The position numbers and the translations under genes were made by a program. From positions 136,761-200,760 of IMG/VR virus record IMGVR_UViG_3300030419_006251: 64,000 nucleotides of DNA. The stretch is one strand, 5' to 3'. A model generated the notes under the pieces. That model was not told where the DNA came from. It did not search any database and worked only from the letters and a program-made list of their open reading frames with translations. This DNA comes from a virus (Duplodnaviria; Caudoviricetes). How positions within the stretch are numbered: position 1 is the first letter of the stretch; every line of letters begins with the position of its first letter. Of this stretch, positions 1-64,000 are shown one piece after another.

Positions 1-210
1 GTCATCTTCGTCTTCATCTTCCTCACAAGGAAAAATATCTGCTGCTGTTAAGTCAACTTCTTCTTCAGCCTCAGCGGCTTCAGTTTCTAGCTCGGGTGGG
101 ATGTCTGTCGGATCTATTGATGAGTCCGGATCTCTGTCGGTACCGACCTCAAGATCGTCTGCGGTATCTGTTGGATCTGTATCTGCTGTAGGATCTGTAG
201 TCTCTGACAT
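1..210 (-). CDS. Acidic low-complexity protein, 5' part only (runs off the window edge)
   Basis: Hand-translated from ATG at 210: MSETTDPTADTDPTDTADDLEVGTDRDPDSS...EEDEDEDD, with no stop before position 1; directly follows the 212..1174 stop. Confidence 0.6.
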   Translation of the reverse strand, partial: MSETTDPTADTDPTDTADDLEVGTDRDPDSSIDPTDIPPELETEAAEAEEEVDLTAADIFPCEEDEDEDD

Positions 211-211
211 T

Positions 212-1174
212 TTAGTTTACCTTGTTCCATTTACTTCTAATGGCGAATTCGCCATGTTCGTGCAAATAAGTATTTACAAATAAATTCTGTAAGTTCTTGT
301 GCACGGTTTTAGTATCTGTATTTGAAATGGAGAGTTGTTGATTACATGCAATAACGGCTCCCGGGAGAGTCGGTGATGGTGAGGTCGGGATCCCAAAAAA
401 AGGCGAATTGTGAAAGTGGGTACCCAAAGCATAGTTCATTTTTTTTATCACTCCTTGTGTGCGCATCAAATTTGCACACAAAGACATCATCATATCTGCT
501 AATTCTTCAAACGCAAAAACCAAGTTGTCTCCCTTCACCATGGGCTGTAAAAGATCTGGATCTGCGCCGGCAATTAAATCTATACCTTGAATTCCGTCGA
601 TTGGCTCACTGTGTGAATTTCGAGCTTCAGTTCTGGTCACTAGTTTAATACCCTCTCGTCCCACCAGTCTAATTGCGTCTGCTTTTGCAGCTACGCAGGA
701 CCGGTCTTTAGAATTAACACATCCCTTTTCTGGTTCGGCACCCTCCATAGCTCTCGGATCATATACATCTATTCCCAGATATCGATCGATATCTGCGTTT
801 TGGGAAATATAAACTCTGGCAGCATCTGTAATAAAATTTGTATCAACAGTGTTATTGGGGTCTGGATCGTAGCTTGATCTACCACATACCAAATCAATGC
901 TGGAGCATCCGTGTGACCCGATACCGCCTTTGCCGCTATGTGGGCTAGCAAATCGATCCGGGCCCAATATAATCCAAGCATTATTAGAGTTGCCAAGTAA
1001 CAACTCGCCGCCCGTTCGGCGCCAATTAATTCTAGCTTCGGGAGTATGTGATCCTCTTATTCCACTAGGATCACTATTGGGGTTAGTACCATACTTGTTT
1101 GCAATATTATCGCCGTACTCTTTTTGTCCAGGTGTACCGCCCTTGCTGGGTATTGTTTTATCGTGACTACTCAT
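212..1174 (-). CDS. Putative baseplate hub/spike-associated (gp5-like) virion protein
   Basis: 320 aa; DAARVYISQNADID and AAKADAIRLVGREGIKLVT segments resemble large-phage gp5-like proteins (by eye). Confidence 0.45.
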   Translation of the reverse strand: MSSHDKTIPSKGGTPGQKEYGDNIANKYGTNPNSDPSGIRGSHTPEARINWRRTGGELLLGNSNNAWIILGPDRFASPHSGKGGIGSHGCSSIDLVCGRSSYDPDPNNTVDTNFITDAARVYISQNADIDRYLGIDVYDPRAMEGAEPEKGCVNSKDRSCVAAKADAIRLVGREGIKLVTRTEARNSHSEPIDGIQGIDLIAGADPDLLQPMVKGDNLVFAFEELADMMMSLCANLMRTQGVIKKMNYALGTHFHNSPFFGIPTSPSPTLPGAVIACNQQLSISNTDTKTVHKNLQNLFVNTYLHEHGEFAIRSKWNKVN

Positions 1175-1198
1175 AATTTATTACTTTAGTTTAGTTTA

Positions 1199-2131
1199 TT
1201 AATTTGTCGTTTTAGATGGCTTCTCGTCTGGTGCTGTCTCAACCGCAGAAGTAACCAAAGCGGCAGAGGTGGATGCTACTTGGTTCCATATCCTCCCCTC
1301 ATCCTTGGCCCATTCACCAGCTTTCTCTTTTAGAGTTTGCTTTTGCGCTGCTGTTGAGGCCTCATTCGCTTCGCTCATCGTCATTGGTGCGTCGGAAGAA
1401 ATACCATCTTCAAAAGTATCACTAGAACTCTCTGGTTCTTGTATTATATTAAAAATTATATCATTTTGTACCACTGTTTCCAAATAATATGCATATCCCT
1501 CTGATGCATCCGCATCTGGAAAGCTTACACGAACTTTTGAACCTATAGTGGGGAGCGAAGCTGCCTGTGACCTATCTGGCAATCCTATACATAATTTACA
1601 GTATTCATGAGCATAGGGGCCGGCAGGTTCGCCGAGGAGGCTTTTGCCCGGGCCAAGATGGCCCGATGTTAAGGGTCCAGGCTGCATAGGTTGAATCTCT
1701 GCAATATAAACCCAAAAAACTGGCACTATCAAGCCTTTAAGTGCGTCTGGACCTCTTAATTCTATATATTCTCGCAATATTGGGAAAGCGTTACTCAAAT
1801 GATGCTTTTTTATGAAGTTTTCATTAAAATAATGTAAGTCTTGCATCGCGATTGGAAAATGTTTAGTAACCGTTCCAATATAAGTGTCTTGATTAAATGG
1901 CGCCCAGACTGCTTCGCCAGTTTTCCTCATGTTTAACTCAAACTGCTTTGCTTGACGCACTAATGATTTAAACGGATACCTAGCTGGCTCAAGACTACCT
2001 TCATTTTGCATAAAGAACGAGTCGCCGGTACCACAGGAATAGTTATGAGGACTACGAAGATCTAATTTTGAATTATTATAAAATAGATTTTCGAATTTTA
2101 CTGGTGTTTTCGTTGGATCTGAATCGCTCAT
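1199..2131 (-). CDS. Hypothetical virion protein, possible gp5-type OB-fold segment
   Basis: 310 aa; LPTIGSKVRVSF resembles the gp5/VgrG OB-fold P-x-x-G-x-x-V-x-V-x-F pattern; adjacent to the gp5-like gene. Confidence 0.35.
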   Translation of the reverse strand: MSDSDPTKTPVKFENLFYNNSKLDLRSPHNYSCGTGDSFFMQNEGSLEPARYPFKSLVRQAKQFELNMRKTGEAVWAPFNQDTYIGTVTKHFPIAMQDLHYFNENFIKKHHLSNAFPILREYIELRGPDALKGLIVPVFWVYIAEIQPMQPGPLTSGHLGPGKSLLGEPAGPYAHEYCKLCIGLPDRSQAASLPTIGSKVRVSFPDADASEGYAYYLETVVQNDIIFNIIQEPESSSDTFEDGISSDAPMTMSEANEASTAAQKQTLKEKAGEWAKDEGRIWNQVASTSAALVTSAVETAPDEKPSKTTN

Positions 2132-2436
2132 TCTTCTTCTCCGCTATCTTTAATTAGATCAAATATCTTTTCTTTGTCAATAGAAAAATCTTGTGACTGA
2201 TGTTCCTTTTTTTGTATCAATGCAGAGACTTTTACCAACTGTTCGTTTGATCTTTGCAATGTCTCAACATACTTGGCCGCCACAGGGCCAACCTCTCTGT
2301 GGTGTGATTCGTTTCTGCTCAAATACTTAAATACATCGTCTAAAAGCTCTTTTGTAACTTCGCGATCTGCTCTTATATTATCAATAGCTTCTTGAAGATA
2401 TTTGTCTAATTTGCTCATATATCGCCCTTGTTCCAC
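2128..2436 (-). CDS. Hypothetical coiled-coil protein
   Basis: 102 aa ORF overlapping both neighbours. Confidence 0.6.
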   Translation of the reverse strand: MEQGRYMSKLDKYLQEAIDNIRADREVTKELLDDVFKYLSRNESHHREVGPVAAKYVETLQRSNEQLVKVSALIQKKEHQSQDFSIDKEKIFDLIKDSGEEE

Positions 2437-3173
2437 TTTTCCCTAAAATTCTTGTATTTTATTCTAAGTTTTTTTAGATTATTAACGACCTGTTTTGTAT
2501 TAAGACCGGTTATTTCTCTAAGGTATAAGTAAATAGCCTTTTTGTTAAAAATTTCTATATCATCAGTATTCGAAAGTAAAATTTTTACAGCCTCTAAAAC
2601 CTTTTTTTCATTTTCTTTTAGATTTCCAGTATCCCATGTATCGATCTCTTTCCACAAAAATTCCCAAAATTCTTGTTCTTTTCTCTTGTCATAATACCCA
2701 TGTTGAGCCACCAAATTTTCATATTCATATTCTTCTCGACTCGTAATATCTTCTAAATGAACTTCTCGTTTCATTTGAGATGAATTTTTCTTAACTTTAT
2801 GAATAAACCAGTTTTTTGTTATAACACTAAAATAAGAAAAGGCCTTAGAGCCTTTATTTGGATCATATTTGTCTAGTATCATAGTTAACCACACCTTACA
2901 TTCAGCCCTTAAATCATCTATATTTGGAAGTGTAGTAAATTTATAAGTATAAACAATTTTGTCAACCATTTCGTCAAACGCCGGCTGTATTAGATTAACA
3001 TATAATTCTGTTCTTTCTTTCATGCATTGTGTATTGGCGTATTTTATTATGGCATCTTCGTGCTCTTGAGTAAAATAGTGTCTTCCTTTTTTGCTGCGTC
3101 GGCGACGGCGGCGTTTAGGCGCTTCGTTCTTCTTCGTCATCGTATGGTAATTCCTCTTCATCATCAGGCTCAT
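2415..3173 (-). CDS. Phage sigma-factor-like protein (gp55/sigma70 region 2-like); likely start at 3140
   Basis: DDLRAECKVWLTMILDKYDPNKGSKAFSYFSVITKNWF matches the sigma region-2 'FDP..AFSYF..I' pattern; helical C-terminus. Confidence 0.65.
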   Translation of the reverse strand: MSLMMKRNYHTMTKKNEAPKRRRRRRSKKGRHYFTQEHEDAIIKYANTQCMKERTELYVNLIQPAFDEMVDKIVYTYKFTTLPNIDDLRAECKVWLTMILDKYDPNKGSKAFSYFSVITKNWFIHKVKKNSSQMKREVHLEDITSREEYEYENLVAQHGYYDKRKEQEFWEFLWKEIDTWDTGNLKENEKKVLEAVKILLSNTDDIEIFNKKAIYLYLREITGLNTKQVVNNLKKLRIKYKNFREKWNKGDI

Positions 3174-3471
3174 CTTGTTCTGCCTCCAGATCCGTAGTTA
3201 GTGTGTATATAGATTCAAACTGCTCTATTTCCTCAACAACAGCAGCTGTATGTTGCAATAGAGATTGAAGCGTTTCATCGCCATAAAATGTTTCCATATT
3301 ATATACGGTATCTAGATGATTTGCATAATTGTCAACGACAATCATAAAATCTCCCATACTTTCTGACACATAAAGAAGTTTACTCAGTATTCCTCTTATG
3401 TACCAAACTAAAAACGCTGTGGTGCTAAAGAAAAAGAAACACAATACACTTAATATAATAACCGTTTTCAT
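3115..3471 (-). CDS. Hypothetical membrane-anchored protein
   Basis: N-terminal hydrophobic helix, acidic tail. Confidence 0.6.
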   Translation of the reverse strand: MKTVIILSVLCFFFFSTTAFLVWYIRGILSKLLYVSESMGDFMIVVDNYANHLDTVYNMETFYGDETLQSLLQHTAAVVEEIEQFESIYTLTTDLEAEQDEPDDEEELPYDDEEERSA

Positions 3472-3728
3472 TCTTTGTATTCCTCTTCTTTGTATTGCCT
3501 CTTTTCGGCCTTGATCTCTTCTGAAGCTTCTTTGATAAACCTATCAACAAGTTCTCCTGGCTTCTGCTTTTGATTGGGCTTCTTAGATATAGTGGTCACA
3601 GGAAATGGAATCCTGTTTAAAGAACCGCTAACCTCACAAGCCTCACAATCATATTTTTTATCTGTGATGGGGTGGATTATTTCAATCGCAACATCACAGT
3701 TCTTACATTCATAATAATATTTGGGCAT
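3468..3728 (-). CDS. FmdB-like zinc-ribbon protein
   Basis: MPKYYYECKNC...CEAC...LNRI pattern. Confidence 0.75.
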   Translation of the reverse strand: MPKYYYECKNCDVAIEIIHPITDKKYDCEACEVSGSLNRIPFPVTTISKKPNQKQKPGELVDRFIKEASEEIKAEKRQYKEEEYKE

Positions 3729-3737
3729 ATATTCCTA

Positions 3738-3935
3738 TTAGGTCTTTACAGTGTCGGCAAAATTTACTTTAACTGTCGGAGGGTTTGTTACCAAAAGCTC
3801 TTCTTCTGCTCCATCAGTTGGAGTTAACTCAAATGCTTTTAATACCGGCACAATATCCGATTGCTCTAATAAAGACTTTTGCAGGGCCATCATAATAGCT
3901 CCCAAAGCCTGATCGCTAAGTTTGAAAGTTGTCAT
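3738..3935 (-). CDS. Hypothetical protein
   Basis: 65 aa ORF with AGGAG SD upstream. Confidence 0.65.
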   Translation of the reverse strand: MTTFKLSDQALGAIMMALQKSLLEQSDIVPVLKAFELTPTDGAEEELLVTNPPTVKVNFADTVKT

Positions 3936-3961
3936 ATTATTCTCCTTTTTTATATTTTAGG

Positions 3962-4954
3962 CTATATGCCTCTTTGAAATAAATCTTTTAAATCCGCTTC
4001 ATACATCATAGCAGCTAACTCTTTGAAATTAACTTTTGGCTGCCATCCTAAAACTTCCTTCGCTTTAGTAGGATCTCCTAATAGAAGCGGAACTTCGTGT
4101 GGTCTAAATAGTCGCTCATCTATTTTAACATGTTTCTCTATGCTTAAGCCGGCCTCTTCAAACACTGTCTCTAGAAATTCTCTAACAGTATGTGTTTCAC
4201 CCGTTGCGATTACAAAATCATCAGGGGTTTCCTGTTGCAACATGAGCCACATGGCTTCAACATAATCGCCGGCGAAACCCCAGTCTCTTTTTGCATCTAG
4301 GTTTCCTAAATATAGTGTATCTTCTAAACCAAGCTTAATTCTTGCAGCTGCTCTTGTAATCTTGCGTGTAACAAATGTTTCTCCTCTTCGTGGAGATTCG
4401 TGATTAAACAAAATTCCATTTGCTCCAAAAATATTGTAACTTTCTCGATAATTCCGCACAATATTGTAAGCAAAGACTTTAGAACAAGCATATGGTGATG
4501 CCGGCATTAACCTAGTATCTTCATCTTGTGGATGAGCTGGATTGTCTCCATACATCTCAGAGGACGATGCCTGATAAAACTTTGCCCATGGGCAAACATT
4601 TCTTACAGCTTCTAATAACCTGAGTGTTCCCATAGCAACATAATTTGCTGTTTCTTCTGGAGTGTCAAAAGAGACTCGTACATGCGACTGTGCCGCTAAA
4701 TTGTATACCTCGTCTGGTTTATATTTTGCCAATATTCTATGCAAACATCCAGAATCGTTCACATTGCCGTATACTAAATCAAAATTTTCTATTTTGTCCG
4801 AGCTTTCAAATATATGATCGATCCGGTCTGTCGAAATTAGAGAAGTTCTTCTCTTCATCCCAATAACTCGATATCCTTTATCTATTAAAAAGTCTGCCAA
4901 ATAAGAGCCGTCCTGTCCTGTAACTCCCGTAATTAATGCTTTTTTTTGTGTCAT
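3962..4954 (-). CDS. gmd: GDP-mannose 4,6-dehydratase
   Basis: [72 protein letters not shown]. Confidence 0.97.
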
Positions 4955-5877
4955 TTTGTTCCTCTAATGTTTGGATAATTTGTTAAAAACCAATCACATG
5001 AATTTTTAAGTGCTGTTTCGAAGTTTGTATACATGTTTTTACGCCATCCTAACTGTAATAAGCTTTGATTGGTTGATGGCTTTCGAAACTGTCCTGACGG
5101 CTTAGATGTGTCCCATATAATTGAATTATGGTACTCAAGATTGTGCGCTATCATCTGAGCTATAGTGCCGATTGAATATTCTCCCGTGTCTCCCACATTG
5201 ATTGGGGCGCGGCCATCGTAATGTTCTAATAGAAATAATAAAATATTTGCTAAATCGACCGAATATGTAAATTCTCTCAGAGGAGTGCCATCACCCCATA
5301 ATACAACATTCTCATTCTTTTGTTTAGCATTATACATTTTATGTATTAAGGCAGGAATTACATGCGAGTCGTTTAAATCGTAATTGTCGTTTTCTCCGAA
5401 TAAATTATTCGGTACCGCAGTAATAAAATTACAACCATATTGATCGCGATAGGCCTGCGATTGTATATCCAACATACGCTTTGCGTGCGCATACGCATAA
5501 TTTGACTTGTGCGGAGATCCACTATGAATTTGTTCTTCGGTTAAAGGATACATAACATTGTCTGGGTATATACATGTGCTCAAAAGTGACAGAACTTTTT
5601 CTGCTTTATGTTTATGTGCACTATCAAGCACATTTGTATTAATCCTAATATTATCAGAATAAAAATCTCCTAGATTCTCCATATTTGCTTTGATGCCACC
5701 GACTTTTGCTGCCAAATGAATCACTTGTTCTGGCTGATGTGTCCTAAACATTTCTTCGGCTTGTCGACGATCTCGTAAATCATAATCTGTAGAAGCTACA
5801 AAGGTTGCTTCTGGGATCAAGCGCTTAAGAGCGTGACCGACCATACCCGAACCTCCAGTTACAAGAATTCTTTTCAT
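4951..5877 (-). CDS. fcl: GDP-L-fucose synthase (epimerase/reductase)
   Basis: [63 protein letters not shown]; follows gmd. Confidence 0.95.
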
Positions 5878-6870
5878 TTATTCACTCGCATATTCCATAA
5901 TAGTTGGGTAGTAGTATTTATCGAAATAAACATCAGGTTTGTGATTTTCATTATAATCCTTATATGCTCTTTCTCCATAATCTTTATATCTTTCGTTCTC
6001 TAACATATACACAATTTTATCTTCTAAATCTTGAAAATCATCTTGTATAACACAATAGTCTGTAAATGGCATATGCTCTTCCGATACCGACTTATTTCTC
6101 ATCTTTGGCATTATTATTCCAGCTTTGCAACTAGCTAATTGCCAAATTCTCCATGCATCGTATGAATTCCCAAAATAGTGTAGTCCTATTTTACATCGAT
6201 TTGCAGAATATTTAAAGGCATCCGACTGTAAGCCTCCGTGCGGATTCCAATCCTCAAAATTTAAAGCCCAATTTAAATGCTTTAGATTTCCTTCGGATAA
6301 TTTTAAAACATGCTCATTAAACGGGCGACGACGAATATTGGTCATATTTGCCATAAAAAATATATCTATTGGACGGCCGTCTTTTTCTGCTTCAGGGTCT
6401 CTTAGTGAGTCAATAACAAAATGGAAAGGTTCTATTGGCGTATGTGGCCACATATTTACAGTCTGATCCGTTAATTCTCGCTGCATAATTAAGTCTGGTT
6501 TTCTATTACTCCAAATTTGCACATGTTCATGGTCTGTGGTATCGTGCTGAATTAGAAAGGCGTCTTGAAAATAGTTGTTAATTAAGTGATTTGTGATTGG
6601 TATCGTATCGTTTTCGTGCAAATATAATACTACATTCTTATATGTGTGTTCTGGGCCATGTTTTAATATATTGTCTGCGAATGGTCTTAGGGTTTTTTCA
6701 TCTATGATATCAATCGTGTGACCCTTTTTGGCAAATGATTCAAACAAGAAAGTAGAATTTTTGACAAACGAATAATTAAAAAATAAAAAATCTTTATGCA
6801 TATTTTCTCCATAATAAAGCATAATCTGTACACACTCCGTACAGATTAGGATAAGTTTCAGTTGGGGCAT
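5878..6870 (-). CDS. Glycosyltransferase-like protein (CgeB/GT-B C-terminal type); likely start at 6801
   Basis: KIGLHYFGNSYDAWRIWQLASCK..IIMP...DLEDKIVYML C-terminal pattern; located in the glycan cluster. Confidence 0.5.
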   Translation of the reverse strand: MPQLKLILICTECVQIMLYYGENMHKDFLFFNYSFVKNSTFLFESFAKKGHTIDIIDEKTLRPFADNILKHGPEHTYKNVVLYLHENDTIPITNHLINNYFQDAFLIQHDTTDHEHVQIWSNRKPDLIMQRELTDQTVNMWPHTPIEPFHFVIDSLRDPEAEKDGRPIDIFFMANMTNIRRRPFNEHVLKLSEGNLKHLNWALNFEDWNPHGGLQSDAFKYSANRCKIGLHYFGNSYDAWRIWQLASCKAGIIMPKMRNKSVSEEHMPFTDYCVIQDDFQDLEDKIVYMLENERYKDYGERAYKDYNENHKPDVYFDKYYYPTIMEYASE

Positions 6871-7222
6871 TTAAATGAACTGTTATTCCATTTTGAATAT
6901 AGTTTTCCGGATAACACCAAATATGACCTTTGCTTGTCTGTGTCATAACATCACTTTCATGCCAAAACCAATTAAAGTTAGTTTTTTGTAGCTGTTCTAC
7001 AGCTTCAATGTTTTTACAGTGCAACCACATTCGCGGATCAAAAAAGTTTTGACTAACTTCATATGTTGGTAAATCGTGACCTAAAAACCATTTTTCGCTG
7101 GTAAACCACACATCTACCTCTACATCGAACCCCAAAGCTATAGCTGTTAACAAATATTCTGGCCTGTTCTCTTTGCTCGGATCAGCGCCACTTATGTTTC
7201 CTCGGTGTGATATTATATGCAC
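6794..7222 (-). CDS. Phosphodiesterase-like (GDPD/PI-PLC fold) protein
   Basis: IISHRGN...EN...GFDVEVDVW...LGHD...WLHCKN...GVCTDY. Confidence 0.75.
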   Translation of the reverse strand: MHIISHRGNISGADPSKENRPEYLLTAIALGFDVEVDVWFTSEKWFLGHDLPTYEVSQNFFDPRMWLHCKNIEAVEQLQKTNFNWFWHESDVMTQTSKGHIWCYPENYIQNGITVHLNAPTETYPNLYGVCTDYALLWRKYA

Positions 7223-7223
7223 C

Positions 7224-7949
7224 CTATCTCCTGTGTCTCCAGTTATTTAAAAATTTTGTAAGATCTTCTGGCGTTCCCAGGCCCCACATTTCAGATACAT
7301 AAAATGGGATCAATGACTTACCATCTTGGATTAGTTCGTTATAAACTGGAGCAATATAAAATTCATTATTGACTCGTATATCTTTCTCAATCATTTGTTT
7401 CGCATATTTAACAAAATCTGAGCCTTTACGATACCAATAAATTCCACAAGTCGCAATATTTGAAATTGGTCGCTTTTCTGCTACCTCTGTAATAAATCCA
7501 CGAGAATTTGTTTTTACAAAAGACCATTTTGGATGTACAGCATTGAAAGTAAACACAATCCCATCAACACTTGTAAGGCTCTTAAGTGTATCAAAATTAT
7601 CTGGCTCATATTGAATAAACTGATCCGAATTTGCAATTAAAAGACTTTCATCGTTGTCAATATATTTTTCAGCTAAAAGCGCTGTGCAGGCGGCCCCTTC
7701 GGTTAATCCATTAACTGTTACATAATTGAAACGACCATTTGTAATTCTATCCAGCGTATCTAAAAGTCCAGAGTATTTCTGTACATGCTCTTCTCTAACA
7801 AGAAAAATATAATCACAATCAAAATCTAAATTTTCTACAACGGATTGTATCATAGGCTTGCCAGCAACATCAATTAATGGCTTTGGAAAAGTATATCCCT
7901 CTTTTGCAAACCTGCTGCCTTCACCGGCCATTGGAATCAAGATCTTCAT
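7224..7949 (-). CDS. Sugar nucleotidyltransferase (NTP_transferase family)
   Basis: ILIPMAGEGSRF...PKPLIDV; TEGAACT; IANSDQ; EVAEKRPIS; NNEFYIAPVYN; GLGTPEDL. Confidence 0.9.
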   Translation of the reverse strand: MKILIPMAGEGSRFAKEGYTFPKPLIDVAGKPMIQSVVENLDFDCDYIFLVREEHVQKYSGLLDTLDRITNGRFNYVTVNGLTEGAACTALLAEKYIDNDESLLIANSDQFIQYEPDNFDTLKSLTSVDGIVFTFNAVHPKWSFVKTNSRGFITEVAEKRPISNIATCGIYWYRKGSDFVKYAKQMIEKDIRVNNEFYIAPVYNELIQDGKSLIPFYVSEMWGLGTPEDLTKFLNNWRHRR

Positions 7950-8556
7950 TTAAATACTCCTTAAATAATTTTATACATACATCATCAGGATTTTTGACCT
8001 GTATGATATTACAGCCAGAGGCAAGTGCCGCGGCCATTCCTTTGGGCGAATCCTCTACAATCAGCATAGAAGACTTGTCTATTTGAAAATGTTCCAAAAC
8101 TTTAAGATACCCTTCTGGATGTGGTTTTGGATTTTTCACATCTTGGTTAGTGATCACCAATTCAAACAAGTCAAAAATGCCGGTTTTTTGCAGCATTAAA
8201 TCAGCAGTCATTCTGATACTGTTAGTATAGCATGCCACATGTAATTGTCTATCTTTTAGCCAATTAATTAAATCTACTTTTTCTTGTCGTAATTCGGCAT
8301 TTTCAGAAATAATTTTAACTGTCTTCTCTTGCTTCAAATCATATACTCGCTCATGTTGTTCTTTGTTTAATATTCCCATTTCTGTTAGTTTGTTTAATTT
8401 TACTTTTGTAGGAATTCCATTAAAAGTTTTATAATGATCTTCGAGAGATATCTCATAATTGCATATTTCTTTTAACGATTCGTTCAAAGCAACTCGATGC
8501 CATTCACATGCGTCGACAAGCACCCCATCTAAATCGAATGTAACTAACCTAATCAC
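7921..8556 (-). CDS. HAD-family phosphatase
   Basis: FDLDGVLVD, KNPKPHPEGY, IVEDS..G motifs. Confidence 0.9.
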   Translation of the reverse strand: MIRLVTFDLDGVLVDACEWHRVALNESLKEICNYEISLEDHYKTFNGIPTKVKLNKLTEMGILNKEQHERVYDLKQEKTVKIISENAELRQEKVDLINWLKDRQLHVACYTNSIRMTADLMLQKTGIFDLFELVITNQDVKNPKPHPEGYLKVLEHFQIDKSSMLIVEDSPKGMAAALASGCNIIQVKNPDDVCIKLFKEYLNEDLDSNGR

Positions 8557-8908
8557 CTTTCATAATCCTGTGGCTGTCGCTGTCAAAGTGTTGTGTAGAA
8601 AATTCAAAAAGCTCTGTATCTTCTAATGCTATCATTTGATGTCGAAGGCCACGATATACATGAAAGTTGTCGCCGCGCTCCAATATTAGCTCTTCTGCTT
8701 CTGCTATGTCATCTTTCTCAGAATATTTTACCAGCATTTTTCCAGATTGTATATAAAAAACCTCGTCTTTTAACTTATGATAATGCCAAGAGCAGCGCTT
8801 TCCCTTTACAAAATAAAGAAGTTTGCCACAGTATTCGTCATTATTAACAATCCATTTTTCAAAGCCCCAACCTTTAGGGACAAAATTCATTTCTAAAGAA
8901 GTCTTCAT
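8549..8908 (-). CDS. Cupin (mannose-6-phosphate/D-lyxose isomerase-like)
   Basis: VPKGWGFEKW, CSWHYHKLKDEVFYIQSG, LRHQM, FEFST. Confidence 0.8.
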   Translation of the reverse strand: MKTSLEMNFVPKGWGFEKWIVNNDEYCGKLLYFVKGKRCSWHYHKLKDEVFYIQSGKMLVKYSEKDDIAEAEELILERGDNFHVYRGLRHQMIALEDTELFEFSTQHFDSDSHRIMKGD

Positions 8909-9215
8909 CTCTTATTCCTCTGTCATCGACATAAATATCGCCGGCAGGTTTTCCCAAAAAGAGCATATGGTGTTTTACGCCCCATTCTTTTAGCTGCGCA
9001 GCTGTTTTATCATATAAATCTTTAATGGCCTTTTCGGCATCATTGTTGTGTCTTCCCATTCCGCGGGCAGTCTGCATTATAATTGTGTTGCCCTGTTCAT
9101 ATAAAGCGTTAACAACCTTTACTCTTTCGACTATAGGCATTGCTTTTTCGTATTCACCATAAGTGTTTGTACATATAGTTCCATCGATATCAAAAACATA
9201 TGTCATTTTATCCAC
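8874..9215 (-). CDS. Small HAD phosphatase (capsule-biosynthesis type)
   Basis: FDIDGTIC, TARGMG, LFLGKPAGDIYVDDRG. Confidence 0.85.
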   Translation of the reverse strand: MDKMTYVFDIDGTICTNTYGEYEKAMPIVERVKVVNALYEQGNTIIMQTARGMGRHNNDAEKAIKDLYDKTAAQLKEWGVKHHMLFLGKPAGDIYVDDRGIRDEDFFRNEFCP

Positions 9216-9871
9216 CTTTCAAAGTCTTTCATAAAGCCCTCTACAGATTCATCAGTTTTAACATGCGAGGTAGCCTTTTTAATAACAGAATACCCTGCTG
9301 TTACTATGTGGCATCCTTGGTTCCAACAATTAGATAAATCATATGCATTGCGTATAGAGCCTGCGATGATTTCGCAATCTAATTTGTTATCATCGATAAA
9401 CTTACGAGTTCTTCGAAGTACTTCGAGCGGATCTCCACCAACATCTATTAGTCGGTTATAAAATAGTGAAACATATCGAGCCCCGGAAAGGGCTGCTAGT
9501 TGCAATTGTGTATCGCTAAAACAACAAGTACAATTAACTCGGATTCCTTGTTTTTTAAGTTGATCTATTACTCTTAATTCTTCAAAGCCTACAGGAATCT
9601 TAATATTCAAGTTCTTATAATCTATTCTTTCGCATATTTCAACAGCTTGTAATATCATGGAATCCGGCTCAGTAGCAAATACTTCAACCGAGACCGGGAT
9701 GTCTACGCCGTACTGTACACACAAATCACAAATTTTTTGTATGTGGTCATAAAAGTCTGTTTTTGGTTCTTTAGCCAAAAGGGAAGGATTAGTAGTTATC
9801 CCTTGTATGACTCCCTTTTGTAATAAGCTTTCTATTTCTTTCAAATTAGCAGTATCTGCAAATAATTTCAT
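9203..9871 (-). CDS. tal: Transaldolase / fructose-6-phosphate aldolase family
   Basis: LFADTAN, GITTNPSLL, IKIP (Schiff-base Lys), VNCTCCFS, YVSLFYNR, IAGSIRN. Confidence 0.9.
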   Translation of the reverse strand: MKLFADTANLKEIESLLQKGVIQGITTNPSLLAKEPKTDFYDHIQKICDLCVQYGVDIPVSVEVFATEPDSMILQAVEICERIDYKNLNIKIPVGFEELRVIDQLKKQGIRVNCTCCFSDTQLQLAALSGARYVSLFYNRLIDVGGDPLEVLRRTRKFIDDNKLDCEIIAGSIRNAYDLSNCWNQGCHIVTAGYSVIKKATSHVKTDESVEGFMKDFERWIK

Positions 9872-9872
9872 T

Positions 9873-10361
9873 TTATTCCTCGATGTGTTTATAGGTTTTG
9901 CCGTCTTCTACGATATGTGAGTCTCCATCGTCGTCCAGTGTTGAAAACTCAATAATTACGGTATCTTCTAATGCGATTCTCATATGCATAAATCCAACAG
10001 GTATATGAAAGACATCTCCTTCATTTAAGATAAGCGAGGTGTTCTTGGCGCGACCTATCCTTGTTCCCACTTTAAGTTTTCCAGACTCTATGTAATATGA
10101 TTCTTCTTTTTTTATATGATATTCCATACTACTTTGAGTGCCCTTCTTCATAAAAATTCTTTTAACTGTATAGTGTTCATTTTCGAAAAGAGTCTTCATA
10201 TTTCCCCAATATTTATCGACCTCTTTTATAACTCCATGAATTGGAGGCAATTCTTGTCTTCCATATTTTATATCATTGGCCATAATATTTTTCTTTTCCA
10301 TTCTTGCGAAAAAAGTGTTTATCAATAACATATTTTGGTATACGCATACTGCTTGCTCCAA
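9873..10361 (-). CDS. Second cupin (sugar isomerase/epimerase-like); likely start at 10283
   Basis: DKYWG, SSMEYHIKKEESYYIESG, HMRIALEDTVIIEFST; same family as 8549..8908. Confidence 0.75.
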   Translation of the reverse strand: MEQAVCVYQNMLLINTFFARMEKKNIMANDIKYGRQELPPIHGVIKEVDKYWGNMKTLFENEHYTVKRIFMKKGTQSSMEYHIKKEESYYIESGKLKVGTRIGRAKNTSLILNEGDVFHIPVGFMHMRIALEDTVIIEFSTLDDDGDSHIVEDGKTYKHIEE

Positions 10362-10956
10362 TTAAAGTTAAACTCTTGTACGCCATCTCCGCAACCAACT
10401 CTAAAACATAGGCCGTTTCTAATGTTTGTTCTATCGATGGCCCCCAAATAAAAGCGCCGTGGCCGGAAACCAACGAACAAGGCATTCTTTTGTAGTCAAT
10501 GCCAGATGATTTAAAATATTTACAAATTTCTACACCTGTTTCAAGTTCATAATTGGTTTCTATCTGTCGTCTGTTCGGGTGTGGAACACAGGGTATATCT
10601 CCATAAAAATAATCTGCGTGTGTTGTTCCCAAGCAGGGTATTTGCCTATTAGCTTGTGCAAATGTAGTGCTGTATTTGGAATGTGTATGTACTATGCAAT
10701 TAATATTATTGAAATTCTTATAGATCTCCAAATGTGTAGGTGTATCGACGGATGGTTTTTTGCCATCAATTTTTTGACCGTATATTGTCAAAACAGATAT
10801 ATCCTCTTCTGTCGCAGCATCTAAATCAACTCCAGATGGTTTTATATAGATTATATCTCCTTGCCTGTAACTCACATTTCCCCAAGTTAACTCTACCAAG
10901 TCTTTTTCGACAATCCACCTATTGGCCTTTAAAACTTCTTTCTTAATTGAGCGCAT
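10273..10956 (-). CDS. araD: L-ribulose-5-phosphate 4-epimerase (class II aldolase family)
   Basis: TWGNVS, IKPSGVD, KPSVDTPTH, VHTHS, GTTHADYFYGDIPC, LVSGHG, AYVLELVAEMA. Confidence 0.92.
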   Translation of the reverse strand: MRSIKKEVLKANRWIVEKDLVELTWGNVSYRQGDIIYIKPSGVDLDAATEEDISVLTIYGQKIDGKKPSVDTPTHLEIYKNFNNINCIVHTHSKYSTTFAQANRQIPCLGTTHADYFYGDIPCVPHPNRRQIETNYELETGVEICKYFKSSGIDYKRMPCSLVSGHGAFIWGPSIEQTLETAYVLELVAEMAYKSLTLIGASSMRIPKYVIDKHFFRKNGKEKYYGQ

Positions 10957-11875
10957 AGAAATCCTCGTATGTAGGAGGCTTAGTGCCCATATTCAATGTT
11001 GATGCAGCTGCCCATTTGTTGCAGAATTCAAGATCAAAATCGGGATATTTTACAGCAAATGCTGCGAGGAACGAGTCGCCGGCGCCGCAAGAATCTTTCG
11101 CTTCTATTGGATATCCGCCATGATGAATTACTCTGTTGCCATCATATAAAACGCTGCCGCGAGATCCTAAAGTAACACAGATTCCCGCTCTTAAATTTTC
11201 CGAAAGTTCTTTCAATTGATTTAATACTGGTTTAAATGAATTTGATGGACAATACAAAGATTTAAGATTATTAGTTGCCTCAGTTTCGTTCATACAAATA
11301 AGATTCGAGCCGGCGAAATGAAAATATTGATTTTTTCCGTCTGATATTTGCGAACTAGCGATGACTTTTATATCCCTCTCTTTCAAAAGTGATATTAATT
11401 CTTGAGTTTGTTTGGCATTATTGAAGAACCCCTTTCTGTAATCTACTAGTAGTGCTGTTTCAAAACTTTCATTGTTTATTTTGTCTTTTATTTGCTGGAT
11501 GTGCTCATTAGTCAACGAAACCTGTTGACCTCTATTAACTTGTAAAAATTTATACTTATTATCACCCTTACTTATCCAATATCTTGATTTAACGGTATTT
11601 TTACCACTGTGTTCTATCAAATATAAATCAAGATTTTCCGATTTCCAAGAATTGAGAACATCTTTGTGTGCATCTTGCCCATTAGCTGTAATAAAAGTGA
11701 CCTTTGCTGATAGAGATAACAAGTTACTAACCACATTGGCCGCTCCTCCAAAAGTGTATTCTTCTTCTACGAACTCGGTTTTCATAGTCGGAGTTTCTAG
11801 CGATATACCTATTGGGTTGCAAAAAATAGAATGATCTATGATTGTATCGCCTATAACCAATATATTATCTTTCAT
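10943..11875 (-). CDS. PfkB-family sugar kinase, HldE/RfaE kinase-domain-like (stand-alone)
   Basis: LVIGDTIID, GGAANVVSNL, VDYRKG, VTLGSRGS, DSCGAGDSF. Confidence 0.88.
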   Translation of the reverse strand: MKDNILVIGDTIIDHSIFCNPIGISLETPTMKTEFVEEEYTFGGAANVVSNLLSLSAKVTFITANGQDAHKDVLNSWKSENLDLYLIEHSGKNTVKSRYWISKGDNKYKFLQVNRGQQVSLTNEHIQQIKDKINNESFETALLVDYRKGFFNNAKQTQELISLLKERDIKVIASSQISDGKNQYFHFAGSNLICMNETEATNNLKSLYCPSNSFKPVLNQLKELSENLRAGICVTLGSRGSVLYDGNRVIHHGGYPIEAKDSCGAGDSFLAAFAVKYPDFDLEFCNKWAAASTLNMGTKPPTYEDFYALN

Positions 11876-12731
11876 GCTTATCCCAATGTTGCTTTTCGTG
11901 AATTTTCTTTATTACACTTGTGGTGGAATAATTTTCCAAAAATGGATAAATTTTGATATCAATATGTCGTGGGATTCCATCTCTGGCCCTGACTTCTTCG
12001 GAAGTCCACTCTCCACCTTTGACAACAATAGATGGATCAATCGCCTCAATAATACCAATACTCTTTGTATTATCAAATATAACCACCTCATCGACACAAT
12101 GCAAGGATTCTAGTATTTTTTTTCTGTCATTTTGATTATTAATCGGCCGATCTGGCCCTTTAAGTTGCCGAACACTATTATCAGAATTGATTCCTACCAC
12201 CAATTTATCTCCGAGAGATTTAGAAAAATTCAGTAATTCAATATGACCTGTGTGTAGGATATCGAAGACCCCGTTTGTAAAGACCACTCTTTTCTTCTTA
12301 GAAGATAGTTTTTCGACTCTCTTAACATGGCGACCTTCTCCAAACTTAGTTTGCAGCCACAAATCTAAAATTTTAAAGTTTTCTTCTTCAGAGGTAGTCC
12401 AGTGTCCTAAACATAATATATTTGAATCATTGTGTTCTCTGCATTTAGGGGCCGTAGTAACATTATGCACCAATGCTGCTCTGACTTTTTCAAATCGGTT
12501 TGCCGCTATGCTCATTCCGACTCCGGTGCCACATATCAATATACCACTCTGTATATCGTCGTTAGTCAACATTTGACTTAACTGGTTCGCATAGTCTACA
12601 TAATCTACTTTTCTTGCCTCGTCAAATGGTCCAATATCTACAGCAATAAAATTGTTTTCTTTGAGATATTTTCGTATTTTATTTTTTAATGCTATTCCGT
12701 TATGATCGGAGGAAAGTCCTATTATTTTCAT
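11865..12731 (-). CDS. rpiB: Fusion of an RpiB/LacAB sugar-phosphate isomerase and an HldE/RfaE-type nucleotidyltransferase
   Basis: N-term SDHNG...DYVDY...ICGTGVGMSIAANR...EHNDSNILCLG...GRHVKRV; C-term FTNGVFDILHTGH...VGINSDNSV..LKGPDRPIN...VKGGEW...YSTT. Confidence 0.9.
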   Translation of the reverse strand: MKIIGLSSDHNGIALKNKIRKYLKENNFIAVDIGPFDEARKVDYVDYANQLSQMLTNDDIQSGILICGTGVGMSIAANRFEKVRAALVHNVTTAPKCREHNDSNILCLGHWTTSEEENFKILDLWLQTKFGEGRHVKRVEKLSSKKKRVVFTNGVFDILHTGHIELLNFSKSLGDKLVVGINSDNSVRQLKGPDRPINNQNDRKKILESLHCVDEVVIFDNTKSIGIIEAIDPSIVVKGGEWTSEEVRARDGIPRHIDIKIYPFLENYSTTSVIKKIHEKQHWDKHER

Positions 12732-12741
12732 ATCGCTCTCT

Positions 12742-13422
12742 TTAGGATTTTGTATATTTTACTATATTCCATTTATCTGAAAATTTAAACGATGTCGGCT
12801 TGATTGTGTGAAAAAATAATTTATCTGTTTTATGTGTCATGCCATCAATAAGGTTGATAACACTACTATCAATACAATGTATTTCTGATGCATTTTGGAT
12901 AATTTTTACATAATCGAGCAAGTTCTCCGTCAATCCGGGGCGAATTTCTATTACTGGTAATTTTGATTTTATATCCACAAAAAACTTTCCTATGCTGGAC
13001 TGTTGGTGTAATAAAACATAATCCTTTTTGGTGTGCACTAAAGTCTCGTATAGTTTATCAGAATTTGGTATGTGGCTCGGCAGTTTAAAGTTTGAATATC
13101 TGATGGAAAAATCTAGGTTTAATTGTTCATAAAAGCATATATTACATTCTAATTCGCAAGTATCTAAATATTCAAATCCAACTCTAAGTACCGGTAGCTT
13201 CTTAGTATTACAGTAGTCTATAACATCCCTGTGTTCTACGGCCACAGGAAACACTGTTATATTATCCCAATCTTGATATAGGCACTGTACAGTATTAAAG
13301 TTGTGAAGCTTGGCTGGTAAATGAATTTTATCGTATGTTGTTGCAACTTGATGTACTAAGCCGTTGCATACGAAATGATCGCCCAAACCTAAGTGGTGAT
13401 GTAGAACAACTTCTTTATTCAT
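12742..13422 (-). CDS. Glycan-associated hypothetical (glycosyltransferase-like)
   Basis: HHHLGLGDHFVCNGLV N-terminus; IHCIDSS; cluster context. Confidence 0.5.
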   Translation of the reverse strand: MNKEVVLHHHLGLGDHFVCNGLVHQVATTYDKIHLPAKLHNFNTVQCLYQDWDNITVFPVAVEHRDVIDYCNTKKLPVLRVGFEYLDTCELECNICFYEQLNLDFSIRYSNFKLPSHIPNSDKLYETLVHTKKDYVLLHQQSSIGKFFVDIKSKLPVIEIRPGLTENLLDYVKIIQNASEIHCIDSSVINLIDGMTHKTDKLFFHTIKPTSFKFSDKWNIVKYTKS

Positions 13423-14308
13423 CTTTAAGCCAATTTTCTAATTTAATTTTTGGCGTCCAGTTGAGCAAATTCTGCGCTTTTGTATTATCAGCCAATGAAA
13501 TTTCAGCTTCCGCTGGGCGAGGCGGAATGAAAGTATATTCTCCTCCGACAAGTTTTGCTAGCTCAACAATGCTGTGATTTTCTCCCGTTCCTATGTTTAT
13601 AAGTTGGCCAATTGGCTTCTTATTTTCTAAATCTGCTGCTAATATATTAGCGGCGACTACATCAAGCACATTGGTAAAGTCTCTTCGCTGCCTTCCTGAG
13701 CCTATTATAGTCATCGGCAGACCCGCACCCTTCTGTCTTAGAAAGAGACCTACTACGGGTGCATATTGTCCTCTTACGGGCTGCCTTTTTCCATATACAT
13801 TAAAATATCTGAAGACAACGGTTTCAAGCCCATATAAATCCATATACATTTTACACAAATCTTCGCCGGCACATTTCGAAATTGAATAAGGATTTAAACA
13901 ATCTCGCGGCATATCCTCGTGGAGTGGAGGAATGTTTTTAAGTCCATAAGCAGCAGAAGTAGAGGAATAAACTACCCGTTTAACACCAGCTTCGCGTGAT
14001 GCTTGAAGTATGTTGCATGTGCCGACAGTGTTTACGGTTGTTGCATAAATAGGATTGTGAATAGCTGGCTGGATTCTTGACTCAGCTGCTAGATGAAAAA
14101 CAACATCGATATCTGTAAATAAGTGTCGTATTGCATCATATTCGCAGATATCATATTTATAGTTTTTTGCATTCTCGTTCCAGTAAAATTGTTCATGTGC
14201 ATCGGAAGACTCATTATCAATAACTATTACCTCATGTTCTAAATTGATCAATTCGTCAACTAAATTGCTTCCAATAAATCCAGCGCCGCCCGTAACTAAA
14301 CATCTCAT
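13415..14308 (-). CDS. NAD-dependent nucleotide-sugar epimerase/dehydratase (extended SDR)
   Basis: VTGGAGFIGSNL, FHLAA, YSSTSAAYG, PYSISK, FRYFNVYG, RDFTNV. Confidence 0.92.
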   Translation of the reverse strand: MRCLVTGGAGFIGSNLVDELINLEHEVIVIDNESSDAHEQFYWNENAKNYKYDICEYDAIRHLFTDIDVVFHLAAESRIQPAIHNPIYATTVNTVGTCNILQASREAGVKRVVYSSTSAAYGLKNIPPLHEDMPRDCLNPYSISKCAGEDLCKMYMDLYGLETVVFRYFNVYGKRQPVRGQYAPVVGLFLRQKGAGLPMTIIGSGRQRRDFTNVLDVVAANILAADLENKKPIGQLINIGTGENHSIVELAKLVGGEYTFIPPRPAEAEISLADNTKAQNLLNWTPKIKLENWLKDE

Positions 14309-15264
14309 TTTGCGTTCCCTTCAATAAACACATCATTAAATTTTTTCATAACATTCTCTGGCGTGTATTTATCTACTAATACACTGTACTTTCCACCATG
14401 CGTTTCTCGTCTGACATTTACCAGATGTGTATATAACTCTTCTGGTTCGTTATACCATAGACCTTCTTCGCCAAGCATCTTAAGGTGATTTTGATCGCCC
14501 CCTCCTGGCCAAGCAATTACTGGCTTATCGTGATACAAAAACTCTCCTATTGCTAAACCAAAACTTTCTCCCATGGCCCGGGCATGAATCATCGCATCGC
14601 ACATTCCAATAAAATTTGATTTTTCTTGTAAATCGTAAATCGGATCTAAATGAATAATATTGGGCAAAGGCATACAAAATCGATCTGTATTTAAAAATAC
14701 AAAATATAAAAATCTATTATTTAAAGCTGCTCGTTCAATAATCGAACCAATGGGCAAATTAAATTGATCTCTTCCGCCGTGTCGGCCAATAACAACTGCG
14801 TGTTCTGGAATATTCAATTGTGCGCGCATATCTGCATTTGGTTGTGGCATATTGATCATGTGAGGTACATACGGAGAATTACCAGAGGTCATCTTATCTG
14901 ACAACCACTCCGACACATACGCATATATATCGCCGTGCGGCTCATAGTTTTGGAAAACTGCATGGACACCTGTTTTACACGCATCTGTTATTTTTCCATC
15001 TTTTTCTCCGCCTTTGATCATATAAAGTAAATCCGCCTGCTCTGCTTTAATAATTGCATCAACTTCGGACCAGTCATCGTATCCAAAAATCTCAAAATGT
15101 TTTTTGTACTTTTCAATCCCTAAAGGATGATTGGCGGTAGAACCCTTCCAGTGTAAAACAATAGATTCATTTCCTAATATTTTTCTATTAAAATATGCAT
15201 AATCAAACATGGCTACAGAGGCGCCTCGCAAGCATATTTCATTTGAGTGAAAGGCAATTTTCAT
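14305..15264 (-). CDS. GT-B (GT4-like) glycosyltransferase
   Basis: LRGASVAMFDYA; DAMIHARAMGESFGLAIGEF...KPVI. Confidence 0.8.
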   Translation of the reverse strand: MKIAFHSNEICLRGASVAMFDYAYFNRKILGNESIVLHWKGSTANHPLGIEKYKKHFEIFGYDDWSEVDAIIKAEQADLLYMIKGGEKDGKITDACKTGVHAVFQNYEPHGDIYAYVSEWLSDKMTSGNSPYVPHMINMPQPNADMRAQLNIPEHAVVIGRHGGRDQFNLPIGSIIERAALNNRFLYFVFLNTDRFCMPLPNIIHLDPIYDLQEKSNFIGMCDAMIHARAMGESFGLAIGEFLYHDKPVIAWPGGGDQNHLKMLGEEGLWYNEPEELYTHLVNVRRETHGGKYSVLVDKYTPENVMKKFNDVFIEGNAK

Positions 15265-15938
15265 TTTAATATCTCACTGTTATAAAGGCCGCATTGCGAA
15301 CCTTGTCTTGTAATTGGTGGCTCCCACCAATATACTTTCATATCCGCCTCCTTCATATGATAATTGATCTCGAAATCAATTGGAAGCGTAAATGGTTTTG
15401 TATTCTTGTTTATTATAGCAGCTGCTTCATAGTTTATTAAATACGAATCTACACATTTGCTAGCCGGATGTTCTTTGCGATATGCCACAACTCCGTCTTT
15501 CACCTTTCTTTTAGGAATTCTTAAATTACAACCATTGCCTATAAAAATCAAATCCCAATCTTTTGGAGTCGATAGCAAATTAAAATTAAACACTTCAACA
15601 AATCTATCACTAAATAACAAATCATCTTCTAAAATAAGGGCGGTAGATATTTTATTATTTACAATATCTTCCCAGATTTTAATATGTTTATATGCAATTG
15701 ATTTTTCAGATTTAGTAAGTTCTTTCCAAGGTATTGGGCCGCCATAATCTAAACTAAAAATTTTTTTATACCACAAATCACAATTACTATCATAGATCTC
15801 ACCTAACTGCTTCTCAGTTGGCTCACACTCAATCCATGTTACATCAATATTAAACTCTTGAAGTGTTTTGAGTAATTTTTCTTTTCTTTCTCGCAGCGGA
15901 GTATAATGAGCTACATAAATCTTATCAACCATCAACAT
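15261..15938 (-). CDS. GT25-like glycosyltransferase
   Basis: IYVAHY...R; KHIKIWEDI; ALILEDD; CVDSYLI; PIDFEI. Confidence 0.8.
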   Translation of the reverse strand: MLMVDKIYVAHYTPLRERKEKLLKTLQEFNIDVTWIECEPTEKQLGEIYDSNCDLWYKKIFSLDYGGPIPWKELTKSEKSIAYKHIKIWEDIVNNKISTALILEDDLLFSDRFVEVFNFNLLSTPKDWDLIFIGNGCNLRIPKRKVKDGVVAYRKEHPASKCVDSYLINYEAAAIINKNTKPFTLPIDFEINYHMKEADMKVYWWEPPITRQGSQCGLYNSEILK

Positions 15939-16813
15939 ATTATATTCTCCTCAAAAAACTTAAGCACTGATTCGGGCTTAACCGAGTCTGGAATTTTTCC
16001 TGATGGGAAAACCGGGGCTGTGATGTATTGTTCATATAAACTATCGTCTGATTCAATTTCCTCAATTAAATCGACTACTTCAACCAAATCATTAAATTTA
16101 TGTACATCAATAAATGCGTCTTTGTTGAAGTCCAAATGAGCAATCGGAGATCCCCAATAGATAGGAATACTACCAATCGACAATGGGTGCAACAACTTTT
16201 CTGTTGTATATCCCGGATGCGATGAATTTTCTGCCGCAATTGTAAACCGGTAATTTGAAATAAAATCTACTTTGGGCTTCTGATCTCCTCGACCCGGAAT
16301 TCGTTGACCCATATTGTTTAAAAGACTGCCGGCAGAGTCAACTCGCTCGTACATTGAAATTTCATTTAACAGTGGTACTCGAATTCCCGTATGGTTGGAA
16401 AAAATAAAATTACAAAACTTTGGTTTCTTCCTTATTTTTCGAGGGCCAATTAAATTATTTAAAGGAGTTAAATAAGAAACATCTCGCTCTTCTGAGTGGG
16501 GTACATTGAACCAATTAATCCACAGCACCCAGAGAGGTAGGCGATAGTTTTTTGGGTTGTCCGAAAAATCAAATGAAAATGCAAATTCGCATTCATCGAA
16601 ATTGGGCCTTTTATTCTCGCCAGTATAATAAACCTTTCGCGTCGTGCTGTGCGCTTTGTGCGAAGTTCCGAAATCTGCATAAAAAAGAATATCTGGAGTT
16701 TCGCTTATCTCCACATCGTACTTGGTCGAAAGAAGATGATAAAAATAATTGTCCGTTGCAACAAAGTTTGGCCAAAAGTCAGCAAAGTTAATTTTTAACT
16801 TCATATATCCCAC
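15932..16813 (-). CDS. GT10-family alpha-1,3/1,4-fucosyltransferase
   Basis: YTGEN, SFDF, YRLPLW, KFCNFIFSN, YRFTIAAENS..GYTTEKL...GSIPIYWG. Confidence 0.9.
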   Translation of the reverse strand: MGYMKLKINFADFWPNFVATDNYFYHLLSTKYDVEISETPDILFYADFGTSHKAHSTTRKVYYTGENKRPNFDECEFAFSFDFSDNPKNYRLPLWVLWINWFNVPHSEERDVSYLTPLNNLIGPRKIRKKPKFCNFIFSNHTGIRVPLLNEISMYERVDSAGSLLNNMGQRIPGRGDQKPKVDFISNYRFTIAAENSSHPGYTTEKLLHPLSIGSIPIYWGSPIAHLDFNKDAFIDVHKFNDLVEVVDLIEEIESDDSLYEQYITAPVFPSGKIPDSVKPESVLKFFEENIIC

Positions 16814-17463
16814 ACCCTGCTGTCGACATCATTTTCGTCAAATACTTGTCCTATAAAGTTAACAGGATATCCACCCTCGTCCAAACCTCCTTCTCGTTTT
16901 ACGGGAAAAGGTTTCTTTTCAAAATAATCATCATGTACGCAAGATTCTTCGCGGACGATTGGGTATATTACATTTCTCAAAAAATCTTGATCAATCTGCC
17001 ATCTGTCTTCTTTCGGAAATCTACTAATCAAACGCGACATGTTAGATAAAAGACTATTTCTTACGCCCCACATTCCGCCCATGATTGGTGCTGCGTGACA
17101 TGGGTGATCTCTCATAATATGAAAATCCTTATCTCCAGCCAACCAATCATCAACTGCTGCTTTCTCTCTTTGTGTTAGACGACTATCTGTGTCCCGCGAG
17201 ATCATGACATCGACATTAGGATCTGATGCCGCATAAAACCTCCAAAACATTCCGTTCCAATCGCCGGGATCCTGCATGATGTATAATTCAGTATTATTCA
17301 TCATGAATAAGTTGTTGATGATTCCCATGGGAACACATTTGGCAATATAAAATCGACATACCCAATCAGGATAAATTTCTTTTGCCAGTTGTGCATTTTT
17401 TATTGCACCAACAGTATATCTCGGATTCGAACCCCACAAACAAAAACTAATGACCTTTTTCAT
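16801..17463 (-). CDS. Conserved glycan-associated hypothetical (GT-A-like)
   Basis: ISFCLWG...Y.VGAIKN; MFWRF; ISRDTDSRL; HIMRDHP.H...IMGGMWG; DQDFL. Confidence 0.6.
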   Translation of the reverse strand: MKKVISFCLWGSNPRYTVGAIKNAQLAKEIYPDWVCRFYIAKCVPMGIINNLFMMNNTELYIMQDPGDWNGMFWRFYAASDPNVDVMISRDTDSRLTQREKAAVDDWLAGDKDFHIMRDHPCHAAPIMGGMWGVRNSLLSNMSRLISRFPKEDRWQIDQDFLRNVIYPIVREESCVHDDYFEKKPFPVKREGGLDEGGYPVNFIGQVFDENDVDSRVWDI

Positions 17464-18257
17464 AAACTCTCCACAATTCTTTTTGTTGTTTCAAACGAGC
17501 CTAGTCTAGAACAATTACGCTCGTACCATTGCCTGCCGTAGTAAGACAGGTATTGCCATTGCGCCTCAGAGCAGCCTTTGACCGCCTGCTGAACCTCTTG
17601 TGGCGTCTCAGCCCTTAAATAGTGCTTTCCCTCTATTAGAGGGTCGTGATAGGCCGTACAGACGCCTTCTGTAATTACCGGGACAACTCCAAGGCCCAAA
17701 TATTCAATTTCTCTATTACATTTGGGCCCGTACCCCGGAAGGCACAACCCAAATTTTGTACTAGCAACTTTTTCTAAATATTCGTCTTGTGTAAATGGCC
17801 AATTAAAGCTATCACCCATCGCAATGGGCATGTTGAACAGCTCTATGGCTTCAAACCAGTTGTGAGCAGTTCTGTTTGCCAACTGAACTCTATTTTCGAC
17901 TTTTCCGAGGAATATAGATTCAATTTCTCGCTCTGCATATGTTTTAATTCCATTGTGAATCTTTTCCTCTAATTTTCGAGGATGTCTGGCCCAATAAATC
18001 CAAGGATGAGCGTTTGGCCATCGGTGCTGCATACCGGCAAATAGGCCGCTCTTCCAGTGGCCAGGAAGATTCGGGTAAACATCATAACGATCATACTCAT
18101 AAAGCAAAATATCTCCAGGTTCGTTAGCCCAAAGAAATACATCACCAGCATCGTCATCTATTATTTCGCAATAACCAGATTCTTGCCACATATCTAATAG
18201 TTCTCTTGATGTGTCACCTTTGTGTTCTGGAGTTTGTACGCCTCTGTGGATTTTCAT
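17460..18257 (-). CDS. Glycosyltransferase-like (exostosin/GT47-like C-terminus)
   Basis: YLEKVASTKFGLCLPGYGPKCNREIEYLGLGVVPV. Confidence 0.55.
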   Translation of the reverse strand: MKIHRGVQTPEHKGDTSRELLDMWQESGYCEIIDDDAGDVFLWANEPGDILLYEYDRYDVYPNLPGHWKSGLFAGMQHRWPNAHPWIYWARHPRKLEEKIHNGIKTYAEREIESIFLGKVENRVQLANRTAHNWFEAIELFNMPIAMGDSFNWPFTQDEYLEKVASTKFGLCLPGYGPKCNREIEYLGLGVVPVITEGVCTAYHDPLIEGKHYLRAETPQEVQQAVKGCSEAQWQYLSYYGRQWYERNCSRLGSFETTKRIVESL

Positions 18258-19120
18258 GCTGCTCCGTAGAAGTTTTTAAGCTCGTTATTCTCAAACAGCT
18301 TGTTTCTTATTTCGGGAAACCGGTTTAACAAGTGTTTTGTGTATTTTCCACGAGAATCAACCGGTTCCCCTGCCCAATTATCTAGATCACACTGTTTTTG
18401 AAGCAAAAATACCATTTTTTGCTCATTATTCATTTTTATCTGCGATATTTGCTCTTTTGAGGCCTCAATACACGGAAAATCTTGAGAATTCGCCTGATTA
18501 TACGCCTTATGGTCAAAAAAGTGATTTTTTGTGAATTCTGGGCTATTTGTGAATCTTTCTATCATTAAATCCTGATCTGAGCCATAATTTCCGTGTTTCA
18601 TTGCATAATATGTATAAAAACTATCAAATTTCATTATATATGGCACTTTTTGAGGTTTAAAGCTCGATAATCCTGCTAGCATGCGACATTTTATGCCATA
18701 ATGGTTCTGATGTGTTCTTAAAGTACCAATTGCGCACGAAGATTGTTCAAATGCGCTTGTATATCGATATTCTGTCTCTGTTGGGATTGAATCTATATCT
18801 CTGGTATGAAAAACTTCAATATCCCTCTCCCACAATGGCATCATACGCCAAATAGCCGGCTCGGTACCGGCATATTCTAGCTCAATTGTTTCATATGTCT
18901 GCGATAAGGCTTCAAATACCGGAAATAAGCGATGTTCCATAATATTTGGAGTAATATAGACGCGCATTTCATGGTTTGGGTATAATATTCGGTTTGTTAA
19001 CACTACTGAAGGGAGGTTAAACCAATATCTATCCCTATTAGCCCTATGTTTGTCGTGTGTTCTGTGTTGTGGTAGAATTTTTGGACTGAACAGACTGTAC
19101 GAAAGCACCTTCTTCAGCAT
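18254..19120 (-). CDS. Divergent paralog of 16801..17463
   Basis: KVLSYSLF, IWRMMPL, RDIDS, MLAGL, DQDLM match the same motif order. Confidence 0.5.
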   Translation of the reverse strand: MLKKVLSYSLFSPKILPQHRTHDKHRANRDRYWFNLPSVVLTNRILYPNHEMRVYITPNIMEHRLFPVFEALSQTYETIELEYAGTEPAIWRMMPLWERDIEVFHTRDIDSIPTETEYRYTSAFEQSSCAIGTLRTHQNHYGIKCRMLAGLSSFKPQKVPYIMKFDSFYTYYAMKHGNYGSDQDLMIERFTNSPEFTKNHFFDHKAYNQANSQDFPCIEASKEQISQIKMNNEQKMVFLLQKQCDLDNWAGEPVDSRGKYTKHLLNRFPEIRNKLFENNELKNFYGAA

Positions 19121-21140
19121 TTTCCCTCTCTTTCTCCATCATAGTCTTATACTTTGTATAAATTTCCTTTTCTTCTTCCTGTTTCCAGGCAAAATTTTCA
19201 AAATTTGTAGAAATACCCTTTGGATTAAAATAGTATAAGCCTAAAATATCATTAATTTTCTTAAATTCTGCTCCTCCAAAAGTGCAGCGAAGAAAAAACT
19301 CCCAATCACCAGCCGATTTATAGTCGCTATTAAACTCTCCATGTTGTTCGTGTAAAGATTTTCTCCACATTGGATTATTATGAGGCTGATTACCTCTTAA
19401 CATAGCATCTTTTGAAAACTGTTCGAAATTATACCTGCGATCTTGTGAAGTATTGTTATCGAATGTTTCGTTTGGTGCGTTTGTAATATAAGAATCTGCA
19501 TATACGAGATCAATATTTGGATTTGTATATAATTCGCGTGCATGAACTTCTAAGGAATTAGATGCTTTTCTATCATCTAAATTGGCATTAGTTACATATT
19601 CGCCAGTAGCCAATTTTAGAGCCTCATTCCAAGTACCGTATATGCCCGGATCTTCATCTAGCTTTTTATAGATAATGTTGTCGTATTTTTGCATATACTT
19701 TTCAATTACTTCCTCCTCATTCCCGGGAGAATTTGCATTAACCAATATTAATTCACACTTATCGAACACAGTTTGATTAGTCATATCATTTAAGAATGGT
19801 TCGATGAATTCTTCGCCATCATAAACAGAAGTTATGATTGAAATCTTTGGCAATTCATCAGTATCAAATCTAATAATTTCTTGTCCCAATACAGATTCGG
19901 CAAACAATTTGTATTGCCTCTCTTCTGTGAAGGTTTTCATAATATGTTTGTATAGCTTGTTTGCCATTCCAACATATTTGGTATAATCTTTCTTTACATT
20001 TCGTATAGTAGACTTATAACTTTTTTCAATTGGATAACACCACATAGAATCGGGCTGCACAACTCCATCCCATACTGCTTCAGGCTGTACATGGTTTAGA
20101 TTATAATCAACTCTTCCAAATAAGGGTCTAACTCTGCTTTTCTTGGATTTTTTATTAACAACTGGTGCATATAAGAAATCGCAATGTCCGCTCCAGGCCG
20201 GGGCAATCACTGGCAGCTTATGCTGTGCTGCTTCAAACATAGGCAGGCCGAACCCTTCTCCATGTGCTAAGTTAATGAAGGCCTTAATTTTATCATTCGA
20301 ATATAATCCAGCTAATTCCTCATTTGTCATAGAGCCGTGCAAAAAGTAAATTTTACACTTTCGCTCTCCATAGGGCTCTAAAAGTGCCTTAAGTTTCTTA
20401 GAAGTATAAAAGTGATCAATATTTGAATTTGTTTTCTGGAATGTTTTGACCACTAGGCCGACTTCCTCATCTTTAAACTCCTCAACGAACCACTTAATTG
20501 TATTATCGAGATTTTTTCTAGGACCCCATTGTGACATTGTTAAAAAATTAAAATCATATTCTAAATCTAATTCCAACGGTTCAATATCATGCTGTTTGGT
20601 ACAATAATTTACAGCTGTAACTGGCTTTTCACACTTTATTTTGAGTGGCGCGCCGGTACGACGATCAGTAGCATCATAACTAGTAATATCGAAGCCGGTT
20701 TTTGCAAACTCGGAAACAACAATAATTCTATCCATTAAAAAGCTTTTTTCTACCCATTGTGGAGCTATTTTAGTAGTTTCAATACCAGCAGTATATCCCA
20801 CATCAACAGCAGCGATCTTTTCCCACTCATTAGGAATTGTTACTTGCAACGAAAGATCGAATTGACCACCAGACGAAATATATTCGATAGTCTTGGCTAA
20901 TGTTGCATCAATCCATTTCCTTTCTTCTGAGACATCTGTGATAAATCCAGTGTGGCCCCATGAAATGTTAATCAAATAGATATCAAATATATCTTCATAT
21001 GCCCTAAGAGCGCGTAGAGCGAACCTACATTGCTCGCCATATCCAGAAAGTGACATGGCGGGGCCTTTTACTAAAATCTTCTTCTTGTTCGTCATACTTC
21101 CTCCATTGTCCACGACTGATAATTTTTTCTTGCATCCCAA
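19044..21140 (-). CDS. Two-domain glycosyltransferase (GT4-like + GT2); likely start at 21095
   Basis: N-term SGYGEQ...AHGEGFGLPMFEAA...PVIAPAWSG; C-term ISIITSVY...ELILVN...DPGIYGTWN...NANLDD...GDWEFFLR. Confidence 0.88.
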   Translation of the reverse strand: MGCKKKLSVVDNGGSMTNKKKILVKGPAMSLSGYGEQCRFALRALRAYEDIFDIYLINISWGHTGFITDVSEERKWIDATLAKTIEYISSGGQFDLSLQVTIPNEWEKIAAVDVGYTAGIETTKIAPQWVEKSFLMDRIIVVSEFAKTGFDITSYDATDRRTGAPLKIKCEKPVTAVNYCTKQHDIEPLELDLEYDFNFLTMSQWGPRKNLDNTIKWFVEEFKDEEVGLVVKTFQKTNSNIDHFYTSKKLKALLEPYGERKCKIYFLHGSMTNEELAGLYSNDKIKAFINLAHGEGFGLPMFEAAQHKLPVIAPAWSGHCDFLYAPVVNKKSKKSRVRPLFGRVDYNLNHVQPEAVWDGVVQPDSMWCYPIEKSYKSTIRNVKKDYTKYVGMANKLYKHIMKTFTEERQYKLFAESVLGQEIIRFDTDELPKISIITSVYDGEEFIEPFLNDMTNQTVFDKCELILVNANSPGNEEEVIEKYMQKYDNIIYKKLDEDPGIYGTWNEALKLATGEYVTNANLDDRKASNSLEVHARELYTNPNIDLVYADSYITNAPNETFDNNTSQDRRYNFEQFSKDAMLRGNQPHNNPMWRKSLHEQHGEFNSDYKSAGDWEFFLRCTFGGAEFKKINDILGLYYFNPKGISTNFENFAWKQEEEKEIYTKYKTMMEKERENAEEGAFVQSVQSKNSTTTQNTRQT

Positions 21141-22363
21141 GAACCATGAGTATTAATAATGTGCGTCATTACCTCATCCCATTTCTTTGTATAAGAATCA
21201 AATGAATAATTCTTTAAAACATGTTTTCGACCTTTAGCTCCCATTTTTTTCCTTTCTTCGCGAGTCATGTGGTACATTTTCTTCAAGGCATTAATAAAAT
21301 CGTCCTTGCTAATTCTATCTTCATAGATATACGGTACATCCTGAGAGCCTATAATTGCCTTAGAAGAAGGCTCTATCCCTACTCCGAAATATTCCTTACC
21401 GTCTGTAACTTGTTCTTGCAATCCTCCAGTCATGTTTACAATTACTGGGGTTCCGCAACTTAAAGATTCCAATGTTGATAACCCAAATCCTTCCGCATCT
21501 GAAATATTGATCGTACAGTCCGCCACATTATAAATCATTGCCAATTCTTTCAAATCAACCTTATTGACAGAAAGTAGCACTTGACCGTCGGTAATATCTA
21601 ATTCTTCCAATATGGCCTCTAAGTCTTGCCCATGCGGATCTTTAGGTTCTGTGTGCATAATCAAAGTGGCATTATCATGTCCTACTTCGTCTAAAAATTC
21701 TTTAAACCACCAAATTAAAGTTCCGCTCTGCTTTCTTCGAGCGTTTCGATTATTCCAAAAGAAAACTACCTTTTCTTTTCCATTGACAATTAGTTTGTCA
21801 TGTTTTTCTTTATATTCTTGTACCACTTGCTCAGATAATGGGCAATATGCAGATGACGGAACAGCGTGTGGAACATGGATACACTCAACATCAGGAGATA
21901 CTGTTCTAACAATATCATCAGTAACTTTGGAAATTGTGCACACAACATCATTAGAATCATAAAATTTCTTATTAAATGTCGGATAAGGATAATTATCCCA
22001 CACATGATAGTACACCATTGGAACATGTGGACGAATTTCGTTTTCTATCATCCAAAGCCAAGTCCAAAACCTAGGATCAGTCATAAACCAGACAACATCT
22101 GGCCTCTCGTTGATTACTATAGAGCGCACCTGATCTTCAGTGCCATATCCATCGACCGGATATATGATCCAATCTTCGCCATATTCTTCAGTATATACTG
22201 GATTATGATTTTCGTGCCTGATGGCGCCGCCAAGCGAAATAACTTTGTATTTGCCAGTATCAAGCAAGCCCTCGATCATAAATCTAGTCTGTGTGCCCAC
22301 ACCCGAGGGAGAGAGTGGATGGTCTGATAGTGTTAGTATTAGTGTTTTTTTGTCTTCTGTCAT
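21092..22363 (-). CDS. GT4-like glycosyltransferase
   Basis: SDHPLSPSGVG; NNRNARRK; ISDAEGFGLSTLESLSCGTPVI. Confidence 0.88.
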   Translation of the reverse strand: MTEDKKTLILTLSDHPLSPSGVGTQTRFMIEGLLDTGKYKVISLGGAIRHENHNPVYTEEYGEDWIIYPVDGYGTEDQVRSIVINERPDVVWFMTDPRFWTWLWMIENEIRPHVPMVYYHVWDNYPYPTFNKKFYDSNDVVCTISKVTDDIVRTVSPDVECIHVPHAVPSSAYCPLSEQVVQEYKEKHDKLIVNGKEKVVFFWNNRNARRKQSGTLIWWFKEFLDEVGHDNATLIMHTEPKDPHGQDLEAILEELDITDGQVLLSVNKVDLKELAMIYNVADCTINISDAEGFGLSTLESLSCGTPVIVNMTGGLQEQVTDGKEYFGVGIEPSSKAIIGSQDVPYIYEDRISKDDFINALKKMYHMTREERKKMGAKGRKHVLKNYSFDSYTKKWDEVMTHIINTHGSWDARKNYQSWTMEEV

Positions 22364-22374
22364 TTTATTCCTTT

Positions 22375-23154
22375 TTACGGACAGTGTTCTGTTTTATAAA
22401 AATCGCAACCATATCCGCTAGTACACGAAAGGCGATTTTTTATGCATGAGCCCTTTTTTATATTGTGCAATGCTTTTTTCAACAACTCAAGTGCATTATT
22501 TGTTTTCTTATTTCCGCTTGAAACTTTAAAGAATTCGACGCGTTCATTTTTTGCTGTTCTTTTTAAAAGAGCAAAATGAGTATCTACAATTGCTGGATCT
22601 ATATCGTGCTTTTTACACCAATAGTATTTATACAATGTAAGTTGGTATGTTGTCATTGGCTCTGTTCGCCGGCGGAAATTCCATCCCCATGAACAAGTTT
22701 TCCAATCTACTATATGATATCTTCCATCGTTTGTTTTTAAAACAGCATCGATAAAACCTTTAAACTTATAATCTTTAAAATCCTCTATCTCTTCGTAAAG
22801 TTGTTCTTCAGTCGAAGCAACCTCAAATTCACCAAAATAATTATTTAATGCTTCTTCGACTTCCGGAAGTATAGCCAAGCCTTGTCCCACCATTTGATCA
22901 ACAAGTCGGCGATCCACAGACACACCGTCTCCGAGAGCAGCAATGTGATTAGAAAAACTATCAATAAAAACTCTTGCATCGTCAATATTCTCCTTTAATA
23001 GTTTCTTTTCACAAACATCATGAATTGCTGTTCCAAAAGCAGTAAATTCATTACCCTTAAAGCCGTCAATCTTGTCAATATGTACCAACTTGTGATAAAA
23101 AGAACAAAAATTCCAGTTCTTTAATTCCGAATAGGAAATGTGTGACATTTTCAC
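22375..23154 (-). CDS. PD-(D/E)XK nuclease (Cas4/RecB-like exonuclease)
   Basis: SHISYS, FGTAIH, FKGFIDAV, IVDWKT, YQLTLY, C-terminal Cys cluster. Confidence 0.85.
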   Translation of the reverse strand: MKMSHISYSELKNWNFCSFYHKLVHIDKIDGFKGNEFTAFGTAIHDVCEKKLLKENIDDARVFIDSFSNHIAALGDGVSVDRRLVDQMVGQGLAILPEVEEALNNYFGEFEVASTEEQLYEEIEDFKDYKFKGFIDAVLKTNDGRYHIVDWKTCSWGWNFRRRTEPMTTYQLTLYKYYWCKKHDIDPAIVDTHFALLKRTAKNERVEFFKVSSGNKKTNNALELLKKALHNIKKGSCIKNRLSCTSGYGCDFYKTEHCP

Positions 23155-23483
23155 TCCACAGCTTTAGTTGTTGTTTTTTTTCTTGATGAGCGACGACTTT
23201 TCTTCGGTGGCTCTTTTTCTTCTGGCGGTGGTGCTGACGCGTCTAAATCAACAAAAACCCATGTACCGGCAACTGCAGCTGCTGCATTATTAATTGTACA
23301 ACTTTCTGTAACTACTTCTCCTGGATTTAGTCCCTTTTCGAGTAAGAGCGCTCTTGCGTTTCTAGTTGCAATTTTTTTCCAGGGCACACTACGAGTAGTG
23401 TGATCGGAATATTGTTGTTCAAGGCGTATAGTAATCGATAGCGTACCACTTTCCTGTTTAATTTCTTGCTTCATATAACTCAT
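23151..23483 (-). CDS. Hypothetical protein
   Basis: 110 aa ORF, basic tail. Confidence 0.55.
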   Translation of the reverse strand: MSYMKQEIKQESGTLSITIRLEQQYSDHTTRSVPWKKIATRNARALLLEKGLNPGEVVTESCTINNAAAAVAGTWVFVDLDASAPPPEEKEPPKKSRRSSRKKTTTKAVE

Positions 23484-24212
23484 TTATTTCTCCATAATTA
23501 TCTGTTCAATTTTTTGATATATAGAAGGACTCATCTGTCTCAAACTCTCACGGTCGCCCGTCGGCATAAAGTACTCTTCAAAACCAGTTGCAAAATATTC
23601 TCTAAGAGAAGTTAAACCATATGGCGAAACTACTAATCCCATTGTTAAGAATATTAATTTTTCATATCCAATTTCTCGATATAGAAACATATCAAATTCT
23701 TCATCGTAAGATACATTTAAAAATGTATTTAAATCTACTTCATATCCATGAGATTTTAGAATATCATAAAAATGGCGCCTTTTAAGCAAAAACTCATTTT
23801 CAATTAGATCATCTGAATATAGCTCTAATCCGTATCTATCTTCTAAAGCATGTGCAAATTCATGTACAATATCATCCATCATATCATGTTGCGATGACTG
23901 TTCGTTTGTTACATATATAGAATCGTCCATATAAAGAGACTGGATCTCTCGTCTTTCCAATTCTTCAAACTGGCCTACTAGAATCATTTCAATTCCGGCC
24001 TCTCTTATTAAGTTCTCAGGAATAAATTCCGTGATCTTTTGCAAAATTTCTATTAAATCTACATTATCCGGTAATGGATTTCTTATATAGATTTGAATAG
24101 AATTAAATAAGAAATAGTCTTTTTCCGGATGGTGTGCGCCGGGAGGCGCATTAAGGCTGTCGTTGGTTGCCCTTATATAATCAGTTAACCTATTCCTGTT
24201 CCCGTTCTGCAT
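23484..24212 (-). CDS. Putative zinc metallopeptidase-like protein
   Basis: IVHEFAHALE (HExxH) plus downstream SLREYFATGFEEYF. Confidence 0.65.
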   Translation of the reverse strand: MQNGNRNRLTDYIRATNDSLNAPPGAHHPEKDYFLFNSIQIYIRNPLPDNVDLIEILQKITEFIPENLIREAGIEMILVGQFEELERREIQSLYMDDSIYVTNEQSSQHDMMDDIVHEFAHALEDRYGLELYSDDLIENEFLLKRRHFYDILKSHGYEVDLNTFLNVSYDEEFDMFLYREIGYEKLIFLTMGLVVSPYGLTSLREYFATGFEEYFMPTGDRESLRQMSPSIYQKIEQIIMEK

Positions 24213-24543
24213 TTTCTGCTTGTTCCGCCTTTTGTTGCTCGCGACGAGCTACTTGTTCTCGAATGGCTTTTGTTCCCTCTTCTACATCAATCATAGCTTG
24301 ATAATATCCACGAATCCAGTTTTCTTCAGCAATTACCATTAAAAATTCAGGAAATTCTTCTGCTACTGTTTCTACAATCATTTCAACAGTAACATCGCCA
24401 TCATTGGGTTCTTGTTGGGAACCAACATAATTAACCAACCACTTTTTTAATTCGGTGTCAGTATCAACAGTCGAAGCTAGCGTCGGGTTTACAACGGCAT
24501 CCTTTTCTTTTATCACCTTAGTATCGGTGTTATCTTCACTCAT
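24190..24543 (-). CDS. Hypothetical protein
   Basis: 117 aa ORF downstream of a sigma70-like promoter, with AGGAG SD. Confidence 0.65.
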   Translation of the reverse strand: MSEDNTDTKVIKEKDAVVNPTLASTVDTDTELKKWLVNYVGSQQEPNDGDVTVEMIVETVAEEFPEFLMVIAEENWIRGYYQAMIDVEEGTKAIREQVARREQQKAEQAENAEREQE

Positions 24544-24561
24544 TTTTTACTCCTTGTATAC

Positions 24562-24590
24562 AGTATAACTAAATTATACAGCTTTGTCAA
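24562..24590 (-). promoter_or_regulatory. Sigma70-type promoter
   Basis: TTGACA-17 bp-TATACT on the minus strand upstream of 24543. Confidence 0.7.
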
Positions 24591-24596
24591 ATTAAT

Positions 24597-25937
24597 TTAT
24601 AATATTTTCGCTGCCAGGGTGGCCACATCTGATCTTTCACCACGCTTTAAAGTAATATGCCCTGTCAAATCATATTCCTTTAACATTTCTACCGCATATG
24701 TAAGGCCGTTTGTTGTAGCGTCAACATATACATTATCGATCTGCTCAATATCGCCCGTAAAGATGATTTTTGTACCATCTCCTACACGAGTTAAAATAGT
24801 TTTAATTTCATGTGCAGTAAGATTTTGTGCCTCATCGATTATAATAAATGCATTTGAAATTGAGCGACCTCGTATATAGGTTAGTGCTTCTATTTCAATT
24901 AGACCTTTTTCCATATACATTTCTAATGTCGATTTAGAATCTCCCATAAGAAATTGTAAGTTATCTTGTATCGGCATTAACCAGGGTGCCATTTTTTCCT
25001 GCATAGTTCCCGGCAAGAAACCGATATCCTTTCCTAGCGGCTGAACCGGTCTAGAAACTATTAATCTTTTATACCTATTCTCTGTCTTTACAGCTTGCTC
25101 GCCAGGAGTATTTAATATTTGCTCTAATCCAGCAGCTATAGCACATAGAGTTTTCCCTGAGCCAGCTTTCCCAATCAGAGACACAACTGGAATGTTCGGA
25201 TCCATCAACAATTCCAAGGCATATACTTGTTCTTTGTTTCTTGGCTTTATACCCCATACTCCATTGCGATTATGTTCCAGTGTGCGCAACGGTTGGTGGG
25301 GGGCTATATATCTGGCCAGAGCTGTCTTTTTATCATTTGCATTAGATATCATCATGATCATTTGGTTTGTATATAGCTCTTTTGTGGCTTCTTCTTCTAG
25401 TGTAATTTTTTCGCCTTCATAATATCGATCAACAATCTGATCATCAACTAATATTTCGGCAAATCCACTGTATATGCTGTCTCCTGACTTAACCAATTGT
25501 TTTGGACTATAGTCTTCACATCCCAAACCAAGAGAATCACATATAACTCTCATATTAATGTCGCGAGTAACAACAAAAACCTTTCTATTTGCTAATCGCG
25601 ATTTTTCAGTTAAAGCAGTCGCAATAATAATATGATCTGCATGGCCTGATTCTAGATCGTGAGGGATGAGGGACTTATCACAAGCCTTAACACTTACTAT
25701 TCCTTTTCCCTTTTCTAATCTAACGCCTTTATTTAAATTTCCCTTTTCTCTTAGGCCATCGAATATTCTAATAATATGGCGCGCATTAACGCCAACACTA
25801 TCTTGCCTTTTTTTATGATTGTCTATCTCTTCCAAGACTTTTAATGGCACAACGATATCGTTATTACCATAGCTATAAATAGCATTTGCATCTGATAGAT
25901 AGACGCTAGTGTCAATGACATATGTTTTTTTAGCCAT
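24597..25937 (-). CDS. phoH: PhoH-family ATPase with N-terminal PIN domain
   Basis: YVIDTSV...VLEEID...ADHII...TRDINMR (PIN); PRNKEQ, GKAGSGKT, SRPVQ..GKDIGFLPG, YIRGRS, IIDEAQN, GDIEQID. Confidence 0.93.
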   Translation of the reverse strand: MAKKTYVIDTSVYLSDANAIYSYGNNDIVVPLKVLEEIDNHKKRQDSVGVNARHIIRIFDGLREKGNLNKGVRLEKGKGIVSVKACDKSLIPHDLESGHADHIIIATALTEKSRLANRKVFVVTRDINMRVICDSLGLGCEDYSPKQLVKSGDSIYSGFAEILVDDQIVDRYYEGEKITLEEEATKELYTNQMIMMISNANDKKTALARYIAPHQPLRTLEHNRNGVWGIKPRNKEQVYALELLMDPNIPVVSLIGKAGSGKTLCAIAAGLEQILNTPGEQAVKTENRYKRLIVSRPVQPLGKDIGFLPGTMQEKMAPWLMPIQDNLQFLMGDSKSTLEMYMEKGLIEIEALTYIRGRSISNAFIIIDEAQNLTAHEIKTILTRVGDGTKIIFTGDIEQIDNVYVDATTNGLTYAVEMLKEYDLTGHITLKRGERSDVATLAAKIL

Positions 25938-25988
25938 ATTTTTACTTAAAACGCTCTGTATTGTAAATAGTAAAATGTTATTAATTAT

Positions 25989-26231
25989 TCAATTTATTAT
26001 AACATACTTCTTTTCGGTCCAAATAATATTTTTTTGACCTATCACCTTAAAGGCTGTTAGATTGCCTCCACCAATCCAGTTTAATTGTTGCACTTTGACA
26101 TCTTCAGTTAAAATAGTACATTCATTAAGCGTTGGATAATAAAAATTATTATGTCCCCTTTCCGAACGACATATACTTGTTCCTTTTGGAATTATGGTAT
26201 CTTTTTTGCTCATATCTTCTCCTTTTATCAA
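25989..26231 (-). CDS. Hypothetical protein
   Basis: 80 aa ORF; GGAG SD precedes an internal Met. Confidence 0.5.
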   Translation of the reverse strand: MIKGEDMSKKDTIIPKGTSICRSERGHNNFYYPTLNECTILTEDVKVQQLNWIGGGNLTAFKVIGQKNIIWTEKKYVIIN

Positions 26232-26237
26232 TTTAAA

Positions 26238-26486
26238 TTATTGTGGTAACACCCAAATATCTTGACCGCTTGAGCTAGTACACACACATTTCCCACTGGT
26301 GACAGAACTCATGTGCGAACCGGTTTTATTGCATGAAGCTTCGCAACTTGCTATAGTTTCGGCATCAAGCTTGCAATTAGACAAATACATGCCAGAAAGT
26401 ATAGTACAGCATACAACAAATACTACTTTAACAATAGTAGAAGCTCCAGCTTGGATTAAATATTTATCGGAGTCTTGTTCATTCAT
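26238..26486 (-). CDS. Small Cys-rich membrane protein
   Basis: Hydrophobic segment followed by several Cys. Confidence 0.5.
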   Translation of the reverse strand: MNEQDSDKYLIQAGASTIVKVVFVVCCTILSGMYLSNCKLDAETIASCEASCNKTGSHMSSVTSGKCVCTSSSGQDIWVLPQ

Positions 26487-26497
26487 TTTTTTGTCTC

Positions 26498-26574
26498 TGG
26501 AGCCATCTTTCGGATTCGAACCGAAGACCTGATGCTTACAAGGCAGCTGCTCTGACCAACTGAGCTAAGATGGC
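26498..26574 (-). tRNA. tRNA-Thr(TGT)
   Basis: GCCATCT acceptor, TAGCTCAG, anticodon loop CTTGTAA, GGTTCGAATCC, encoded CCA. Confidence 0.93.
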
Positions 26575-26679
26575 AAACCCGGTTTTCGTCGCGAACTAGG
26601 ATAACCGGAAACCCCTGCCTGCGTGTGGGTCGGGCAGCCCCCTACCGTTATTATTTTCCGACGATACAGCGGAAATAGA

Positions 26680-26868
26680 TTATGATGGCATCTGATTTTC
26701 GCCACTTTCATCATCAACTATAACGCCCCCTTGTTTTAGCGCTGTTATAAGTGTTATTAATACATCTTCATAATATTGAATTCGTTGCTCTAAAGTTTCT
26801 ACTGCTTGTTGAGTTAATTGCATTTGCCTTGTCAAGCCTTCAACATGATCTTCCCACAAATTTCTCAC
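26680..26868 (-). CDS. Small coiled-coil protein
   Basis: 62 aa ORF with GAGG SD. Confidence 0.55.
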   Translation of the reverse strand: MRNLWEDHVEGLTRQMQLTQQAVETLEQRIQYYEDVLITLITALKQGGVIVDDESGENQMPS

Positions 26869-26878
26869 CTACTTCTCC

Positions 26879-27454
26879 TCAAGGTAACGAATACCATCCT
26901 TGTTCATCCCAACTAGTTTCTGCTTTTTCAAAATTTTGCAAAAATCTTTCATATTGTCTAACAGCCTCAAATAATATTATATTAGCAGTTTGAGAAGTAT
27001 TTAAACAATATCCAACTCCAGGCATTGGAATGTATATCTTTTCACTATTTTTAAGAAGTTCCACTGGTATACCTAATTCTTCGTTACCCACGACCAAAGC
27101 CAAAGGCTTACTAAAATCGAAATTATAAGAAGTAATGGGCTGCGCACCTTCACAAATCTCTGCAGATATAAGTCTAATCTCGTTGCTTCTAATATAATCG
27201 AGAAAAGCCACTGGCGAGCTATGCTTTTCAATCTTGACATAATCATATAGACTTCCGGAAGACGGCTCCAAGATAGAACGCGGCGGCACAGAACCTATTA
27301 CATGGATACATTCAGCGCCGAAACAAGCAGCGGCTCTAATAAGATAACCAAGATTACCATCGCACTGAAAATTAACGCACACGAGGCTAATAGGAAAAAC
27401 TTTAGCATGTCTCGTTTTTTCATCGTACCTCTCCCTTCTTGTTTTGTCTCGCAT
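26879..27454 (-). CDS. SpoU/TrmH-family RNA 2'-O-methyltransferase
   Basis: GNLGYLIRAA..FG; ALVVGNEELGI; IPMPGVGYCLNTSQTANI. Confidence 0.9.
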   Translation of the reverse strand: MRDKTRRERYDEKTRHAKVFPISLVCVNFQCDGNLGYLIRAAACFGAECIHVIGSVPPRSILEPSSGSLYDYVKIEKHSSPVAFLDYIRSNEIRLISAEICEGAQPITSYNFDFSKPLALVVGNEELGIPVELLKNSEKIYIPMPGVGYCLNTSQTANIILFEAVRQYERFLQNFEKAETSWDEQGWYSLP

Positions 27455-27969
27455 TATATCACCTGATATTCATGATCGGCACGATATTTCACAAACCACT
27501 GTGGTATTTTATCTTTTGGATAACGAATTCTTGGCTTTGAAGCATAAAATTTACGATACGACTCGATAATATCGTCGCTTTGATATTCAATAGGCATAGC
27601 TAACGGTAATTTTGTCAAACTATGGTTGGAAAAAAGCGAGGGTGTATATAATACTTTACATCTATCAAGCACAGCTTGACATTTATGTATCTTATCAAAG
27701 CGCTCAGTATATTCTTCTAATAAAGCTTCCGTATGTTCAATTAAAGCTTCAAAATTTGCAGACGATGACATAACCCACTTAGTGCTTGGATGATACTTGT
27801 GCGTTGAGCGATATGGTGCTACATGTGCTCCGGAGAGTTCATTAATTGCTGTACATAACATTTGACACGATTCTAATATCATTTTAACTACACGATAGTT
27901 GTCTTGAGACTTTGCAGAAGCAACCCAATCTATGTTATTGTTATTGCCTTCTATTGCAAATATATTCAT
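27454..27969 (-). CDS. Pyrimidine-dimer DNA glycosylase/endonuclease V-like family protein
   Basis: MNIF...VKMILESCQML...YRSTHKYHPSTKW...LPLAMP...SYRKFY. Confidence 0.7.
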   Translation of the reverse strand: MNIFAIEGNNNNIDWVASAKSQDNYRVVKMILESCQMLCTAINELSGAHVAPYRSTHKYHPSTKWVMSSSANFEALIEHTEALLEEYTERFDKIHKCQAVLDRCKVLYTPSLFSNHSLTKLPLAMPIEYQSDDIIESYRKFYASKPRIRYPKDKIPQWFVKYRADHEYQVI

Positions 27970-28241
27970 TCTCTCTTCCTTTTTCTTACTATATCGCGTT
28001 CATAAACAAATGTCAAGTCTTTTTCAGGCTCCGTAAAGGGAATATTCCACTGTTTTTTCAAAATATCTATCTCATTTTGATATACAGGTGTAGCCTCCCA
28101 TCCACTATATCCCGGCCAATCCATCGAATTTCCCATGCTAGCTAACACAACTATTCGTTTAAGTAACCTTACATGAATAAGAGGAATGACCGTTCCAGCA
28201 GAAGAGCGCACAACAACAATATCGCCTTCTTTATAGTTCAT
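27966..28241 (-). CDS. Hypothetical protein (SH3-like N-terminus)
   Basis: YKEGDIVVVR start pattern. Confidence 0.5.
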   Translation of the reverse strand: MNYKEGDIVVVRSSAGTVIPLIHVRLLKRIVVLASMGNSMDWPGYSGWEATPVYQNEIDILKKQWNIPFTEPEKDLTFVYERDIVRKRKRE

Positions 28242-28283
28242 AATAAAATAGTCTCTACAATATATAGAGATTAGCTATTACTT

Positions 28284-28484
28284 CTATACACCAGGAACCA
28301 TATTTGCACGAACATTTTTAGAAACATGCTTCATATCACTAGCAACCTTAGTCTTAAAAGACTCTAGTTCTTGCTTTGTGCTATGTAACTCGTCAACCAA
28401 TGTGCTTACTCGATTTTGTAATCTTGTAAGTTCCTGTTGCTGCCGTTCAAGCAGGCCAGTAACTTCTTTAATTGTTGTAGCCAT
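28284..28484 (-). CDS. Small coiled-coil protein
   Basis: Heptad-rich 66 aa ORF with AGGAG SD. Confidence 0.6.
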   Translation of the reverse strand: MATTIKEVTGLLERQQQELTRLQNRVSTLVDELHSTKQELESFKTKVASDMKHVSKNVRANMVPGV

Positions 28485-28498
28485 TATTATCTCCTTTT

Positions 28499-28975
28499 TT
28501 ATTGTTTTAAATCAAACAAATCAATTTGTTTGATAGTTTGTTTTTGATTATTCACCAAATCACTACTACTTTGAATTTTGCCGCCCCCAATATTCCACAA
28601 CATTTGAATATCTAATTCCTTACATACCTGTACTTCTGGGGTATTATCGGATTTACGATCTCCACCGTTTGCAAAATAGTCTGGGTTTACTCTCTTTAAA
28701 GCCTCACACACGGTACCATCCCTATCATCAACCGAAACAACAGACATAACACCATTTATAGCTTCTATGATTTCACAGCGCTCTTCCCACGGCATAAAAA
28801 CATAACCTTTTTTTCTTAGAAGCCAATCATCGCTGTTCAATACAACATATAAGCCATCGCCGTATTGAGCGGCTTCCTGAATCATTCTAACATGTCCAAC
28901 ATGGATTGGATCGAATCCGCCGGATATCATCACATATTTTCTTTTTTTCATAAAATCTCCATAATGATGCGCCAA
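28499..28975 (-). CDS. Cytidylyltransferase-family (HIGH) nucleotidyltransferase
   Basis: ISGGFDPIHVGH, LNSDDWL.RKKG, FANGGDR, IQSSS. Confidence 0.88.
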   Translation of the reverse strand: MAHHYGDFMKKRKYVMISGGFDPIHVGHVRMIQEAAQYGDGLYVVLNSDDWLLRKKGYVFMPWEERCEIIEAINGVMSVVSVDDRDGTVCEALKRVNPDYFANGGDRKSDNTPEVQVCKELDIQMLWNIGGGKIQSSSDLVNNQKQTIKQIDLFDLKQ

Positions 28976-29018
28976 GTCATTTTCTCCTTAATATTCTATA
29001 TATTTTCTTACACATATA

Positions 29019-29624
29019 CTACAGTATCTCATCAACTAAGCCATATTTTAAGCAAGTTTCTGCATCAAACCATAAATCTTTTTTAAGAATCTGATTGAGT
29101 GTCTTTTTAGGAATTTTAGTGTGCTCTGTATATATATTGCGAATTGTCTCCATCAATAAATCACAATTTTCCATCTCATCTTTAAGTGATTCATAGTTTC
29201 CCCACATACCCGAAGATAATTGATGTATTAACATAAAAGCATGCTTATTAATATATCTTTTTTCTGCAACTACGCTAAAGAGAGTAGCTGCCGATGCTGC
29301 ACATCCATCAATAATAGAATGTACCGGTACCGGACACTTTAAGACATAATCAACTGATGAAAATCCTGCAAATAAGCTGCCACCATAGCTATTAATGTGC
29401 AGTTTAATTGGCGCGGGACTGTCTAAGCCCAGAGAGTTGTTTCGATTAACTAATTGAGTACCTATACTAATCAACTTTTTATTTAATTCTAAATTTTTAA
29501 CTCTGCTTACCTCAGAATAAAAATATATATTATTATTTATACTGGATACCACATTGTTATCATCAGACGAGCCACCGGTAGGACCGTCTTCAGTACTGGC
29601 TTTAAGCCATTTAATATCTTTCAT
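29019..29624 (-). CDS. clpP: ClpP-like serine protease
   Basis: HINSYGG, CAASAAT (catalytic Ser), MLIHQ (His), KDLWFDAE (Asp), GLVDEI. Confidence 0.9.
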   Translation of the reverse strand: MKDIKWLKASTEDGPTGGSSDDNNVVSSINNNIYFYSEVSRVKNLELNKKLISIGTQLVNRNNSLGLDSPAPIKLHINSYGGSLFAGFSSVDYVLKCPVPVHSIIDGCAASAATLFSVVAEKRYINKHAFMLIHQLSSGMWGNYESLKDEMENCDLLMETIRNIYTEHTKIPKKTLNQILKKDLWFDAETCLKYGLVDEIL

Positions 29625-29642
29625 GTTTTTTTCCTTTTAAAA

Positions 29643-29719
29643 TGGTACTCCGAGCAGGATTCGAACCTGCGACCCTCGGCTTAGAAGGCCGATGCTCTAT
29701 CCAGCTGAGCTATCGGAGC
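29643..29719 (-). tRNA. tRNA-Arg(TCT)
   Basis: GCTCCGA acceptor, TCGGC-CTTCTAA-GCCGA anticodon arm, GGTTCGAATCC, CCA. Confidence 0.95.
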
Positions 29720-29724
29720 AAAGA

Positions 29725-29809
29725 TGGTAGGGGCGACGGGACTTGAACCCGCATGCACCAGTTACCCAAGTTTAATGCACCGCTTATAAGACGGCTGGGA
29801 TACGCCCCC
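29725..29809 (-). tRNA. Atypical tRNA-like gene, anticodon TAT (Ile); no canonical D-arm, 26-nt extra arm
   Basis: GGGGGCG/CGCCCCT acceptor + ACCA; T-arm GCGGG-TTCAAGT-CCCGT; anticodon arm GCCGT-CTTATAA-GCGGT; only 7 nt between acceptor and anticodon stems. Confidence 0.75.
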
Positions 29810-29827
29810 TGAACTATACTTAATATA

Positions 29828-30334
29828 TCAGTATTCAGGGAGTGTGTCAATAGGCTTTTCATTTATTTCTCTTCTTTCTTCCGTAACTATATTATACAAT
29901 ACACCTGGCGATAGATCACATCGATCATATATTTTAATTGTTCTCCAATTTATTATATCAGCAATTCTTAGTGCATAAGCAATCCATTCACTACAATACC
30001 ATCTATTTTTTCTTTTTATATTAAAAGGTATCAACTGTGACATTATCATGCCTATCCAATCATATGTGCATCCTTTCGTATCTTCATAAAATTCTAATAA
30101 TATGTTATGTTGTTCCTGCGATATATCAAATTCTATGAAGTCCCATTTTTGCAAATCAAAATCTGTTTTTATTCTAGAGGAGACAGTCGATGATAAGAGC
30201 GGGCTTATGCTAATCCATGTATAATTATCAGGCATTATTAATTCGGCATGACTATACGGACTTTTGGTCCACCAACGGATAATTTTGTTTTTCCAATTTC
30301 CCTTGCCTTTGTAAAAGGCAATCCGTATTTTCAT
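29828..30334 (-). CDS. Permuted papain-like amidase (YiiX/YebB, NlpC/P60 permuted)
   Basis: YSHAEL (His) precedes YDW...WYCSEWIAYAL (Cys). Confidence 0.75.
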   Translation of the reverse strand: MKIRIAFYKGKGNWKNKIIRWWTKSPYSHAELIMPDNYTWISISPLLSSTVSSRIKTDFDLQKWDFIEFDISQEQHNILLEFYEDTKGCTYDWIGMIMSQLIPFNIKRKNRWYCSEWIAYALRIADIINWRTIKIYDRCDLSPGVLYNIVTEERREINEKPIDTLPEY

Positions 30335-30372
30335 ACCATATTTCTCCTGCTTATAATATAAGTATACTATAA

Positions 30373-30597
30373 TCAGCTATTATCTTTTAGAAATTGTATA
30401 AGATCTGTTTTTTTTAATGTTGAGTAACCTTTAAGGCCCTTTTCTTTTGCCATGGCTTTGAGATCTACTACAGTCATAGAATCATAATCTACAGTAACTT
30501 CTGTTATTTTTTTACCTCTGGCTTTTGCCAAAAGTTCCATTAACTGTTCATGTGTTCCAGAAAACCAAGATGCAATTTTTGTGTGTTTTGTTCCCAT
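30373..30597 (-). CDS. Rho-N-terminal (HeH) domain protein
   Basis: YDSMTVVDLKAMAKEKGLKGYSTLKKTDLIQFL. Confidence 0.8.
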   Translation of the reverse strand: MGTKHTKIASWFSGTHEQLMELLAKARGKKITEVTVDYDSMTVVDLKAMAKEKGLKGYSTLKKTDLIQFLKDNS

Positions 30598-30605
30598 TTT
30601 TTCTC

Positions 30606-30758
30606 CTATGCTTTTAAATAATTGTTATAACAAAAGCCAGCTAACGCTGCAGAAAAAACTGCCCAGCCCCAGCTGCCCTCTAATAAAGATACTCCGGCAA
30701 TCATTACATTAATTACTGCACATGTTAAACTCACATTCTTTGATGCTAAAAATTTCAT
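30606..30758 (-). CDS. Small membrane protein
   Basis: MKFLASKN... with two hydrophobic segments; AGGAG SD. The longer track ORF extends into the tmRNA and is unlikely. Confidence 0.6.
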   Translation of the reverse strand: MKFLASKNVSLTCAVINVMIAGVSLLEGSWGWAVFSAALAGFCYNNYLKA

Positions 30759-30773
30759 ATCTTCTCCTTTAAA

Positions 30774-31109
30774 TGGTGGAGACGGCGGGAGTCGAACCCG
30801 CGTCCACAATAAGTCCAATTGTAGTCATTCACAAGTTTAGTCAGTTTCTATCAGTTACTGACAAAGGTAGATGGCGTTTAGATACCGCTTACCATCCTAT
30901 TGCGATAAATTTGTTGATTTTTACAACTTATCTGTTGTTTTTGCTCAAATTGGATAGAAGGCTTTGAGCGGCCTCCCGATTAAGCCGCTAAGCGAACAGA
31001 ATCGAAGTGATTGTTGTTATTTGCAACTATTGTTTTTGAACTGTCAAGGTCGTATCTAACCTACTTGCACTATTCTTTTTTCTTACTCTGTCGAAGCCGT
31101 TTCGTCCCC
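30774..31109 (-). ncRNA. ssrA: tmRNA; predicted tag (A)ANNNNHFDSVRLAA
   Basis: 5' GGGGACG...TTCGAC; 3' GGGTTCGACTCCCGCCGTCTCCACCA with a G3:U pair; tag frame 31024..30980 starts GCA and ends GCG GCT TAA. Confidence 0.95.
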
Positions 31110-31312
31110 TTTATAGATTTTGTGATAACTCCCATGGGCGTACCATCTTCGTCATCTAGCCAAATAATTATCTCATCTTTGTTCTTTTCTTTAACTATTT
31201 TTTTATGACCAACTTCCTTTTTCGCTTTTTTTAAAGCAGCAGATTCGCTTGAATGTTTACTGATCATATCACCTTGAATAAAGCGACCATTCCATTTCCA
31301 TACTTTATACAT
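31070..31312 (-). CDS. Basic hypothetical protein whose 3' end overlaps the tmRNA 5' end
   Basis: 80 aa ORF; last 40 nt lie inside the tmRNA. Confidence 0.6.
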   Translation of the reverse strand: MYKVWKWNGRFIQGDMISKHSSESAALKKAKKEVGHKKIVKEKNKDEIIIWLDDEDGTPMGVITKSIKGTKRLRQSKKKE

Positions 31313-31316
31313 ATTT

Positions 31317-31976
31317 TTAATAACCGTTAACTAAAGATTCAATCCAATTGCGTATCATGGATTCACTCCATCCATTTATACCGTATCTGAGTACCATGTT
31401 TTGATCAATTACAACTAAAGTAGGCCAGGAACTTATTGGATATCCTGTTTGTGCTGTTGAATCTATCATTGTACGATCGCCAGCAAGTACTGGGGTATTA
31501 ATACCATATGTTGTAACCCAATACTGTAGATCTGTCAAATCAGGCGCCTCACCGGTGGCATCATCAATTAACACCGTTATCCAAATAAGGTTCTCGGCGC
31601 CATAGTCATTTACCAGCTCATCTCCTTTAGAGGCGATATTATTACATACTCCACACCACATAGCCGATAAATCTAAAATAATCACCTTTTCATGAAAATC
31701 ATATAGTTCAACCATTTCACCATTTTGGTCCATTAGTTCAAAATTGCACGGATGGTTGCCAGGGATTTGGCTACATGTGTCCCAAGTAATCCATGCATCT
31801 TCGGCTGGTTCTTCTTCAACAACTTCCGGGGGTGAAGTATCTGCTTCTGCGGGATCCGCTTCTAATTCTGGTGCACATGCTGTATTACAGCCAACTACTA
31901 GTAATATAATTGCCATACATGTTAGCCACATTGTTGCCGCCGCCGCGGCTTTTATTAATATATTTTTTGTATTCAT
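31317..31976 (-). CDS. TlpA/thioredoxin-like lipoprotein
   Basis: Lipobox LLVVGC; LDLSAMWCGVC (CxxC); SWPTLVVID. Confidence 0.8.
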   Translation of the reverse strand: MNTKNILIKAAAAATMWLTCMAIILLVVGCNTACAPELEADPAEADTSPPEVVEEEPAEDAWITWDTCSQIPGNHPCNFELMDQNGEMVELYDFHEKVIILDLSAMWCGVCNNIASKGDELVNDYGAENLIWITVLIDDATGEAPDLTDLQYWVTTYGINTPVLAGDRTMIDSTAQTGYPISSWPTLVVIDQNMVLRYGINGWSESMIRNWIESLVNGY

Positions 31977-31992
31977 AATTTCCTTAATTTTG

Positions 31993-32125
31993 AGCCCATA
32001 GTGGGTGTATTACTCGCTCCAACACCATACTATCCCCTCTTTAATTTACCTTTTTAAAGCTCACCTCCCTAAAGGTCCGGCTCGTTAGAGGCATAGAACC
32101 GCAACTACCATTTGCACTATGGACT
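31993..32125 (-). ncRNA. Candidate structured RNA (multi-branch, 11-bp closing stem)
   Basis: Intergenic; AGTCCATAGTG...CACTATGGGCT closing stem enclosing several short hairpins. Confidence 0.35.
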
Positions 32126-32489
32126 ATTTTATTTTTAAATCAGTAAAATATTCCTCAGTCTCATATTTTTTCTGCAATAAGTAAAGTGTTTTAAGATCGA
32201 TTCCTAGAAACAATGCTGCTTCTTTTTTTGTACTGCATGCACTTAAAGCATACTTAAAAGTTGCATCTTTAGCAATGTCTGTTAAAGAATTCCACAAAGG
32301 AATTCCGTATAATTTACCACCAGCTGCCTTGGCTGCTAGTTCTAATTTGAGACCTATAATTTCTTCTAAGCTCAAATTATTAAGCATAATTTCAAATTCA
32401 GTATTACTTTTTTTTGATTTCCTAAGCTTCGAAGCTATACTATAGTTTGTATTAGCTCCTTTTCTTTTATTTTTTCTTTTAAAGCTCAT
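32124..32489 (-). CDS. Hypothetical protein with Fis-like C-terminal HTH
   Basis: KYALS...KKEAALFLGIDLKTLYLL. Confidence 0.55.
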   Translation of the reverse strand: MSFKRKNKRKGANTNYSIASKLRKSKKSNTEFEIMLNNLSLEEIIGLKLELAAKAAGGKLYGIPLWNSLTDIAKDATFKYALSACSTKKEAALFLGIDLKTLYLLQKKYETEEYFTDLKIK

Positions 32490-32551
32490 AATGCCACCTA
32501 CCCACCCAGATTATCATATAAGTTAAGATCATTTAAGAATTATTTAATTAT

Positions 32552-33460
32552 TTACAACCCCGGAGGCGGCGGAAGAGGTGGCATGCCTTCTTCTTCGGGC
32601 GGAGGCTCTAATCCTGGGGGCGCTTCTAAGCCCGGCGGAGGTGGAAGCTCATCTTCCATGGGAGGCCCACCAGCGCCAAGTCCAGCCTGTTCTTCATACG
32701 AAGGAGTTGTCGGTTCTTCCGGATTGCCCATTTCTTCTTCAAATGCATCAAAATGTAGTTTTAAGTTTGTAATTAAATATTCGTAGAATAGTTCTGCATC
32801 TTCTCCGCGCAAATCTTTATAAGCATTTTTAATTGTAGAGTCCGGACCATTAAAAGCTGCTTGCGCGCGCAAAGCTCCAGTTTCTTGATCATCAGTCAGA
32901 TCACCTTCTAGACCACGGCGAAACTCCGCCTTTTCAGCCTCTAAAGTATCTTCTTCTGTAGGTTTCTTGCTTTTTCCGCGCACATCTATAAAGCGAGGAT
33001 CCTCTTGAGGTGCACCAGTAGGTTCACCAATATCAAGTTCCAGTTGTTCACTAACCGGCACTTCTTCATTTTCTGGAGGCGCTTGCAACAAAGTTTCACT
33101 GTTTCCTGCGTCAGCTGAAGCTTTTAATGGTTTAATCAAATTTTCAACTGCATTTAGAATGTGTACACGAAATGAGTCTCTTTGTTCACGACTAGAAGTT
33201 AATTTTTTATAATATGTTTCAAATATTTCTACAATATTGTCTAAAACTTCTTCTAAAATATTTATACCAGTGGCTCTACTTGGATCACCCACTGCTTCCA
33301 TTTCATCTTGCTCAGATATTAATTGGCGAATTACTAATCTTAATTGCTCTTCTTCTCGTTGCTCTGTGAGTTTTTTCTTTGCCTTAACAACTTTGATAAT
33401 TTTTCTAATCTGTTCTCTAAGGTGCAGTTCTTCTAGAAATTGTTCTCGTTTGATGATCAT
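32552..33460 (-). CDS. Acidic, Pro-rich putative virion-internal protein
   Basis: 302 aa; L/I-x-E motifs; poly-Pro C-terminus. Confidence 0.5.
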   Translation of the reverse strand: MIIKREQFLEELHLREQIRKIIKVVKAKKKLTEQREEEQLRLVIRQLISEQDEMEAVGDPSRATGINILEEVLDNIVEIFETYYKKLTSSREQRDSFRVHILNAVENLIKPLKASADAGNSETLLQAPPENEEVPVSEQLELDIGEPTGAPQEDPRFIDVRGKSKKPTEEDTLEAEKAEFRRGLEGDLTDDQETGALRAQAAFNGPDSTIKNAYKDLRGEDAELFYEYLITNLKLHFDAFEEEMGNPEEPTTPSYEEQAGLGAGGPPMEDELPPPPGLEAPPGLEPPPEEEGMPPLPPPPGL

Positions 33461-33483
33461 TTTAGTACCTCATTTATAAATAG

Positions 33484-35874
33484 TTATCTAGCAATCGTTT
33501 GTAAAAAATAATTTAATATTTCCTCAGTCAAGTCTTCTCTAAAAATTGTAGGCTCTTCGTCTTCGTCGTCCTCATCTCGCTTAGCAGAACCTACATAACC
33601 TTGAACAGCTCCTCCGCCAGCAGATGATATCTCATTTACAGCATCTGCTTGACCTTGTTGAAATTCTTTGTTTTTCTTTTCTTTTGCCTCTGCTTCCATA
33701 GCTTGTGCTAATTGTTTTTGAAACTGACCTAATGGTTCCATAGTTCTAGCGGTAGCTTGTTGAGCGACTCCTCCTACAATTTCTCCGGTCTGTCCGGTAA
33801 GATTGTCAACAAATCCTCTTCCCATATCAGAAAACATTGGCGCTAATTGATCCATCAACTCTTTTGGTATATTACTCAATCCGCCTTCAATATTTTGTAA
33901 GATTTCCGGAAATTGCCCGGCCACATTACCTGCAGGACTTCGAGGATCTCCAAGTGCTTCTACAACCATCTCATATAAAGTATCAGAATTTCTTCTACCC
34001 GGGGCTTGAGACACACCTAGTGTTTGTAATATTTTATTAACACTTCCGTAGCTTTTTTCCGGAATAAATTTGGTGATGTCCAACCCTTGTTCTATAGCTT
34101 CTCTAAAAGTGGTGGCACTCATTGGCTTTTGTGTATCAGGATCTATAATGTTTGGAACTGGATCTACTTCCAAATCAACGCCTTCGGGCTTATATTGTTC
34201 AGCTTGACCTCTAAAGCGATTTCCATCCTTGGCTCCAGCTACCATATTAACCCTTTGTCCGGGTTTTGCATTTTGTAAAATATCATATGCAATGTGCATA
34301 GGGTTTCCGCCCGGCGGTGCTTGCAAAATATAAAAATTCACTCCGGCATCATTAGCATAAATTTCCCATATTTTCGCAGCAGTATCAAAGTCAATAGGTA
34401 CATCGTTTATACTTCGCGGCCTAGTTTTTGCTGCGCCACCCATAATAACAATTGGGAACTCAACTTCGGAAGCCATTGTTTCGGCAGCTTGGAAATGTCC
34501 TTTATGTGGAGGCTTAAATCCTCCGGGAAACACACCAATTGATTCATAACCAGATAAAAGTTCGTACAGATCTGCTGGAGATGGCGAATCAACCATTTTA
34601 ACGCCCTCAGACAGCTGCTGACTGCCTTGTGACATAATTGCCGGGGCTGTACCCCGACCATACTTGAAGAGGCCTAGAAGCTGGTTTATGGGCGCAAAAT
34701 TGCCTGTGAACTTATACATTTGATCGCCTAGTTGAAATACAAATCCTTCGACTGTTGTATTAATATTATCGTGGCTCTTGAGTTTTTTAAGTTGTTTCTT
34801 TAATACTTCATGTGCCTCTTCTGCGCCGGGCCCGCCATATCTAGAAATTTGTTCTATTGCATTTTGAACCTCTTTTCTTAATCTTTGCAATTCGGCTTTG
34901 TTATCTAAAATATATGCACTTTCCATTCCCTTGAGCATCTCTACGGAAAAATCGTGAATTGCATCTTCGATTGGAAATATAATTTTACTTAGTATTTTTG
35001 ATCCGTCCTTGATTATATCGCGAATCGAAGTTTTTTCTTCGTCTCTCATTCCTTGATAAATCAATCTTAAATTTTTTGCTCCCGGAAGATTTAAGATTTT
35101 ATCTTTTATATCTTTTTGGGTCTGCGCGCCAAAATAAGACATTTCGCTTCTTAAAAATTCTTCTAATCCTTTCTCTAAATAATTTCCGATAGTCATTGAA
35201 CCGGAAAAGCCAGCATCTTTTAATTTTTCAATTGCCTCTTCATACGGCCTATCATCACTTAAGGCCTGTAATTGCATCACCGCAGTTCGTCTAACAGAAA
35301 AATCTGTACCACTGCCAGACTCTTCAAATCGATTTAAAAGTGCGTCTAACATTCTAGAATTTTGTTCTGCGTCAACTACTTCTACTTTATTTGTATCTGG
35401 TATATATCTTTTGTGGCCACCGTGATGAATCGATAGTACATTTGCATCATAATTAACAACATTAGAAGCCCCTGGTCCTTGAATTTCTGTGTTATAAAAT
35501 ATTTCGCCATTTTGACCAAAAACAGCTGCTTGTTCTTCTGGCCTCATTGAATCGATCGCCTTTTGAAAAGAACGAAAAGCTCGAAGATAAACATCCTTAA
35601 TTGCATCTCCGCCGGCGAACTGCCTCATTTTTAAATCGCGAATTGTCCGACCGCCGGCAGCCATATCACCTTTATTTCTAGCATATAGAGCTAATCCTCC
35701 ACGAGAGCCGAGATAAATATTGAAACCATCAGTTTTTTCAGTACCTACCAACTTACCGCCAGCAGCTTTTCTCAAAATAGAGCTAATTTCATTAAATGTT
35801 AATTCTCTATTATCATACAAGTGAGATAAGTGGCCGGCCACGCCGCCCTCTAATAACAAATAAAGCTTTTTCAT
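33484..35874 (-). CDS. Multidomain protein: ligase-like N-domain + HIGH-family nucleotidyltransferase + acidic tail
   Basis: GTEKTDGFN (KxDG), VEGFVF, MYKFTG; then FPGGFKPPHKGH...AGAKDG.RF...MSATTFR. Confidence 0.6.
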   Translation of the reverse strand: MKKLYLLLEGGVAGHLSHLYDNRELTFNEISSILRKAAGGKLVGTEKTDGFNIYLGSRGGLALYARNKGDMAAGGRTIRDLKMRQFAGGDAIKDVYLRAFRSFQKAIDSMRPEEQAAVFGQNGEIFYNTEIQGPGASNVVNYDANVLSIHHGGHKRYIPDTNKVEVVDAEQNSRMLDALLNRFEESGSGTDFSVRRTAVMQLQALSDDRPYEEAIEKLKDAGFSGSMTIGNYLEKGLEEFLRSEMSYFGAQTQKDIKDKILNLPGAKNLRLIYQGMRDEEKTSIRDIIKDGSKILSKIIFPIEDAIHDFSVEMLKGMESAYILDNKAELQRLRKEVQNAIEQISRYGGPGAEEAHEVLKKQLKKLKSHDNINTTVEGFVFQLGDQMYKFTGNFAPINQLLGLFKYGRGTAPAIMSQGSQQLSEGVKMVDSPSPADLYELLSGYESIGVFPGGFKPPHKGHFQAAETMASEVEFPIVIMGGAAKTRPRSINDVPIDFDTAAKIWEIYANDAGVNFYILQAPPGGNPMHIAYDILQNAKPGQRVNMVAGAKDGNRFRGQAEQYKPEGVDLEVDPVPNIIDPDTQKPMSATTFREAIEQGLDITKFIPEKSYGSVNKILQTLGVSQAPGRRNSDTLYEMVVEALGDPRSPAGNVAGQFPEILQNIEGGLSNIPKELMDQLAPMFSDMGRGFVDNLTGQTGEIVGGVAQQATARTMEPLGQFQKQLAQAMEAEAKEKKNKEFQQGQADAVNEISSAGGGAVQGYVGSAKRDEDDEDEEPTIFREDLTEEILNYFLQTIAR

Positions 35875-36128
35875 TTTTGCTTAGATTCCTCTAAAACTTT
35901 TACTTGCTCCTCTAATACTCTAACTTGTTCTTCGAGCTTTTTAGTGCGTCTTTTAATTTCCTTTAATTGACTTTTTGCAATTTCTACTCTTCTTTGTCCT
36001 GTCTGAGTTTTAGGATTTAATTTAGATAATGTCTCTCCAAGAGCTTGAATATAACTATGTACACTAGGAGACTTGTCTTCTCCTAAAAGAAATCTTCTTG
36101 TAATAAAGTTTAATTTACTGTAATTCAT
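35871..36128 (-). CDS. Small coiled-coil protein
   Basis: 85 aa, heptad repeats. Confidence 0.6.
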   Translation of the reverse strand: MNYSKLNFITRRFLLGEDKSPSVHSYIQALGETLSKLNPKTQTGQRRVEIAKSQLKEIKRRTKKLEEQVRVLEEQVKVLEESKQK

Positions 36129-36132
36129 TTTT

Positions 36133-36708
36133 TTATCCTATGTGTGTTTTATAAGCTTTTGGATTAATTCTTAATCTTATGCCTTTTGTGGCGTAGCTAA
36201 ACGGTACGCCTCTTCTAGAACCTCCCGCAAATTCAGTTGTCAAAGTATTACTAGTAACTCCATTCCAATGAGAATAGTTATTATATGAAATTGTTGTATT
36301 TCCGACAATACCAATAACATCAGAAGTTAAAGTTAGTGTTGCGCTTGATTGTGTTGCGGTAATTGATAAAGAAGAAGCATTAATTTTAGCTGCAAGATCA
36401 GTAGCGGTGCCTGTACCGCCGCCACCGCTAGCAGCAATATTATTAACAGCAATATTGCCGCTCGTTACTCCATTGTTCTCGTTATCGATCTCGAATGTAG
36501 CTGAAGTTCCATCAGAATCAACTAGCGTGATTGTAGAGGCATCGTTTGGCGTATCCGTAAATGTAATAACAGCTGTTGCTTTCCCAGTATAACCCGACGC
36601 AAATTCAAAGTCTTGTGACAATCGTTCGTAATGGTTCATTACAAAATTATCTTCATAATAGTGTTTCTTCTTATATGCCATATTATCTCCTAAAATCGCT
36701 AGATTCAC
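36133..36708 (-). CDS. Putative virion structural/decoration protein; likely start at 36681
   Basis: T/S/G/N-rich beta segment ATAVITFT...TITLVDSDG.SATFEID. Confidence 0.45.
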   Translation of the reverse strand: MNLAILGDNMAYKKKHYYEDNFVMNHYERLSQDFEFASGYTGKATAVITFTDTPNDASTITLVDSDGTSATFEIDNENNGVTSGNIAVNNIAASGGGGTGTATDLAAKINASSLSITATQSSATLTLTSDVIGIVGNTTISYNNYSHWNGVTSNTLTTEFAGGSRRGVPFSYATKGIRLRINPKAYKTHIG

Positions 36709-36874
36709 ATTTATGTATAGTTATTTTTTTTGGTATACATGCCCATAACCCACAAGACAATTTTTCAAGCATAAAATTATATGCTAAATTTTTATTTTTA
36801 AATGGTGTGTAATTTCTTTCTCCCATTGTATTTTTCCAAACGACATAAGTCTCTTTCATACTTCATGTTATCCT

Positions 36875-37663
36875 CTACTTGGTCCATTTACGAACTAGTC
36901 TCTCATAAAGACCTTTTTCATACCACTCTTTGTCTGATAAATTTTCATCTATTCCGGTGTCCAAGGTTCCTAGCTCCCAGCCGAGTTCCTCTTCTCCAGG
37001 TGAAGCAGACGGAGGGGCAACTATTCCAGTGTCCAAGGTTCCTGGCTCCCAGCCGAGTTCCTCTTCTTTGCCCCAGGGCGCACGCCCACTCGGCGGAGCA
37101 GCCGGCGTAGCCGTTTCCGGAGGGCGAACCTCCGGCGGAGGGCTCGTAACCAATCCTCGTCTGTCAGCTTCGCGCTGCAGCGCGTTTTCAGCTTCGTCTT
37201 CAACCTGCAATATGCGTAAGAGGTCCTCATCGCTCATCATAGCAATAGCGGCGCCTTCGCCCACGGACTTTCCTGCTTTTGCCAAAGCGCCTCCGCCGGC
37301 GGCAATCAACGGCTCTAATACCGCATCGAGCCATGATTGATCGTCAGAAGGATCGTCAGAAGCTCTCGACGCCAAGTGTGCGGCTCCTCCATCAGATTGT
37401 GACTCTTGTTGTTCTCTCAAAACATCGTTAATTATTTGTCTAATAAGAGCTTCTGGAAGAGCTTCCGATTCCGGATAAGCCGCTTCATCCGCATCACCGT
37501 CGCGATTCGCCGGCGACAGAGTTGACTCCATTTTTTTAGCCAGCGTTTCTGCTCGTTCGTCTCGATTTGCAGGGCTTGGTAAATCTCCGCGCATTCCCCA
37601 ACCTTCGTTTAGTTGTCTCCTGATTATCGATTCAATTTGTTTTCTTGTTAATTTTTTAGACAT
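36875..37663 (-). CDS. Putative virion-internal protein with internal duplication
   Basis: 262 aa; EEELGWEPGTLDTGI / EEELGWELGTLDTGI. Confidence 0.55.
   Translation of the reverse strand: MSKKLTRKQIESIIRRQLNEGWGMRGDLPSPANRDERAETLAKKMESTLSPANRDGDADEAAYPESEALPEALIRQIINDVLREQQESQSDGGAAHLASRASDDPSDDQSWLDAVLEPLIAAGGGALAKAGKSVGEGAAIAMMSDEDLLRILQVEDEAENALQREADRRGLVTSPPPEVRPPETATPAAPPSGRAPWGKEEELGWEPGTLDTGIVAPPSASPGEEELGWELGTLDTGIDENLSDKEWYEKGLYERLVRKWTK
36949..37067. repeat. 47-bp direct repeat x2 (72-bp period, 2 mismatches)
   Basis: 36949-36995 vs 37021-37067. Confidence 0.9.
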
Positions 37664-37664
37664 A

Positions 37665-40600
37665 TTATTTTGCTCCTTTTAATTTTGCTATAATTTGTTC
37701 TCGAATAACGCTCTCAAGATTAGTTCTCGATAATCTAATGGACTTTCCAACGAAAGCTTTATTAACTTGTTCTATAATTAGTTGTTTGATCGGGTCTTCG
37801 CTATAAATTCGATTATAATTTCTATTTTCGCGTAGATCTCTCTTCGGTACACCAGACTGGCCAGTAGTTCCGGTACGATTTTCTTCTGGTCTCATAAATC
37901 TAATCTCTGGAGGTTCTGTAAGATTCCATGCTTCTATAAGAGCGTTAAGAGATCTTTGCCATTCGCCCGACTCACTATCAAAGAAAGAATCTGGAATTCC
38001 ACCGGTTGCACCCCTAACTCCAGTGGCCGAAGCCATAAGATCTCCTGGGAAGACATTGATCACATTCGTGTGTGGATTATAAAATCCAATTTGCACAACA
38101 TCGCCAATAACCAGACCCTGGGGACCAGTGTCTTGAATATAGAATTTGGTTCGATCGCGTGTCCCTCCTTGTTCAATTTCCCACCGAAACATATTAGCAT
38201 CTGAAGCAAAGGTCTCCGCCAAAGCAGCCTGCGCTGCCGAATCAACTTCAGTTTGTGCGTTTAATGACCCAACGACATTACCTTGTGTATTTGTATATCG
38301 AGGATTGACGCTGGAAGTTTCCGGATTACCTTCAGAAGCAGCTTCAGAGTTATTGGCTAACCAATCTTCTAGCGATATGCCGGCCCGAGATGCCCTGTAT
38401 CTTTCAACAGAATCCGGTGCTTCTGGATTTCCTCCAACAACGACATATCGTCTACCCCGGCTTTCTGCTCCAGGTCCATACCACACATCATTAATTGGTA
38501 CAGTTTCTGGCTGTTGGCCTCTGAGGTGTGCGGGAATACGCTCTCGACGCATTGAACCATCAGCTTGAGTAACAAGCCTATACTCTCCTTCTTGTGAGCC
38601 TATAAGTGGCGCGCCTGGAGTTCCTCCGCCTTGAGCCATACGAGTAATATCTTCACCAGTTTGAGAACTAGGCAACTGTGCCCACATTGCTGCAACTATT
38701 GCTTCGGCCGGCGAGGGCATATCTTCAAGACCTTCTATATTTCCAATAAGTGGTCTTGCGTCACGCAAGCTTTCTGTTGCATATAATAGTTCTGGTGCAT
38801 ACTGTAACATCCAGCGCTGAGTCTCCGCGTCTGCTCCTCTTTTAGGATCCCACCAACCTCGATAGAAAGTTGCAGCAATATCGTCTCCAAATTTTCCATG
38901 AAGCATATCTTTTCTTCTGCCGTGTACCGCCTGATCCTCTAATACTTGTGAGTAACCATCCCAAAGTACTTTTTCGTCTTCAGTGGCTACATAATTATAC
39001 CAATAAGAGATAAAATCTGATGCATTTCCAATTGGGTCTAAGCCTCCAAGAGCCATTTCAACGCTGGTCATAGGAATGTTTTCTCCTTCTGGTATCGTAT
39101 CTGATCCTAAAGTAAACAAAGGTTGATCACCGTATTTTGTTTGCAAGCCGGCAGCATAATTTTCGCCTGAACCACCATGTAATTCAATAGATTCGTCATA
39201 TATGCTGATCATCTCTTCATCAGATGCCATAGGTCCTCGGCGTACCGGCTGTGAAGATGCATCAGCCCTGAATTCAGTCGGCCCTCCGAGACCCATAAGA
39301 TCCATCACGCCGGCTCCAATAGTAGGAATCATTCCCACATCACCGCCGGCATTGTGATAAAGAATCGTGTAATGTTCACCTTGGCGAAGAGTTCGAACCT
39401 GCAAGGCAGTCTGAGCTATATCAATATCTGCCACACCATCACCGTCATGATCATCTGGTAATAGGCCAGCCTCTTGCCATCGTCTTAACATATTGAGCCT
39501 AAATTCCATTTGGGTTGCAATACCCTCTTCACCCAAAACTCCAGCGCCAGGATCTCCAATTGCAGACATCATAATCGTCTCATATAGACTACGGCCGGCA
39601 TGCTTAACCATATCTGCATCAACCAAACCGATGCCTTGTATCTCTACAACATTCGTCGGCGCAGCAGCAATGCCAGTTTCCGGATCTACTTCCCCGGGTG
39701 CCGGCGCCCATGGCCTCTCTCGATTCTCCGGGTCTGACTCATCTAAAGACCAGGAACTTAATAAGCTAGTACTGTAGGCTGTCGCACGATCGGGATCTAA
39801 CATATCTCCCCGGGGAGTGAAGTTAGCTACAAATTCAAAAACAATATCTCTGTAGCTATTAAGTTGTTCATGATTCTCTCTTCCTTGATTAAAAAATCCC
39901 AAATGATGGCCAATATGAGCAGTAGTTCTACCCTCACTATAAACTCCACCATAATCAATCAAATACTGTGTAGTAGAAATGGGCTGAGCTTCCCCTGTTT
40001 CCGGATCAACATCATAATGATCTCTATAGAGAACCATATCACCCATAATATCAACAAATCCGGCGCCTAATTCTGTTTCAGATAAAGCTGTAAAATATTC
40101 TTGTTCAAATTCACTAGCATGCTCAGGCGGCCTAAGAATGTCTTCTGGCATAAAAGGACGATACATCGGTTCGTTTGGTGTATCTGGATTACCGTCTGTA
40201 TCAACTCCTTCTGGTGCCGCATCGTTTGCGATACATCCAACGGATTCGGGAGTCGACAGACCCATATTACTCATCGCTAGCGAACAAGCATCGTTTAGAT
40301 CAGCAACAGTTCTACTCTCCCCTGCCAACTCTCTAGCGGTAGCAGATTTCATTAATAATAGCTGATTCATTCTGTGAAGCATTTCAACTCTTTCAAATTC
40401 TTCGGCACGGCTTTCTATTAAATTTGCGCTTGGATCTGCAGATCCAATAACTTCTGTATTGATAATTCTTCTAAGCGCCGGCCCGTATCTTGGGTCCTCA
40501 GAAGCACTGGTTAAGAGTTCTGTGTTTTCTAAAATTTGTGCGTCATCTAAATCGCTTAGATCTTCTGCTTGATATAGACCACTTTGAACAGCATATGTGC

Positions 40601-43600
40601 GTAATTGATTAGTGAACTCTCTTCTTTGTTCAGTTATGGTTGCAAACGGAGGAGAAATCATTGCTACGATATTTGCGGCGCTTTGCGAATTTACTCGACC
40701 AAGCTGATCAAATGTTGTTTCATATACTTCGCCCGTTGGTTGACCTCCTATCGTAACTTCTCCGCTGACACTAGCATCTTCAAGCTCAGGATAATCTACC
40801 AACACCTCTTCCCGGGGAACGCCCATAGTCATTAACATTAATACTGCAGATTGTGTGTCGGCGCCCATATCAGAAAACCTTGCATCACCGCTAGCAAGTT
40901 GTTGAAATGCTTCGCGTACTCCTGGCTGTGATATTGCGGCTCTAATAGCCGGGTCTAAAGTACTAGGATCACTTTCAAATATTTGTTGATATAAGTCGCT
41001 CGTATTAACTCGCGGTCTATCCTCACCAAAAATAGTATCTAGAGCAGTGGTCGCATATCTGTTGAAGGCAGTATCTGCAATATATTCTCTATCAAAAGCT
41101 TCACCAGTAAATGCTCTTGTTTGAGACATAAACTGTGCTCTTCTTCCTGCAAGAGATGTTGAAATATTATCATTAAAAGTGAGGTAAATTTCATCTGCCC
41201 TTTGTTCGCTATTATAACTTAAAATATTTTGCTCGCCACAAATATAATCAGCGCCGTCAGCTAAACCGGGTGTATATTGATTTGTTGATGTTCTGTGCAC
41301 CGCGCCAAGCTCTCTTATTCCGCCGCTTTTTTTACTTGAGGTTTGGCCGGCCGAGAAACCACTTACAGAAGGATTATAACAATTTATATTATTAACCAGT
41401 TCATTATAAGCAATTGCTGCATCAGAACCCTGTCTTTTATCAAACAAGTCTGGTCCGAAGGCTAGATTCCGTGCTTCAGGGTTTGACCAGTAGGAAGCGG
41501 GAATATCTATGCCGGCCTCATGTGCTTTAGTATATGCAGGAATATTTGCCGCGGCAACACCTTCTTCTCGAAAACGCGCCAACGCTTCTTCATCTTGGTT
41601 GGCTATAGCTCCCTGAACGCCACCAATTGTTATATTTTGAGTTCCCGGAGTGTCAGGATCCGCGTCCCACCACGGTATTTCTATGCCCTCTCGATCTCCT
41701 GCCATGTCAGCCGCGGCCATAGAGCCCCAAATGCCTGCCCGGGCCAAATCACCAGCAGACAGAACACCTCTAGTAAGGTTGGTAACTCTTCCGGCACCTT
41801 CTCCGGTAGCGTGCCTCGCGAGACCGGTCCATCCGCGGCTTCCGGGCATAACGCGACTAGAATGAATTCCTCCTCTTTCTAATGCCCGGGCAGTCGATCC
41901 GCGAGTACCTGTTGCGAGGCCTCTACCTCCTGTTTGGCCTAAAAATCGTGTTGCAGACTCCGAACCTTTCGTAGCTAATTGACTTGCTGCCGGCGTCATT
42001 CGAATAACATTTCCACCTCCTACCGCTGCACCACCTGCTGCTGTTCCTCCTCTGCTGGCAGCCACTCCTCCACGGCCGACCACTCCTAACTTTCCAACCG
42101 CCAGTGGCCCAAGGTTAAGAGCTGTTTGGCCTGCAACATCACCCATCATACTCCAGAAAGGATCACCCTCTTCATCAAGCTCCCAGTGAGCAGATTGTCG
42201 CTCTAGATCGCCAATTAAGTTACCTCCCAGGTCTTCTATAGCGCCGGCATATAAATCACTACCATATTCAATTTCTCCGCTAGCTAATTGTCGAGCCAAG
42301 CGCCGCTGCCCAGCATCGTATTGTTCGCGTTCGGTACTAATGAGATTCTCAATCTCATCGTCATCCGTTACCATGTGGTACGCCGCGGTACCGAGCATTT
42401 CTCCGCCGGCCACGAAGGCGCTTGGAGAGCATGTAGTGTTAGTTGGAACAAAATTTTGCCAGCTGTACCAGCTACATTCTTCGGTTAATAAATCTTTATT
42501 CTCGGTTAGAATTTTACTGTTTGCTTTCTTATTTTCTTCAAATTTGCTCGCGTCTATAGTAAAAGGATCAATACCAGCCAGCTTCATCATTCTTTGGGCT
42601 TCATTTAAAGTAATTTTTTTATTCTTTTTAATTTTAGTATTTGAAGGTTTTTTATCTTTCATATGAGGTTTTCCTTTGGTATTATTAATCGCTTGCTGAA
42701 CTGCCGCCCTTATTTGTAATTCTTCCGATAATGTTAATGATTCCGATAGTCCTGTACCATCTCCCTCTTCTTCCCAATAAAACTTTATTCGTTTATCGAT
42801 GGACTCCAACTGCTTTGCCAATTCATCTATAAGAGATATTGCTTTAGGATCAGGCCGGCCGGCCGCGTCTCCGGGAAACGCACCGCTATTAATTAGTGCT
42901 TTTTTAAAGTCTACTATATCAATATATGGACTTGTAGCCAAAACTTGCTTTACTGTCCTATATAGTATGCCCTTATTTACACTAGCGTTATTTGGAAATC
43001 CAGCATTTTTTAAAGCTCTTGATATCTGAGAATTATTAAGCTGCACTGTTCTTGTCGGCGCGCCACTGCTTAAATCTGGCGCTGGTGCCTGTTGTGTCTC
43101 AATGCCAGGATCAATATTCTCAACTTTATACCAATTAAACTTTTTTTCTGGGTCTCCGCCAGGAATGGGCCCAAAATTATTTCTTCCTAAATTACCTTTC
43201 CCTTCTATAACCTCTAAAATTTTAAATATTTCGGATGTAGAATATCCATATACTGCTATGCTCAATTCTTCAGCTGTTATTATTGGTTTTTTCCAGTTAT
43301 CTATTACCTGTTTTGCTGTAGATAAATGTTCAGGATTTATAGAAGCTTCTTCGGGCTCTGCAGGCTGGCCGTCCTCATCCCAATCAACCTCAACTGGCAA
43401 AGTAGAGGGACTTGCTCTGGGATCTGGCCTGTCAGTAATACTTGCAGGAGGTGTTCCTGTAGGGGCTTCACTTGAATCTATAGGAAATCCATAATATTCT
43501 TCTGCGCTTAGTGATTCTGGCGGCGTTTCTACCTTAAGGCTTTCAGGTCCAGGCTCAGGTTCAACTGGATCTTCGCCATAGCCTTGCTTATTAATGATAT

Positions 43601-44486
43601 CTGAATATTTTCTATAGATATTCATTTTTTTATTCATATTAATTTCATCTTCATATAAAGCAGAATAGAATGCTTTTTTAAGCTGCTCTTTGCCTTTATG
43701 TAGAAAGATCCACTTGATCCAACCTTGCACATTATCCGGAAATCTTTTAGTTTCCGATTCTTCATTTAATATTCTTAAAATTGTTTCGAAAAGATCATCA
43801 CTATCATCGTCATCTTTTTTCTTTTTCTCTGTTCCGGATACAGAAATATCATCGCCCTGCCCTTCTGGTTGTGGTCTTCTATCCCAATGTGGGCCAGGGT
43901 CTTCTTCATTATAGTGTTCTTGAGATTTTTCCTTAAGATCAACATTTTTAAGACTATAATTATAGCCAAGAGAAGACGGATTAATCCCAAGAGGACTCCA
44001 ACCTTTCCGGCCGGCCCGTTTGGCCATCAAATCCTCAATAACGCCTTCGTTTAAAGTCCACTGTTGTTTCTGCTTATATTCATCTTCCCAGTCTCGAAAG
44101 CATAAGTTACCCAACTCATAAGCTTCTCGCTCCATCTCTCGCAAATGATCGTCTTCTTGAGCATACCCTAAGCTCATTTCGCCGATATCATCGAACATTC
44201 CATTGCAATTTTGTGTATGGTGTACTAATTCGTGTGAAAGAGAGCGTAATATATCTTTTATATGTCTTCCGTCGACAAAAATACTAATAGCCATCTCACC
44301 TGGGTCATAATAGCCAGTTTTTCCAAGAGGATTTAGAGAATTTTCTTCATCTGAAAGCAACGAAACAGAGACAGGTTCAGAAAAACCCATAACAGATTGT
44401 GCATGAGGCAAAAATTCGTTTGCTAAATCGATTAAATCAGTTAAATCGATATCAGATTCATTAGTTATATCAACATTACAGGGCAT
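37665..44486 (-). CDS. 2273-aa protein with N-terminal HExxH metallopeptidase-like domain
   Basis: LRSLSHELVHHTQ near residue 85; Gly/Ala-rich central segment; DHDGDGVAD Ca-binding-like motif. Confidence 0.7.
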   Translation of the reverse strand: MPCNVDITNESDIDLTDLIDLANEFLPHAQSVMGFSEPVSVSLLSDEENSLNPLGKTGYYDPGEMAISIFVDGRHIKDILRSLSHELVHHTQNCNGMFDDIGEMSLGYAQEDDHLREMEREAYELGNLCFRDWEDEYKQKQQWTLNEGVIEDLMAKRAGRKGWSPLGINPSSLGYNYSLKNVDLKEKSQEHYNEEDPGPHWDRRPQPEGQGDDISVSGTEKKKKDDDDSDDLFETILRILNEESETKRFPDNVQGWIKWIFLHKGKEQLKKAFYSALYEDEINMNKKMNIYRKYSDIINKQGYGEDPVEPEPGPESLKVETPPESLSAEEYYGFPIDSSEAPTGTPPASITDRPDPRASPSTLPVEVDWDEDGQPAEPEEASINPEHLSTAKQVIDNWKKPIITAEELSIAVYGYSTSEIFKILEVIEGKGNLGRNNFGPIPGGDPEKKFNWYKVENIDPGIETQQAPAPDLSSGAPTRTVQLNNSQISRALKNAGFPNNASVNKGILYRTVKQVLATSPYIDIVDFKKALINSGAFPGDAAGRPDPKAISLIDELAKQLESIDKRIKFYWEEEGDGTGLSESLTLSEELQIRAAVQQAINNTKGKPHMKDKKPSNTKIKKNKKITLNEAQRMMKLAGIDPFTIDASKFEENKKANSKILTENKDLLTEECSWYSWQNFVPTNTTCSPSAFVAGGEMLGTAAYHMVTDDDEIENLISTEREQYDAGQRRLARQLASGEIEYGSDLYAGAIEDLGGNLIGDLERQSAHWELDEEGDPFWSMMGDVAGQTALNLGPLAVGKLGVVGRGGVAASRGGTAAGGAAVGGGNVIRMTPAASQLATKGSESATRFLGQTGGRGLATGTRGSTARALERGGIHSSRVMPGSRGWTGLARHATGEGAGRVTNLTRGVLSAGDLARAGIWGSMAAADMAGDREGIEIPWWDADPDTPGTQNITIGGVQGAIANQDEEALARFREEGVAAANIPAYTKAHEAGIDIPASYWSNPEARNLAFGPDLFDKRQGSDAAIAYNELVNNINCYNPSVSGFSAGQTSSKKSGGIRELGAVHRTSTNQYTPGLADGADYICGEQNILSYNSEQRADEIYLTFNDNISTSLAGRRAQFMSQTRAFTGEAFDREYIADTAFNRYATTALDTIFGEDRPRVNTSDLYQQIFESDPSTLDPAIRAAISQPGVREAFQQLASGDARFSDMGADTQSAVLMLMTMGVPREEVLVDYPELEDASVSGEVTIGGQPTGEVYETTFDQLGRVNSQSAANIVAMISPPFATITEQRREFTNQLRTYAVQSGLYQAEDLSDLDDAQILENTELLTSASEDPRYGPALRRIINTEVIGSADPSANLIESRAEEFERVEMLHRMNQLLLMKSATARELAGESRTVADLNDACSLAMSNMGLSTPESVGCIANDAAPEGVDTDGNPDTPNEPMYRPFMPEDILRPPEHASEFEQEYFTALSETELGAGFVDIMGDMVLYRDHYDVDPETGEAQPISTTQYLIDYGGVYSEGRTTAHIGHHLGFFNQGRENHEQLNSYRDIVFEFVANFTPRGDMLDPDRATAYSTSLLSSWSLDESDPENRERPWAPAPGEVDPETGIAAAPTNVVEIQGIGLVDADMVKHAGRSLYETIMMSAIGDPGAGVLGEEGIATQMEFRLNMLRRWQEAGLLPDDHDGDGVADIDIAQTALQVRTLRQGEHYTILYHNAGGDVGMIPTIGAGVMDLMGLGGPTEFRADASSQPVRRGPMASDEEMISIYDESIELHGGSGENYAAGLQTKYGDQPLFTLGSDTIPEGENIPMTSVEMALGGLDPIGNASDFISYWYNYVATEDEKVLWDGYSQVLEDQAVHGRRKDMLHGKFGDDIAATFYRGWWDPKRGADAETQRWMLQYAPELLYATESLRDARPLIGNIEGLEDMPSPAEAIVAAMWAQLPSSQTGEDITRMAQGGGTPGAPLIGSQEGEYRLVTQADGSMRRERIPAHLRGQQPETVPINDVWYGPGAESRGRRYVVVGGNPEAPDSVERYRASRAGISLEDWLANNSEAASEGNPETSSVNPRYTNTQGNVVGSLNAQTEVDSAAQAALAETFASDANMFRWEIEQGGTRDRTKFYIQDTGPQGLVIGDVVQIGFYNPHTNVINVFPGDLMASATGVRGATGGIPDSFFDSESGEWQRSLNALIEAWNLTEPPEIRFMRPEENRTGTTGQSGVPKRDLRENRNYNRIYSEDPIKQLIIEQVNKAFVGKSIRLSRTNLESVIREQIIAKLKGAK

Positions 44487-44496
44487 TATATAATAA

Positions 44497-44775
44497 TTAG
44501 TTGCTTTTTTTGCGTTTGGAAAGTAATTTTAACCTAATAATAAGTACTTCTTGTTCACTGTATCCGTCACCTTGCAAAAAAAAGACCCGTGCATACGCAA
44601 CGGGCCTTGAGCCTTTTATCTTAGTATAAAATTCTTTTATAATTCCATAATTGTTTTTTGAATGTTTACCTAAGTCTTTCCATGTTACTAAATCGCCAAT
44701 ACATAAATCATCAGCAAACTTAATTCCAAGCGCTTTTTCTTTCTTTTCTTCGATGCCGCTCATAATACAGTACAT
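44497..44775 (-). CDS. SH3/KOW-like small protein
   Basis: IGDLVTW...YGIIKE...ARVF...LKLLS. Confidence 0.55.
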   Translation of the reverse strand: MYCIMSGIEEKKEKALGIKFADDLCIGDLVTWKDLGKHSKNNYGIIKEFYTKIKGSRPVAYARVFFLQGDGYSEQEVLIIRLKLLSKRKKSN

Positions 44776-44853
44776 TAAAATACACGCCGGCGCTTATAAT
44801 AGCTACCGCACCTATAAATAGACCATATTCAATTGTCTTATGTATTTTTTTTC

Positions 44854-45024
44854 TCATATTCCAATTCCATATAATATAAGATATCGCTCGTCTGATTCTA
44901 TGATTCCGCCTTTCCGTGTCAATACTTTGCATCGCCGGCTTATCTGATCTAACTCAAGCAATAGACCAACAATACTACCATAAGTTGTCCGAATTTCAAC
45001 TAAATTACCAATTTCAAATATCAT
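44854..45024 (-). CDS. SH3/KOW-like small protein (56 aa)
   Basis: MIFEIGNLVEI...GLLLE...CKVL; ATGA overlap with the upstream stop. Confidence 0.55.
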   Translation of the reverse strand: MIFEIGNLVEIRTTYGSIVGLLLELDQISRRCKVLTRKGGIIESDERYLILYGIGI

Positions 45025-45488
45025 TTTGAATGCTTGTCCGCAATTGATGAAGACGCCCACGAATCCGGCTTGACTTTACACGAAAATCCGCTACTTTTAG
45101 CATATCCAGTCAACATATCGGAATATTGCGCAGTTGCTCCTTCAGCGGTGGACGCCCCAATATCTAAATGCAATTCAATATTGGCTTTTGGACAATCTTC
45201 ATGTATTTTAAGCGCAAAATAAATTGTTTTTTCGACTTCAGCCATAATTCTAGACAACAGTACTTTAAACTTTTTTGCGCTAGGCTTATTTTTTTGTATA
45301 AAATACCTTCCACCCTCAAGTTTTCCACCATGAAGACATATAGCAGTAGCGAACACACAGTGTTTTTTTGTTAAAAAAGAATCAGTACCAATATACACAG
45401 TACCACCAGCTTTCGTGTGGTTTTCGACAACTTTAATTAAGTCCTTATACTCTATTTCATATCCCGTACCGGTATACCAAATACTCAT
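45021..45488 (-). CDS. RNase H-like YkuK family protein
   Basis: VYIGTDS, FATAICLH, EVEKT, IELHLD, KVKPDSWASS.IAD.H. Confidence 0.8.
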   Translation of the reverse strand: MSIWYTGTGYEIEYKDLIKVVENHTKAGGTVYIGTDSFLTKKHCVFATAICLHGGKLEGGRYFIQKNKPSAKKFKVLLSRIMAEVEKTIYFALKIHEDCPKANIELHLDIGASTAEGATAQYSDMLTGYAKSSGFSCKVKPDSWASSSIADKHSK

Positions 45489-45506
45489 ACTATTAATATA
45501 TAGCGT

Positions 45507-46547
45507 TTAAACGGTCATGTCAACAGTATTTTCAAGTTCTTTAAGGGCGTCTTCCATATTTTTTTCAACATCTTCCATTTCCGCATCAAAATTAGCATCC
45601 GCCACAGCGCCCTCGCCGGTTATCATGCCTTCTTCTTCATTAGGCAACTCAGTTTCAATATCCCCTTCTCCCGCTGCAGCCGCGGCTGCATCGGTATTTT
45701 GTGCGTCAATGGTGTCGTCGTCTGGCATAAACTCATCCATATCCATTTGCTCTTTTATTCCAGCTATTTTTCTCCATCGGCGGAGAGTTGACTCTTCAAT
45801 CGGCTCATCAGTAGCTACAGGAATTCCAGGAACGCCGGAAATTTTTCCATCTTCATGGTCACTTAATGTATCAACACCAAAGACTTCCTTATCAGAAGAC
45901 TTAGCTTCTTCTTTCAATAACTGTAATAACTCTTGTCTGATTATTTGTTCAAGCGTTTTCTCTTTCTGTGTTTTTGGGATGGACTCGGTTGCAGCTGCGC
46001 GGACGGCTTCAGGCGTCTCTTCGCCTCGCTCAAAGGCATCCATGGCTGACTTCATATCTCTAACCTCACTCGGAGATCGACCGCCGGGGAGCCAGCCGCC
46101 CATTTTATAGTCGGCGGACCGATACCGACGGGAACGCAGACCTGTATCCCCCGTGTCTCCGGTGTCTCCTGTGTCTTGTTCATTCAAAGAATCGACAACG
46201 GATTTAGGCCTTCGCTGACCGCGGAAGCGTTGTATGGGTTCTCCCAATTCGTCGACACCTTCTTTTTCGTGAGGCCCTAGGGATTCGACAAAATGATGTT
46301 TTAAACCGGGCGGGTCGATACATCCACCAGAATCAGATTCGACGCATGTTTGTTCACGGCCGGCCGCCGGTTCTGGCATTGTCGCGGATCCGCCTCGTGC
46401 ACCCATGCCTTGTGTAAATCCAGCTTCGACGCCGTTACGGTGCATGCCCGCGCCCCTAGCTTCGCGTAAAATTTTTCTTTTGTTAGCTAATAATTCTTCG
46501 CGGATAATTTTTTCTACTTGTTGCCTACGCTTACTTTCTCTACTCAT
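45507..46547 (-). CDS. Acidic putative virion-internal protein
   Basis: Repeated LE.IIREEL motifs, DTGDTGDTG, RWRKIAGIKE. Confidence 0.55.
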   Translation of the reverse strand: MSRESKRRQQVEKIIREELLANKRKILREARGAGMHRNGVEAGFTQGMGARGGSATMPEPAAGREQTCVESDSGGCIDPPGLKHHFVESLGPHEKEGVDELGEPIQRFRGQRRPKSVVDSLNEQDTGDTGDTGDTGLRSRRYRSADYKMGGWLPGGRSPSEVRDMKSAMDAFERGEETPEAVRAAATESIPKTQKEKTLEQIIRQELLQLLKEEAKSSDKEVFGVDTLSDHEDGKISGVPGIPVATDEPIEESTLRRWRKIAGIKEQMDMDEFMPDDDTIDAQNTDAAAAAAGEGDIETELPNEEEGMITGEGAVADANFDAEMEDVEKNMEDALKELENTVDMTV

Positions 46548-46580
46548 TGAATAGTATGCCTCCGTTGCATATAATTAGTT

Positions 46581-46721
46581 TTATTTTAGTCTTTTGGCAA
46601 TAATTGCTAGCAAAATTATAACAGAAGCCTCGAAGCCAATAGCCCAGTAGCCAAAAAGGATTAACGCAAACCACAACGCGTCACGCAATAGCGGGTTAAT
46701 AACTTGGTCCAAGGGCTCCAT
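46581..46721 (-). CDS. 46-aa membrane peptide (not in ORF track)
   Basis: MEPLDQVINPLLRDALWFALILFGYWAIGFEASVIILLAIIAKRLK. Confidence 0.55.
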   Translation of the reverse strand: MEPLDQVINPLLRDALWFALILFGYWAIGFEASVIILLAIIAKRLK

Positions 46722-47035
46722 TAATTAAAGCCTAGGTCTATTATTTCATCTCCAGGCACCATAAAATACTGGCCTTGAAGATTGACAACATGATATCTAC
46801 CATCTTTATCTGGTTCAAGCGGTAATACATATACTTCCGTCCCCCGGCTAATGGTAATAATGCGGCGCTTTTCCGGTGCAAAGTAATATCCGGGCCCGCT
46901 TCCACTTATTACTTGATAGGGTACAAGATCGGTACTACCCTTCCTCTTAGAACCAGCTTTCATAAGGTTCTTGATATAATCATTAATATCATATGATCCG
47001 GATATTGACAGTGCCACTTGTTTATCTCCAATCAA
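46721..47035 (-). CDS. Hypothetical protein
   Basis: 104 aa ORF. Confidence 0.55.
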   Translation of the reverse strand: MIGDKQVALSISGSYDINDYIKNLMKAGSKRKGSTDLVPYQVISGSGPGYYFAPEKRRIITISRGTEVYVLPLEPDKDGRYHVVNLQGQYFMVPGDEIIDLGFN

Positions 47036-47056
47036 AAGTAACTATAACGCTAAGCA

Positions 47057-47320
47057 TCAAATATCATATTTCTGCGCATTTTTCTGTGCAGCCTTAGCCA
47101 CCAAGTCTAGCGAATGATCTGCATACCAGTGTTGGCCAACCTTATCCATTCGCTGAATCAGATATAGTTCATGCGCGAAATAGCTATGCGTATGTGGCGG
47201 GTCTGGCCTCTCTATTATGCGCAATACTATACCTAGGCCGGCATCCTTAACAATATCACCATCGGCATAATAGTCAAACCACTTAACCAAATCGCCTACA
47301 TCTACCTTCTCACTCTGCAT
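47057..47320 (-). CDS. SH3/KOW-like small protein
   Basis: VGDLVKW...GLGIVL...WY...LDLV. Confidence 0.6.
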   Translation of the reverse strand: MQSEKVDVGDLVKWFDYYADGDIVKDAGLGIVLRIIERPDPPHTHSYFAHELYLIQRMDKVGQHWYADHSLDLVAKAAQKNAQKYDI

Positions 47321-47352
47321 ATCACCTACAATATAACATATTATTCATATCT

Positions 47353-47685
47353 TTACAATTTTTTCTGGGAATTTTTTGGCAACTTGGCCCTCGACAATAA
47401 CTTAAGTTCTTTACGAAGGTATAGCCCGGGCTTTATATCTCTATCTAACCACTTCACTTTAAGATATATGTTATTCCTAACCTCGATTACTATACCTGCA
47501 CCATCTATAATCCTTAAGTCTTCCGGAATCGGATCGACATACTGCACTAAATCGCCTACTCTAATCAGTTCAAGCTGCACTTCCGGTTCTTTTACTTTCA
47601 CTCTTTTAATTAGCGAGAATGTAAAAATCTGGAAAAATGGCTTAGGGATCGCGAATGTATCTGCGCGCAGCTTAAGAATCCCCAA
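47353..47685 (-). CDS. SH3/KOW-like protein (start uncertain)
   Basis: RVGDLVQY...GAGIVIEV...LKVKW...LKLLS. Confidence 0.5.
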   Translation of the reverse strand: MGILKLRADTFAIPKPFFQIFTFSLIKRVKVKEPEVQLELIRVGDLVQYVDPIPEDLRIIDGAGIVIEVRNNIYLKVKWLDRDIKPGLYLRKELKLLSRAKLPKNSQKKL

Positions 47686-47705
47686 TGATTCCGCGGACTT
47701 AGATT

Positions 47706-48270
47706 CCCCGGAGGGGGAGGGGGGGTACCTGGTAAGTGCTTGTTATTGCTTGGGTTTTGTGTAGCATATACATTGTTATACGGTGTTAAATGTATGTCAA
47801 GTCTTTGTTAGTACTGTGTAGTATATTCTTTTACTTGTTCTTTACATTTATTCTTTTATTACCCTCGTTAAATGTTTCACTCCTCCGTAACACAGGTTAT
47901 ACCTGCCATATGCTGTCGCATGTATCACATACTGTAGCATATATTCTTTTATACCCCTCGGCGTATACCTTTTGATACGGTAGATGCGCCGCGTATACTT
48001 TATGATACGGTGGCTTGTAGCATGTGTCGCATGTATTTGTTACACTGATGCATTTATTACCCTCGCTCATATTGGGCTTGTAACCTGCGTTATCGTGTCG
48101 CATAAATATACATTAAATGTTACACCGTATACTTTATGATACGGACAATAAATGACTTGACAAGCAAGGCGTATATGTACTAGTTCCTTCCCCTGGTTTG
48201 CTCCCTTCTCATTAAATGTTAATACATGTATACAATGTTGCAACTATTATACGATCAGATGGTAGTACCC
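47706..48270. repeat. Non-coding region with G-tract and iterated short repeats (candidate origin/terminus)
   Basis: G-run 47710-47725; (G/C)CGTAT-N8-ATACGG at 47961, 47991, 48125; TGTCGCAT at 47914, 48025, 48096; TTTATTACCCTCG at 47855, 48053. Confidence 0.6.
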
Positions 48271-48279
48271 CTAAGACAT

Positions 48280-48558
48280 TTATACTTCATGTAGTACGGC
48301 ACTGAGGGATTGCATTAAAGCTACTGCAAGTTGTTCACTCTCTGTAGACAATGTAGACAATCCTGTTACACTTTTATTATCATTGGCCTCGGTGGTTTTC
48401 CGTTGCAACTCATTGAGCCCGTTAGCTAGTGTCACAAAGGTGGCAGACAAAGCGAGGTTGTCACCGAATGCCATGGCTCTGCAAGTGTGTCGCTCAAAGA
48501 GTGTAACATTATTTATAACTGGAATACCCTTGATCATATCCTCTTCTGTGTAATACAT
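48280..48558 (-). CDS. Hypothetical protein
   Basis: 92 aa ORF. Confidence 0.5.
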   Translation of the reverse strand: MYYTEEDMIKGIPVINNVTLFERHTCRAMAFGDNLALSATFVTLANGLNELQRKTTEANDNKSVTGLSTLSTESEQLAVALMQSLSAVLHEV

Positions 48559-48933
48559 TTACTTTATTCTCTCCTTTATACCCTCGATGTGTTTGCATTT
48601 ACGACGATAGCTATACCCAATGCAAGTACAACTGAAAAAAATCTGGCGCGAATCGCTCTGATACTCGGTCACGATATATTCACTCCCTCTCGACCCCATC
48701 ACCTTCCACTCTCGACCCTCGCGCGGGGCGGCTGGCTGCTTCTCTCGGCGCTTCACCACCATGTATCGGGGCAAGTCCTCAAAGGTGGTGCTCGGAGGCA
48801 CTGAGAGCCATTCTGAGCCGCTGACTGCATAAGTGCCTGATGGTAGTCTCGTGATGCACGGAGGCCAGTCAACCTCGATGGGGCTGACCGGCGGAGTGTG
48901 CAAAGGTTTATTATCAATCGCAGTCAATGGCAA
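48559..48933 (-). CDS. SWIM zinc-finger protein
   Basis: GSRGSEYIV...FSCTCIGYSYRRKCKHI. Confidence 0.8.
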   Translation of the reverse strand: MPLTAIDNKPLHTPPVSPIEVDWPPCITRLPSGTYAVSGSEWLSVPPSTTFEDLPRYMVVKRREKQPAAPREGREWKVMGSRGSEYIVTEYQSDSRQIFFSCTCIGYSYRRKCKHIEGIKERIK

Positions 48934-50158
48934 TAATCCTCTCGTTGGTCTGGAAGTACGGACGCTGGGCGTAATACTTAGTCGTCATCCACATACGCTG
49001 ACACTTGGATGGAATGGGCTTGGGAGCCATGAGATCCGTCAGGACGATGTGACCGTCGAACCCGTGATCGTTGACATACTTGGTCGGAGGGTTGAAGTCG
49101 GTGCCGCCGTAGCGCACACGGACCCACTTGCGCTTCTCGTTACGCTTCCACACATGAATAAAATCTTCTGCAACCTCGGTATCAAAGGGGATTACCGTGA
49201 ACTCAGCTAGCTCGGCCAGCTTGTTCAACTCAGAGAAGAACGCGGCCAGCATGCCATCATCAACAGAACCGGACTGATCGATGCTGATCGCGATACGAGC
49301 TTGACGACGGACCTTAGAGCCTGCATGGATGTAGGGGTAACGCTTATTCAGGCGCTTCACCGTGCGAGTCTTGTTGGACCGTTGAGAGGTTTTAATGAAG
49401 TACCGCAGCACTTTGCGCCAATCAACCTTAGAGGCGATACGGTCAAGGATGTCGCGACGGCACTCACCAGACACGGAACCCCAGCTATTGGCCTTCTGAG
49501 CCTCTTCTGCAGCCTTCTTGACTGATTCCTTTAGACGCTCCTTCGCGATGTCCTGAGCGGCCCCCTGGCCCTCGCCCCAGCCACTATGATCATCAAAGCT
49601 GTCGCCAAGCTGATCGGATGGGTCGCCGGATCCTCCACCTTCGCCGTCGCCCTGCTGTTCGTCCTGCTCTTCCTGCTTCTTCTTGAGAGCAGCAAAATAA
49701 TGCTCCGCGCTCTTGCCCTTTTCCATATCCGCAAATGGGCCCTCACCGGGCATGCAGCACTGTTCGGGCAACTCGCCGACAAGGTGAGAGTTGATCGCAA
49801 GATCCGTGGCGATGTTCCACATTTTAGACATGCCACCATCGGGCAAACGACCAGTGACATGCTCAAAGACAAGATGATAGAACTCATGCTTGAGCACTCC
49901 AGCACGCTGGACATCTGGCAGCTTCGCAAAGAAGGCCGGATTGTAGAGCATTTCAAAGTGACCATCATCAGTCACGCGAACACCAGCAGTCGGGATCGCG
50001 CCCGATGCCTTCTTGTTGATGCGTCGAGAGAGGGCCGCAAAGAACGGCTCGTCAACGAGTAGACGCGCGGTGTGACGATTCAAGTCAAACTCTGCCACTG
50101 CAGCGGCTAGCTCCTCGGGAGTCATTTCGGGCGCGGGGGATGAAACGGGCTGGGTCAT
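48914..50158 (-). CDS. Putative metallopeptidase + VWA-like domain protein (DUF2201 type)
   Basis: TAGV..MLYNP.F; VLKHEFYHLVFEH; WNIATDLAIN; ISIDQSGSV; GGTDFNP; IVLTD. Confidence 0.85.
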   Translation of the reverse strand: MTQPVSSPAPEMTPEELAAAVAEFDLNRHTARLLVDEPFFAALSRRINKKASGAIPTAGVRVTDDGHFEMLYNPAFFAKLPDVQRAGVLKHEFYHLVFEHVTGRLPDGGMSKMWNIATDLAINSHLVGELPEQCCMPGEGPFADMEKGKSAEHYFAALKKKQEEQDEQQGDGEGGGSGDPSDQLGDSFDDHSGWGEGQGAAQDIAKERLKESVKKAAEEAQKANSWGSVSGECRRDILDRIASKVDWRKVLRYFIKTSQRSNKTRTVKRLNKRYPYIHAGSKVRRQARIAISIDQSGSVDDGMLAAFFSELNKLAELAEFTVIPFDTEVAEDFIHVWKRNEKRKWVRVRYGGTDFNPPTKYVNDHGFDGHIVLTDLMAPKPIPSKCQRMWMTTKYYAQRPYFQTNERIIAIDCD

Positions 50159-50181
50159 AGAAATCTCCTTGCTATACTATA

Positions 50182-50236
50182 AATATAGCATGGTGAGGCG
50201 AAAAGGTCAAGGCTCAAGCTGTCAAGAGAATGTCAA
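50182..50236 (-). promoter_or_regulatory. Triple -35 early promoter, copy 1
   Basis: TTGACA-5-TTGACA-9-TTGACC-17-TATATT. Confidence 0.8.
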
Positions 50237-50535
50237 ATGTCCTCTTCACACGCTCTCGCCTCCTTATCAAGCTCTGCGAGGTCTTCAGCGACATCGGCGA
50301 CGGTCATGGGCCGGTCCTTTCGTCGCTTGGCAGCTTCTCGATCCAACCTCCCCCATCGACGCGATCCGTTTGGATGCTCGCACAAGTGGAGATCGGTGAT
50401 TCCAAGGGCTGTGTAGCGTTTCAGGGCCGTCTGAGTGGCTCGGAGGGTGTCGGGACGGGTTAGCACTGTCTCGTACCCTGAGAGCCGTCCTGCGGCGTCT
50501 AAGTTGACATGCGTGCGGCTGATATAGTATTTCAC
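50233..50535 (-). CDS. Hypothetical protein (GTG start, 100 aa)
   Basis: MKYYISRTHV...; stop is the TGA inside a promoter TTGACA. Confidence 0.55.
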   Translation of the reverse strand: MKYYISRTHVNLDAAGRLSGYETVLTRPDTLRATQTALKRYTALGITDLHLCEHPNGSRRWGRLDREAAKRRKDRPMTVADVAEDLAELDKEARACEEDI

Positions 50536-50627
50536 TATCGGCCCTCGTAGAAAGCGCAGACGGGGATCCCGACGAGTGCGGTGCTCCAAAGAGCGATGAT
50601 GATGGATGATGCGATGATTGCTGTCAT
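50535..50627 (-). CDS. 30-aa membrane peptide (not in ORF track)
   Basis: MTAIIASSIIIALWSTALVGIPVCAFYEGR with AGGAGG SD. Confidence 0.5.
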   Translation of the reverse strand: MTAIIASSIIIALWSTALVGIPVCAFYEGR

Positions 50628-50664
50628 GATATGCCTCCTATGGCGATTGAGTAAAGGTTTAATA

Positions 50665-50740
50665 TGGTGGGCCCTGTCGGATTTGAACCGACGACTATCC
50701 CGTTATGAGCGGGGCGCTCTTACCACTGAACTAAAGGCCC
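50665..50740 (-). tRNA. tRNA with CAT anticodon, probably Ile2 (lysidine type)
   Basis: GGGCCTT acceptor, loop CTCATAA, GGTTCAAATCC, CCA; acceptor resembles Ile2 rather than initiator Met. Confidence 0.88.
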
Positions 50741-50744
50741 GGAA

Positions 50745-50820
50745 TGGTGGGTCAACTGGGACTCGAACCCAGAACCTACGGCTTAAAAGGCCGGTGCTCT
50801 ACCCGTTGAGCTATTGACCC
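50745..50820 (-). tRNA. tRNA-Lys(TTT)
   Basis: GGGTCAA acceptor, loop CTTTTAA, GGTTCGAGTCC, CCA. Confidence 0.95.
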
Positions 50821-50822
50821 GA

Positions 50823-50908
50823 TGGTAGCTGCGGCGGGAGTCGAACCCGCATGCTCATTGGAGCGAGAGATTTTAAGTCTCTTGTGTCTACCGTTCCACC
50901 ACGCAGCC
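50823..50908 (-). tRNA. tRNA-Leu(TAA)
   Basis: GGCTGCG acceptor, AGAGA-CTTAAAA-TCTCT, long variable arm, GGTTCGACTCC, CCA. Confidence 0.95.
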
Positions 50909-50917
50909 AAGGTTTAT

Positions 50918-51985
50918 TTACTGCTGGGACTCTCCAGTCAATAGTTCGACAAGATAGCCACTGACGGATGTACCATCTGCGGCAGAGGACTGGTGAAGCT
51001 CAACAGTATTCTGGATCTCACCGTTGCCCAGAACAACCCACAGCTTCATGGCTACCTCGGATGGCAGCGTGACGAAATAGTTAGCAAGGTTCTGTACCTG
51101 CTCGGCGGGCAGAGCCTCTGCGAAAGCTGCGGTAGCCTCCATCTTCTCGACTAGTGCGCTGTGATCGTTGATCGTGAAATCACTGGTGCGGTCAATCTCA
51201 CCCTTGACCAAAATATCCTCGACCGTCACCTGACGGGAATAGTTGGTGAAGAAGTCCTGCAGTGCAACGGCAGCTTCAAAGCCAACAAACGCTGCAGCGA
51301 GGTTAAAGATCGTACCCGCGTCTGCGTCCTCACCAAGGAGATCCGCGCCGGTCGCTGCCTGATTCAGGCGATCCCAGGAACGACGAGAAGGGTATACCTT
51401 GTTCGGCTCAAAATCGCCGGTGTGCTCAAGGTGATTACGGTTCTGATTGATGAAATCCCAGACCAGACCATCAACCTCGGTCTTGGCCCAATCAAGCCAG
51501 TCCTCGTGGGAAGGCTCGACATCGAAGACCGTGTAGCGGTCAAGCTCCGCAGGATCCATTTCGCCGACCTGATACTGTGCGCCGTGCTCGCCACCGTTGA
51601 CGGCTGCGACAATGATGGTGTCAGCGTGGAGGCTGAAACCGGCCAGCTTGCGACTGTCGGTCAACTCAAAGATGCCTTGACGGACCTCGGGAGTCGCACG
51701 GTCAACCTCATCGAGGAAGAGCACCACAGGCTCATCACAGGCAGTCTTGAACCACGCGGGCGGGTTCCAAGTGGTGACAGCACCGTCAGTGCTCGGAAGG
51801 CCAAGAAGATCGCCCTCAGTCATCTGAGAGGCGCGGCGCTCCACAACCGGGAGTCCGAGATCGCCCGCCAACTGGTAGACAACCTGAGATTTGCCCACAC
51901 CGTGACGGCCACGGAGCAGCACGGGAAACCGTGCAGCGGTGACATGAGGGACGATAGCGCGAAAGGTCTTGAAATCAACTGCCAT
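50918..51985 (-). CDS. MoxR-like AAA+ ATPase
   Basis: Walker A GRHGVGKS, Walker B VLFLDEVDR, AAVN, MDPAELDR, SRRSW. Confidence 0.9.
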   Translation of the reverse strand: MAVDFKTFRAIVPHVTAARFPVLLRGRHGVGKSQVVYQLAGDLGLPVVERRASQMTEGDLLGLPSTDGAVTTWNPPAWFKTACDEPVVLFLDEVDRATPEVRQGIFELTDSRKLAGFSLHADTIIVAAVNGGEHGAQYQVGEMDPAELDRYTVFDVEPSHEDWLDWAKTEVDGLVWDFINQNRNHLEHTGDFEPNKVYPSRRSWDRLNQAATGADLLGEDADAGTIFNLAAAFVGFEAAVALQDFFTNYSRQVTVEDILVKGEIDRTSDFTINDHSALVEKMEATAAFAEALPAEQVQNLANYFVTLPSEVAMKLWVVLGNGEIQNTVELHQSSAADGTSVSGYLVELLTGESQQ

Positions 51986-52036
51986 GATAGGACTCCTTAG
52001 TCGAGGGGGCGAGGGTTCATCCCTCGCTACATTATA

Positions 52037-52091
52037 AATATAGCACAGTGGGGGGAAAAGGTCAAGGACATTCTTGTAAAGAGAATGTCAA
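52037..52091 (-). promoter_or_regulatory. Triple -35 early promoter, copy 2
   Basis: TTGACA-5-TTTACA-9-TTGACC-17-TATATT; a fourth hexamer TTAACA lies 11 bp further upstream. Confidence 0.8.
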
Positions 52092-52099
52092 GAAGATGT

Positions 52100-52624
52100 T
52101 TAACTTACCAGCGTGAAGGCATCGGCCCGGTCGCTGATCTCAGAAATCGAGGTTGTAGGCGCGGTTTGAGAAGGCTTAAGAAGTTTAATCCTGAAGCCAC
52201 CCCAGTCACCATCCCACATGAAGTGGTCGATCACCAGACCTTCGCCGTGATGCTGATGGCACACAAGCGATCCTATGCCGATGGGCTTGGGACGCTCAGA
52301 AATCAGTTCCATGGCCTCGCTGCGCTCGATAGGCTCACCGTCCAAGAAGACCGTATCGGAGGGCTCAGAAGGGCTCTCAGGGGCCTTAAACACAAAGTCA
52401 TCCCAGTCGAGGACGAAATCAATCGCGTTGCAGGCTTCGTGACCAGCCTCGGTCAGATCCCATTCGGGCGGGTGGATGCTGGTTCGCACGGCAAGTCCAG
52501 CCAGCACGAGCATATCCAGATGAGCGCGATTCGGCTCAAGCTCGCCCATGTGCATAAGTGCGTGCCATTCGTCCTCGGTCAGCTTGAGGGCGCGAAGGTC
52601 AGAAGTGGTCGGGGTGTCAGTCAT
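52100..52624 (-). CDS. Hypothetical protein with C-terminal SH3-like segment
   Basis: IGIGSLVCH...EGLVID...FRIKL; SD AAGGAG. Confidence 0.55.
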   Translation of the reverse strand: MTDTPTTSDLRALKLTEDEWHALMHMGELEPNRAHLDMLVLAGLAVRTSIHPPEWDLTEAGHEACNAIDFVLDWDDFVFKAPESPSEPSDTVFLDGEPIERSEAMELISERPKPIGIGSLVCHQHHGEGLVIDHFMWDGDWGGFRIKLLKPSQTAPTTSISEISDRADAFTLVS

Positions 52625-52653
52625 CGGGTAGCTCCTTGCTCGATTACCCCTGT

Positions 52654-52708
52654 ATTATCTCACAGGGGAGAGGGAAAGTCAATAGAAAGTTTGTCAAGAG
52701 AATGTCAA
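52654..52708 (-). promoter_or_regulatory. Triple -35 early promoter, copy 3
   Basis: TTGACA-5-TTGACA-9-TTGACT-17-GATAAT. Confidence 0.75.
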
Positions 52709-52710
52709 GA

Positions 52711-53439
52711 CTACTCGTCACCCTGTTCACGCCAGAACCAGTAGTCGCGCTTTGCGCCCTTCTCAAAAATATCCACGCTGGCATAATCGAGGTTGGAAGC
52801 CGCTTCCCAGCCTGCTGGTGGCGTCGGCACAACATGGGCACGACTCAGGATAGTCACCGTGTTCCATCGGCTGGAAGACTGCGTGACTTCGCTCGGGAAC
52901 GAGAGCACACAAGGTTTATTATCCGTCACTCGACGCGCGATGATGGCAGCGGGCCACTTGGCTTTGCGGTGAATCGTGTCCCACTTGATGCCCGTGACGA
53001 TACACGGAGTCACCGTGCCATACTCATCATGCGACAGGAGAGTGCCGGGACCGACGCCATGTTCACGCATCGCATCCAACACGGTGCGTCGAGTCTCGAC
53101 GGTCAGAGCAGCGTAACGCTCACGATCTGCCTTTTGCTGCGGGCATGTGCGTCGGTTATGTCCGTTCTCCCCGCAATAGCCGCACACGCGGCCTCCGTGG
53201 GTCGCTCGGCGACGGCGTTTGCTTTCGCCCGTGATTGGATCTTCTCCGATGCGCTTGGCTAGCTTTTCGCGAGTGCGCTGATAGGTATAGTCGTCTTCTG
53301 GTCGGGATCCATTCTCGACCTCTTTCCGTAGTCGTTCAAAGCGGTGAGCCATTTGCTCCGTCAACTTCTCGCAGCTTGCGCGGTTGTGGCCTCGCTCGTA
53401 GCAGTGGCCGCATCGAATAGTTCCAGAATAGTTACCCAT
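52711..53439 (-). CDS. Protein with two CCHC zinc knuckles
   Basis: CGHCYERGHNRASC and CGYCGENGHNRRTC (CX2CX4HX4C). Confidence 0.8.
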   Translation of the reverse strand: MGNYSGTIRCGHCYERGHNRASCEKLTEQMAHRFERLRKEVENGSRPEDDYTYQRTREKLAKRIGEDPITGESKRRRRATHGGRVCGYCGENGHNRRTCPQQKADRERYAALTVETRRTVLDAMREHGVGPGTLLSHDEYGTVTPCIVTGIKWDTIHRKAKWPAAIIARRVTDNKPCVLSFPSEVTQSSSRWNTVTILSRAHVVPTPPAGWEAASNLDYASVDIFEKGAKRDYWFWREQGDE

Positions 53440-53484
53440 GTAAAATCTCCAGTGTCAGAGGGTTCAACTCGTTCTTACCCTATA

Positions 53485-53539
53485 AATATAGCCGATATAA
53501 ACGAGGAAGTCAAGGTTAAAGTTGTAAAGAGAATGTCAA
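53485..53539 (-). promoter_or_regulatory. Triple -35 early promoter, copy 4
   Basis: TTGACA-5-TTTACA-9-TTGACT-17-TATATT. Confidence 0.8.
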
Positions 53540-53549
53540 GAGAGGTTAA

Positions 53550-53725
53550 AGAGTGAGTCCGGTCGATGATCGCTGTCCTTGCCGCGTCTTCCTCACCAGC
53601 TTTGTTTTAACTCCCTCGCGGGTTCGCACGCGCATCTACCGTGTTCGGTGACTCTCGCCGTGCAGTGGGTTCATTCAAAGCGTTGAACCCCACCTTTAGT
53701 TTACTATTTCGACCGGACTCACTCT
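53550..53725 (-). ncRNA. Candidate 176-nt structured RNA with perfect 17-bp closing stem
   Basis: AGAGTGAGTCCGGTCGA (53550-53566) / TCGACCGGACTCACTCT (53709-53725); internal hairpins including CCC-GCGA-GGG; fully intergenic. Confidence 0.65.
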
Positions 53726-53733
53726 AGAAAGGT

Positions 53734-54546
53734 TTATTTTACTTTTCGCGCTGCTTTAAGGTGGCGTTCCTCGATAATCACGGGGCGTGCCCCACCGACC
53801 GGCAACACGCTATACTTCTTCGCGCCACGGGCTGCGCTAGTCACTGGTGCAGCGTCGGTCTTGATGACAACGCAAGGCTTATTTCCAGTGCCCCAACGGG
53901 CGCTAGAGGGCGCGGAAGCCCTAAGAGCGACAAATGACCCTGCCGCGTATTTCGGGGCGCTCAGAGTGGCCTCAATGACCTTCTGGGCGTACTTGTTCTC
54001 GACCATCTTACGGTACTGCTTTTGGGTCGGAACGCCATCGGCCAGCACCTTTGTGACAACACCTTGAAAATAGCTTGTCGTCTGGTAGTAACGCGCGGCG
54101 ATGACAGCGCGGTCACGCGGAGACACACCCTTCTCGTCTGGCGAGGTATAATCAGTCGCCCATGTAGCTGCTGCAGCCATGGCCTCATCACTGTTTTCGC
54201 GCTCGATCTTCTCAAGAATCTGTACCTGCTTGGGACTGAGATCACGCCCACCCTGTACCTGTAGGCTCAGACTCATCACAAAGCGGCTAGCCCATGCATC
54301 ATCGCTTACACGCTCTGACAGTGCGCTCAGACGCTTGATCATGGTGCCGCCGCGCTTTGCTGCCTCGGCCAGCTTCTCGGCGCTATAGCGGTCCTCAAGC
54401 TCTCTAACGCAACGCGCTCGGCCAGAGGTCAGGCGACCTTTGCTCTTATAGTAGTGCTGCAAGCTCTCGCAGAACTGACGATCCCGCTGTGAGAGCGGGC
54501 GGGCGAGAAGAGCGATGAAGCGGTCGGCGTAAGTCAGACGGGGCAT
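53734..54546 (-). CDS. Hypothetical protein, repeated LSxKQ helical units plus C-terminal SH3-like domain
   Basis: ATG at 54546 with AAGGAG SD; LSQRDR/LTSGR/LSPKQ/PTQKQ units; GSFVALR...CVVIK...YSVL...LKAA. Confidence 0.6.
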   Translation of the reverse strand: MPRLTYADRFIALLARPLSQRDRQFCESLQHYYKSKGRLTSGRARCVRELEDRYSAEKLAEAAKRGGTMIKRLSALSERVSDDAWASRFVMSLSLQVQGGRDLSPKQVQILEKIERENSDEAMAAAATWATDYTSPDEKGVSPRDRAVIAARYYQTTSYFQGVVTKVLADGVPTQKQYRKMVENKYAQKVIEATLSAPKYAAGSFVALRASAPSSARWGTGNKPCVVIKTDAAPVTSAARGAKKYSVLPVGGARPVIIEERHLKAARKVK

Positions 54547-54569
54547 AGAATCTCCTTGGTTACGCATAT

Positions 54570-54624
54570 AATATAGCCTATGCGCGGGCAGAAGTCAAGT
54601 CAGGAAATGTCAGGGAAATGTCAA
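54570..54624 (-). promoter_or_regulatory. Triple -35 early promoter, copy 5
   Basis: TTGACA-5-CTGACA-9-TTGACT-17-TATATT. Confidence 0.8.
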
Positions 54625-54830
54625 ATCGTAAAATCAATGATTGCAACTCCTCTTTCGGGCTGCTCATCTTCATCGACTTTATGCATGGGCGATTCATAAT
54701 CGCGTGGATCGTGGAGCGGTTCGATGGGATCGGGGGCGCGTAGCTGCAGTGGCGGCTGTCCATCTGGGTGCTCGCGGCGCATAAGGTCGAGGATGACACT
54801 GATCGGAAGGGTCGGATGCATATGATTCAC
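54621..54830 (-). CDS. Hypothetical protein
   Basis: 69 aa; AAGGAG SD; stop inside a promoter TTGACA. Confidence 0.6.
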   Translation of the reverse strand: MNHMHPTLPISVILDLMRREHPDGQPPLQLRAPDPIEPLHDPRDYESPMHKVDEDEQPERGVAIIDFTI

Positions 54831-54845
54831 TCCTTGCTTGCCTAT

Positions 54846-54900
54846 AATATATAGTATTCTGGGGCTGAAATCAACCCTTTTCTTGTAAAGGATTTGTCAA
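54846..54900 (-). promoter_or_regulatory. Triple -35 early promoter, copy 6
   Basis: TTGACA-5-TTTACA-9-TTGATT-17-TATATT. Confidence 0.75.
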
Positions 54901-55068
54901 CGCCTGCAAGAGCCCGCCAGTACACCATCGCTTGACACCAGTATCAGCAAAACAAATCAGATATTGATCGGTTCCTTCTGAAACCTTTAATATGATACCG
55001 GGCGGCTGACTGCCTAGTCCTCGACTCCACATCGCCAAATCGCCTACCTTAAATCTTCTATTTCTCAT
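54871..55068 (-). CDS. SH3/KOW-like array protein
   Basis: FKVGDLAMW...GIILKV...YLICF...LQAL. Confidence 0.65.
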   Translation of the reverse strand: MRNRRFKVGDLAMWSRGLGSQPPGIILKVSEGTDQYLICFADTGVKRWCTGGLLQALTNPLQEKG

Positions 55069-55388
55069 GCTGCAACCTTTGTTTTAAGAATCTCGCACTC
55101 ATACATGAAGTCATCCCATGTCTTCTCAACCCATTCGCCAAAGATGCCGTATAGCTCTCCTGCTGTCATCTTTCGCAGCTTTTCATGATGCCACTCGGGA
55201 GGTTCGACAGCAGCGTCTTCCTCGATGCCGCTACGGTCGTTGTAGACCTTCTTCGCGTCCTCGTCGTCCTCTATTCCGAGATATTGTAGTACATCCTCAA
55301 TAGCTGCGAGGATTGCGCCCTTCTCAGTGAAGTGCGTACTACATGCCATTTCGCCATCGTAGCGAACCATAAAAACCCAAATCGGCAT
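55065..55388 (-). CDS. Hypothetical acidic protein
   Basis: 107 aa, coupled to both neighbours. Confidence 0.6.
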   Translation of the reverse strand: MPIWVFMVRYDGEMACSTHFTEKGAILAAIEDVLQYLGIEDDEDAKKVYNDRSGIEEDAAVEPPEWHHEKLRKMTAGELYGIFGEWVEKTWDDFMYECEILKTKVAA

Positions 55389-55591
55389 TAACCAGTTCCT
55401 CCCTCTTCGACCTTGTTAGCTCCCTTGCTAACAAGGTTTATTTTCCAAGGGGCGAAGTATTCGCCCGTGTGAATCTTAATCATCTTTGTGCCAAGCACCG
55501 CAGTGTCGGCAACCTCTACTATCAATGCAGTCTCGCCGGTGTCTCTGATCCTAACAAGATCGCCAACTTTCCAGGGTCTAGGGTCTTTCAC
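55388..55591 (-). CDS. SH3/KOW-like array protein (GTG start)
   Basis: MKDPRPWKVGDLVRIRDTGETALIVEV; SD GGAGGTGATC. Confidence 0.7.
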   Translation of the reverse strand: MKDPRPWKVGDLVRIRDTGETALIVEVADTAVLGTKMIKIHTGEYFAPWKINLVSKGANKVEEGGTG

Positions 55592-55733
55592 TGATCACCT
55601 CCAGTCCTGTCGAATAGTTATCAGCATCTTCAACGATGCCATCGTCAAACCACTTAATCAATGTCTCATAGGCATCAGCCACGATCACGATTGCTAAATG
55701 TCCGTTACAACTTACCAAATCACCGACTTTCAT
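55578..55733 (-). CDS. SH3/KOW-like array protein (51 aa)
   Basis: MKVGDLVSC...LIKWF...LEVISERP. Confidence 0.7.
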   Translation of the reverse strand: MKVGDLVSCNGHLAIVIVADAYETLIKWFDDGIVEDADNYSTGLEVISERP

Positions 55734-55896
55734 TGATAGCCTCCAGATGATGGGAGAGAAATGAATGGGTGGATCCTTTGACGAGCACGCGATAATGAAG
55801 GATCCGATAACCACTCGGATGGTCGCTGATCTCGACGATCAGGCCGAGAGGTTTATTATCGACCGCAACACACTTGACTAAATCACCGACCTGCAT
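55720..55896 (-). CDS. SH3/KOW-like array protein (58 aa)
   Basis: MQVGDLVKC...LGLIVEI...YRVLV...LEAINESR. Confidence 0.7.
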   Translation of the reverse strand: MQVGDLVKCVAVDNKPLGLIVEISDHPSGYRILHYRVLVKGSTHSFLSHHLEAINESR

Positions 55897-56062
55897 TGAC
55901 AACCTCTATGTATCGGGCATCCCAGTATTCATACCGCCGCACCCGGCTGCACCAAACTCTTACGAACTCACTCGATGCAGCGTTCCTTGTCACTATCGCA
56001 GCGGGGCCGAATGCGGCACCCGTCTTAGCGTGTTTCATCCTTACCAAATCACCGACTTGCAT
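55883..56062 (-). CDS. SH3/KOW-like array protein (59 aa, not in ORF track)
   Basis: MQVGDLVRMKHAKTGAAFGPAAIVTRNAASSEFVRVWCSRVRRYEYWDARYIEVVNAGR. Confidence 0.7.
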   Translation of the reverse strand: MQVGDLVRMKHAKTGAAFGPAAIVTRNAASSEFVRVWCSRVRRYEYWDARYIEVVNAGR

Positions 56063-56267
56063 TGATAACCTCCAAATCTCTCCCTAAATAACGGCGGTTC
56101 TGTCCCCATGCAAAATCACCTCCAATAAGCTGCAGTATGTGAATCTTCTCGCCCGATGCAGTATCATAGTCGCCACGGGTGGCATGCGAGGACACGATCA
56201 GGCCCAGTGTGCCGACAGGTACGCCGATGGAGGCGCGTGTAACTTTAACGAGATCACCGACAGTCAC
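56049..56267 (-). CDS. SH3/KOW-like array protein
   Basis: MTVGDLVKV...LGLIV...LEVINASR. Confidence 0.7.
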   Translation of the reverse strand: MTVGDLVKVTRASIGVPVGTLGLIVSSHATRGDYDTASGEKIHILQLIGGDFAWGQNRRYLGRDLEVINASR

Positions 56268-56433
56268 TTATCACCTCGATGTCAAGGGGGTTAGCATAAA
56301 TCTGATAGTTGCCTTTAATGGACTCAACAATAGCGACAGTGTTAAACAAGTCAGCTTTGATCGCGATGATGACACCGATGACAGGCTCTCGGCCATGGGT
56401 ACGCTTCACGCTTACCAAGTTGCCGACTTTCAT
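56254..56433 (-). CDS. SH3/KOW-like array protein (59 aa, not in ORF track)
   Basis: MKVGNLVSVKRTHGREPVIGVIIAIKADLFNTVAIVESIKGNYQIYANPLDIEVISDCR. Confidence 0.7.
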   Translation of the reverse strand: MKVGNLVSVKRTHGREPVIGVIIAIKADLFNTVAIVESIKGNYQIYANPLDIEVISDCR

Positions 56434-56639
56434 GCTGTCACCTCTCGCATGTGCTTCAACAAGCCGCGATCAATGATCGTCGGGCTTGTGTTTCCGACTA
56501 TCAAAACCTTGTGGTTCTCTATGGTCGCGCCATCGTCGCGACGGATGAAAGCCTCACCCAAATACATCGCCAGTCGGCCATTCACGGTTGTTGTGTGTCC
56601 GTTAATACGGTCAAATCTGTATAGCTTACCGACTTTCAT
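56430..56639 (-). CDS. SH3/KOW-like array protein (69 aa)
   Basis: MKVGKLYRF...LAMYLG...HKVLI...MREVTA. Confidence 0.65.
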   Translation of the reverse strand: MKVGKLYRFDRINGHTTTVNGRLAMYLGEAFIRRDDGATIENHKVLIVGNTSPTIIDRGLLKHMREVTA

Positions 56640-56760
56640 TATTATCCTCAACCAAAGAGTTCCAGTGATCCCACGGGAACACCACAATAGCAAGTACACA
56701 CAGGCTGGGAAGAATCCACAAACCGTTGTCCAACAACATTATCTGCCAATCACTTAGCAT
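56626..56760 (-). CDS. 44-aa membrane peptide embedded in the array (not in ORF track)
   Basis: MLSDWQIMLLDNGLWILPSLCVLAIVVFPWDHWNSLVEDNNESR; SD GGAGGTGATC; junction-type sequence at both ends. Confidence 0.6.
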   Translation of the reverse strand: MLSDWQIMLLDNGLWILPSLCVLAIVVFPWDHWNSLVEDNNESR

Positions 56761-56929
56761 TGATCACCTCCAATCGTGACATGAGCCTCGTGGCGATAAG
56801 CTCGCCAGATGTGAGCAGGATAGCCCACATGCCACGCTCGGTCAGCGGAATCTTTGTAACGATCCCCACTTGACCCTGATAGCTCATGAAGGGCTCCGCT
56901 ATCCTTACCAAATCGCCAACCTTGATCAT
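56750..56929 (-). CDS. SH3/KOW-like array protein (59 aa, not in ORF track)
   Basis: MIKVGDLVRIAEPFMSYQGQVGIVTKIPLTERGMWAILLTSGELIATRLMSRLEVINAK. Confidence 0.7.
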   Translation of the reverse strand: MIKVGDLVRIAEPFMSYQGQVGIVTKIPLTERGMWAILLTSGELIATRLMSRLEVINAK

Positions 56930-56951
56930 ATCTCTCCCTGATTACCCCTAT

Positions 56952-57006
56952 AATATAGCATGGGTGTGGGTAGAAGTCAAGGAGATCCTTGTCAAGAAGA
57001 TGTCAA
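56952..57006 (-). promoter_or_regulatory. Triple -35 early promoter, copy 7
   Basis: TTGACA-5-TTGACA-9-TTGACT-17-TATATT with TG extension. Confidence 0.82.
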
Positions 57007-57201
57007 AGGTGCGTGGCTGGCCTCGCTGATGACCTCAAGCCACGGCAAGTCGCATATGCATATCTCACCTTCAGTCAGTACGGTGTAGAAGTGATCAACC
57101 GAATCGTGACCAGTTTCGATCACCGCCGTGACCACGCCGATGCCCATGTCGATGTTGATGGGCATAACTATCCTCACCAAATCACCAACCTTTATTTTCA
57201 C
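56992..57201 (-). CDS. SH3/KOW-like array protein (GTG start, 69 aa)
   Basis: MKIKVGDLVRI...GIGVV...YTVL...LEVISEASHAPLTSS. Confidence 0.7.
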   Translation of the reverse strand: MKIKVGDLVRIVMPINIDMGIGVVTAVIETGHDSVDHFYTVLTEGEICICDLPWLEVISEASHAPLTSS

Positions 57202-57413
57202 TTGCGTACCTTCTTCGACAAGATCGTGTAAGCGGCCAGACCTCTCCACTCGTCAGGCGGATCCTTGATAAATCGAATCCACTCCCCCTTGGCGTCACAC
57301 TTATATTCAACGACGATCTGAGGCATGGAAGATGAGTCGTCCTTGACAAGTGCGCCGATCATTGATCCCGCTTCTTTGATGATGTACTTCATGTTACCAA
57401 CCTTTATTTTCAA
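57198..57413 (-). CDS. SH3/KOW-like array protein, divergent (TTG start)
   Basis: MKIKVGN...; shares an identical 17-bp start region (57396-57412) with 57184-57200. Confidence 0.55.
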   Translation of the reverse strand: MKIKVGNMKYIIKEAGSMIGALVKDDSSSMPQIVVEYKCDAKGEWIRFIKDPPDEWRGLAAYTILSKKVRK

Positions 57414-57772
57414 TATACAATGTCAATGACGGGGTGGATGTCAAAGGCGTACCCGCGCCGTTCGATGTCGCCATCGTCTTCGCCGATGCGAACGAAGCGG
57501 AAATACTCATCACCTTCACCAAGGCCCTCAATCTGATCCTCCATGTGCATCATAAACTCCTCGATCGCTGCGATCTCAGGAAAGGAGTCGTACCACTTGA
57601 TACCGTCGAAACGAAACATGATCGATCCCTCCTCGCCTTGGAAGTCCTCGGTGCGATCTGAGTGCTTTCCGAAGCACATCGACATGGCCTCGGGCTCCTT
57701 GCCGAGAAAGTGCATAAGATAAGGTCGAGCTTGCTTGCTGACCGCGAGAATAGCTGTTGAACGATAACCCAT
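57410..57772 (-). CDS. Acidic hypothetical phage protein
   Basis: MGYRS...IKWYDSFPEI...FVRIGEDDGDIE; AGGAG SD. Confidence 0.65.
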   Translation of the reverse strand: MGYRSTAILAVSKQARPYLMHFLGKEPEAMSMCFGKHSDRTEDFQGEEGSIMFRFDGIKWYDSFPEIAAIEEFMMHMEDQIEGLGEGDEYFRFVRIGEDDGDIERRGYAFDIHPVIDIVY

Positions 57773-58008
57773 TATTTATCTCCTTTGAGTATGTCAAGTC
57801 TGTCAAGACCAAAATCTGAAACGGTTGCTGGTCCGTGGTATTTATAGTGTGATGAGTTGATGGCATAGTGGACAGGCTTAACCCATTTCACACGGACATG
57901 CAAAGGTTTATTATGCGAAATCACAAGGCCGATAGCGCCGTGAAACTCGGGATAGTTGCCCTCTGCTCTAAATCTAACTAACTGACCGATTAAACTCTTA
58001 TGAGGCAT
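57772..58008 (-). CDS. SH3/KOW-like array protein (78 aa)
   Basis: LIGQLVRF...IGLVIS...VRVKW...LDIL. Confidence 0.6.
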   Translation of the reverse strand: MPHKSLIGQLVRFRAEGNYPEFHGAIGLVISHNKPLHVRVKWVKPVHYAINSSHYKYHGPATVSDFGLDRLDILKGDK

Positions 58009-58342
58009 TTCGCTTTTCCTTGCTCTCTGTGAGCATCTTCTTAACCCATGCGCCATCGAACTCTGCTGCATACTTGTCGCGAAGTACAAGCAACTTTTCG
58101 CCGTCCTTTGTTTCAAACTGCAGCTTGTAACCGGGGATCAAAAACTCCGTTCCAGCCGGAGCGCCAAGAAAACACTCGCATATGGCATAGGGAACTGACT
58201 TCCAGCGATATTTCATTTCGCCGGTCTTCTTGTCTTTCCAACTGCGCTTAAAGCGTCGGAACTGCATGTCAACGACACGCGCCTGAATAGTGCTGTCTTG
58301 AGTGCGAATGATTACAATGTCGTTCTTAGTCAAATATGCCAT
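57998..58342 (-). CDS. Hypothetical protein (114 aa)
   Basis: ATG at 58342 with AAGGAG SD, directly after a promoter. Confidence 0.65.
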   Translation of the reverse strand: MAYLTKNDIVIIRTQDSTIQARVVDMQFRRFKRSWKDKKTGEMKYRWKSVPYAICECFLGAPAGTEFLIPGYKLQFETKDGEKLLVLRDKYAAEFDGAWVKKMLTESKEKRNAS

Positions 58343-58368
58343 GATGGTTTCTCCTTGATTACCCATAT

Positions 58369-58423
58369 AATATAGCATGGGCGAGAGCAAGAGTCAACAG
58401 GATCCTTGTCAAGAAGATGTCAA
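58369..58423 (-). promoter_or_regulatory. Triple -35 early promoter, copy 8
   Basis: TTGACA-5-TTGACA-9-TTGACT-17-TATATT with TG extension. Confidence 0.82.
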
Positions 58424-58594
58424 AGGTTTAAGATACGACACATGCTCTACCGTAACCCTCTGATCGGCCCACAATATCCGAAAGCGATTCGGAATGACGG
58501 CTACATGCTCTATGATGATGCCGGGGTTCTTGTAATCATCACGATCCGTAACCCAGGAAGAGGAGTGAAACTTAACCAAATCACCGACTTTCAC
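58409..58594 (-). CDS. SH3/KOW-like array protein
   Basis: MKVGDLVKF...PGIIIE...FRILW...LKPLTSS. Confidence 0.72.
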   Translation of the reverse strand: MKVGDLVKFHSSSWVTDRDDYKNPGIIIEHVAVIPNRFRILWADQRVTVEHVSYLKPLTSS

Positions 58595-58751
58595 TGATTA
58601 CCTCCAGGTATTCAGGCTTGAAGCTCTCTCCAGTATGCAAGTGAATCCATATGCTCGCGCATCTCACTCTACCATTTCTCATCACTTCCTTTCTGGCGAT
58701 TATGCCAGTTGTGCCATCATATTTAACTCTCACCAAATCACCGACTTTCAC
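58581..58751 (-). CDS. SH3/KOW-like array protein (56 aa, not in ORF track)
   Basis: MKVGDLVRVKYDGTTGIIARKEVMRNGRVRCASIWIHLHTGESFKPEYLEVISESR. Confidence 0.72.
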   Translation of the reverse strand: MKVGDLVRVKYDGTTGIIARKEVMRNGRVRCASIWIHLHTGESFKPEYLEVISESR

Positions 58752-58932
58752 TGATTACCTCCAGTTGTATATCACTGACCCATTCTTCGCCGTGGGCGAA
58801 CAAGACCAGACAATCATAGAAGCCTGTTTCATCTTCAAGCATATCTGTTATTATTCCTGTCGTTGGCGGCCATGCATATTCTGTCATGGCAGACATCGAG
58901 GGCCTAAGCCTAACCAAATCACCGACTTTCAC
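58738..58932 (-). CDS. SH3/KOW-like array protein
   Basis: MKVGDLVRL...TGIITD...CLVLF...LEVISESR. Confidence 0.75.
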   Translation of the reverse strand: MKVGDLVRLRPSMSAMTEYAWPPTTGIITDMLEDETGFYDCLVLFAHGEEWVSDIQLEVISESR

Positions 58933-59092
58933 TGATCACCTCCAGAAACCGCATCGAATGGTTCCAAACTTCGCCATCGTCCCAGAATACCAGCACTTCT
59001 TTTGAATCTCCGATTTCTTCGGGATCGATGGCTATGATGATGCCTGTATTACTCCCGGCATGCGACTGTGTTACCAGATCACCGACTTTCAT
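58919..59092 (-). CDS. SH3/KOW-like array protein (57 aa)
   Basis: MKVGDLVTQ...TGIIIAI...VLVFWDDG...LEVISESR. Confidence 0.75.
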   Translation of the reverse strand: MKVGDLVTQSHAGSNTGIIIAIDPEEIGDSKEVLVFWDDGEVWNHSMRFLEVISESR

Positions 59093-59223
59093 TGTGTCCC
59101 CTTGTGCTTGATCTTGCGGGTATACTTGGATTTGTCCTTGTGCTTTCCGGCACCCGAACGCAGATGTGCCCGCACTGCGAGCCAGTTGCGAGCTTTCGGG
59201 GTCTTGATCTTTGTTTTCTTCAT
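59089..59223 (-). CDS. 44-aa highly basic peptide, ArfA-like by eye (not in ORF track)
   Basis: MKKTKIKTPKARNWLAVRAHLRSGAGKHKDKSKYTRKIKHKGTQ; first gene after a promoter; ATGA overlap with the next gene. Confidence 0.6.
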   Translation of the reverse strand: MKKTKIKTPKARNWLAVRAHLRSGAGKHKDKSKYTRKIKHKGTQ

Positions 59224-59229
59224 GCCCAT

Positions 59230-59284
59230 AATATAGCACCCTTGACCGAGAAAGTCAAGGGTGCAGTTGTAAAGGAAATGTCAA
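59230..59284 (-). promoter_or_regulatory. Triple -35 early promoter, copy 9, overlapped by an 11-bp inverted repeat
   Basis: TTGACA-5-TTTACA-9-TTGACT-17-TATATT; GCACCCTTGAC/GTCAAGGGTGC at 59236-59264. Confidence 0.8.
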
Positions 59285-59556
59285 GAAGAGTAGAAGACTC
59301 GGACATGACCAATGGGAACCTTTAATATCACCAGTCGCCAGCCCATGAACTTGAGCGGCAACTTGTCCGTGAACTCCTTATCCAAATGCTCATCAGTATC
59401 TTCACACTCAACGATGGCCCTCAAGATGGATCCTCCACCATCTGAGTGGAAATCCACCGTGAAAGCGTTGGGCCAGCTATCGGCCAAGATAGCCATTAAC
59501 GCTTTCCTTACTTCGCTCTGTGAGGCTTTCTCGCCAGAAAATGCCAGGTTAGCCAT
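59281..59556 (-). CDS. Hypothetical protein
   Basis: 91 aa; GAGG SD; stop inside a promoter TTGACA. Confidence 0.6.
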   Translation of the reverse strand: MANLAFSGEKASQSEVRKALMAILADSWPNAFTVDFHSDGGGSILRAIVECEDTDEHLDKEFTDKLPLKFMGWRLVILKVPIGHVRVFYSS

Positions 59557-59578
59557 ATTATATCCTCGCTTGTGATGC

Positions 59579-59773
59579 CTAGTCCGGTCGTTTATCGAAC
59601 ATTTCTTCTACGCTTCCAGTATAATGATTCGGAGCCATAGTCTGCAAGTTCCGCGCTGTCTGTTGGCGGATCTGTCGGTTTGCGGCGCGACCGCCGCAGT
59701 CCAAACAAGTCTTGTATCCTAAAGCCAAGCGTTTATCATTATACTCTTCTTCACACTCAATGCAAATCGCCAT
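59579..59773 (-). CDS. DksA/TraR-like C4 zinc-finger protein
   Basis: CIEC...KRLALGYKTCLDC. Confidence 0.6.
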   Translation of the reverse strand: MAICIECEEEYNDKRLALGYKTCLDCGGRAANRQIRQQTARNLQTMAPNHYTGSVEEMFDKRPD

Positions 59774-59975
59774 TTTCGTCCTCGTTGTTCAAAGGTTTAA
59801 TATCGTCTTCAGTCAAGTACATTGTACCGAACTCTGTGAAGTCAACTGTATAACTATTGCCGTCCTCGCCAACCGAACCGCTCACATCAATGATGATGCC
59901 CTGCTCGCCGCGACTATCAGCGGGTGCGTTATACGACCACTCGCTAATCTCTATATTTTGTCCTACTTCATACAT
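59757..59975 (-). CDS. SH3-like (YorP-like) small protein
   Basis: YEVGQNIEI...GEQGIIIDV...YTVDF...EDDIKPL. Confidence 0.65.
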   Translation of the reverse strand: MYEVGQNIEISEWSYNAPADSRGEQGIIIDVSGSVGEDGNSYTVDFTEFGTMYLTEDDIKPLNNEDENGDLH

Positions 59976-60253
59976 TATGATTTACTCACCATTTTAAGAT
60001 CCTTGCGGTTAAAGTATTTTGTGTAGGCTTCTCGCCCATCTAGATGGTCATTTTCGCCGATCCACGCGATTGTATATTTATTCTGCGTTTCCCAAGGTCG
60101 ATATTCGTGTGGTGGCATAACTTGAGTTACCAATCCGATGAGCGGCTTATCCTCTCCGTTGTGCACTCCCCACTTTCGGCTGGTCATGTGCCGTGCAACA
60201 TGCGTCAGACGCTTACCGTATGCCGACAGAGTTACTAGATCGCCCGTTTTCAC
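59975..60253 (-). CDS. SH3/KOW-like array protein (GTG start, 92 aa)
   Basis: MKTGDLVTL...IGLVTQV...YTIAW...LKMVS; AAGGAG SD. Confidence 0.65.
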   Translation of the reverse strand: MKTGDLVTLSAYGKRLTHVARHMTSRKWGVHNGEDKPLIGLVTQVMPPHEYRPWETQNKYTIAWIGENDHLDGREAYTKYFNRKDLKMVSKS

Positions 60254-60263
60254 CTTGCTCTCC

Positions 60264-60587
60264 TTAACTATTTGACTGTACGCAGATGATGGAGGCTCTG
60301 TTGTCTGTCTTATCAACTTGCAATACGAACCTATTTCCTACCTCGACTTTACATGGAAACAACAGAGTCTCAAACACGCTGTTCTCGATGTTGCCGTCAG
60401 GTAACTGCAACTGGACATCAATAAACCCGACCACTGTATAGTCTGGAGCTTCACTCTCATCGTGTATTGCGAGGATAGTGCCGCGATATTCCACAACCTC
60501 GTGATCCTCGTCGCCTGGATGTGCAATGGCCGCAGTTGAGATTGTAAGTGCGCTCAAAGCAAGAGCGGTTAGTAGTTTATTCCACAT
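60264..60587 (-). CDS. Secreted/periplasmic hypothetical protein
   Basis: Signal peptide ending AIA-HPGDEDH. Confidence 0.65.
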   Translation of the reverse strand: MWNKLLTALALSALTISTAAIAHPGDEDHEVVEYRGTILAIHDESEAPDYTVVGFIDVQLQLPDGNIENSVFETLLFPCKVEVGNRFVLQVDKTDNRASIICVQSNS

Positions 60588-60599
60588 TTTTTCTCCTTT

Positions 60600-60893
60600 C
60601 TAAAATGGGATTTCTTCATTGCAAAAGTTTGATACTTCCCAAACTTTTGGGTGCCACACCTGATGTGCAACACGACGAGCAACTCCGACATGACAAGAAG
60701 TTGTCTGAGACTTAAAGTCTCCGCGTGCGGTGTAATCTGCGAGGATACAGTATCCTCCTTCTGTTTTTTGGCCGATCTTCAAGTTATAGCTCCAAAGCCC
60801 GCCATCCCGCATGGCATAGAAAGATCGTCGATGATTTGTGGCAAACTCTCCAGCCCTCCACGCTCTCACCACTTCTTCATTAGTAACTGGCAT
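60600..60893 (-). CDS. Hypothetical phage protein
   Basis: MPVTNEEVVRAW...LWSYNLKIG; GGAG SD after a promoter. Confidence 0.6.
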   Translation of the reverse strand: MPVTNEEVVRAWRAGEFATNHRRSFYAMRDGGLWSYNLKIGQKTEGGYCILADYTARGDFKSQTTSCHVGVARRVAHQVWHPKVWEVSNFCNEEIPF

Positions 60894-60916
60894 GTGTTCT
60901 CCTGTATTGCCCCTAT

Positions 60917-60971
60917 AATATAGCACCGGGGCGAGCACTTGTCAATAGAAAAGATGTCAAGAAAATGTCAA
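60917..60971 (-). promoter_or_regulatory. Triple -35 early promoter, copy 10
   Basis: TTGACA-5-TTGACA-9-TTGACA-17-TATATT. Confidence 0.85.
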
Positions 60972-60974
60972 GAC

Positions 60975-61316
60975 CTACCAGTCGATAGGATCGTTAGAGA
61001 TCGGGCTAGCTGTTCCCTGCATCATGCGTTCGTTGCGGCGCTGTGCGGCCATTGAGGACGCCTTAACCTGCTCACGGGCATCAATGCCTGCCTGAACCAT
61101 ATCGAGGGCAGCATCCACCGTGGGAGAGCCGCTGAACGGATCCTCTGGGCGATTGATAGCTTCAAACAGATCATGTTCAAGCTCCTCAAGCTCATCGGCA
61201 AGATCAGCAGTTTCGACATCGCCATTGATCGAGTGGGTGTCGCGCAAGTCATTAACACGCTCACGCAGTGAATCCATGATGTGGATGATTTCAGTTTCGG
61301 TCAGTTCAATCTTCAA
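60975..61316 (-). CDS. Acidic hypothetical protein
   Basis: 113 aa; AAGGAGG SD; TTG start. Confidence 0.6.
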   Translation of the reverse strand: MKIELTETEIIHIMDSLRERVNDLRDTHSINGDVETADLADELEELEHDLFEAINRPEDPFSGSPTVDAALDMVQAGIDAREQVKASSMAAQRRNERMMQGTASPISNDPIDW

Positions 61317-61340
61317 GGCGTACCTCCTTCGTACTCATAT

Positions 61341-61395
61341 AATATAGCCCACGGAGCCTAAGAAGTCAATAGAAAAGATGTCAAGAAAATGTCAA
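61341..61395 (-). promoter_or_regulatory. Triple -35 early promoter, copy 11
   Basis: TTGACA-5-TTGACA-9-TTGACT-17-TATATT. Confidence 0.82.
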
Positions 61396-61787
61396 GGCTT
61401 TACAGCCGACACGGTGCGTAGCATGTCGAATGGATACCAGTCGGAAGATTCGTTAATGGTGTTTGTTTCCCATGCAGAAGGTCGATTGATCCATCGTATC
61501 TTAGCCATGCGTCTGTTCTTCCCCTCTCTTGCATACATGAAGAAAGCCTGTAACATAGTTTTTTGGTCCTCGGTGATGATACCTTCTCGGCGAAACTCGT
61601 AAAGTTTATTATAGCCAACTCTTTCTTGAATCTTACGAATGGCCTTAAATCGAATCTTGAACTTGTCTCTCGCAAACTGCCTAATCTCGTCGGTGTCTTT
61701 AACCTCGACTATGATTCCAAGTCCCGGTCTTCGCCTCCGGTGCATCTTGACTAACGCGCCGGGTTTCTTTGTATTCTTTCTTCCCAT
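61392..61787 (-). CDS. SH3-like protein with a helical insertion
   Basis: KPGALVKM...GLGIIVEV...[insert]...AKIRW...WYPFDMLRTVS. Confidence 0.55.
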   Translation of the reverse strand: MGRKNTKKPGALVKMHRRRRPGLGIIVEVKDTDEIRQFARDKFKIRFKAIRKIQERVGYNKLYEFRREGIITEDQKTMLQAFFMYAREGKNRRMAKIRWINRPSAWETNTINESSDWYPFDMLRTVSAVKP

Positions 61788-61868
61788 TAGAAATAAATCT
61801 CCTCATAACCATAAACGATGGTCATTAGTGTGTGTTTAATATATTGTTTAATCCTTTTTCTCACTCTC

Positions 61869-62081
61869 TTACTCTTCCTCTATTCTTTCCAAAAACATTT
61901 CATGAAACTTGAGCCTTTCTCCGTTCGTCATTAAGACCATAAATAATCCAACATGAGCCACCTCGTCGTTCCACGCTTTGTGTTTTATCGCTTCTACGAT
62001 AAGGCCGGTGCGCGAGCTTGGCATCCTCGCATCGTGAGTCTCGGGACTGACTCGTACCAAATCACCGACTTTGAGTTTCAC
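61869..62081 (-). CDS. SH3/KOW-like array protein
   Basis: MKLKVGDLVRV...TGLIVE...FMVLM...LERI. Confidence 0.72.
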   Translation of the reverse strand: MKLKVGDLVRVSPETHDARMPSSRTGLIVEAIKHKAWNDEVAHVGLFMVLMTNGERLKFHEMFLERIEEE

Positions 62082-62274
62082 TGATCACCTCCAGCCACTC
62101 AAGGGGCTCCCAATCATTACGATCACTATCATTCCAGCGTATGCACACACGCGCCAACCCCAAGCGGCCAACATGCGGATCCTTGACAGACACCACGATG
62201 CCGACAGCCTCTTGTCCATCCTCGCGATCACGATAGCACGATCCTGGCATGATTACTAAGTCGCCGACTTTCAT
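62062..62274 (-). CDS. SH3/KOW-like array protein (70 aa)
   Basis: MKVGDLVIM...VGIVVSV...VCIRW...LEVISETQSR. Confidence 0.72.
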   Translation of the reverse strand: MKVGDLVIMPGSCYRDREDGQEAVGIVVSVKDPHVGRLGLARVCIRWNDSDRNDWEPLEWLEVISETQSR

Positions 62275-62438
62275 GCGATCACCTTTATGCGATGCGCCAG
62301 AATCCAGTTTGTGCGCCCGTCGGTCCAATGCACGATAGGCTGTGGATCCGAGCCGTCGAAAGGACGCTGCCAGCCAACAATAATACCAAGCAGGCCGCTT
62401 TCGGAGTTAAGATTTCTAACTAAATCACCGATCCTCAT
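62271..62438 (-). CDS. SH3/KOW-like array protein (55 aa, not in ORF track)
   Basis: MRIGDLVRNLNSESGLLGIIVGWQRPFDGSDPQPIVHWTDGRTNWILAHRIKVIA. Confidence 0.72.
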   Translation of the reverse strand: MRIGDLVRNLNSESGLLGIIVGWQRPFDGSDPQPIVHWTDGRTNWILAHRIKVIA

Positions 62439-62601
62439 TCAGCACCTCTAACTTTTTTGCCTGCTCTTTCGTATAGTGCCACTGGCCGTTGATGCCATCC
62501 CACGAAACTACAACATATTCTTTAGTTATCTTTATTATTTCTCCAGTAGCCTCGTTGTGCTTCCACATGGGCGACATTCTAACCCTATTACCAACCTTCA
62601 T
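62425..62601 (-). CDS. SH3/KOW-like array protein (58 aa, not in ORF track)
   Basis: MKVGNRVRMSPMWKHNEATGEIIKITKEYVVVSWDGINGQWHYTKEQAKKLEVLNEDR. Confidence 0.72.
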   Translation of the reverse strand: MKVGNRVRMSPMWKHNEATGEIIKITKEYVVVSWDGINGQWHYTKEQAKKLEVLNEDR

Positions 62602-62866
62602 TTATCTTCCTTGCGCGCCAGATGCTAAACTTCTCGGGATTCATCCCTCCTACAACATTATCAAGTTGTTCGTCTGTGAGAGCACTGGATATAACTCTTA
62701 TCTGATCTCTCCTCCACCATCCGATCGGATCGCTGCGAGATCCCCATCTTATGCGGCACTCGACTCCGCGACAGTCGATAACCAAACCAACGCACTTCAG
62801 CCCTCGTCGCTCGTCATAAATAGCGACAACAAGATCGCCAATGCTGGGTGCACCACTGTTTCTCAT
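62588..62866 (-). CDS. SH3/KOW-like array protein with C-terminal LTDEQLDNVVGG extension
   Basis: IGDLVV...VGLVID...CRIRW...IRVISS, then LTDEQLDNVVGGM. Confidence 0.68.
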   Translation of the reverse strand: MRNSGAPSIGDLVVAIYDERRGLKCVGLVIDCRGVECRIRWGSRSDPIGWWRRDQIRVISSALTDEQLDNVVGGMNPEKFSIWRARKINEGW

Positions 62867-62913
62867 ATATATAGAATACCTCTAGTCTGCAAAATAGTCA
62901 AGTCAACAAAATG

Positions 62914-63174
62914 TCAAAGGCTGGACTCATTGAAAGCGATGTCTGCCCATTGTTTCGCAAATCTCAATGAGGCTGAGTCGATCCCTTCCTGTTCCGCGTC
63001 ACGCGCTTCGCGCGCAAACTTACGCAGCATCTTAATAAATGCAATCTTGCCATACTTTACTTGGGCTCCAGCATATGCTGTTCCCCCTTGTCGCTTGTAA
63101 AAATGACTAACGATCTTGAATGAATCTATAATGCCCTGTCTATCATCAGTGTCAACAACGAGTGTGATCTTCAT
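62914..63174 (-). CDS. Hypothetical protein (86 aa)
   Basis: ATG at 63174 with AGGAG SD; stop inside TTGACA. Confidence 0.6.
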   Translation of the reverse strand: MKITLVVDTDDRQGIIDSFKIVSHFYKRQGGTAYAGAQVKYGKIAFIKMLRKFAREARDAEQEGIDSASLRFAKQWADIAFNESSL

Positions 63175-63193
63175 ATTTGGCTCCTGTTTATAT

Positions 63194-63222
63194 ACTATAA
63201 CTGAGCCTCGTGCGCGTGTCAA
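63194..63222 (-). promoter_or_regulatory. Sigma70-type promoter (single -35)
   Basis: TTGACA-17-TATAGT. Confidence 0.7.
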
Positions 63223-63521
63223 GAACTTTCTTCACTTTCGTATCCAAATAATACAGTGCCGATTCCTATAAATCTTACTTTTATACCAACGGGTAAAAAC
63301 ATTTCTTTCTGAGATTCGGTGATCACAGAAAGAGGCTCGCTGAGTGTTTTAGTTTCATCCGTGAGATTTGGGAATATGTCGTAGACATATAGCCCTCTCC
63401 CGAGCATATGTTCGACTCTTTTTATAGCACCCTTGGCGATTTCTTCATATGCGTAGTACACATGATATTTTTCTGATTCATTCTCCAGCACATGATAATA
63501 AACTTTGAATTGCTCTGCCAT
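63219..63521 (-). CDS. Hypothetical protein
   Basis: 100 aa ORF. Confidence 0.5.
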   Translation of the reverse strand: MAEQFKVYYHVLENESEKYHVYYAYEEIAKGAIKRVEHMLGRGLYVYDIFPNLTDETKTLSEPLSVITESQKEMFLPVGIKVRFIGIGTVLFGYESEESS

Positions 63522-63711
63522 CTATAGCCTCACTTATTATTGTAATCTCATATTCATAATACCATTCTATTGTCTGTTCTTCAAATAAATATACACGACT
63601 TACGGGCCAAAGGCCGGTATCGGTGTCAACTTCCAATATGATGCCGCGCAATATCATCGTTCCGTCATCAAAGTCGGGGCGCAGAATCTCGATGTAATCA
63701 CCCACCTTCAT
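63478..63711 (-). CDS. SH3/KOW-like array protein
   Basis: MKVGDYIEI...RGIILEV...SRVYL...ITIISE. Confidence 0.68.
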   Translation of the reverse strand: MKVGDYIEILRPDFDDGTMILRGIILEVDTDTGLWPVSRVYLFEEQTIEWYYEYEITIISEAIDGRAIQSLLSCAGE

Positions 63712-63977
63712 TTTTGCTCACTAACCAGTTCAAGTCTGTATTTTTCGTCGTCAACATGGCACACCACCCATGTGTCTACATGCGGAGGCGTGCAATATAT
63801 AATCACCACATCTGCATGTTCTCCGCAACCTCTAGCTATATCTACAATGATACCATAAGAGTATGTGTTTTCTATCGGTGTGACTTCTCCGTCGCTACTT
63901 GCTGCAAACACCGCAACGCCTATGGGCCAGCGCACATAATCTCCTACATTGAACCTGTGTTCTTCTGCTTGCTCCAC
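63708..63977 (-). CDS. SH3/KOW-like array protein
   Basis: FNVGDYVRW...YGIIVDI...VIIY...LELVSEQK. Confidence 0.65.
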   Translation of the reverse strand: MEQAEEHRFNVGDYVRWPIGVAVFAASSDGEVTPIENTYSYGIIVDIARGCGEHADVVIIYCTPPHVDTWVVCHVDDEKYRLELVSEQK

Positions 63978-64000
63978 TCAGCACTAAGCCCCCAATCGAG

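Follow-up and report, generated by a model that had tools for sequence, protein, structure and literature searches.

What lies at the locus? The source is a marine, T4-like phage of ~200 kb (a 200,760-bp genome, CheckV 100% complete), from which a stretch of 64,000 nucleotides, here called the window, was analysed. Nine genes occupy positions 7224–12731 of the window, all on the minus strand, with neighbours that overlap by 8–35 nt or are separated by 1-nt gaps. Families were assigned from Pfam and NCBIfam profile matches, and every domain that a preliminary description had named was found where it had been placed, on the minus strand. Six genes (8874–12731) form a core block. They encode a fusion of RpiB with an HldC-type nucleotidyltransferase, a kinase of the PfkB family, an epimerase resembling AraD, a cupin of the PMI type, a transaldolase and a small HAD phosphatase. 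The preliminary description spoke of one operon. The nine genes are indeed packed on one strand, but they are composite and not a single evolutionary unit. Likewise, the RpiB isomerase and two nucleotidyltransferases that it listed are present as domains, but RpiB and one nucleotidyltransferase form a single fused protein.

That fusion, of 288 residues, is encoded by a single ORF (11865–12731, minus strand). Residues 1 to ~146 form an RpiB-family isomerase and residues ~146–288 an adenylyltransferase of the HldC/HldE-II type. The latter domain scores 158 bits against TIGR02199 (HldE domain II), below the cut-off of 181.5, and matches the HldC of B. pseudomallei (5x9q) with an E-value of 1.4e-30. 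It carries Lys at STT+5, a position at which Arg is tied to the use of CTP or UTP (PMC11461863).

Is the RpiB domain an ordinary member of its family? It matches PF02502 with 157 bits, is 40–45% identical to solved RpiBs and shares the full catalytic set of the RpiB/LacAB isomerases (D9, H10, C67, T69, H100, N101, R134, H135 and R138). It differs from them at the Arg that caps the C5 pocket. The equivalent of the phosphate-binding Arg113 (M. tuberculosis numbering) is Trp in 58 of 58 fusions and Arg in 57 of 59 stand-alone RpiBs, the latter a biased set in that it was chosen by shared sequence patterns. Arg113 binds phosphate and partly covers a C5-sized tunnel, while LacAB, which lacks it, accepts hexose phosphates (PMC3755991). 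New invariants, His89 and Asn90, appear in the fusions, and the motif DYP becomes DYV/T. More than 120 protein clusters contain the fusion at no less than 53% identity. Counting against a specialised role, the domain still scores 0.25 bits above the cut-off of the equivalog model for rpiB (TIGR01120, 138.9 versus 138.65). The fusion is also the only Rpi detected in two of five DPANN/CPR MAGs, which is compatible with ordinary R5P isomerase activity.

The remaining core genes also lie on the minus strand. The PfkB-family sugar-phosphate kinase (10943–11875; PF00294, 90.5 bits) resembles HldE domain I and HldA. Its best NCBIfam match is TIGR02198 (HldE domain I) at 117 bits, far under the cut-off of 345, and we propose that it acts as an anomeric (O1) kinase. 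The AraD-like 4-epimerase of class II aldolase fold (10273–10956; NF006047, 259.5 versus a cut-off of 257) aligns over its full length with E. coli AraD (1jdi, E 5.7e-55) and keeps all the catalytic and phosphate-pocket residues, which we take to be Asp76, His95, His97, Asp120, His171 and Tyr229. Given this match, it may simply carry out the canonical interconversion of Xu5P and L-Ru5P. Cupin162, a PMI-type metal cupin (9873–10283; PF01050, 29.9 bits), lies in an ORF open to 10361; comparison with homologues places its likely start at the Met at 10283 or 10301. It matches region 355–433 of TIGR01479 and contains the invariant motif YWG...QSSxExH...E...H...R. Its structure model (pLDDT 89.6) has fold matches that include D-lyxose isomerase, the Thermococcus PMI and the CapF cupin, and we propose that it is a sugar-phosphate aldose–ketose isomerase.

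The short TalC-type transaldolase (9203–9871; PF00923, 155.7 bits) aligns with Glu60, Lys86 and Phe132 of the T. acidophilum Tal, and is thus Tal-type; the same alignment rules out an FSA-type identity. It is only 29–35% identical to cyanophage TalC and is the sole TAL in the whole phage genome. Its proposed role is the transfer of a C3 (dihydroxyacetone) unit onto an aldose phosphate. Finally, sHAD113 (8874–9215), a minimal HAD-IIIA phosphatase of 113 residues, matches TIGR01689 (E 2e-10) and, in the PDB, the ‘capsule biosynthesis protein’ 9iqw (E 4e-12) as well as 1xpj. Its DxD, Thr49, Lys89 and Asp93 are conserved among 45 homologues and its catalytic motifs are intact; we propose that it strips the terminal phosphate in a GmhB-like step.

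How far does this block extend beyond the window? The comparison covered 61 loci, from phages and from cells, in which the sequence continues for 4.5 kb or more downstream of the fusion gene. Every one of them has the kinase and cupin162; 60 have the transaldolase, 56 have AraD and 56 the small HAD. All five partners occur together in 51, and the gene order of the window is kept in 40. AraD is absent from L007, L100–L102 and L105, and also from L006; we propose that it represents an optional tailoring step. A cupin-based search recovers essentially the same viral contigs. The hosts of the block comprise 57 IMG/VR contigs, archaea (Woesearchaeota, Pacearchaeota) and bacteria (Parcubacteria, SAR11, a Prochlorococcus SAG, and gammaproteobacterial, Longimicrobiales and Acidobacteria MAGs). 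The pathway is not specifically viral. The block is found within glycan loci. In the Prochlorococcus single-cell genome, where Tal is retained too, it lies beside Wzz/BY-kinase, Bac_transf and GT2 genes. The earlier remark that no GmhA is recognisable holds genome-wide, there being no SIS/GmhA match across the 200,760 bp; nor is there a SIS gene in five related phage records. Among 12 cellular genomes with the cassette, six lack any GmhA-like match, although gene absences in MAGs may reflect incompleteness. Beside their cassettes, L018 and L021 have both a GmhA-like gene and additional genes of the HldA/HldC type, which speaks for a product different from that of the standard pathway.

Conservation of the gene neighbourhood, which the preliminary description had proposed to check, thus holds for six of the nine genes. 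The three genes at 7224–8908 belong to other modules, and the nine do not constitute one pathway. Cupin119 (8549–8908, minus strand; PF07883), a paralogue of cupin162, occurs in only six of the 61 cassette loci and is outside the core. It is 65–72% identical at the nucleotide level to S-SM2, S-CAM1, Bellamy and others, and 68% and 66% identical in amino acids to proteins of S-SM2 and S-CAM1 annotated ‘cysteine dioxygenase’; it is the hallmark of a smaller cyanophage module of nucleotidyltransferase, kinase, small HAD and cupin (T4-GC 304–308). HAD211 (7921–8556, minus strand; PF13419, 102.9 bits; TIGR02009, 100 bits), a HAD-IA hydrolase or mutase of the beta-phosphoglucomutase family, occurs in three of the 61 loci. 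NTPtr241 (7224–7949, minus strand; PF00483, 40.9 bits; PDB 4evw, E 1.8e-20), a sugar-1-phosphate nucleotidylyltransferase of RmlA/ManC fold, occurs near two. In the Synechococcus phages B3 and DSL-LC03 a HAD211 homologue is fused N-terminally to the NTP-transferase in a protein of ~460 residues, to whose C-terminal half NTPtr241 is 55–57% identical. Unk142 (6794–7222, minus strand), a conserved viral neighbour, is 37–42% identical to genes beside the nucleotidyltransferase in S-SM2 (SSM2_208), B3 and DSL-LC03; it has no Pfam match, and the ESM Atlas returns only clusters of viral hypothetical proteins. HAD211, the NTP-transferase and unk142 form a separate, independent module.

Which transferase might use the product of the cassette? 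Of 13 cellular genomes, 12 have a gene of the GT9 heptosyltransferase family (PF01075) no more than a few kb away from the cassette, often adjoining it and often as the only GT9 of the genome; many viral contigs likewise have one nearby. The source phage genome contains no PF01075 gene. Directly upstream of the cassette, however, lies unk226 (12742–13422, minus strand), whose AlphaFold model (pLDDT 95) is that of a compact GT-B glycosyltransferase with a GT9-like fold. All eight Foldseek matches at E ≤ 1e-3 are GT9 (3tov, TibC, WaaC and WaaF among them), and the ESM Atlas offers a lead to a GT9 cluster. With VIA-align, GT9 chains score Z 13.3, 12.6, 12.4 and 11.9; plant NDH-complex chains (9grx, 7wff, 7f9o) tie with them at Z 12.3–12.6, and other named glycosyltransferase families reach at most 9.5. 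At the sequence level the GT9 signal is absent: unk226 has no Pfam or NCBIfam match, and hhalign against the syntenic GT9 ORFs of L089, L132 and L012 was not significant. Its predicted fold makes unk226 a candidate transferase for the product of the cassette.

Judging from families, residues and synteny, we think it probable that the six-gene block and unk226 constitute a self-contained pathway that does without GmhA and makes, for a glycan, an ADP-heptose (C7) or ADP-octose (C8) other than the standard one; no published description of such a route was found. With F6P or S7P as donor, the transaldolase would transfer dihydroxyacetone to an aldose phosphate, and the resulting ketose phosphate would be 3S,4R. 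The acceptor, and hence the carbon number of the product, is a guess. By analogy with LmbR it may be a pentose 5-phosphate, in which case an octulose 8-phosphate would form; in this tentative reading the second isomerase would produce the pentose acceptor. Bacterial glycans are not known to contain plain octoses. We are slightly more hesitant about erythrose 4-phosphate, which would give sedoheptulose 7-phosphate; here two isomerases would be one more than needed. The AraD-like enzyme, where present, would invert C4 by retro-aldol/aldol chemistry. The ketose phosphate would then be converted to an aldose phosphate by the PMI-type cupin, by the RpiB domain, whose pocket lacks the Arg that closes around C5 substrates, or by both. 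The HldA-like kinase would phosphorylate O1, the small HAD remove the terminal phosphate, and the HldC-like domain form the ADP-sugar, to be handed to the heptosyltransferase-like unk226. The match to HldC, the Lys at STT+5, the HldE-I-like kinase and the intact HAD motifs support what would be ADP-heptose-like chemistry. Most likely, then, the product is an ADP-activated higher aldose unlike ordinary ADP-glycero-manno-heptose, destined for surface glycans.

Could the cassette instead make standard ADP-D,D- or L,D-manno-heptose, the PMI-type cupin replacing GmhA, and Tal, RpiB and AraD only feeding S7P from central pentose and hexose phosphates? The conversion of S7P to D-glycero-D-manno-heptose-7-P shares its C2 stereochemistry with that of F6P to M6P, so that such a cupin fits. 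The smaller module of S-CAM1 and S-SM2 (nucleotidyltransferase, kinase, small HAD and cupin119, without SIS) looks like exactly that, GT9 neighbours normally use ADP-manno-heptose, and S7P supply may be missing in DPANN and CPR genomes. We nevertheless regard this as unlikely. Tal alone needs E4P, and without transketolase and Rpe, RpiB and AraD yield no S7P; L-Ru5P is not a supply intermediate. Prochlorococcus and SAR11 make S7P anyway and yet retain Tal and RpiB, the extra genes beside the L018 and L021 cassettes would be redundant, and the Arg-to-Trp change in RpiB speaks against a housekeeping role.

Less probable still is an activated pentose or hexose. Canonical AraD would turn Xu5P into L-Ru5P; isomerisation, phosphorylation at O1, loss of the 5-phosphate and nucleotidylation would then lead to an NDP-L-pentofuranose. 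Alternatively, F6P would pass through tagatose-6-P and galacto- or talo-hexose-6-P to an ADP-hexose. The RpiB/LacAB family does convert tagatose-6-P to Gal6P (PMC3755991), AraD is indistinguishable from its canonical counterpart at known catalytic residues, and TIGR01689 is named after Pasteurella capsule loci. However, neither version needs the transaldolase that nearly every locus carries, AraD cannot be the entry step when five loci and L006 lack it and keep the rest, and the nucleotidyltransferase and kinase are closest to heptose enzymes, with GT9 partners. Are Tal, RpiB and AraD, finally, auxiliary metabolic genes that raise nucleotide supply during infection by way of the host pentose-phosphate pathway, and that only happen to lie in a glycan island? 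Such genes are common in phages, cyanophage talC is a classic example, and the genome has no second transaldolase. We consider this very improbable, and largely refuted by synteny: the same genes occur in the same order in archaeal and bacterial glycan loci, the clusters counted above have RpiB covalently joined to a sugar nucleotidyltransferase, and AraD plays no part in the canonical pathway. The preference of the preliminary description for an NDP-higher sugar over pentose-phosphate auxiliary genes is supported: this transaldolase differs from the usual cyanophage talC and is the only one in the genome, and the block has its glycan-locus setting and its GT9 linkage.

How does the proposed higher-sugar route compare with known systems? 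With the standard ADP-heptose pathway it shares four steps (isomerase, O1 kinase, terminal phosphatase, adenylyltransferase), a homologous PfkB kinase and HldC-like nucleotidyltransferase, a HAD phosphatase and GT9-family genomic partners. Where that pathway has the SIS-domain GmhA, however, the cassette has a cupin of the PMI type together with a modified RpiB domain; its phosphatase is a minimal HAD of ~110 residues rather than GmhB; its nucleotidyltransferase is fused to RpiB and not to the kinase; and it adds an obligatory transaldolase and, usually, the AraD-like epimerase. The RpiB fusion is not among the three HENase architectures of Tang et al. 2024, namely nucleotidyltransferase alone, kinase–nucleotidyltransferase and isomerase/kinase–nucleotidyltransferase (PMC11461863).

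The only known precedent for an NDP-higher sugar made from a pentose phosphate and a C3 unit is the lincomycin GDP-octose route, with LmbR transaldolase, LmbN isomerase, LmbP kinase, LmbK phosphatase and LmbO nucleotidyltransferase (PMC12945683, Table 1). Both it and the cassette place a transaldolase ahead of an isomerase–kinase–phosphatase–nucleotidyltransferase series. They draw on different protein families for the isomerase (LmbN being SIS-type) and for the nucleotidyltransferase, which is GDP-type in the one and ADP-type, of the HldC kind, in the other. The AraD-like epimerase is an addition of the cassette, which lies in glycan loci and phages rather than in an antibiotic cluster.

The cyanomyovirus ‘LPS/heptose’ set T4-GC 304–308, found in S-SM2, S-CAM1, S-SSM7, S-T4 and S-CAM3, has a homologous stand-alone nucleotidyltransferase, PfkB kinase, small HAD and cupin, and it too lacks a SIS gene. 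Missing from it are cupin162, the transaldolase and the fusion with RpiB. What S-SM2 has instead is a gene resembling transketolase and a distant class II aldolase. RefSeq labels the small HAD of this set ‘phosphoheptose isomerase’ and its cupin ‘cysteine dioxygenase’.

Do the nine genes at window positions 7224–12731 belong together? All nine carry the domains ascribed to them in the preliminary description, and they are tightly packed, with overlaps of 8–35 nt or gaps of 1 nt. The RpiB isomerase and the HldE-type nucleotidyltransferase had been listed separately; both domains are there, but in one 288-aa fusion protein (11865–12731) of a kind usually labelled ‘ribose 5-phosphate isomerase B’ only, an annotation to be corrected. 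The smaller of the two HAD proteins (113 aa) also departs from that description: it is a minimal HAD-IIIA phosphatase, of the type represented by TIGR01689, 9iqw and 1xpj. Conservation of the set as a block elsewhere, the check proposed at the time, was found for six of the genes and not for three. Loci bearing the fusion gene were taken from 185,579 species genomes and from IMG/VR, the fusion protein being represented by over 120 protein clusters of ≥53% identity. All proteins of the window's glycan island (3962–22363) were compared by tblastn with 75 such loci, and counts were restricted to the 61 in which 4.5 kb or more follows the fusion gene. The PfkB kinase and the larger cupin (cupin162) occur in all 61, the transaldolase in 60, and the AraD-like protein and the small HAD in 56 each; all five accompany the fusion in 51 loci, and 40 keep the gene order of the window. 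On the other hand, the smaller cupin (cupin119, 8549–8908) was found in six loci, the larger HAD protein (HAD211, 7921–8556) in three, at 25–28% identity, and the NTP_transferase (7224–7949) in two. A reverse search with the cupin as query recovered essentially the same viral contigs. We conclude that the nine-gene operon is composite, a six-gene cassette (8874–12731, minus strand) being joined by three genes that belong to two further modules.

HAD211, the NTP_transferase and the adjacent unk142 (6794–7222) are an independent module. A single protein of about 460 aa combines the two enzymes in the Synechococcus phages B3 and DSL-LC03, where a homologue of unk142 adjoins it and the cassette is missing; homologues of the NTP_transferase and unk142 are also present in S-SM2. 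The two fused genes (B3 gp358, 6971–8344 of its locus; DSL-LC03, 6901–8286) are homologous to the window's separate genes and are annotated ‘glucose-1-phosphate thymidylyltransferase’, being in fact HAD-IA plus NTP_transferase. They provide a Rosetta-stone link for a sugar-activation module yet to be characterised.

The smaller cupin belongs elsewhere, as the hallmark of a smaller cyanomyovirus gene set, T4-GC 304–308, which comprises a stand-alone HldC-like nucleotidyltransferase, a PfkB kinase, a small HAD and the cupin. RefSeq labels the small HAD of this set ‘phosphoheptose isomerase’ and the cupin ‘cysteine dioxygenase’. The genes so labelled in S-SM2 (SSM2_210 and SSM2_207, 12337–12666 and 13996–14307 of its locus) and in S-CAM1 (SXBG_00218, 12305–12628) encode proteins of about 105–110 aa that share 39–51% identity with the small HAD of the window and do not belong to the SIS family; the adjoining ‘cysteine dioxygenase’ genes encode the sugar cupin. 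This is probably a systematic mis-annotation in cyanophage records, where the two labels should read small HAD phosphatase and sugar cupin. In place of the transaldolase and the AraD-like protein, the sugar cluster of S-SM2 has a transketolase-like gene and a distant class II aldolase (21096–22304 and 14304–14978 of its locus), a swap that points to a family of phage pathways in which the carbon skeleton of a sugar is edited before the sugar is activated with a nucleotide.

The six-gene cassette is also found in cells. Its carriers include Woesearchaeota, Pacearchaeota, Parcubacteria, one Pelagibacteraceae genome and one Prochlorococcus single-cell genome, together with gammaproteobacterial, Longimicrobiales and Acidobacteria MAGs. 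On the Prochlorococcus contig it lies among a Wzz/BY-kinase gene, an initiating sugar transferase (Bac_transf), a GT2 and further unknown genes, a neighbourhood that is a surface-polysaccharide locus. The cassette is thus not virus-specific. A 116-kb contig binned as Candidatus Pelagibacter sp. TMED166 (NHHP01000006.1; our locus L012) has the phage gene order, PhoH–unk117–metallopeptidase–PD-(D/E)XK–GT4–GT4/GT2–cassette–cupin119, at 39–73% identity; it appears to be a myovirus contig that ended up in a SAR11 MAG on binning, or else gives a hint of the host.

If the fused RpiB retains its catalytic residues, does it retain its substrate? The same scan supplied 59 stand-alone RpiBs, picked by shared motifs, with which the RpiB domains of 58 fusions were aligned. 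The catalytic residues are common to both groups. At the position equivalent to Arg113 (M. tuberculosis/T. cruzi numbering), however, all 58 fusions have Trp, whereas 57 of the 59 stand-alone proteins have Arg; His89 is invariant in the fusions only. The substrate phosphate is bound by Arg113, which also covers part of a tunnel sized for C5 substrates, and in the hexose-phosphate isomerase LacAB, which lacks it, the pocket is 3 Å longer (PMC3755991; PMC4783025). This role, taken with its replacement by Trp, marks the fused RpiB as a distinct subfamily, just over the equivalog cut-off (TIGR01120, 138.9 versus 138.65). It probably takes a longer or differently held substrate, a reading to be set against the two of five DPANN/CPR MAGs in which the fusion is the only Rpi detected. 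Lys41, considered as a substitute for the lost Arg in the manner of LacB Arg39, was rejected, Lys occurring in only 25 of the 58 fusions.

The nucleotidyltransferase domain of the fusion scores 158.4 bits against TIGR02199 (cut-off 181.5), has the HxGH and STT motifs, and has as its closest solved relative the B. pseudomallei HldC 5x9q (E 1.4e-30). Five residues after STT it has Lys; an Arg at this position is tied to CTP/UTP use in a commentary on Tang et al. 2024 (PMC11461863), and an ADP-sugar would therefore be the likeliest product. The best NCBIfam match of the kinase is TIGR02198 (HldE domain I/HldA), whose score of 117 bits falls far short of the cut-off, 345. The small HAD gives a HAD-IIIA signal (TIGR01662, E 2.6e-4) and no match to a GmhB model; its DxD, Thr, Lys and Asp are kept across 45 homologues. 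The transaldolase, the genome's sole TAL (PF00923, 155.7 bits), aligns with Glu60, the Schiff-base Lys86 and Phe132 of the T. acidophilum enzyme, a set that rules out an FSA-type aldolase. To judge from these residues, it is of the short TalC subtype with a Tal-type active site (Glu/Phe, not the Gln/Tyr of FSA), and it is only 29–35% identical to cyanophage TalC.

The AraD-like protein passes NF006047 (259.5 versus 257), and its metal ligands and Asp120/Tyr229 acid–base pair all align with E. coli AraD 1jdi; these residues we take to be the catalytic set of the E. coli enzyme. The gene is absent from loci L007, L100–L102 and L105, and also from L006, all of which keep the other members, and so it is assigned to a tailoring rather than an entry step. 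The larger cupin has a type II PMI pattern (YWG ... QSSxExH ... E ... H). A fold search with its confident model (pLDDT 89.6) returns a generic cupin list, cysteine dioxygenase, oxalate decarboxylase, lyxose isomerase, PMI and CapF, and such matches cannot tell an isomerase from an epimerase.

Might the cassette simply encode the standard ADP-heptose pathway (GmhA/HldE/GmhB)? It works similarly, but the defining enzyme is missing. No SIS/GmhA gene exists across the whole genome, in agreement with the preliminary description; a PF13580 search of the complete genome and of five related phage records gave no match at E≤1, and control genomes did give matches. The T4-GC 304–308 set likewise has no SIS gene. 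A GmhA-like match is also absent from six of 12 cassette-bearing cellular genomes, which fits a self-sufficient cassette. Elsewhere a GmhA-like gene lies directly beside the cassette (L021) or 10 kb from it with a second HldC/HldA-like pair (L018), and several cassettes have an additional stand-alone HldC-like gene; this coexistence with standard heptose genes argues that the cassette product differs. The lincomycin route resembles the cassette in logic, not in protein families. A lincomycin-type NDP-octose pathway would call for a transaldolase that takes ribose 5-phosphate (LmbR activity); the enzyme of the cassette has a Tal-type active site. Unlike the cassette, the HENase architectures given for Tang et al. 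2024 in the commentary include no RpiB fusion (PMC11461863). We found no description of the cassette in the literature.

What enzyme might use the product? Of 13 cellular genomes, 12 have a PF01075 (GT9) gene, often their only GT9, no more than a few kb from the cassette; the gene directly adjoins the cassette in L005, L008, L011, L012, L014, L017, L018 and L021, and the same proximity is seen in many viral contigs. The present phage genome gives no PF01075 match at E≤10. Directly upstream of the fusion gene lies unk226 (12742–13422, minus strand), an unannotated 226-aa protein whose model (pLDDT 95) yields eight Foldseek matches with E≤1e-3, all of them GT9 enzymes. Its VIA-align Z scores are 13.3 (3tov), 12.6 (WaaF), 12.4 (TibC) and 11.9 (WaaC); three plant NDH-complex chains tie at 12.3–12.6, and no other named glycosyltransferase family exceeds 9.5. 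An hhalign comparison of the unk226 family with the syntenic GT9-like ORFs gave no significant match (probability 3.6%). The modelled unk226 thus has a GT9-type GT-B fold, and the PF01075 sequence signature is absent.

These assignments can be arranged as a pathway. The transaldolase would form a 3S,4R ketose phosphate, which AraD, where present, would convert to the 4-epimer. The larger cupin, the re-tooled RpiB domain, or both would turn the ketose phosphate into an aldose phosphate; the PfkB kinase would phosphorylate O1, the small HAD would strip the terminal phosphate, and the HldC-like domain would form the ADP-sugar, to be consumed by a GT9-like transferase. That the cassette is a GmhA-independent route to a non-standard ADP-heptose or ADP-octose is, in our judgement, fairly probable. 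How long is the sugar? Were E4P to receive the C3 unit, S7P and then an epimeric heptose would result. Heptoses are abundant in glycans, and this course fits both that abundance and the GT9 link; it leaves one isomerase, and the retention of Tal in Prochlorococcus, without explanation, and we regard it as possible but somewhat doubtful. Were a pentose 5-phosphate the acceptor, an octose would result, one isomerase making the acceptor and the other converting the octulose phosphate, from universal metabolites only (Ru5P, F6P). The lincomycin GDP-octose route is a precedent (PMC12945683), and the octose is a reading that we hold tentatively, slightly ahead of the heptose.

We would go further only with less than even confidence, and propose that the product is an undescribed nucleotide sugar, either ADP-octose or a 4-epimerised (talo/galacto-type) heptose or octose, made from a pentose or tetrose phosphate and a C3 unit; that RpiB with its Arg-to-Trp change and the PMI-type cupin represent a new class of higher-sugar-phosphate isomerases; and that the sugar is a widespread, overlooked surface-glycan block in SAR11, Prochlorococcus, DPANN and CPR, with which phages remodel host or virion glycans. 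Such an ADP-sugar would imply an additional sugar-nucleotide pathway, in which GmhA has two non-orthologous stand-ins and the carbon skeleton is edited in two steps. The pathway would be present in marine microbes that rank among the most abundant, in their phages and in minimal DPANN/CPR genomes, and it would help to explain both the role of the large glycan islands of marine T4-like phages and the structures that decorate the cells to be recognised by phages. The innate-immune kinase ALPK1 has ADP-heptose and its NDP relatives as ligands, according to the commentary (PMC11461863), and new analogues would therefore be of interest as probes.

The window is the final 64 kb of a 200,760-bp virus record with a CheckV completeness of 100%. 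We rejected the label ‘typical cyanophage’ for it: a T4-type gp23 capsid gene is present, but psbA is missing, and there is no close cultured relative, the best PhoH match being 39% identical. On these grounds we call it an uncultured marine T4-like myovirus. Between about 25.9 and 0.2 kb all genes of at least 100 aa lie on the minus strand, in a low-GC array (~0.36). Besides the nine genes the glycan island holds GT4 and GT4+GT2 transferases, three unknown genes, a GT10 fucosyltransferase, a GT25 transferase, a GT1-like gene, an SDR, two unknown genes, a GDP-fucose-synthase-like SDR and a GDP-mannose 4,6-dehydratase. A GDP-fucose branch (3962–5877 and 15932–16813) is made up of the dehydratase (TIGR01472, 482 bits, above the cut-off of 415), the GDP-L-fucose-synthase-like SDR (259 bits, below cut-off) and the GT10 α-1,3-fucosyltransferase with its FucT_N domain; many viral loci likewise have Gmd and Fcl-like genes at the flanks of the cassette. 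The other SDR (SDR297, 13415–14308) was considered as HldD and set aside, its NCBIfam matches being generic (GalE 150, LegB 145, HldD 109 bits) and all below cut-off.

At 23484–24212 a 242-aa zinc-metallopeptidase-like protein weakly matches PF07737 (anthrax lethal factor N/C domain family, 29.3 bits) and peptidase M90; it adjoins PhoH and a PD-(D/E)XK nuclease, an arrangement conserved in related phage contigs. The stretch 48001–56000, with an HNH endonuclease (48914–50158) and an AAA ATPase (50918–51985), has a GC content of 0.50–0.56, against ~0.36 in the glycan island. Downstream of the island, one ORF of 2273 aa (37665–44486, minus strand) probably encodes a large virion or fibre protein.

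What the first reader, a model, noticed from the sequence alone, without database searches (positions are those of the whole stretch)
29725..29809. tRNA-Ile(UAU)-like RNA with the D-arm deleted and a D-loop-like hairpin in the variable arm
Seen: GGGGGCG-TATCCCA-GCCGT-CTTATAA-GCGGT-GCATTAAACTTGGGTAACTGGTGCAT-GCGGG-TTCAAGT-CCCGT-CGCCCCT-ACCA. Acceptor, anticodon and T arms are good, with an encoded CCA, but only 7 nt link the acceptor and anticodon stems. The 26-nt extra arm forms GCATTA/TGGTGC around AACTTGGGTAAC, which resembles a D-loop (GG) and can pair with the CCCA connector as a pseudoknot. Established: bacteria normally read AUA with lysidine-modified CAU tRNA, and UAU anticodons are rare; a conventional CAT tRNA is also present at 50665. 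Inference: an alternative fold that rebuilds the L shape, perhaps decoding AUA without TilS or resisting anticodon nucleases. I cannot tell whether this class has been described.
Basis: partly seen in the sequence, partly recalled or inferred. Interest (0 to 1): 0.72.

Follow-up and report, generated by a model that had tools for sequence, protein, structure and literature searches.

The report
Rewired phage isoleucine tRNA (UAU)
This 85-base gene of an uncultured marine phage most likely encodes a working transfer RNA for the isoleucine codon AUA. Its D-arm is not deleted but split around the anticodon arm and closed as a pseudoknot, a non-cloverleaf layout that gene finders miss and that I could not find in any paper.

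Summary
On the minus strand of window 29725-29809 lies an 85-nt tRNA-like gene. It has good acceptor, anticodon (CUUAUAA) and T arms, an encoded ACCA, only 7 nt where the D-arm should be, and 26 nt after the anticodon arm. Rfam tRNA scores it just above threshold; ARAGORN misses it.

It is a conserved gene: 48 copies (24 distinct) in marine phage contigs, always inside tRNA clusters, with compensatory changes in the acceptor and T stems.

It belongs to a much larger phage family (over 130 genes fetched here). In that family three connector bases pair with three bases behind the anticodon arm: 97 of 98 genes pair fully, in 12 sequence combinations. A D-loop-like A-R-Y-(Y)-GG-U segment follows, and an R15:Y48-like pair covaries. 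A search blind to the anticodon found only UAU, GAU and CAU anticodons and A73 in every gene, which points to isoleucine identity.

Charging, decoding and expression are untested. This scan has flagged the same family before on other DNA. I found no description in the literature I could search.

The parts
29725..29809 (-). Whole 85-nt rewired tRNA-Ile(UAU) gene. RNA position 1 is window 29809 and position 85 is window 29725.
   Evidence: Rfam tRNA 31.7 bits. Model R1 finds 48 homologous copies.
29822..29850 (-). Sigma-70-like promoter: TTGACA, 17-nt spacer, TATATT, with TG before the second hexamer. The -10 hexamer ends 12 nt before the gene.
   Evidence: 11 of 12 consensus matches. The same promoter motif lies upstream in L004, L041, L149, L152, L154, L163 and L173. 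In the relative L035, which lacks the gene, it stands directly before tRNA-Arg.
29803..29809 (-). Acceptor stem, 5' strand (G1-G7).
   Evidence: Pairs 2-7 with 66-71 are 100% paired. Pair 6:67 changes C-G to U-A in 6 distinct copies. The 1:72 position is G.U or mismatched.
29800..29802 (-). U8 A9 U10 connector, invariant across the family.
   Evidence: Columns 8-10 are invariant in alignment A8. All 98 connectors begin with TAT.
29797..29799 (-). Rebuilt D-stem, 5' strand (C11 C12 C13).
   Evidence: Pairs with G43-G45. The homologous columns 11-13:43-45 of A8 are 100% paired and all 3 pairs change on both sides. 97 of 98 family genes pair 3/3, against a mean of 30 with shuffled partners.
29779..29795 (-). 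Anticodon arm: 5 bp plus loop CUUAUAA. The UAU anticodon is at 29788-29786.
   Evidence: 100% paired in the subfamily. The stem covaries across the family.
29776..29778 (-). Second helix (H2), 5' strand G32 C33 A34, directly after the anticodon stem.
   Evidence: Pairs with U53 G54 C55. Seen as GCA:UGC, GCG:UGC and GGA:UCC in genes with a 7-nt connector and a long linker, and as GGC:GCC, AGC:GCU, GAC:GUC and GGU:GCC in the sister group with a 10-nt connector.
29768..29775 (-). Single-stranded linker (U35-U42). It is 6 nt longer than the NGAAA linker of most family members.
   Evidence: Positions 35, 36, 38 and 40 vary freely within the subfamily. Alignment A8.
29765..29767 (-). Rebuilt D-stem, 3' strand (G43 G44 G45).
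   Evidence: Same evidence as for C11-C13.
29758..29764 (-). D-loop-like segment U46 A47 A48 C49 U50 G51 G52, read as analogues of A14, R15, Y16, Y17, G18 and G19.
   Evidence: TA and GG are invariant in A8. A48 pairs with U57 like the R15:Y48 Levitt pair: A-U in 14 and G-C in 7 of 22, and 90 of 98 against a shuffled mean of 54. Only the analogues of positions 16 and 17 vary in the subfamily.
29755..29757 (-). H2, 3' strand (U53 G54 C55).
29753..29754 (-). A56 (invariant; possibly the A21 analogue) and U57 (the Y48 analogue).
   Evidence: The A21 assignment is inference.
29736..29752 (-). T arm: GCGGG, loop UUCAAGU, CCCGU.
   Evidence: 100% paired. Pair 50:64 changes C-G to U-A in 7 distinct copies. 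Pair 49:65 is G.U, G-C or A-U.
29725..29735 (-). Acceptor 3' strand (29735-29729), discriminator A73 and encoded CCA (29728-25).
   Evidence: A73 is present in 98 of 98 family genes.
29643..29719 (-). Canonical tRNA-Arg(UCU), 5 nt downstream. It probably shares a transcript with the rewired gene.
   Evidence: ARAGORN and Rfam at 72.9 bits. Adjacent to the gene in most homologous loci.

Best explanation
The element is a functional phage tRNA of a 'rewired' isoleucine-tRNA family, and here it reads AUA through a UAU anticodon.

Its core is a permutation of the cloverleaf. After U8 A9 U10, a short strand (C11-C13) runs straight into the anticodon arm. The partner strand (G43-G45) and a D-loop-like segment (U-A-A-C-U-GG) come only after the anticodon arm. 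In this long-linker subfamily a second 3-bp helix (G32-A34 with U53-C55) closes a pseudoknot.

The tertiary landmarks of an ordinary tRNA are all kept: U8, A14, a covarying R15:Y48 pair, G18G19 opposite a standard UUCRA T-loop, and A73-CCA. The molecule therefore probably folds into an L-shape. In this reading RNase P cuts it out of the tRNA-cluster transcript that starts at the promoter at 29850-29822, host IleRS charges it through A35, U36, A37, A38 and A73, and it supplies AUA decoding for an AUA-rich phage.

Shown: gene conservation, the helices and their covariation, restriction to NAU anticodons, the tRNA-cluster context and the codon usage.

Inferred: the 3D fold, processing, charging with Ile and use on the ribosome.
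For: 1. Conservation under selection. There are 48 copies (24 distinct) at 97-115 bits in marine phage contigs whose flanks differ completely. The copies sit before tRNA-Arg(UCU), after it, or between tRNA-Leu(UAA) and tRNA-Lys(UUU), always 2-12 nt from neighbouring tRNAs or behind a conserved promoter. Compensatory changes occur in the acceptor and T stems.

2. Family structure. In a MAFFT alignment not fitted to any structure (A8, 22 sequences), the connector/post-anticodon helix is 100% paired with double-sided change in all 3 pairs. The R15:Y48-like pair is A-U in 14 and G-C in 7. At fixed offsets, 97 of 98 distinct genes pair 3/3, against a mean of 30 and a maximum of 41 in 1000 partner shuffles; shifted registers collapse. 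The sister group with a 10-nt connector has a 6-bp version with 9 different sequences.

3. Identity. A pattern that leaves the anticodon free returned only TAT (71), GAT (20) and CAT (7), and A73 in 98 of 98.

4. Decoding logic. In loci that also hold a canonical tRNA-Ile, the two anticodons differ in 15 of 18. The phage's other tRNAs read ACA, AGA, AAA and UUA. AUA makes up 30% of Ile codons, 18.9 per 1000.

5. H2 covariation.
Against: - There is no direct evidence of transcription, processing, charging or decoding. Four metatranscriptome contig sets covered only the neighbouring tRNA-Arg.
- Within this subfamily the D-helix, H2 and the anticodon arm are almost invariant, so their support comes from homology to sister groups, not from this subfamily's own covariation.
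- The 1:72 position is G.U or a mismatch in all 24 distinct copies (U.U, C.U, G.G, C.C in 14), unlike the rest of the family, where 95 of 98 are paired. A mismatch there may weaken EF-Tu binding.
- The gene is dispensable: only 1 of 3 complete related genomes has it.
- The phage also has a tRNA-Ile2(CAU)-like gene, which makes the UAU gene partly redundant.
- Nearest-neighbour energies do not favour the rewired fold over the plain hairpin (-27.6 against -28.7 kcal/mol).
- No bacterial translation system is known to use a non-cloverleaf tRNA (stated in PMC11551756).
Confidence: 0.7

Rival explanations
1. It is a tRNA mimic that is not used for decoding. It could be a decoy or sponge that titrates a host tRNA-Ile-directed nuclease, a modification enzyme (for example TilS) or IleRS, or some other regulatory small RNA processed from the tRNA transcript.
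For: The core is non-canonical, and 1:72 is mismatched in most copies of this subfamily, which could disfavour EF-Tu. The gene is redundant with a tRNA-Ile2(CAU)-like gene in the same phage. Phage tRNAs are known to counter tRNA-targeting defences (PMC10264068, PMC11464382). The anticodon loop is invariant, as a decoy for an anticodon nuclease would also require.
Against: The family keeps every feature needed for charging and for the ribosome: 7/5 acceptor/T stems, A73-CCA, U33, A37 and a standard T-loop. Its anticodons are complementary to the co-resident canonical Ile tRNAs in 15 of 18 loci. A decoy for one nuclease would not need three different wobble bases.
Confidence: 0.15
2. It is a derivative of the phage's type II tRNA-Leu(UAA) with a one-base anticodon change (UAA to UAU). 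It is still charged with leucine and so misreads AUA as Leu.
For: The 3' 32 nt are 84% identical to the phage's own tRNA-Leu(UAA). The best matches among cultured phages are tRNA-Leu T-arm and acceptor ends. The loops CUUAUAA and CUUAAAA differ by one base. The gene lies directly after tRNA-Leu(UAA) in many loci. A73 is also the Leu discriminator in E. coli (my own knowledge).
Against: The whole-length alignment to the rewired family explains the same 3' features, including the CAY motif before the T stem. That family uses only NAU anticodons. The D-loop architecture that LeuRS reads is rearranged. The similarity is confined to the generally conserved T arm and a GC-rich acceptor strand.
Confidence: 0.05
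3. It folds as the plain four-helix structure without the connector pairing: acceptor, anticodon arm, a 6-bp extra hairpin stacked on the anticodon stem, and the T arm. That makes it a D-armless tRNA with a long variable arm.
For: This is the minimum-free-energy fold (-28.8 kcal/mol) and the alignment Rfam gives. The outer three hairpin pairs are conserved and covary with sister groups.
Against: The inner pairs 35:52 and 36:51 are broken in 3 and 9 of 24 distinct copies. G51 G52 and C11-13/G43-45 are invariant even though this fold does not need them. The homologous connector helix covaries strongly in the family.
Confidence: 0.07
4. It is a decaying tRNA pseudogene or a recombination scar in the tRNA cluster.
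For: ARAGORN fails to call it and the Rfam score is marginal. It is absent from 2 of 3 complete relatives.
Against: The gene stays 94-100% identical across contigs whose flanks and neighbouring tRNA-Arg genes differ completely. It shows compensatory substitutions, a full encoded CCA in all 48 copies and a conserved promoter.
Confidence: 0.02

Closest known systems
Canonical bacterial and phage tRNA-Ile: tRNA-Ile(GAU), lysidine tRNA-Ile2(CAU), and the rare tRNA-Ile(UAU) of Mycoplasma mobile (PMC3575796) and of the Bacillus subtilis tilS-deletion suppressor (PMC3919564)
   Same: 7-bp acceptor stem, 5-bp T stem with a UUCRA loop, 5-bp anticodon stem with loop C-U-NAU-A-A, A73-CCA, U8, an R15:Y48 pair and a GG motif. 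The presumed job is the same: reading AUA with U34 and no lysidine.
   Different: There is no D hairpin between positions 10 and 25. One D-stem strand precedes the anticodon arm, while the other strand and the D-loop follow it. This subfamily adds a 3-bp helix that makes a pseudoknot. ARAGORN misses 129 of 132 family genes.
D-arm-lacking mitochondrial tRNAs, such as metazoan mt-tRNA-Ser(AGY) and nematode mt-tRNAs (PMC4013460, PMC7609411)
   Same: Only a short connector lies between the acceptor and anticodon stems.
   Different: The mitochondrial molecules truly lack the D-arm. They are shorter and more flexible and rely on co-evolved mitochondrial factors. Here the D-stem and the D-loop signature are rebuilt from relocated segments, the length is 77-90 nt, and the setting is a bacterial host's translation system.
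allo-tRNAs with 8/4 or 9/3 acceptor/T branches, among which UAU anticodons are frequent (Mukai et al., PMC5389517)
   Same: Non-canonical tRNAs found in metagenomes and phages, with extra sequence in the variable region and often a UAU anticodon.
   Different: allo-tRNAs have an 8/4 or 9/3 branch, a D hairpin with a long stem and tetraloop, and a true V-arm, and they are serine-type. This gene has a 7/5 branch, no D hairpin and only NAU anticodons.
Engineered non-canonical-fold tRNA evolved to work in E. coli (PMC11551756)
   Same: It addresses the same question: can bacterial translation use a tRNA that is not a cloverleaf?
   Different: That tRNA is a laboratory construct. [quoted passage not shown] The family here would be a natural exception, carried by phages.

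Membership tests
tRNA (Rfam RF00005, cloverleaf) | Score at or above the curated gathering threshold | tested here: met
   31.7 bits against a gathering score of 29, E = 0.011 for the window.
tRNA (Rfam RF00005, cloverleaf) | 7-bp acceptor stem, 5-bp anticodon stem with a 7-nt loop (U33, purine 37), 5-bp T stem with a UUCRANY loop | tested here: met
   The loop is CUUAUAA and the T-loop is UUCAAGU.
tRNA (Rfam RF00005, cloverleaf) | D hairpin (positions 10-25) between the acceptor and anticodon stems | tested here: not met
   Only 7 nt lie between the stems. Rfam aligns 4 nt to 15 model positions. ARAGORN makes no call.
Isoleucine tRNA (identity set known from E. coli; listed from my own knowledge) | Anticodon NAU with A35 and U36, plus A37, A38 and discriminator A73 | tested here: met
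   Sequence. An anticodon-blind family scan gave only TAT, GAT and CAT, and A73 in 98 of 98.
Isoleucine tRNA (identity set known from E. coli; listed from my own knowledge) | Aminoacylation by IleRS and decoding of Ile codons | not testable with these tools
   Needs biochemistry.
Rewired phage tRNA-Ile family (defined by this scan; no publication found) | UAU connector followed by a 3-bp (or 6-bp) strand that pairs with a strand behind the anticodon arm | tested here: met
   C11-13:G43-45 align to the covarying columns 11-13:43-45 of A8. 97 of 98 genes are fully paired.
Rewired phage tRNA-Ile family (defined by this scan; no publication found) | D-loop-like U-A-R-Y-(Y)-G-G-U after the 3' strand, and an R:Y pair with the last base before the T stem | tested here: met
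   UAACUGGU at 29764-29757, with A48:U57. In the family this pair is A-U or G-C in 90 of 98.
D-arm-lacking mitochondrial tRNA | The D-arm is replaced by an unpaired connector with no substitute D helix, in a mitochondrial genome | tested here: not met
   The connector pairs with a downstream strand. The genome is a 200-kb phage record.
allo-tRNA (8/4, 9/3) | 12-bp acceptor branch split 8/4 or 9/3, and a D stem with a tetraloop | tested here: not met
   7/5 branch and no D hairpin. Definition taken from PMC5389517.
Type II tRNA (Leu, Ser, Tyr) with a long variable arm | A canonical D-arm plus a self-contained V-arm hairpin | tested here: not met
   There is no D-arm. The inner pairs of the putative V hairpin are not conserved. 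Compared with the phage's own tRNA-Leu(UAA).

The most novel reading that the evidence does not exclude
Phages have evolved, and spread widely, a natural non-cloverleaf tRNA. Its D-arm is permuted and, in this subfamily, pseudoknotted. It is still charged by host IleRS and used by bacterial ribosomes. The rewiring is kept by selection because it makes the phage's Ile tRNAs escape structure-reading host factors, such as tRNA-targeting defence nucleases or host modification and quality control. That would give the phage a private supply of AUA, AUU and AUC decoding during infection.
Probability: 0.2. Interest if true: 0.92.

Novelty: new variant of a known kind. Interest (0 to 1): 0.8.

Why it matters
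The cloverleaf is treated as universal outside mitochondria. A 2024 paper states that all known bacterial tRNAs adopt it (PMC11551756). If this family is functional, three things follow.

- The L-shaped core can be built from a different strand order, and bacterial RNase P, IleRS, EF-Tu and ribosomes tolerate it.
- Standard annotation systematically under-counts phage tRNAs: ARAGORN overlapped 3 of 132 genes here. That distorts analyses of phage codon adaptation and of missing Ile tRNAs.
- It offers a natural scaffold for orthogonal tRNA engineering, and a concrete test case for the idea that phage tRNAs evolve to evade tRNA-targeting immunity.

Tried and rejected
- Expression. The look-up of sequencing runs returned only runs sharing 3 of 17 words. 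Laying four metatranscriptome contig sets covered only the neighbouring tRNA-Arg (other organisms' tRNA-Arg) and nothing on the element. This says nothing about expression either way.
- Cultured phages. blastn of the 85 nt against 50,697 phage records gave only two 32-nt T-arm/acceptor matches to tRNA-Leu genes. No cultured relative carries the gene.
- Prokaryote genomes. The pattern scan gave 7 hits with the wrong spacing, and none matched model R1, so they are chance hits.
- ARAGORN in mitochondrial mode finds nothing. Its single call in L154 uses a spurious acceptor stem.
- Origin from tRNA-Leu(UAA). Considered because of the similar 3' third. Rejected as the main reading because the full-length homology is to the NAU-only rewired family.
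- A fourth D-helix pair, A14-U42. Not conserved: L428 has C at position 42, and most family members have C14 opposite A.
- An alternative register, U8-C12 with G43-A47. It fails in the TATACCC and TATCGGC groups.
- Thermodynamics cannot choose between the hairpin fold and the rewired fold.
- Link to the nearby SpoU methyltransferase. Homologues lie near tRNA clusters both with and without the element.
- Literature. Seven full-text searches found no description of this layout.

Full report
**What is there.** The window is the last 64 kb of a 200,760-bp IMG/VR virus record that CheckV rates as complete. It has about 37% G+C, genes almost all on the minus strand, a tmRNA and five ARAGORN-detected tRNAs: Thr-UGU, Arg-UCU, Met/Ile-CAU, Lys-UUU and Leu-UAA. 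The flagged element is the reverse complement of 29725-29809. Rfam's tRNA model matches it at 31.7 bits against a threshold of 29, with 4 nt in place of the 15 D-arm positions and a 23-nt insertion in the variable region. ARAGORN misses it in both bacterial and mitochondrial modes. A near-consensus sigma-70-type promoter (TTGACA, 17 nt, TATATT) ends 12 nt upstream. A canonical tRNA-Arg(UCU) starts 5 nt downstream.

**Is it a real gene?** I built a covariance model from three close copies (R1). I fetched relatives through the two flanking proteins and through DNA patterns in IMG/VR and JGI metagenomes. This gave 48 copies, 24 of them distinct, at 97-115 bits, all from marine samples.
- The copies always lie in tRNA clusters, but in different arrangements: promoter-element-Arg(UCU), Arg(UCU)-element, or Leu(UAA)-element-Lys(UUU). 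Spacers are 2-12 nt.
- A copy identical to the window's sits in a Leu-Lys-Met cluster in L174. In the window that same cluster (50.6-50.9 kb) lacks it.
- Flanks, and even the neighbouring tRNA-Arg genes, are unrelated between groups, yet the element stays 94-100% identical.
- Within the subfamily, acceptor pair 6:67 switches C-G to U-A, T-stem pair 50:64 switches C-G to U-A, and pair 49:65 is G.U, G-C or A-U.
- Every copy encodes ACCA.

This rules out a pseudogene. The gene is accessory: the closest relative (L035, about 85% protein identity) has the same promoter directly before tRNA-Arg, and only 1 of 3 complete related genomes carries the gene.

The connector UAUCCCA and the UUGGGUAA/CUGGU motifs are invariant, so the subfamily alone cannot decide.

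Earlier notes of this scan on other genomes suggested a 'split D-arm', and I tested that independently. A scan for CTTATAA, a gap, and a T-loop motif (parsed) recovered many 77-80-nt genes with the same 7-nt connector. These align with the window's gene over their whole length in a plain MAFFT alignment (A8).
- Connector positions 11-13 pair with three bases behind the anticodon arm in 22 of 22 sequences.
- All three pairs change on both sides (C-G to G-C ten and eleven times, C-G to A-U once).
- Sliding the partner by one to three columns drops overall pairing from 96% to 42-54%.

With fixed offsets on 98 distinct genes from a second scan, 97 pair 3/3 in twelve combinations: CCC:GGG, CGG:CCG, CUC:GAG, ACC:GGU, CCG:CGG, UCC:GGA, AAC:GUU, CAC:GUG, AGG:CCU, CCU:AGG and others. 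Shuffled partners give a mean of 30 and a maximum of 41. A sister group with a 10-nt connector has a 6-bp version with nine different sequences.

The window's C11-C13 and G43-G45 occupy exactly these columns. The fourth pair, A14-U42, is not conserved.

**The tertiary signature.** After the 3' strand every member has U-A-R-Y-(Y)-G-G-U, which is the consensus of a D-loop (A14, R15, Y16/17, G18, G19, U20). The R covaries with the last base before the T stem like the Levitt pair R15:Y48: A-U in 14 and G-C in 7 of 22, and 90 of 98 against a shuffled mean of 54. U8 and a CA dinucleotide before Y48 are invariant, and the T-loop is standard.

The only variable positions of the subfamily's 'loop' are the analogues of positions 16 and 17, plus the linker. 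That is where ordinary tRNAs vary too.

In strand terms, the block 'D-stem 3' strand, position 26, anticodon arm' now precedes the block 'D-stem 5' strand, D-loop'. My inference from the known tRNA structure is that acceptor position 7 and T-stem position 49 both lie near the loop end of the D-stem. Joining the relocated strands there would be geometrically reasonable, and an L-shape is plausible. This is not shown.

**The extra helix of this subfamily.** Most family members have a 5-nt linker (NGAAA) after the anticodon stem. The window's subfamily has 11 nt.
- Its first three bases (G32 C33 A34) can pair with U53 G54 C55, right after the GG.
- In other long-linker genes with a 7-nt connector the pair is GGA:UCC (a C-G to G-C swap), and in two copies GCG:UGC.
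- In the 10-nt-connector group, 10 of 11 pair at a fixed register, as GGC:GCC, AGC:GCU, GAC:GUC or GGU:GCC. Neighbouring registers fail.
- In alignment A10 the helix is 91% paired, with double-sided changes in 2 of 3 pairs.

This helix crosses the D-helix, so the long-linker genes are pseudoknotted. The support for this second helix is modest. Nearest-neighbour energies do not separate the folds: -28.7 kcal/mol for the hairpin and -27.6 for the 4-bp D-helix fold without H2.

**What does it do?** A scan that left the anticodon free returned only UAU (71), GAU (20) and CAU (7) anticodons, and A73 in 98 of 98. The scaffold is thus tied to isoleucine-type anticodons. This is what one expects if IleRS charges it through A35, U36, A37, A38 and A73 (identity elements as I know them for E. 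coli).
- Where a locus also holds a canonical tRNA-Ile, the two anticodons differ in 15 of 18 cases.
- In this phage AUA is 30% of Ile codons (18.9 per 1000). The other phage tRNAs read UUA, AGA, AAA and ACA, the commonest A-ending codons of their families.

The simplest reading is a working AUA decoder that does not need lysidine. The phage's CAU tRNA at 50665-50740 best matches E. coli genes annotated tRNA-Ile (77.6% over full length). So a TilS-dependent AUA reader is present as well, and the UAU gene is partly redundant.

**Open problems.**
- There is no expression data. The only RNA runs found share the neighbouring tRNA-Arg and leave the element uncovered.
- The 1:72 position is G.U in 10 and mismatched in 14 of 24 distinct copies, and never A-U. 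In the rest of the family it is paired in 95 of 98. I cannot explain this. It could affect EF-Tu binding or the RNase P cleavage site.
- Why isoleucine tRNAs, and why the rewiring is kept, is unknown. Escape from tRNA-targeting defences is a known theme for phage tRNAs (PMC10264068, PMC11464382, PMC13056530) but is untested here.

**Comparison and novelty.** The gene is not a D-armless mitochondrial-type tRNA, because the D-stem and D-loop signature are rebuilt. It is not an allo-tRNA, because it has a 7/5 branch and no D hairpin (PMC5389517). It is not a type II tRNA. Reviews of non-canonical tRNAs (PMC7609411) and seven full-text searches gave no description of this layout, and PMC11551756 states that all known bacterial tRNAs are cloverleaves. 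This scan has flagged the same family several times on other genomes. I used those notes as a lead and re-derived the evidence here. I rate it a new variant of a known kind (tRNA). Confidence is high that it is a real, selected gene with the rewired core, and moderate that it is charged with Ile and decodes AUA.

Noticed in passing
Loci L198, L206, L211, L232, L189-L192, L195, L225 and others: A second large family of phage tRNA-like genes has a UAU anticodon loop, a normal D-arm and a 21-27-nt variable arm. The hairpin loop of that arm carries a conserved CAGAUUA-like motif, which looks like a second anticodon-like arm. An earlier scan note (e1-121598) describes something similar.
   Followed up: no
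window 30774-31109 (-): A phage-encoded tmRNA (Rfam 122.6 bits) with tag ANNNNHFDSVRLAA. Tags starting ANNNN/ANNNL/ANNNT and the tmRNA-168 aa gene order are conserved in about 35 related IMG/VR contigs.
   Followed up: partly
window 26879-27454 (-): A SpoU-family 2'-O-methyltransferase (PF00588, 84.6 bits). Its weak best matches are TrmH (G18) and TrmL (position 34), both far below their curated cut-offs. It lies 2.3 kb from the rewired tRNA. Homologues lie near tRNA clusters in relatives both with and without the element, so no specific link is shown.
   Followed up: partly
window 50665-50740 (-): ARAGORN labels this tRNA as Met (CAU), but its best matches are E. coli genes annotated tRNA-Ile (77.6% over full length). 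It is probably a lysidine-dependent tRNA-Ile2, so the phage may carry two AUA readers.
   Followed up: partly
RNA positions 1 and 72 of the element (window 29809 and 29729) and the homologous copies in alignment A6: In this subfamily the first acceptor pair is G.U, U.U, C.U, G.G or C.C and never a Watson-Crick pair. The rest of the rewired family pairs it normally. Unexplained.
   Followed up: partly
L043:7658-7753, L100:7658-7753, L074:7559-7653: ARAGORN calls tRNA-Asn(GUU) genes of 95-96 nt in related phages, about 20 nt longer than normal. They may carry an intron or an extra arm.
   Followed up: no
window 48001-56000: G+C jumps from about 37-43% to 53% and strand skew vanishes over about 8 kb. 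This stretch holds the Leu-Lys-CAU tRNA cluster, an HNH endonuclease-like ORF (48914-50158) and an ATPase-like ORF (50918-51985).
   Followed up: no
L110:9866-9940 and the homologous tRNA-Arg(UCU) genes in L106, L112, L136 and others: The tRNA-Arg(UCU) next to the element in this group is unrelated in sequence to the window's tRNA-Arg(UCU) and has an unusual D-arm (GGUGAAAGGGAUAUCAC). Model R1 aligned only its 3' 60 nt.
   Followed up: no

Follow-up and report, generated by a model that had tools for sequence, protein, structure and literature searches.

Along the early genes of a large marine phage, one short word recurs at the borders of protein and RNA genes alike, always in the same orientation, which raises the question of what it does there. 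The window, that is, the whole stretch of 64,000 nucleotides that was analysed, is the final 64 kb of the 200.8-kb record of a far-T4-like phage, which its portal protein groups with distant T4-like phages; this phage (G000) is probably lytic, and its minus strand is the sense strand for essentially every gene of the genome. The 10-mer AATAAACCTT, with the 8-mer core TAAACCTT, occurs in six exact copies starting at 48903, 50909, 52911, 53729, 55433 and 57903, where a preliminary description had placed them, and in near copies, all on the minus strand between 48.9 and 59.8 kb. Among the near copies named in that description, those at 50654, 53874, 55848 and 59792 have a single mismatch, whereas the one at 58423 differs from the 10-mer at two positions but retains an intact core.

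Dinucleotide shuffles gave an expectation of 0.33 copies of AATAAACCTT per window on both strands, and the seven copies per window were reached in none of 100 shuffles. No copy left of 48 kb had been noticed earlier, but an exact one is present at 16627 on the opposite strand, inside a 293-aa gene; this antisense copy looks like a chance occurrence. Over the whole genome, AATAAACCTT was found eight times in sense and once in antisense orientation, with the two sense copies outside the island, at genome positions 898 and 17400, each within a large gene. The core was counted 16 times in sense and nine times in antisense, and its entire excess, all sense, is confined to 48.9–59.8 kb of the window, where nine sense and no antisense cores stand against approximately 0.14 predicted from base composition. 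The word is a real repeat, strictly sense-oriented and restricted to a GC-rich, sigma70-driven early island, whose features are as follows.

48903–48912, minus strand: exact AATAAACCTT, 1 nt past the TGA stop of a 414-aa VWA/DUF2201 gene, in the first codons of a SWIM zinc-finger gene (D-N-K-P-L)
50182–61369, minus strand: eleven early sigma70-type promoter cassettes (repeated TTGACA boxes, then TTGAC-17-TATATT), interspersed with the word
50654–50663, minus strand: near copy ATTAAACCTT, 1 nt past the CCA of tRNA-Met and 26 nt upstream of the ATG of a 30-aa membrane-peptide gene
50665–50908, minus strand: tRNA-Leu(UAA), tRNA-Lys(UUU) and tRNA-Met(CAU), with a word copy at either side
50909–50918, minus strand: exact copy, overlapping the TAA stop of a 355-aa MoxR-type AAA_5 ATPase gene and abutting base 1 of tRNA-Leu
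52171–52178, minus strand: one-mismatch core TAAGCCTT within a 174-aa gene (L-L-K-P-S)
52911–52920, minus strand: exact copy in a 242-aa gene with two CCHC zinc knuckles (D-N-K-P-C-V)
53512–53519, minus strand: TTTAACCTT, directly ahead of the −35 box of the promoter cassette after the ncRNA
53541–53550, minus strand: degenerate copy TTTAACCTCT, between the ncRNA 3′ end and the following promoter cassette
53729–53738, minus strand: exact copy, including the TAA stop of a 277-aa gene, 3 nt ahead of the terminal stem of a 176-nt ncRNA candidate (53550–53725)
53874–53883, minus strand: near copy AATAAGCCTT in the 277-aa gene (G-N-K-P-C-V)
55433–55442, minus strand: exact copy in the 3′ part of a 67-aa SH3-like mini-gene (K-I-N-L), 44 nt upstream of the ATG of a 107-aa gene; a perfect 10-bp hairpin begins with its CCTT
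55848–55857, minus strand: near copy AATAAACCTC in a mini-gene (D-N-K-P-L)
57903–57912, minus strand: exact copy in an SH3-like mini-gene (H-N-K-P-L)
58423–58432, minus strand: CTTAAACCTT, fused with the first TTGACA box of an early promoter cassette
59792–59801, minus strand: near copy ATTAAACCTT, 18 nt upstream of the ATG at 59773

The previously reported adjacency to RNA genes, at tRNA-Leu, tRNA-Met and the ncRNA, was reproduced. As a marker of RNA-gene boundaries, however, the word had been described too narrowly: some of the modules it bounds are RNA genes (the tRNA block and the ncRNA), while others are protein genes, where it precedes the ribosome-binding site, promoter cassettes and a hairpin. 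An upstream stop codon lies at −16 to +3 nt in 20 of 41 copies, compared with 6% of control positions, and the distance from the word to the start codon varies from 0 to 45 nt. The arithmetic behind the noted spacings of 2006 and 2002 bp is correct, but they reflect gene lengths only; the corresponding spacings in relatives are 2007, 2121, 2122 and 1384 bp. The NKP reading frame was recovered at 48903, 52911, 53874, 55848 and 57903, and the copies at 50909 and 55433 read x-I-N-L. Coding may explain the near copy at 53874, as its peptide resembles that at 52911. The core-like match at 52171 is probably a coding coincidence; its synonymous positions differ among phages (AAG CCT in G000, AAG CCC in G002 and AAA CCT in G001). 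We tentatively regard the consensus, A-W-V-W-TAAACCTT-K, as a portable junction sequence of this early, hyperplastic (fast-changing) island, a reading to which we give somewhat less than an even chance.

The word is carried by a group of large uncultured marine phages, and lineages have their own flavours of it. G001 has 14 sense copies in the form AGTTAAACCTT within 161–174 kb and a background level elsewhere, G002 has five copies within its first 8 kb, and the version of a distant lineage is AGTAAACTT. Close relatives share it at the VWA stop/SWIM gene, tRNA-Met/peptide gene and gene/ncRNA joints and at the ATPase stop/tRNA-Leu joint (also in G002, L210, L211 and L213). The 48903 copy is retained in five close relatives with variable flanks, and its G001 counterpart precedes a relocated SWIM gene in another frame (ATG AAG TTA AAC CTT). 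At the 50654 joint, L210 and L211 are identical and G002 is degenerate (TTTTAACCTT). The 53729 word is kept in G002, 1 nt ahead of the ncRNA candidate; in G001 it is degenerate, and an exact copy stands instead after the ncRNA 3′ end. G001 also conserves the 57903 copy, shares the arrangement at 58423 and has AGTTAAACCTT with an identical hairpin at 55433. The 52911 copy is kept in L211 and reads AATAAAACTT in G002 (P to T); in L216 the same 242-aa gene has TAAACCTT 8 nt further along and read in a different frame, and L212 shows ATAAGCCTT at this displaced site.

At anchored joints, pairwise identity was 0.93–1.0 in the word and 0.40–0.65 in the flanks. Because equivalent sites read their copies in different frames (the word before SWIM gives NKP in most genomes but LNL in G001, and that at 59792 gives IKPL in G000 but LNL in G001), conservation acts at the nucleotide level, which bears out the initial view of a phage-specific, strand-oriented nucleotide signal. 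The core persists even in lineages whose ATPase is only approximately 70% identical, a survival that a conserved reader, protein or RNA, fits at least as well as the junction reading does. The invariance at equivalent joints and the 8-nt-displaced copy of L216 suggest direct selection on the word, which the junction reading does not require.

Alternatively, the word could act in early transcripts, as a target that a sequence-specific ribonuclease of host or phage cuts or that an RNA-binding protein of either recognises. We consider this unlikely, as we do its corollary that each module, be it mRNA, tRNA precursor or ncRNA, is severed at the word from the upstream gene; breakpoints there would then be secondary, modules carrying the word because they need it. 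Every copy is co-oriented with transcription in a host-transcribed island, the tRNA block and the ncRNA are bracketed within 0–8 nt in several genomes, and other copies lie right after stop codons or 12–45 nt upstream of starts. The constancy of the word between variable flanks, its reappearance a few bases off in another frame and the retention of its core across divergent lineages agree with such a site, and it would form an AU-rich single-stranded patch uncommon in these GC-rich transcripts. However, cleavage would ruin the message at several copies that lie within ORFs, one of them in the opening codons of the SWIM gene, half of the 55433 word is locked in a 10-bp stem, copies immediately ahead of promoters have no obvious RNA role, and no excess RNA structure flanks the word on either side. 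Among 30 ORFs of the island and its neighbourhood, none was recognised as a member of a ribonuclease family, and the distribution of the sole RNase H-like protein (PF04308) across genomes does not follow that of the word.

The portable-junction reading, which was not among the functions proposed initially and is the one best supported by comparison with relatives, draws instead on the different modules, and different module orders, that related phages have at the word. At 50909, the homology between G000 and G001 ends on the last base of the word, with word–tRNAs–word in the former and word–hairpin–word in the latter. L214 has the 30-aa peptide cassette at the VWA/SWIM joint with a word copy on either side, while G000 has this cassette after the tRNAs, its 5′ edge likewise marked by the word. 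The relocated SWIM gene of G001 keeps the word at its 5′ edge, G002 has an 850-bp insertion terminating in the word, and homology between G000 and G001 starts right behind the 58423 copy and, at 59792, at the word itself, where the frame of the upstream gene differs. Two of the insertions, that of the SWIM gene at its G001 position and that of the 850-bp block in G002, correspond to an "empty" site in the compared genome that has no copy of the word. Of 216 homology-block ends, 24 fall no more than 5 nt from the word, where the null model gave a mean of 3.6 and never more than 10 in 1000 trials. This is approximately sevenfold over chance for word intervals making up 1.5% of the sequence. At 10 nt or less the count rises to 38, against a null mean of 4.9; as the null drew random positions and not gene boundaries, part of this enrichment reflects the gene-end location of the word. 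The 55-nt promoter cassettes of the island are enriched at block ends as well (36/216).

If the word is a junction where modules recombine, which we put a little below even, then during replication or mixed infection the phage recombination or annealing machinery would pair identical copies lying in differing contexts, and a crossover within the word would insert, delete, replace or move the flanked module, itself undamaged. The single orientation would follow, since inverted copies would flip segments of a unidirectionally transcribed genome, as would the restriction to a dispensable island, since deletion between copies elsewhere would be lethal. Repeated exchange would homogenise the copies and account for the lineage-wide flavours AATAAACCTT, AGTTAAACCTT and AGTAAACTT, and the built-in TAA would shut one reading frame entering a new joint. 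Nevertheless, 10–13 bases are short for homologous recombination, for which the 55-nt promoter cassettes are better substrates, and breakpoints would be expected to coincide with the word also if it were an expression signal required by every viable module; an additional expression role may help preserve it. The analysis found no recombinase, homing nuclease or DNA-binding protein.

Breakpoints near the word are also compatible with a recombination hotspot, so that the word could be a signal for a DNA-tracking enzyme, either Chi-like, for a host RecBCD/AddAB-type nuclease, or a T5-type strand-specific nick site. Like density-type signals of this kind, the word is strictly oriented and clustered, is flexible in position and frame and prefers unconstrained spacers, and its lineage variants could track host differences. 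We nonetheless judge this very improbable, and equally so that a Chi-like word protects incoming DNA and stimulates exchange nearby. Chi acts over kilobases and would not produce base-exact breakpoints, and conservation of the same joints across genomes is unexpected for a pure density signal. No observation ties the island to a physical DNA end: terminal-repeat-flagged related records begin at unrelated places, and in one the island lies mid-record. Likewise, the suggested DNA-entry signal is weakened, as the complete relatives start at differing places relative to the island; such variation among these IMG/VR records is expected of circular or permuted assemblies that have no fixed end near it.

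Two further possibilities concern transcription. One, which we think rather improbable, is an oriented DNA-binding site for an early phage protein acting on elongating host RNA polymerase; no more probable is that the bound protein halts or slows transcription into distal modules, as an immediate-early versus delayed split or as island shutdown. An asymmetric 12–13-nt word, always co-oriented with transcription and mostly at gene ends, has about the information of a monomer binding site, and its lineage-specific flavours suggest a co-evolving reader. At least one copy lies in 8 of the 11 promoter-to-promoter intervals of G000; this one-per-unit pattern is not significant, however (P ~0.06). 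A block at the word would come too late to silence the genes immediately behind each promoter, which precede it. Apart from CCHC knuckles and the SWIM finger, families also present in relatives without the word, the island ORFs have no recognised DNA-binding domain. The precedent is the stoperators of cluster A mycobacteriophages, read by a monomeric repressor (PMC9283540), which are likewise asymmetric sites of approximately 13 bp that face one way with respect to transcription and often lie at stop codons and in short gaps (PMC9283540, PMC6550527). Stoperators, however, are spread over whole genomes of temperate phages with a known repressor (PMC9283540, PMC6550527), whereas the word is confined to a single early island of a probably lytic phage, for which no binding protein was found.

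The other possibility, also raised initially, is a −10-only or otherwise unusual promoter whose transcripts start at the module boundary. G000 copies often have (G/C/T)ATAAT directly before AAACCTT, and the ncRNA and tRNA-Leu start 0–3 nt past the word. Yet no hexamer preserved across 28 copies has A in its second and T in its sixth position, the G001 variant AGTTAAACCTT has no such hexamer at all, and its form AGTTAAACC is without −10 likeness. A sigma70-spaced start would land on or inside tRNA-Leu, copies lie within ORFs and immediately ahead of complete sigma70 promoters, and 11 consensus promoters of this type are already present in the island. The word was therefore rejected as a sigma70 promoter, since the A2/T6 hexamer is not kept and the start would fall inside tRNA-Leu, and an unusual promoter is highly improbable.

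Like attC sites and integrase-less cassette arrays (CALINs), the word is oriented, lies at cassette boundaries and flanks an inserted cassette on both sides, and the GTTAAAC of the G001 form matches the GTTRRRY core. The AATAAAC of the G000 form does not, several word-bounded cassettes have their own promoters, unlike integron cassettes, and the phage encodes no tyrosine recombinase. An attC identity was rejected, as neither an inverse core nor a palindromic partner turned up within 160 nt of any of 28 copies. The start-associated sequences of cluster K mycobacteriophages are also short, asymmetric, co-oriented with genes and just upstream of some start codons, a feature shared by the word at a subset of starts. 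Those sequences keep a fixed distance of a few bases from the start codon, whereas the word lies 0 to 45 nt away and many copies precede RNA genes or promoters.

The closest parallel to the portable-junction reading is provided by the promoter-early stem-loops (PeSLs) of T4-type phages (Arbiol et al., 2010, PMC2839356; Comeau et al., 2014, PMC4122927), which, together with degraded "half" PeSLs, lie at indels in hyperplastic regions, and for which module exchange by these longer promoter–terminator cassettes has been proposed and partly demonstrated. The word shares with them a short, repeated, co-oriented sequence between small non-essential genes of a hyperplastic early region, insertion, deletion and replacement ends falling in it between close relatives, and lineage-specific flavours; the island itself has PeSL-like promoter cassettes, enriched at block ends. 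Unlike PeSLs, the word is only 10–13 nt long, is neither promoter nor terminator, has no consistent stem-loop, also bounds tRNA and ncRNA modules, and is known here from genome comparison; it occurs in only approximately 5% of 294 family promoters, most copies being solitary. Module exchange at the word would be a new variation on an established mode of phage evolution.

The source phage record, G000, is 200,760 bp long, positions 136761-200760 of which (its final 64 kb) make up the window. Nearly every ORF of at least 120 aa is carried by the minus strand, which is therefore the sense strand throughout. Close DNA relatives of G000 were sought among deposited phages and none was found; compared with the nearest cultured phages, the ATPase is no more than 31% identical and the portal protein no more than 42%. 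Since the portal protein is ~42% identical to its counterparts in the distant T4-like Microcystis phage Mel-JY01 and Flavobacterium phage immuto, G000 is classed here, by sequence, as a distant T4-like phage without a close cultured relative. At 48-60 kb the window contains a GC-rich island (50-56% GC vs ~36% nearby) that is dense with small genes and carries eleven near-consensus sigma70 promoters with repeated TTGACA boxes, three tRNA genes, an ncRNA candidate, and a gene trio for a MoxR-type ATPase, a VWA/DUF2201 protein and a SWIM-finger protein. Features in and around the island are listed below, together with their state in the close relatives G001 and G002 and in the genomes G003-G006.

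Features of the island and its surroundings (window coordinates)
45021-45488, minus strand: 155-aa protein of the RNaseH_like family PF04308 (E 4e-28); in G001 and G005, missing from G003, G004 and G006
48559-48933, minus strand: SWIM-finger protein with a TTG start, whose clade N-terminal extension overlaps the end of the VWA gene
~50535-50627, minus strand: gene of a 30-aa hydrophobic peptide (ending ...AFYEGR), a mobile cassette, found at ~2568-2660 in the related locus L214
50182-61369, minus strand: early promoters, built as cassettes with two extra TTGACA-like boxes
52711-53439, minus strand: 242-aa early protein whose C-terminal part is SH3-like and which carries two CCHC zinc knuckles of the retrovirus type; 110 of the 160 related loci contain a homologue; the peptide N-K-P-C-V of this protein is repeated in the C-terminal part of the adjacent 277-aa protein
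53550-53725, minus strand: 176-nt ncRNA candidate, also conserved in both G001 and G002; its terminal stem shows compensating changes; no Rfam family matched it, even at a permissive threshold
55409-55438: perfect 10-bp hairpin beginning in the CCTT of the repeated word described below, identical in G001 and resembling an intrinsic terminator on the opposite strand (stem, then TTTATTTT)
58926-59102: 177-nt stretch with 97.7% identity to G001 166239-166415 (background ~70-80%), a sign of recent exchange of one mini-gene

The word, a short repeated 10-mer with the 8-mer core TAAACCTT, had been described from six exact copies and a list of near copies in one orientation; all of these were recovered, every one on the minus strand, with 0.33 exact copies expected per window by shuffling. 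Over the whole genome, 8 sense exact copies and 1 antisense exact copy were counted. The 8-mer core occurs 16 times in sense and 9 times in antisense, and its entire excess falls within window 48.9-59.8 kb; the copies beyond the island are inside large genes, without common flanks, and look like chance. Among words of the island, its frequency is matched only by promoter words and by the SH3 mini-gene junction. For 28 copies from three genomes, the matrix consensus is A-W-V-W-TAAACCTT-K, with no other conservation from −30 to +47. Searching viral contigs for the 14-mer ATAATAAACCTTTG returned single and scattered matches only.

Using the ATPase as query, 160 related loci were collected from viral and metagenome collections, and enrichment of the word was found to be limited to the closest clade (ATPase identity at least 86%). 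G001 (205.5 kb) has 14 sense copies inside 161-174 kb and a background level elsewhere, G002 has 5 sense and 0 antisense copies, and the loci L210-L214 have 2-4 copies apiece. The dominant form is A(A/C)(G/C)TTAAACCTT in G001 and mostly A(A/T)AATAAACCTT in G000 and G002, while the G003 lineage (ATPase ~70% identity) has the form AGTAAACTT. L024, the locus of G003, contains TAAACTT eight times in sense and zero times in antisense, and 11 of the 24 sense GTAAACTT copies in the whole G003 record lie within a 17-kb island; more variants of the word were found in loci L238 and L285. The regular 2-kb spacing first noted between copies is not kept in relatives, and related records lend no support to a fixed DNA end in the neighbourhood of the island. 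A recombination hotspot of the Chi kind, which the RecBCD/AddAB of a host would recognise, or a T5-type strand-specific nick signal could be read from the single orientation of the copies and is a very improbable function.

Four joints at which the word stands between two modules recur among the relatives.

Joints occupied by the word
ATPase stop - word - tRNA-Leu (five genomes of the close clade)
tRNA-Met CCA - word - ribosome-binding site of the 30-aa membrane peptide (recurs in the close clade)
VWA stop - word - SWIM gene (recurs in the close clade)
277-aa gene stop - word - ncRNA (recurs in the close clade)

When sequences were anchored on the word, pairwise identity was 0.93-1.0 within it and 0.40-0.65 in the flanks. 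In 20 of 41 copies, vs 6% of control positions, the upstream ORF has its stop codon at −16 to +3 nt, and six copies furnish the stop codon themselves; other copies lie 0-45 nt ahead of start codons, immediately before promoter cassettes, or ahead of a hairpin. The tRNA and ncRNA joints would suit RNA processing at module boundaries; no excess of RNA structure was found beside the word, and an Rfam search at a permissive threshold matched tRNAs only. Such processing is, on balance, rather unlikely. An antisense RNA partner was rejected, as the sole exact complement (16627) sits within a protein gene and the other AAGGTTTA sites on the sense strand resemble normal coding sequence or ribosome-binding sites. 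An arrangement of one copy per transcription unit was not significant. As a separate observation, L210 (1185-1287) and L211 (2014-2116) contain ~100 nt between tRNA-Leu and tRNA-Lys that ARAGORN did not call and that is missing from G000, G002 and L213; this stretch could be a non-canonical tRNA or small RNA.

The copies had also been described as forcing an N-K-P peptide on several proteins. One frame is indeed used in this way in G000, and other copies read x-I-N-L or span a stop codon. For the copy at the SWIM 5′ end, the reading is N-K-P in most genomes and L-N-L in G001, in which the gene has moved and starts ATG AAG TTA AAC CTT; similarly, the copy at 59792 reads I-K-P-L in G000 vs L-N-L in G001. 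Within the 242-aa gene, G002 is without the word after a P-to-T change, and in L216 TAAACCTT is displaced 8 nt onward in a different frame. A protein-coded repeat was ruled out, given that at least three frames are in use and equivalent copies switch frame between genomes. Coding may still partly explain the copies at 52911 and 57903, and the near copies at 52171 and 53874 are probably coding coincidences; the N-K-P-C-V encoded at 53874 resembles the peptide at 52911. The N-terminal extension of SWIM is encoded across the word, and distant SWIM homologues begin directly at M-N-P-V-E-V, so the word-bearing stretch at this 5′ end is a clade-specific addition.

Comparison among G000, G001 and G002 revealed that the island is a mosaic of shuffled blocks. 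G000/G001 homology across the ATPase gene stops at the final base of the word, past which come, in G000, three tRNAs and then a second copy and, in G001, a 25-nt hairpin, then a second copy and a promoter. At the VWA/SWIM joint of L214, the 30-aa peptide cassette is inserted between two copies of the word, and in G000, L210 and L211 the same cassette lies behind the tRNAs, again with the word at its head. In G001 the SWIM gene lies behind another gene with the word at its 5′ edge, an 850-bp insertion in G002 has the word as its terminus, and G001 homology starts at or directly after the copies at 59792 and 58423. Statistically, 24 of 216 distinct homology-block ends from eight sequences fall within 5 nt of the word, whose intervals make up 1.5% of the sequence (null mean 3.6, maximum 10), and 38 of 216 fall within 10 nt (null mean 4.9); the null was drawn from random positions, and part of the enrichment reflects the place of the word at gene ends. 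Promoter cassettes are enriched at block ends too (36 of 216 vs 10.9).

The word is thus an oriented, island-restricted junction sequence that is conserved at the nucleotide level, and related phages differ there in module content. Recombination between promoter-early stem-loops (PeSLs) has been proposed, and partly demonstrated, in T4-type phages (PMC2839356, PMC4122927). Excised mini-circles are the product expected when neighbouring PeSL copies recombine. Like PeSLs, the word occupies a hyperplastic region of small variable genes in a T4-like phage, and indel and replacement breakpoints between relatives fall in it. By analogy, recombination between copies, by which the flanked modules would be exchanged, is the most economical mechanism and one that we favor tentatively, at slightly less than even confidence; it would account for the single orientation, the restriction to dispensable DNA and the genome-wide flavours. 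PeSLs are already published, and what is new here is a much shorter, promoter-independent junction word. Whereas a PeSL combines a sigma70-like early promoter with a stem-loop terminator, the word has neither, shows no conservation beyond 13 nt, delimits tRNA and ncRNA modules in addition to genes, and belongs to an uncultured far-T4-like marine lineage.

A −10-only promoter had been among the functions suggested at first. Across the copies of the word, no hexamer keeps both the A of position 2 and the T of position 6 at a fixed offset, its G001 form has no −10 likeness, no −10/−35 pair was found in it, and at the tRNA-Leu joint a start at normal sigma70 spacing would land inside the tRNA. Copies do stand immediately before promoter cassettes, and some overlap the −35 flank; only 14-16 of the 294 family promoters contain the word, so a general part of the promoter cassette was also rejected. 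By sequence, a promoter is scarcely credible. The extra boxes of the cassettes are phased at ~11-12 and 15-17 nt ahead of the true −35 box; with the A/T-rich spacer and the C immediately before TTGAC, they belong to a consensus that the entire phage family shares, as 294 promoters from related loci show. Repeated upstream cassettes in L081 (11 copies of CGGACA...GTCCTCGACAA...TATATTATA) and L285 (6 copies of TGAATAAAAC-N10-ACGTCTAAT) suggest promoter types or regulators besides the TTGACA triple.

Integron attC sites are imperfect palindromes in which an inverse core RYYYAAC pairs with the core GTTRRRY, whereas the word has no such partner: for 28 copies, the 160 nt to the left and to the right contain no inverse core. 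A search of the 200.8-kb genome for the tyrosine recombinase family PF00589 gave no match, and positive controls matched; this lack alone is not decisive against attC, because CALINs likewise have no integrase. GIY-YIG and HNH nucleases (PF01541, PF01844) were not found in the G000 genome either. Among DNA- and RNA-binding families in 30 ORFs, only the CCHC knuckles and the SWIM finger were recognised, with no helix-turn-helix, an absence from Pfam matches that is weak evidence. Both recognised families are present also in relatives without the word, and the presence of the PF04308 protein does not track the word across genomes, which removes it as a reader.

Stoperators provide a precedent for an oriented protein roadblock (PMC9283540), and the word shares with them an asymmetric site of ~13 bp in a single orientation relative to transcription. 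Stoperators have many genome-wide sites and a cognate repressor, whereas the word is island-confined and no repressor family was recognised in the 30 ORFs; a roadblock of this kind, argued by analogy, is quite improbable. That the word is invariant at equivalent joints, reappears in a shifted frame and keeps its core in distant lineages hints at some direct function in addition to recombination between copies. It is conceivable, if unlikely, that the word is the site of a dedicated, co-evolving, sequence-specific reader, a putative phage protein or RNA outside known families, which would either divide early transcripts into units the size of a module or catalyse the exchange of modules.

An old question, dating from the 'linker' idea of modular evolution, is how phages trade genes at precise boundaries in the absence of homology. 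The present case supplies a 10-13-nt word of strict polarity and several clear joints that are 'filled' in some related uncultured genomes and 'empty' in others. The word bounds both protein genes and RNA genes, and a precise prediction follows, that crossovers or RNA ends would lie at named bases. If the reader is real, large lytic marine phages would have an integron-like plug-and-play arrangement for genes, tRNAs and small RNAs that works without an integrase, which would be a cassette system of a new kind for lytic phages. If the word has no reader of its own, the PeSL idea would be extended to far shorter, promoter-independent junctions and to a distant T4-like branch.
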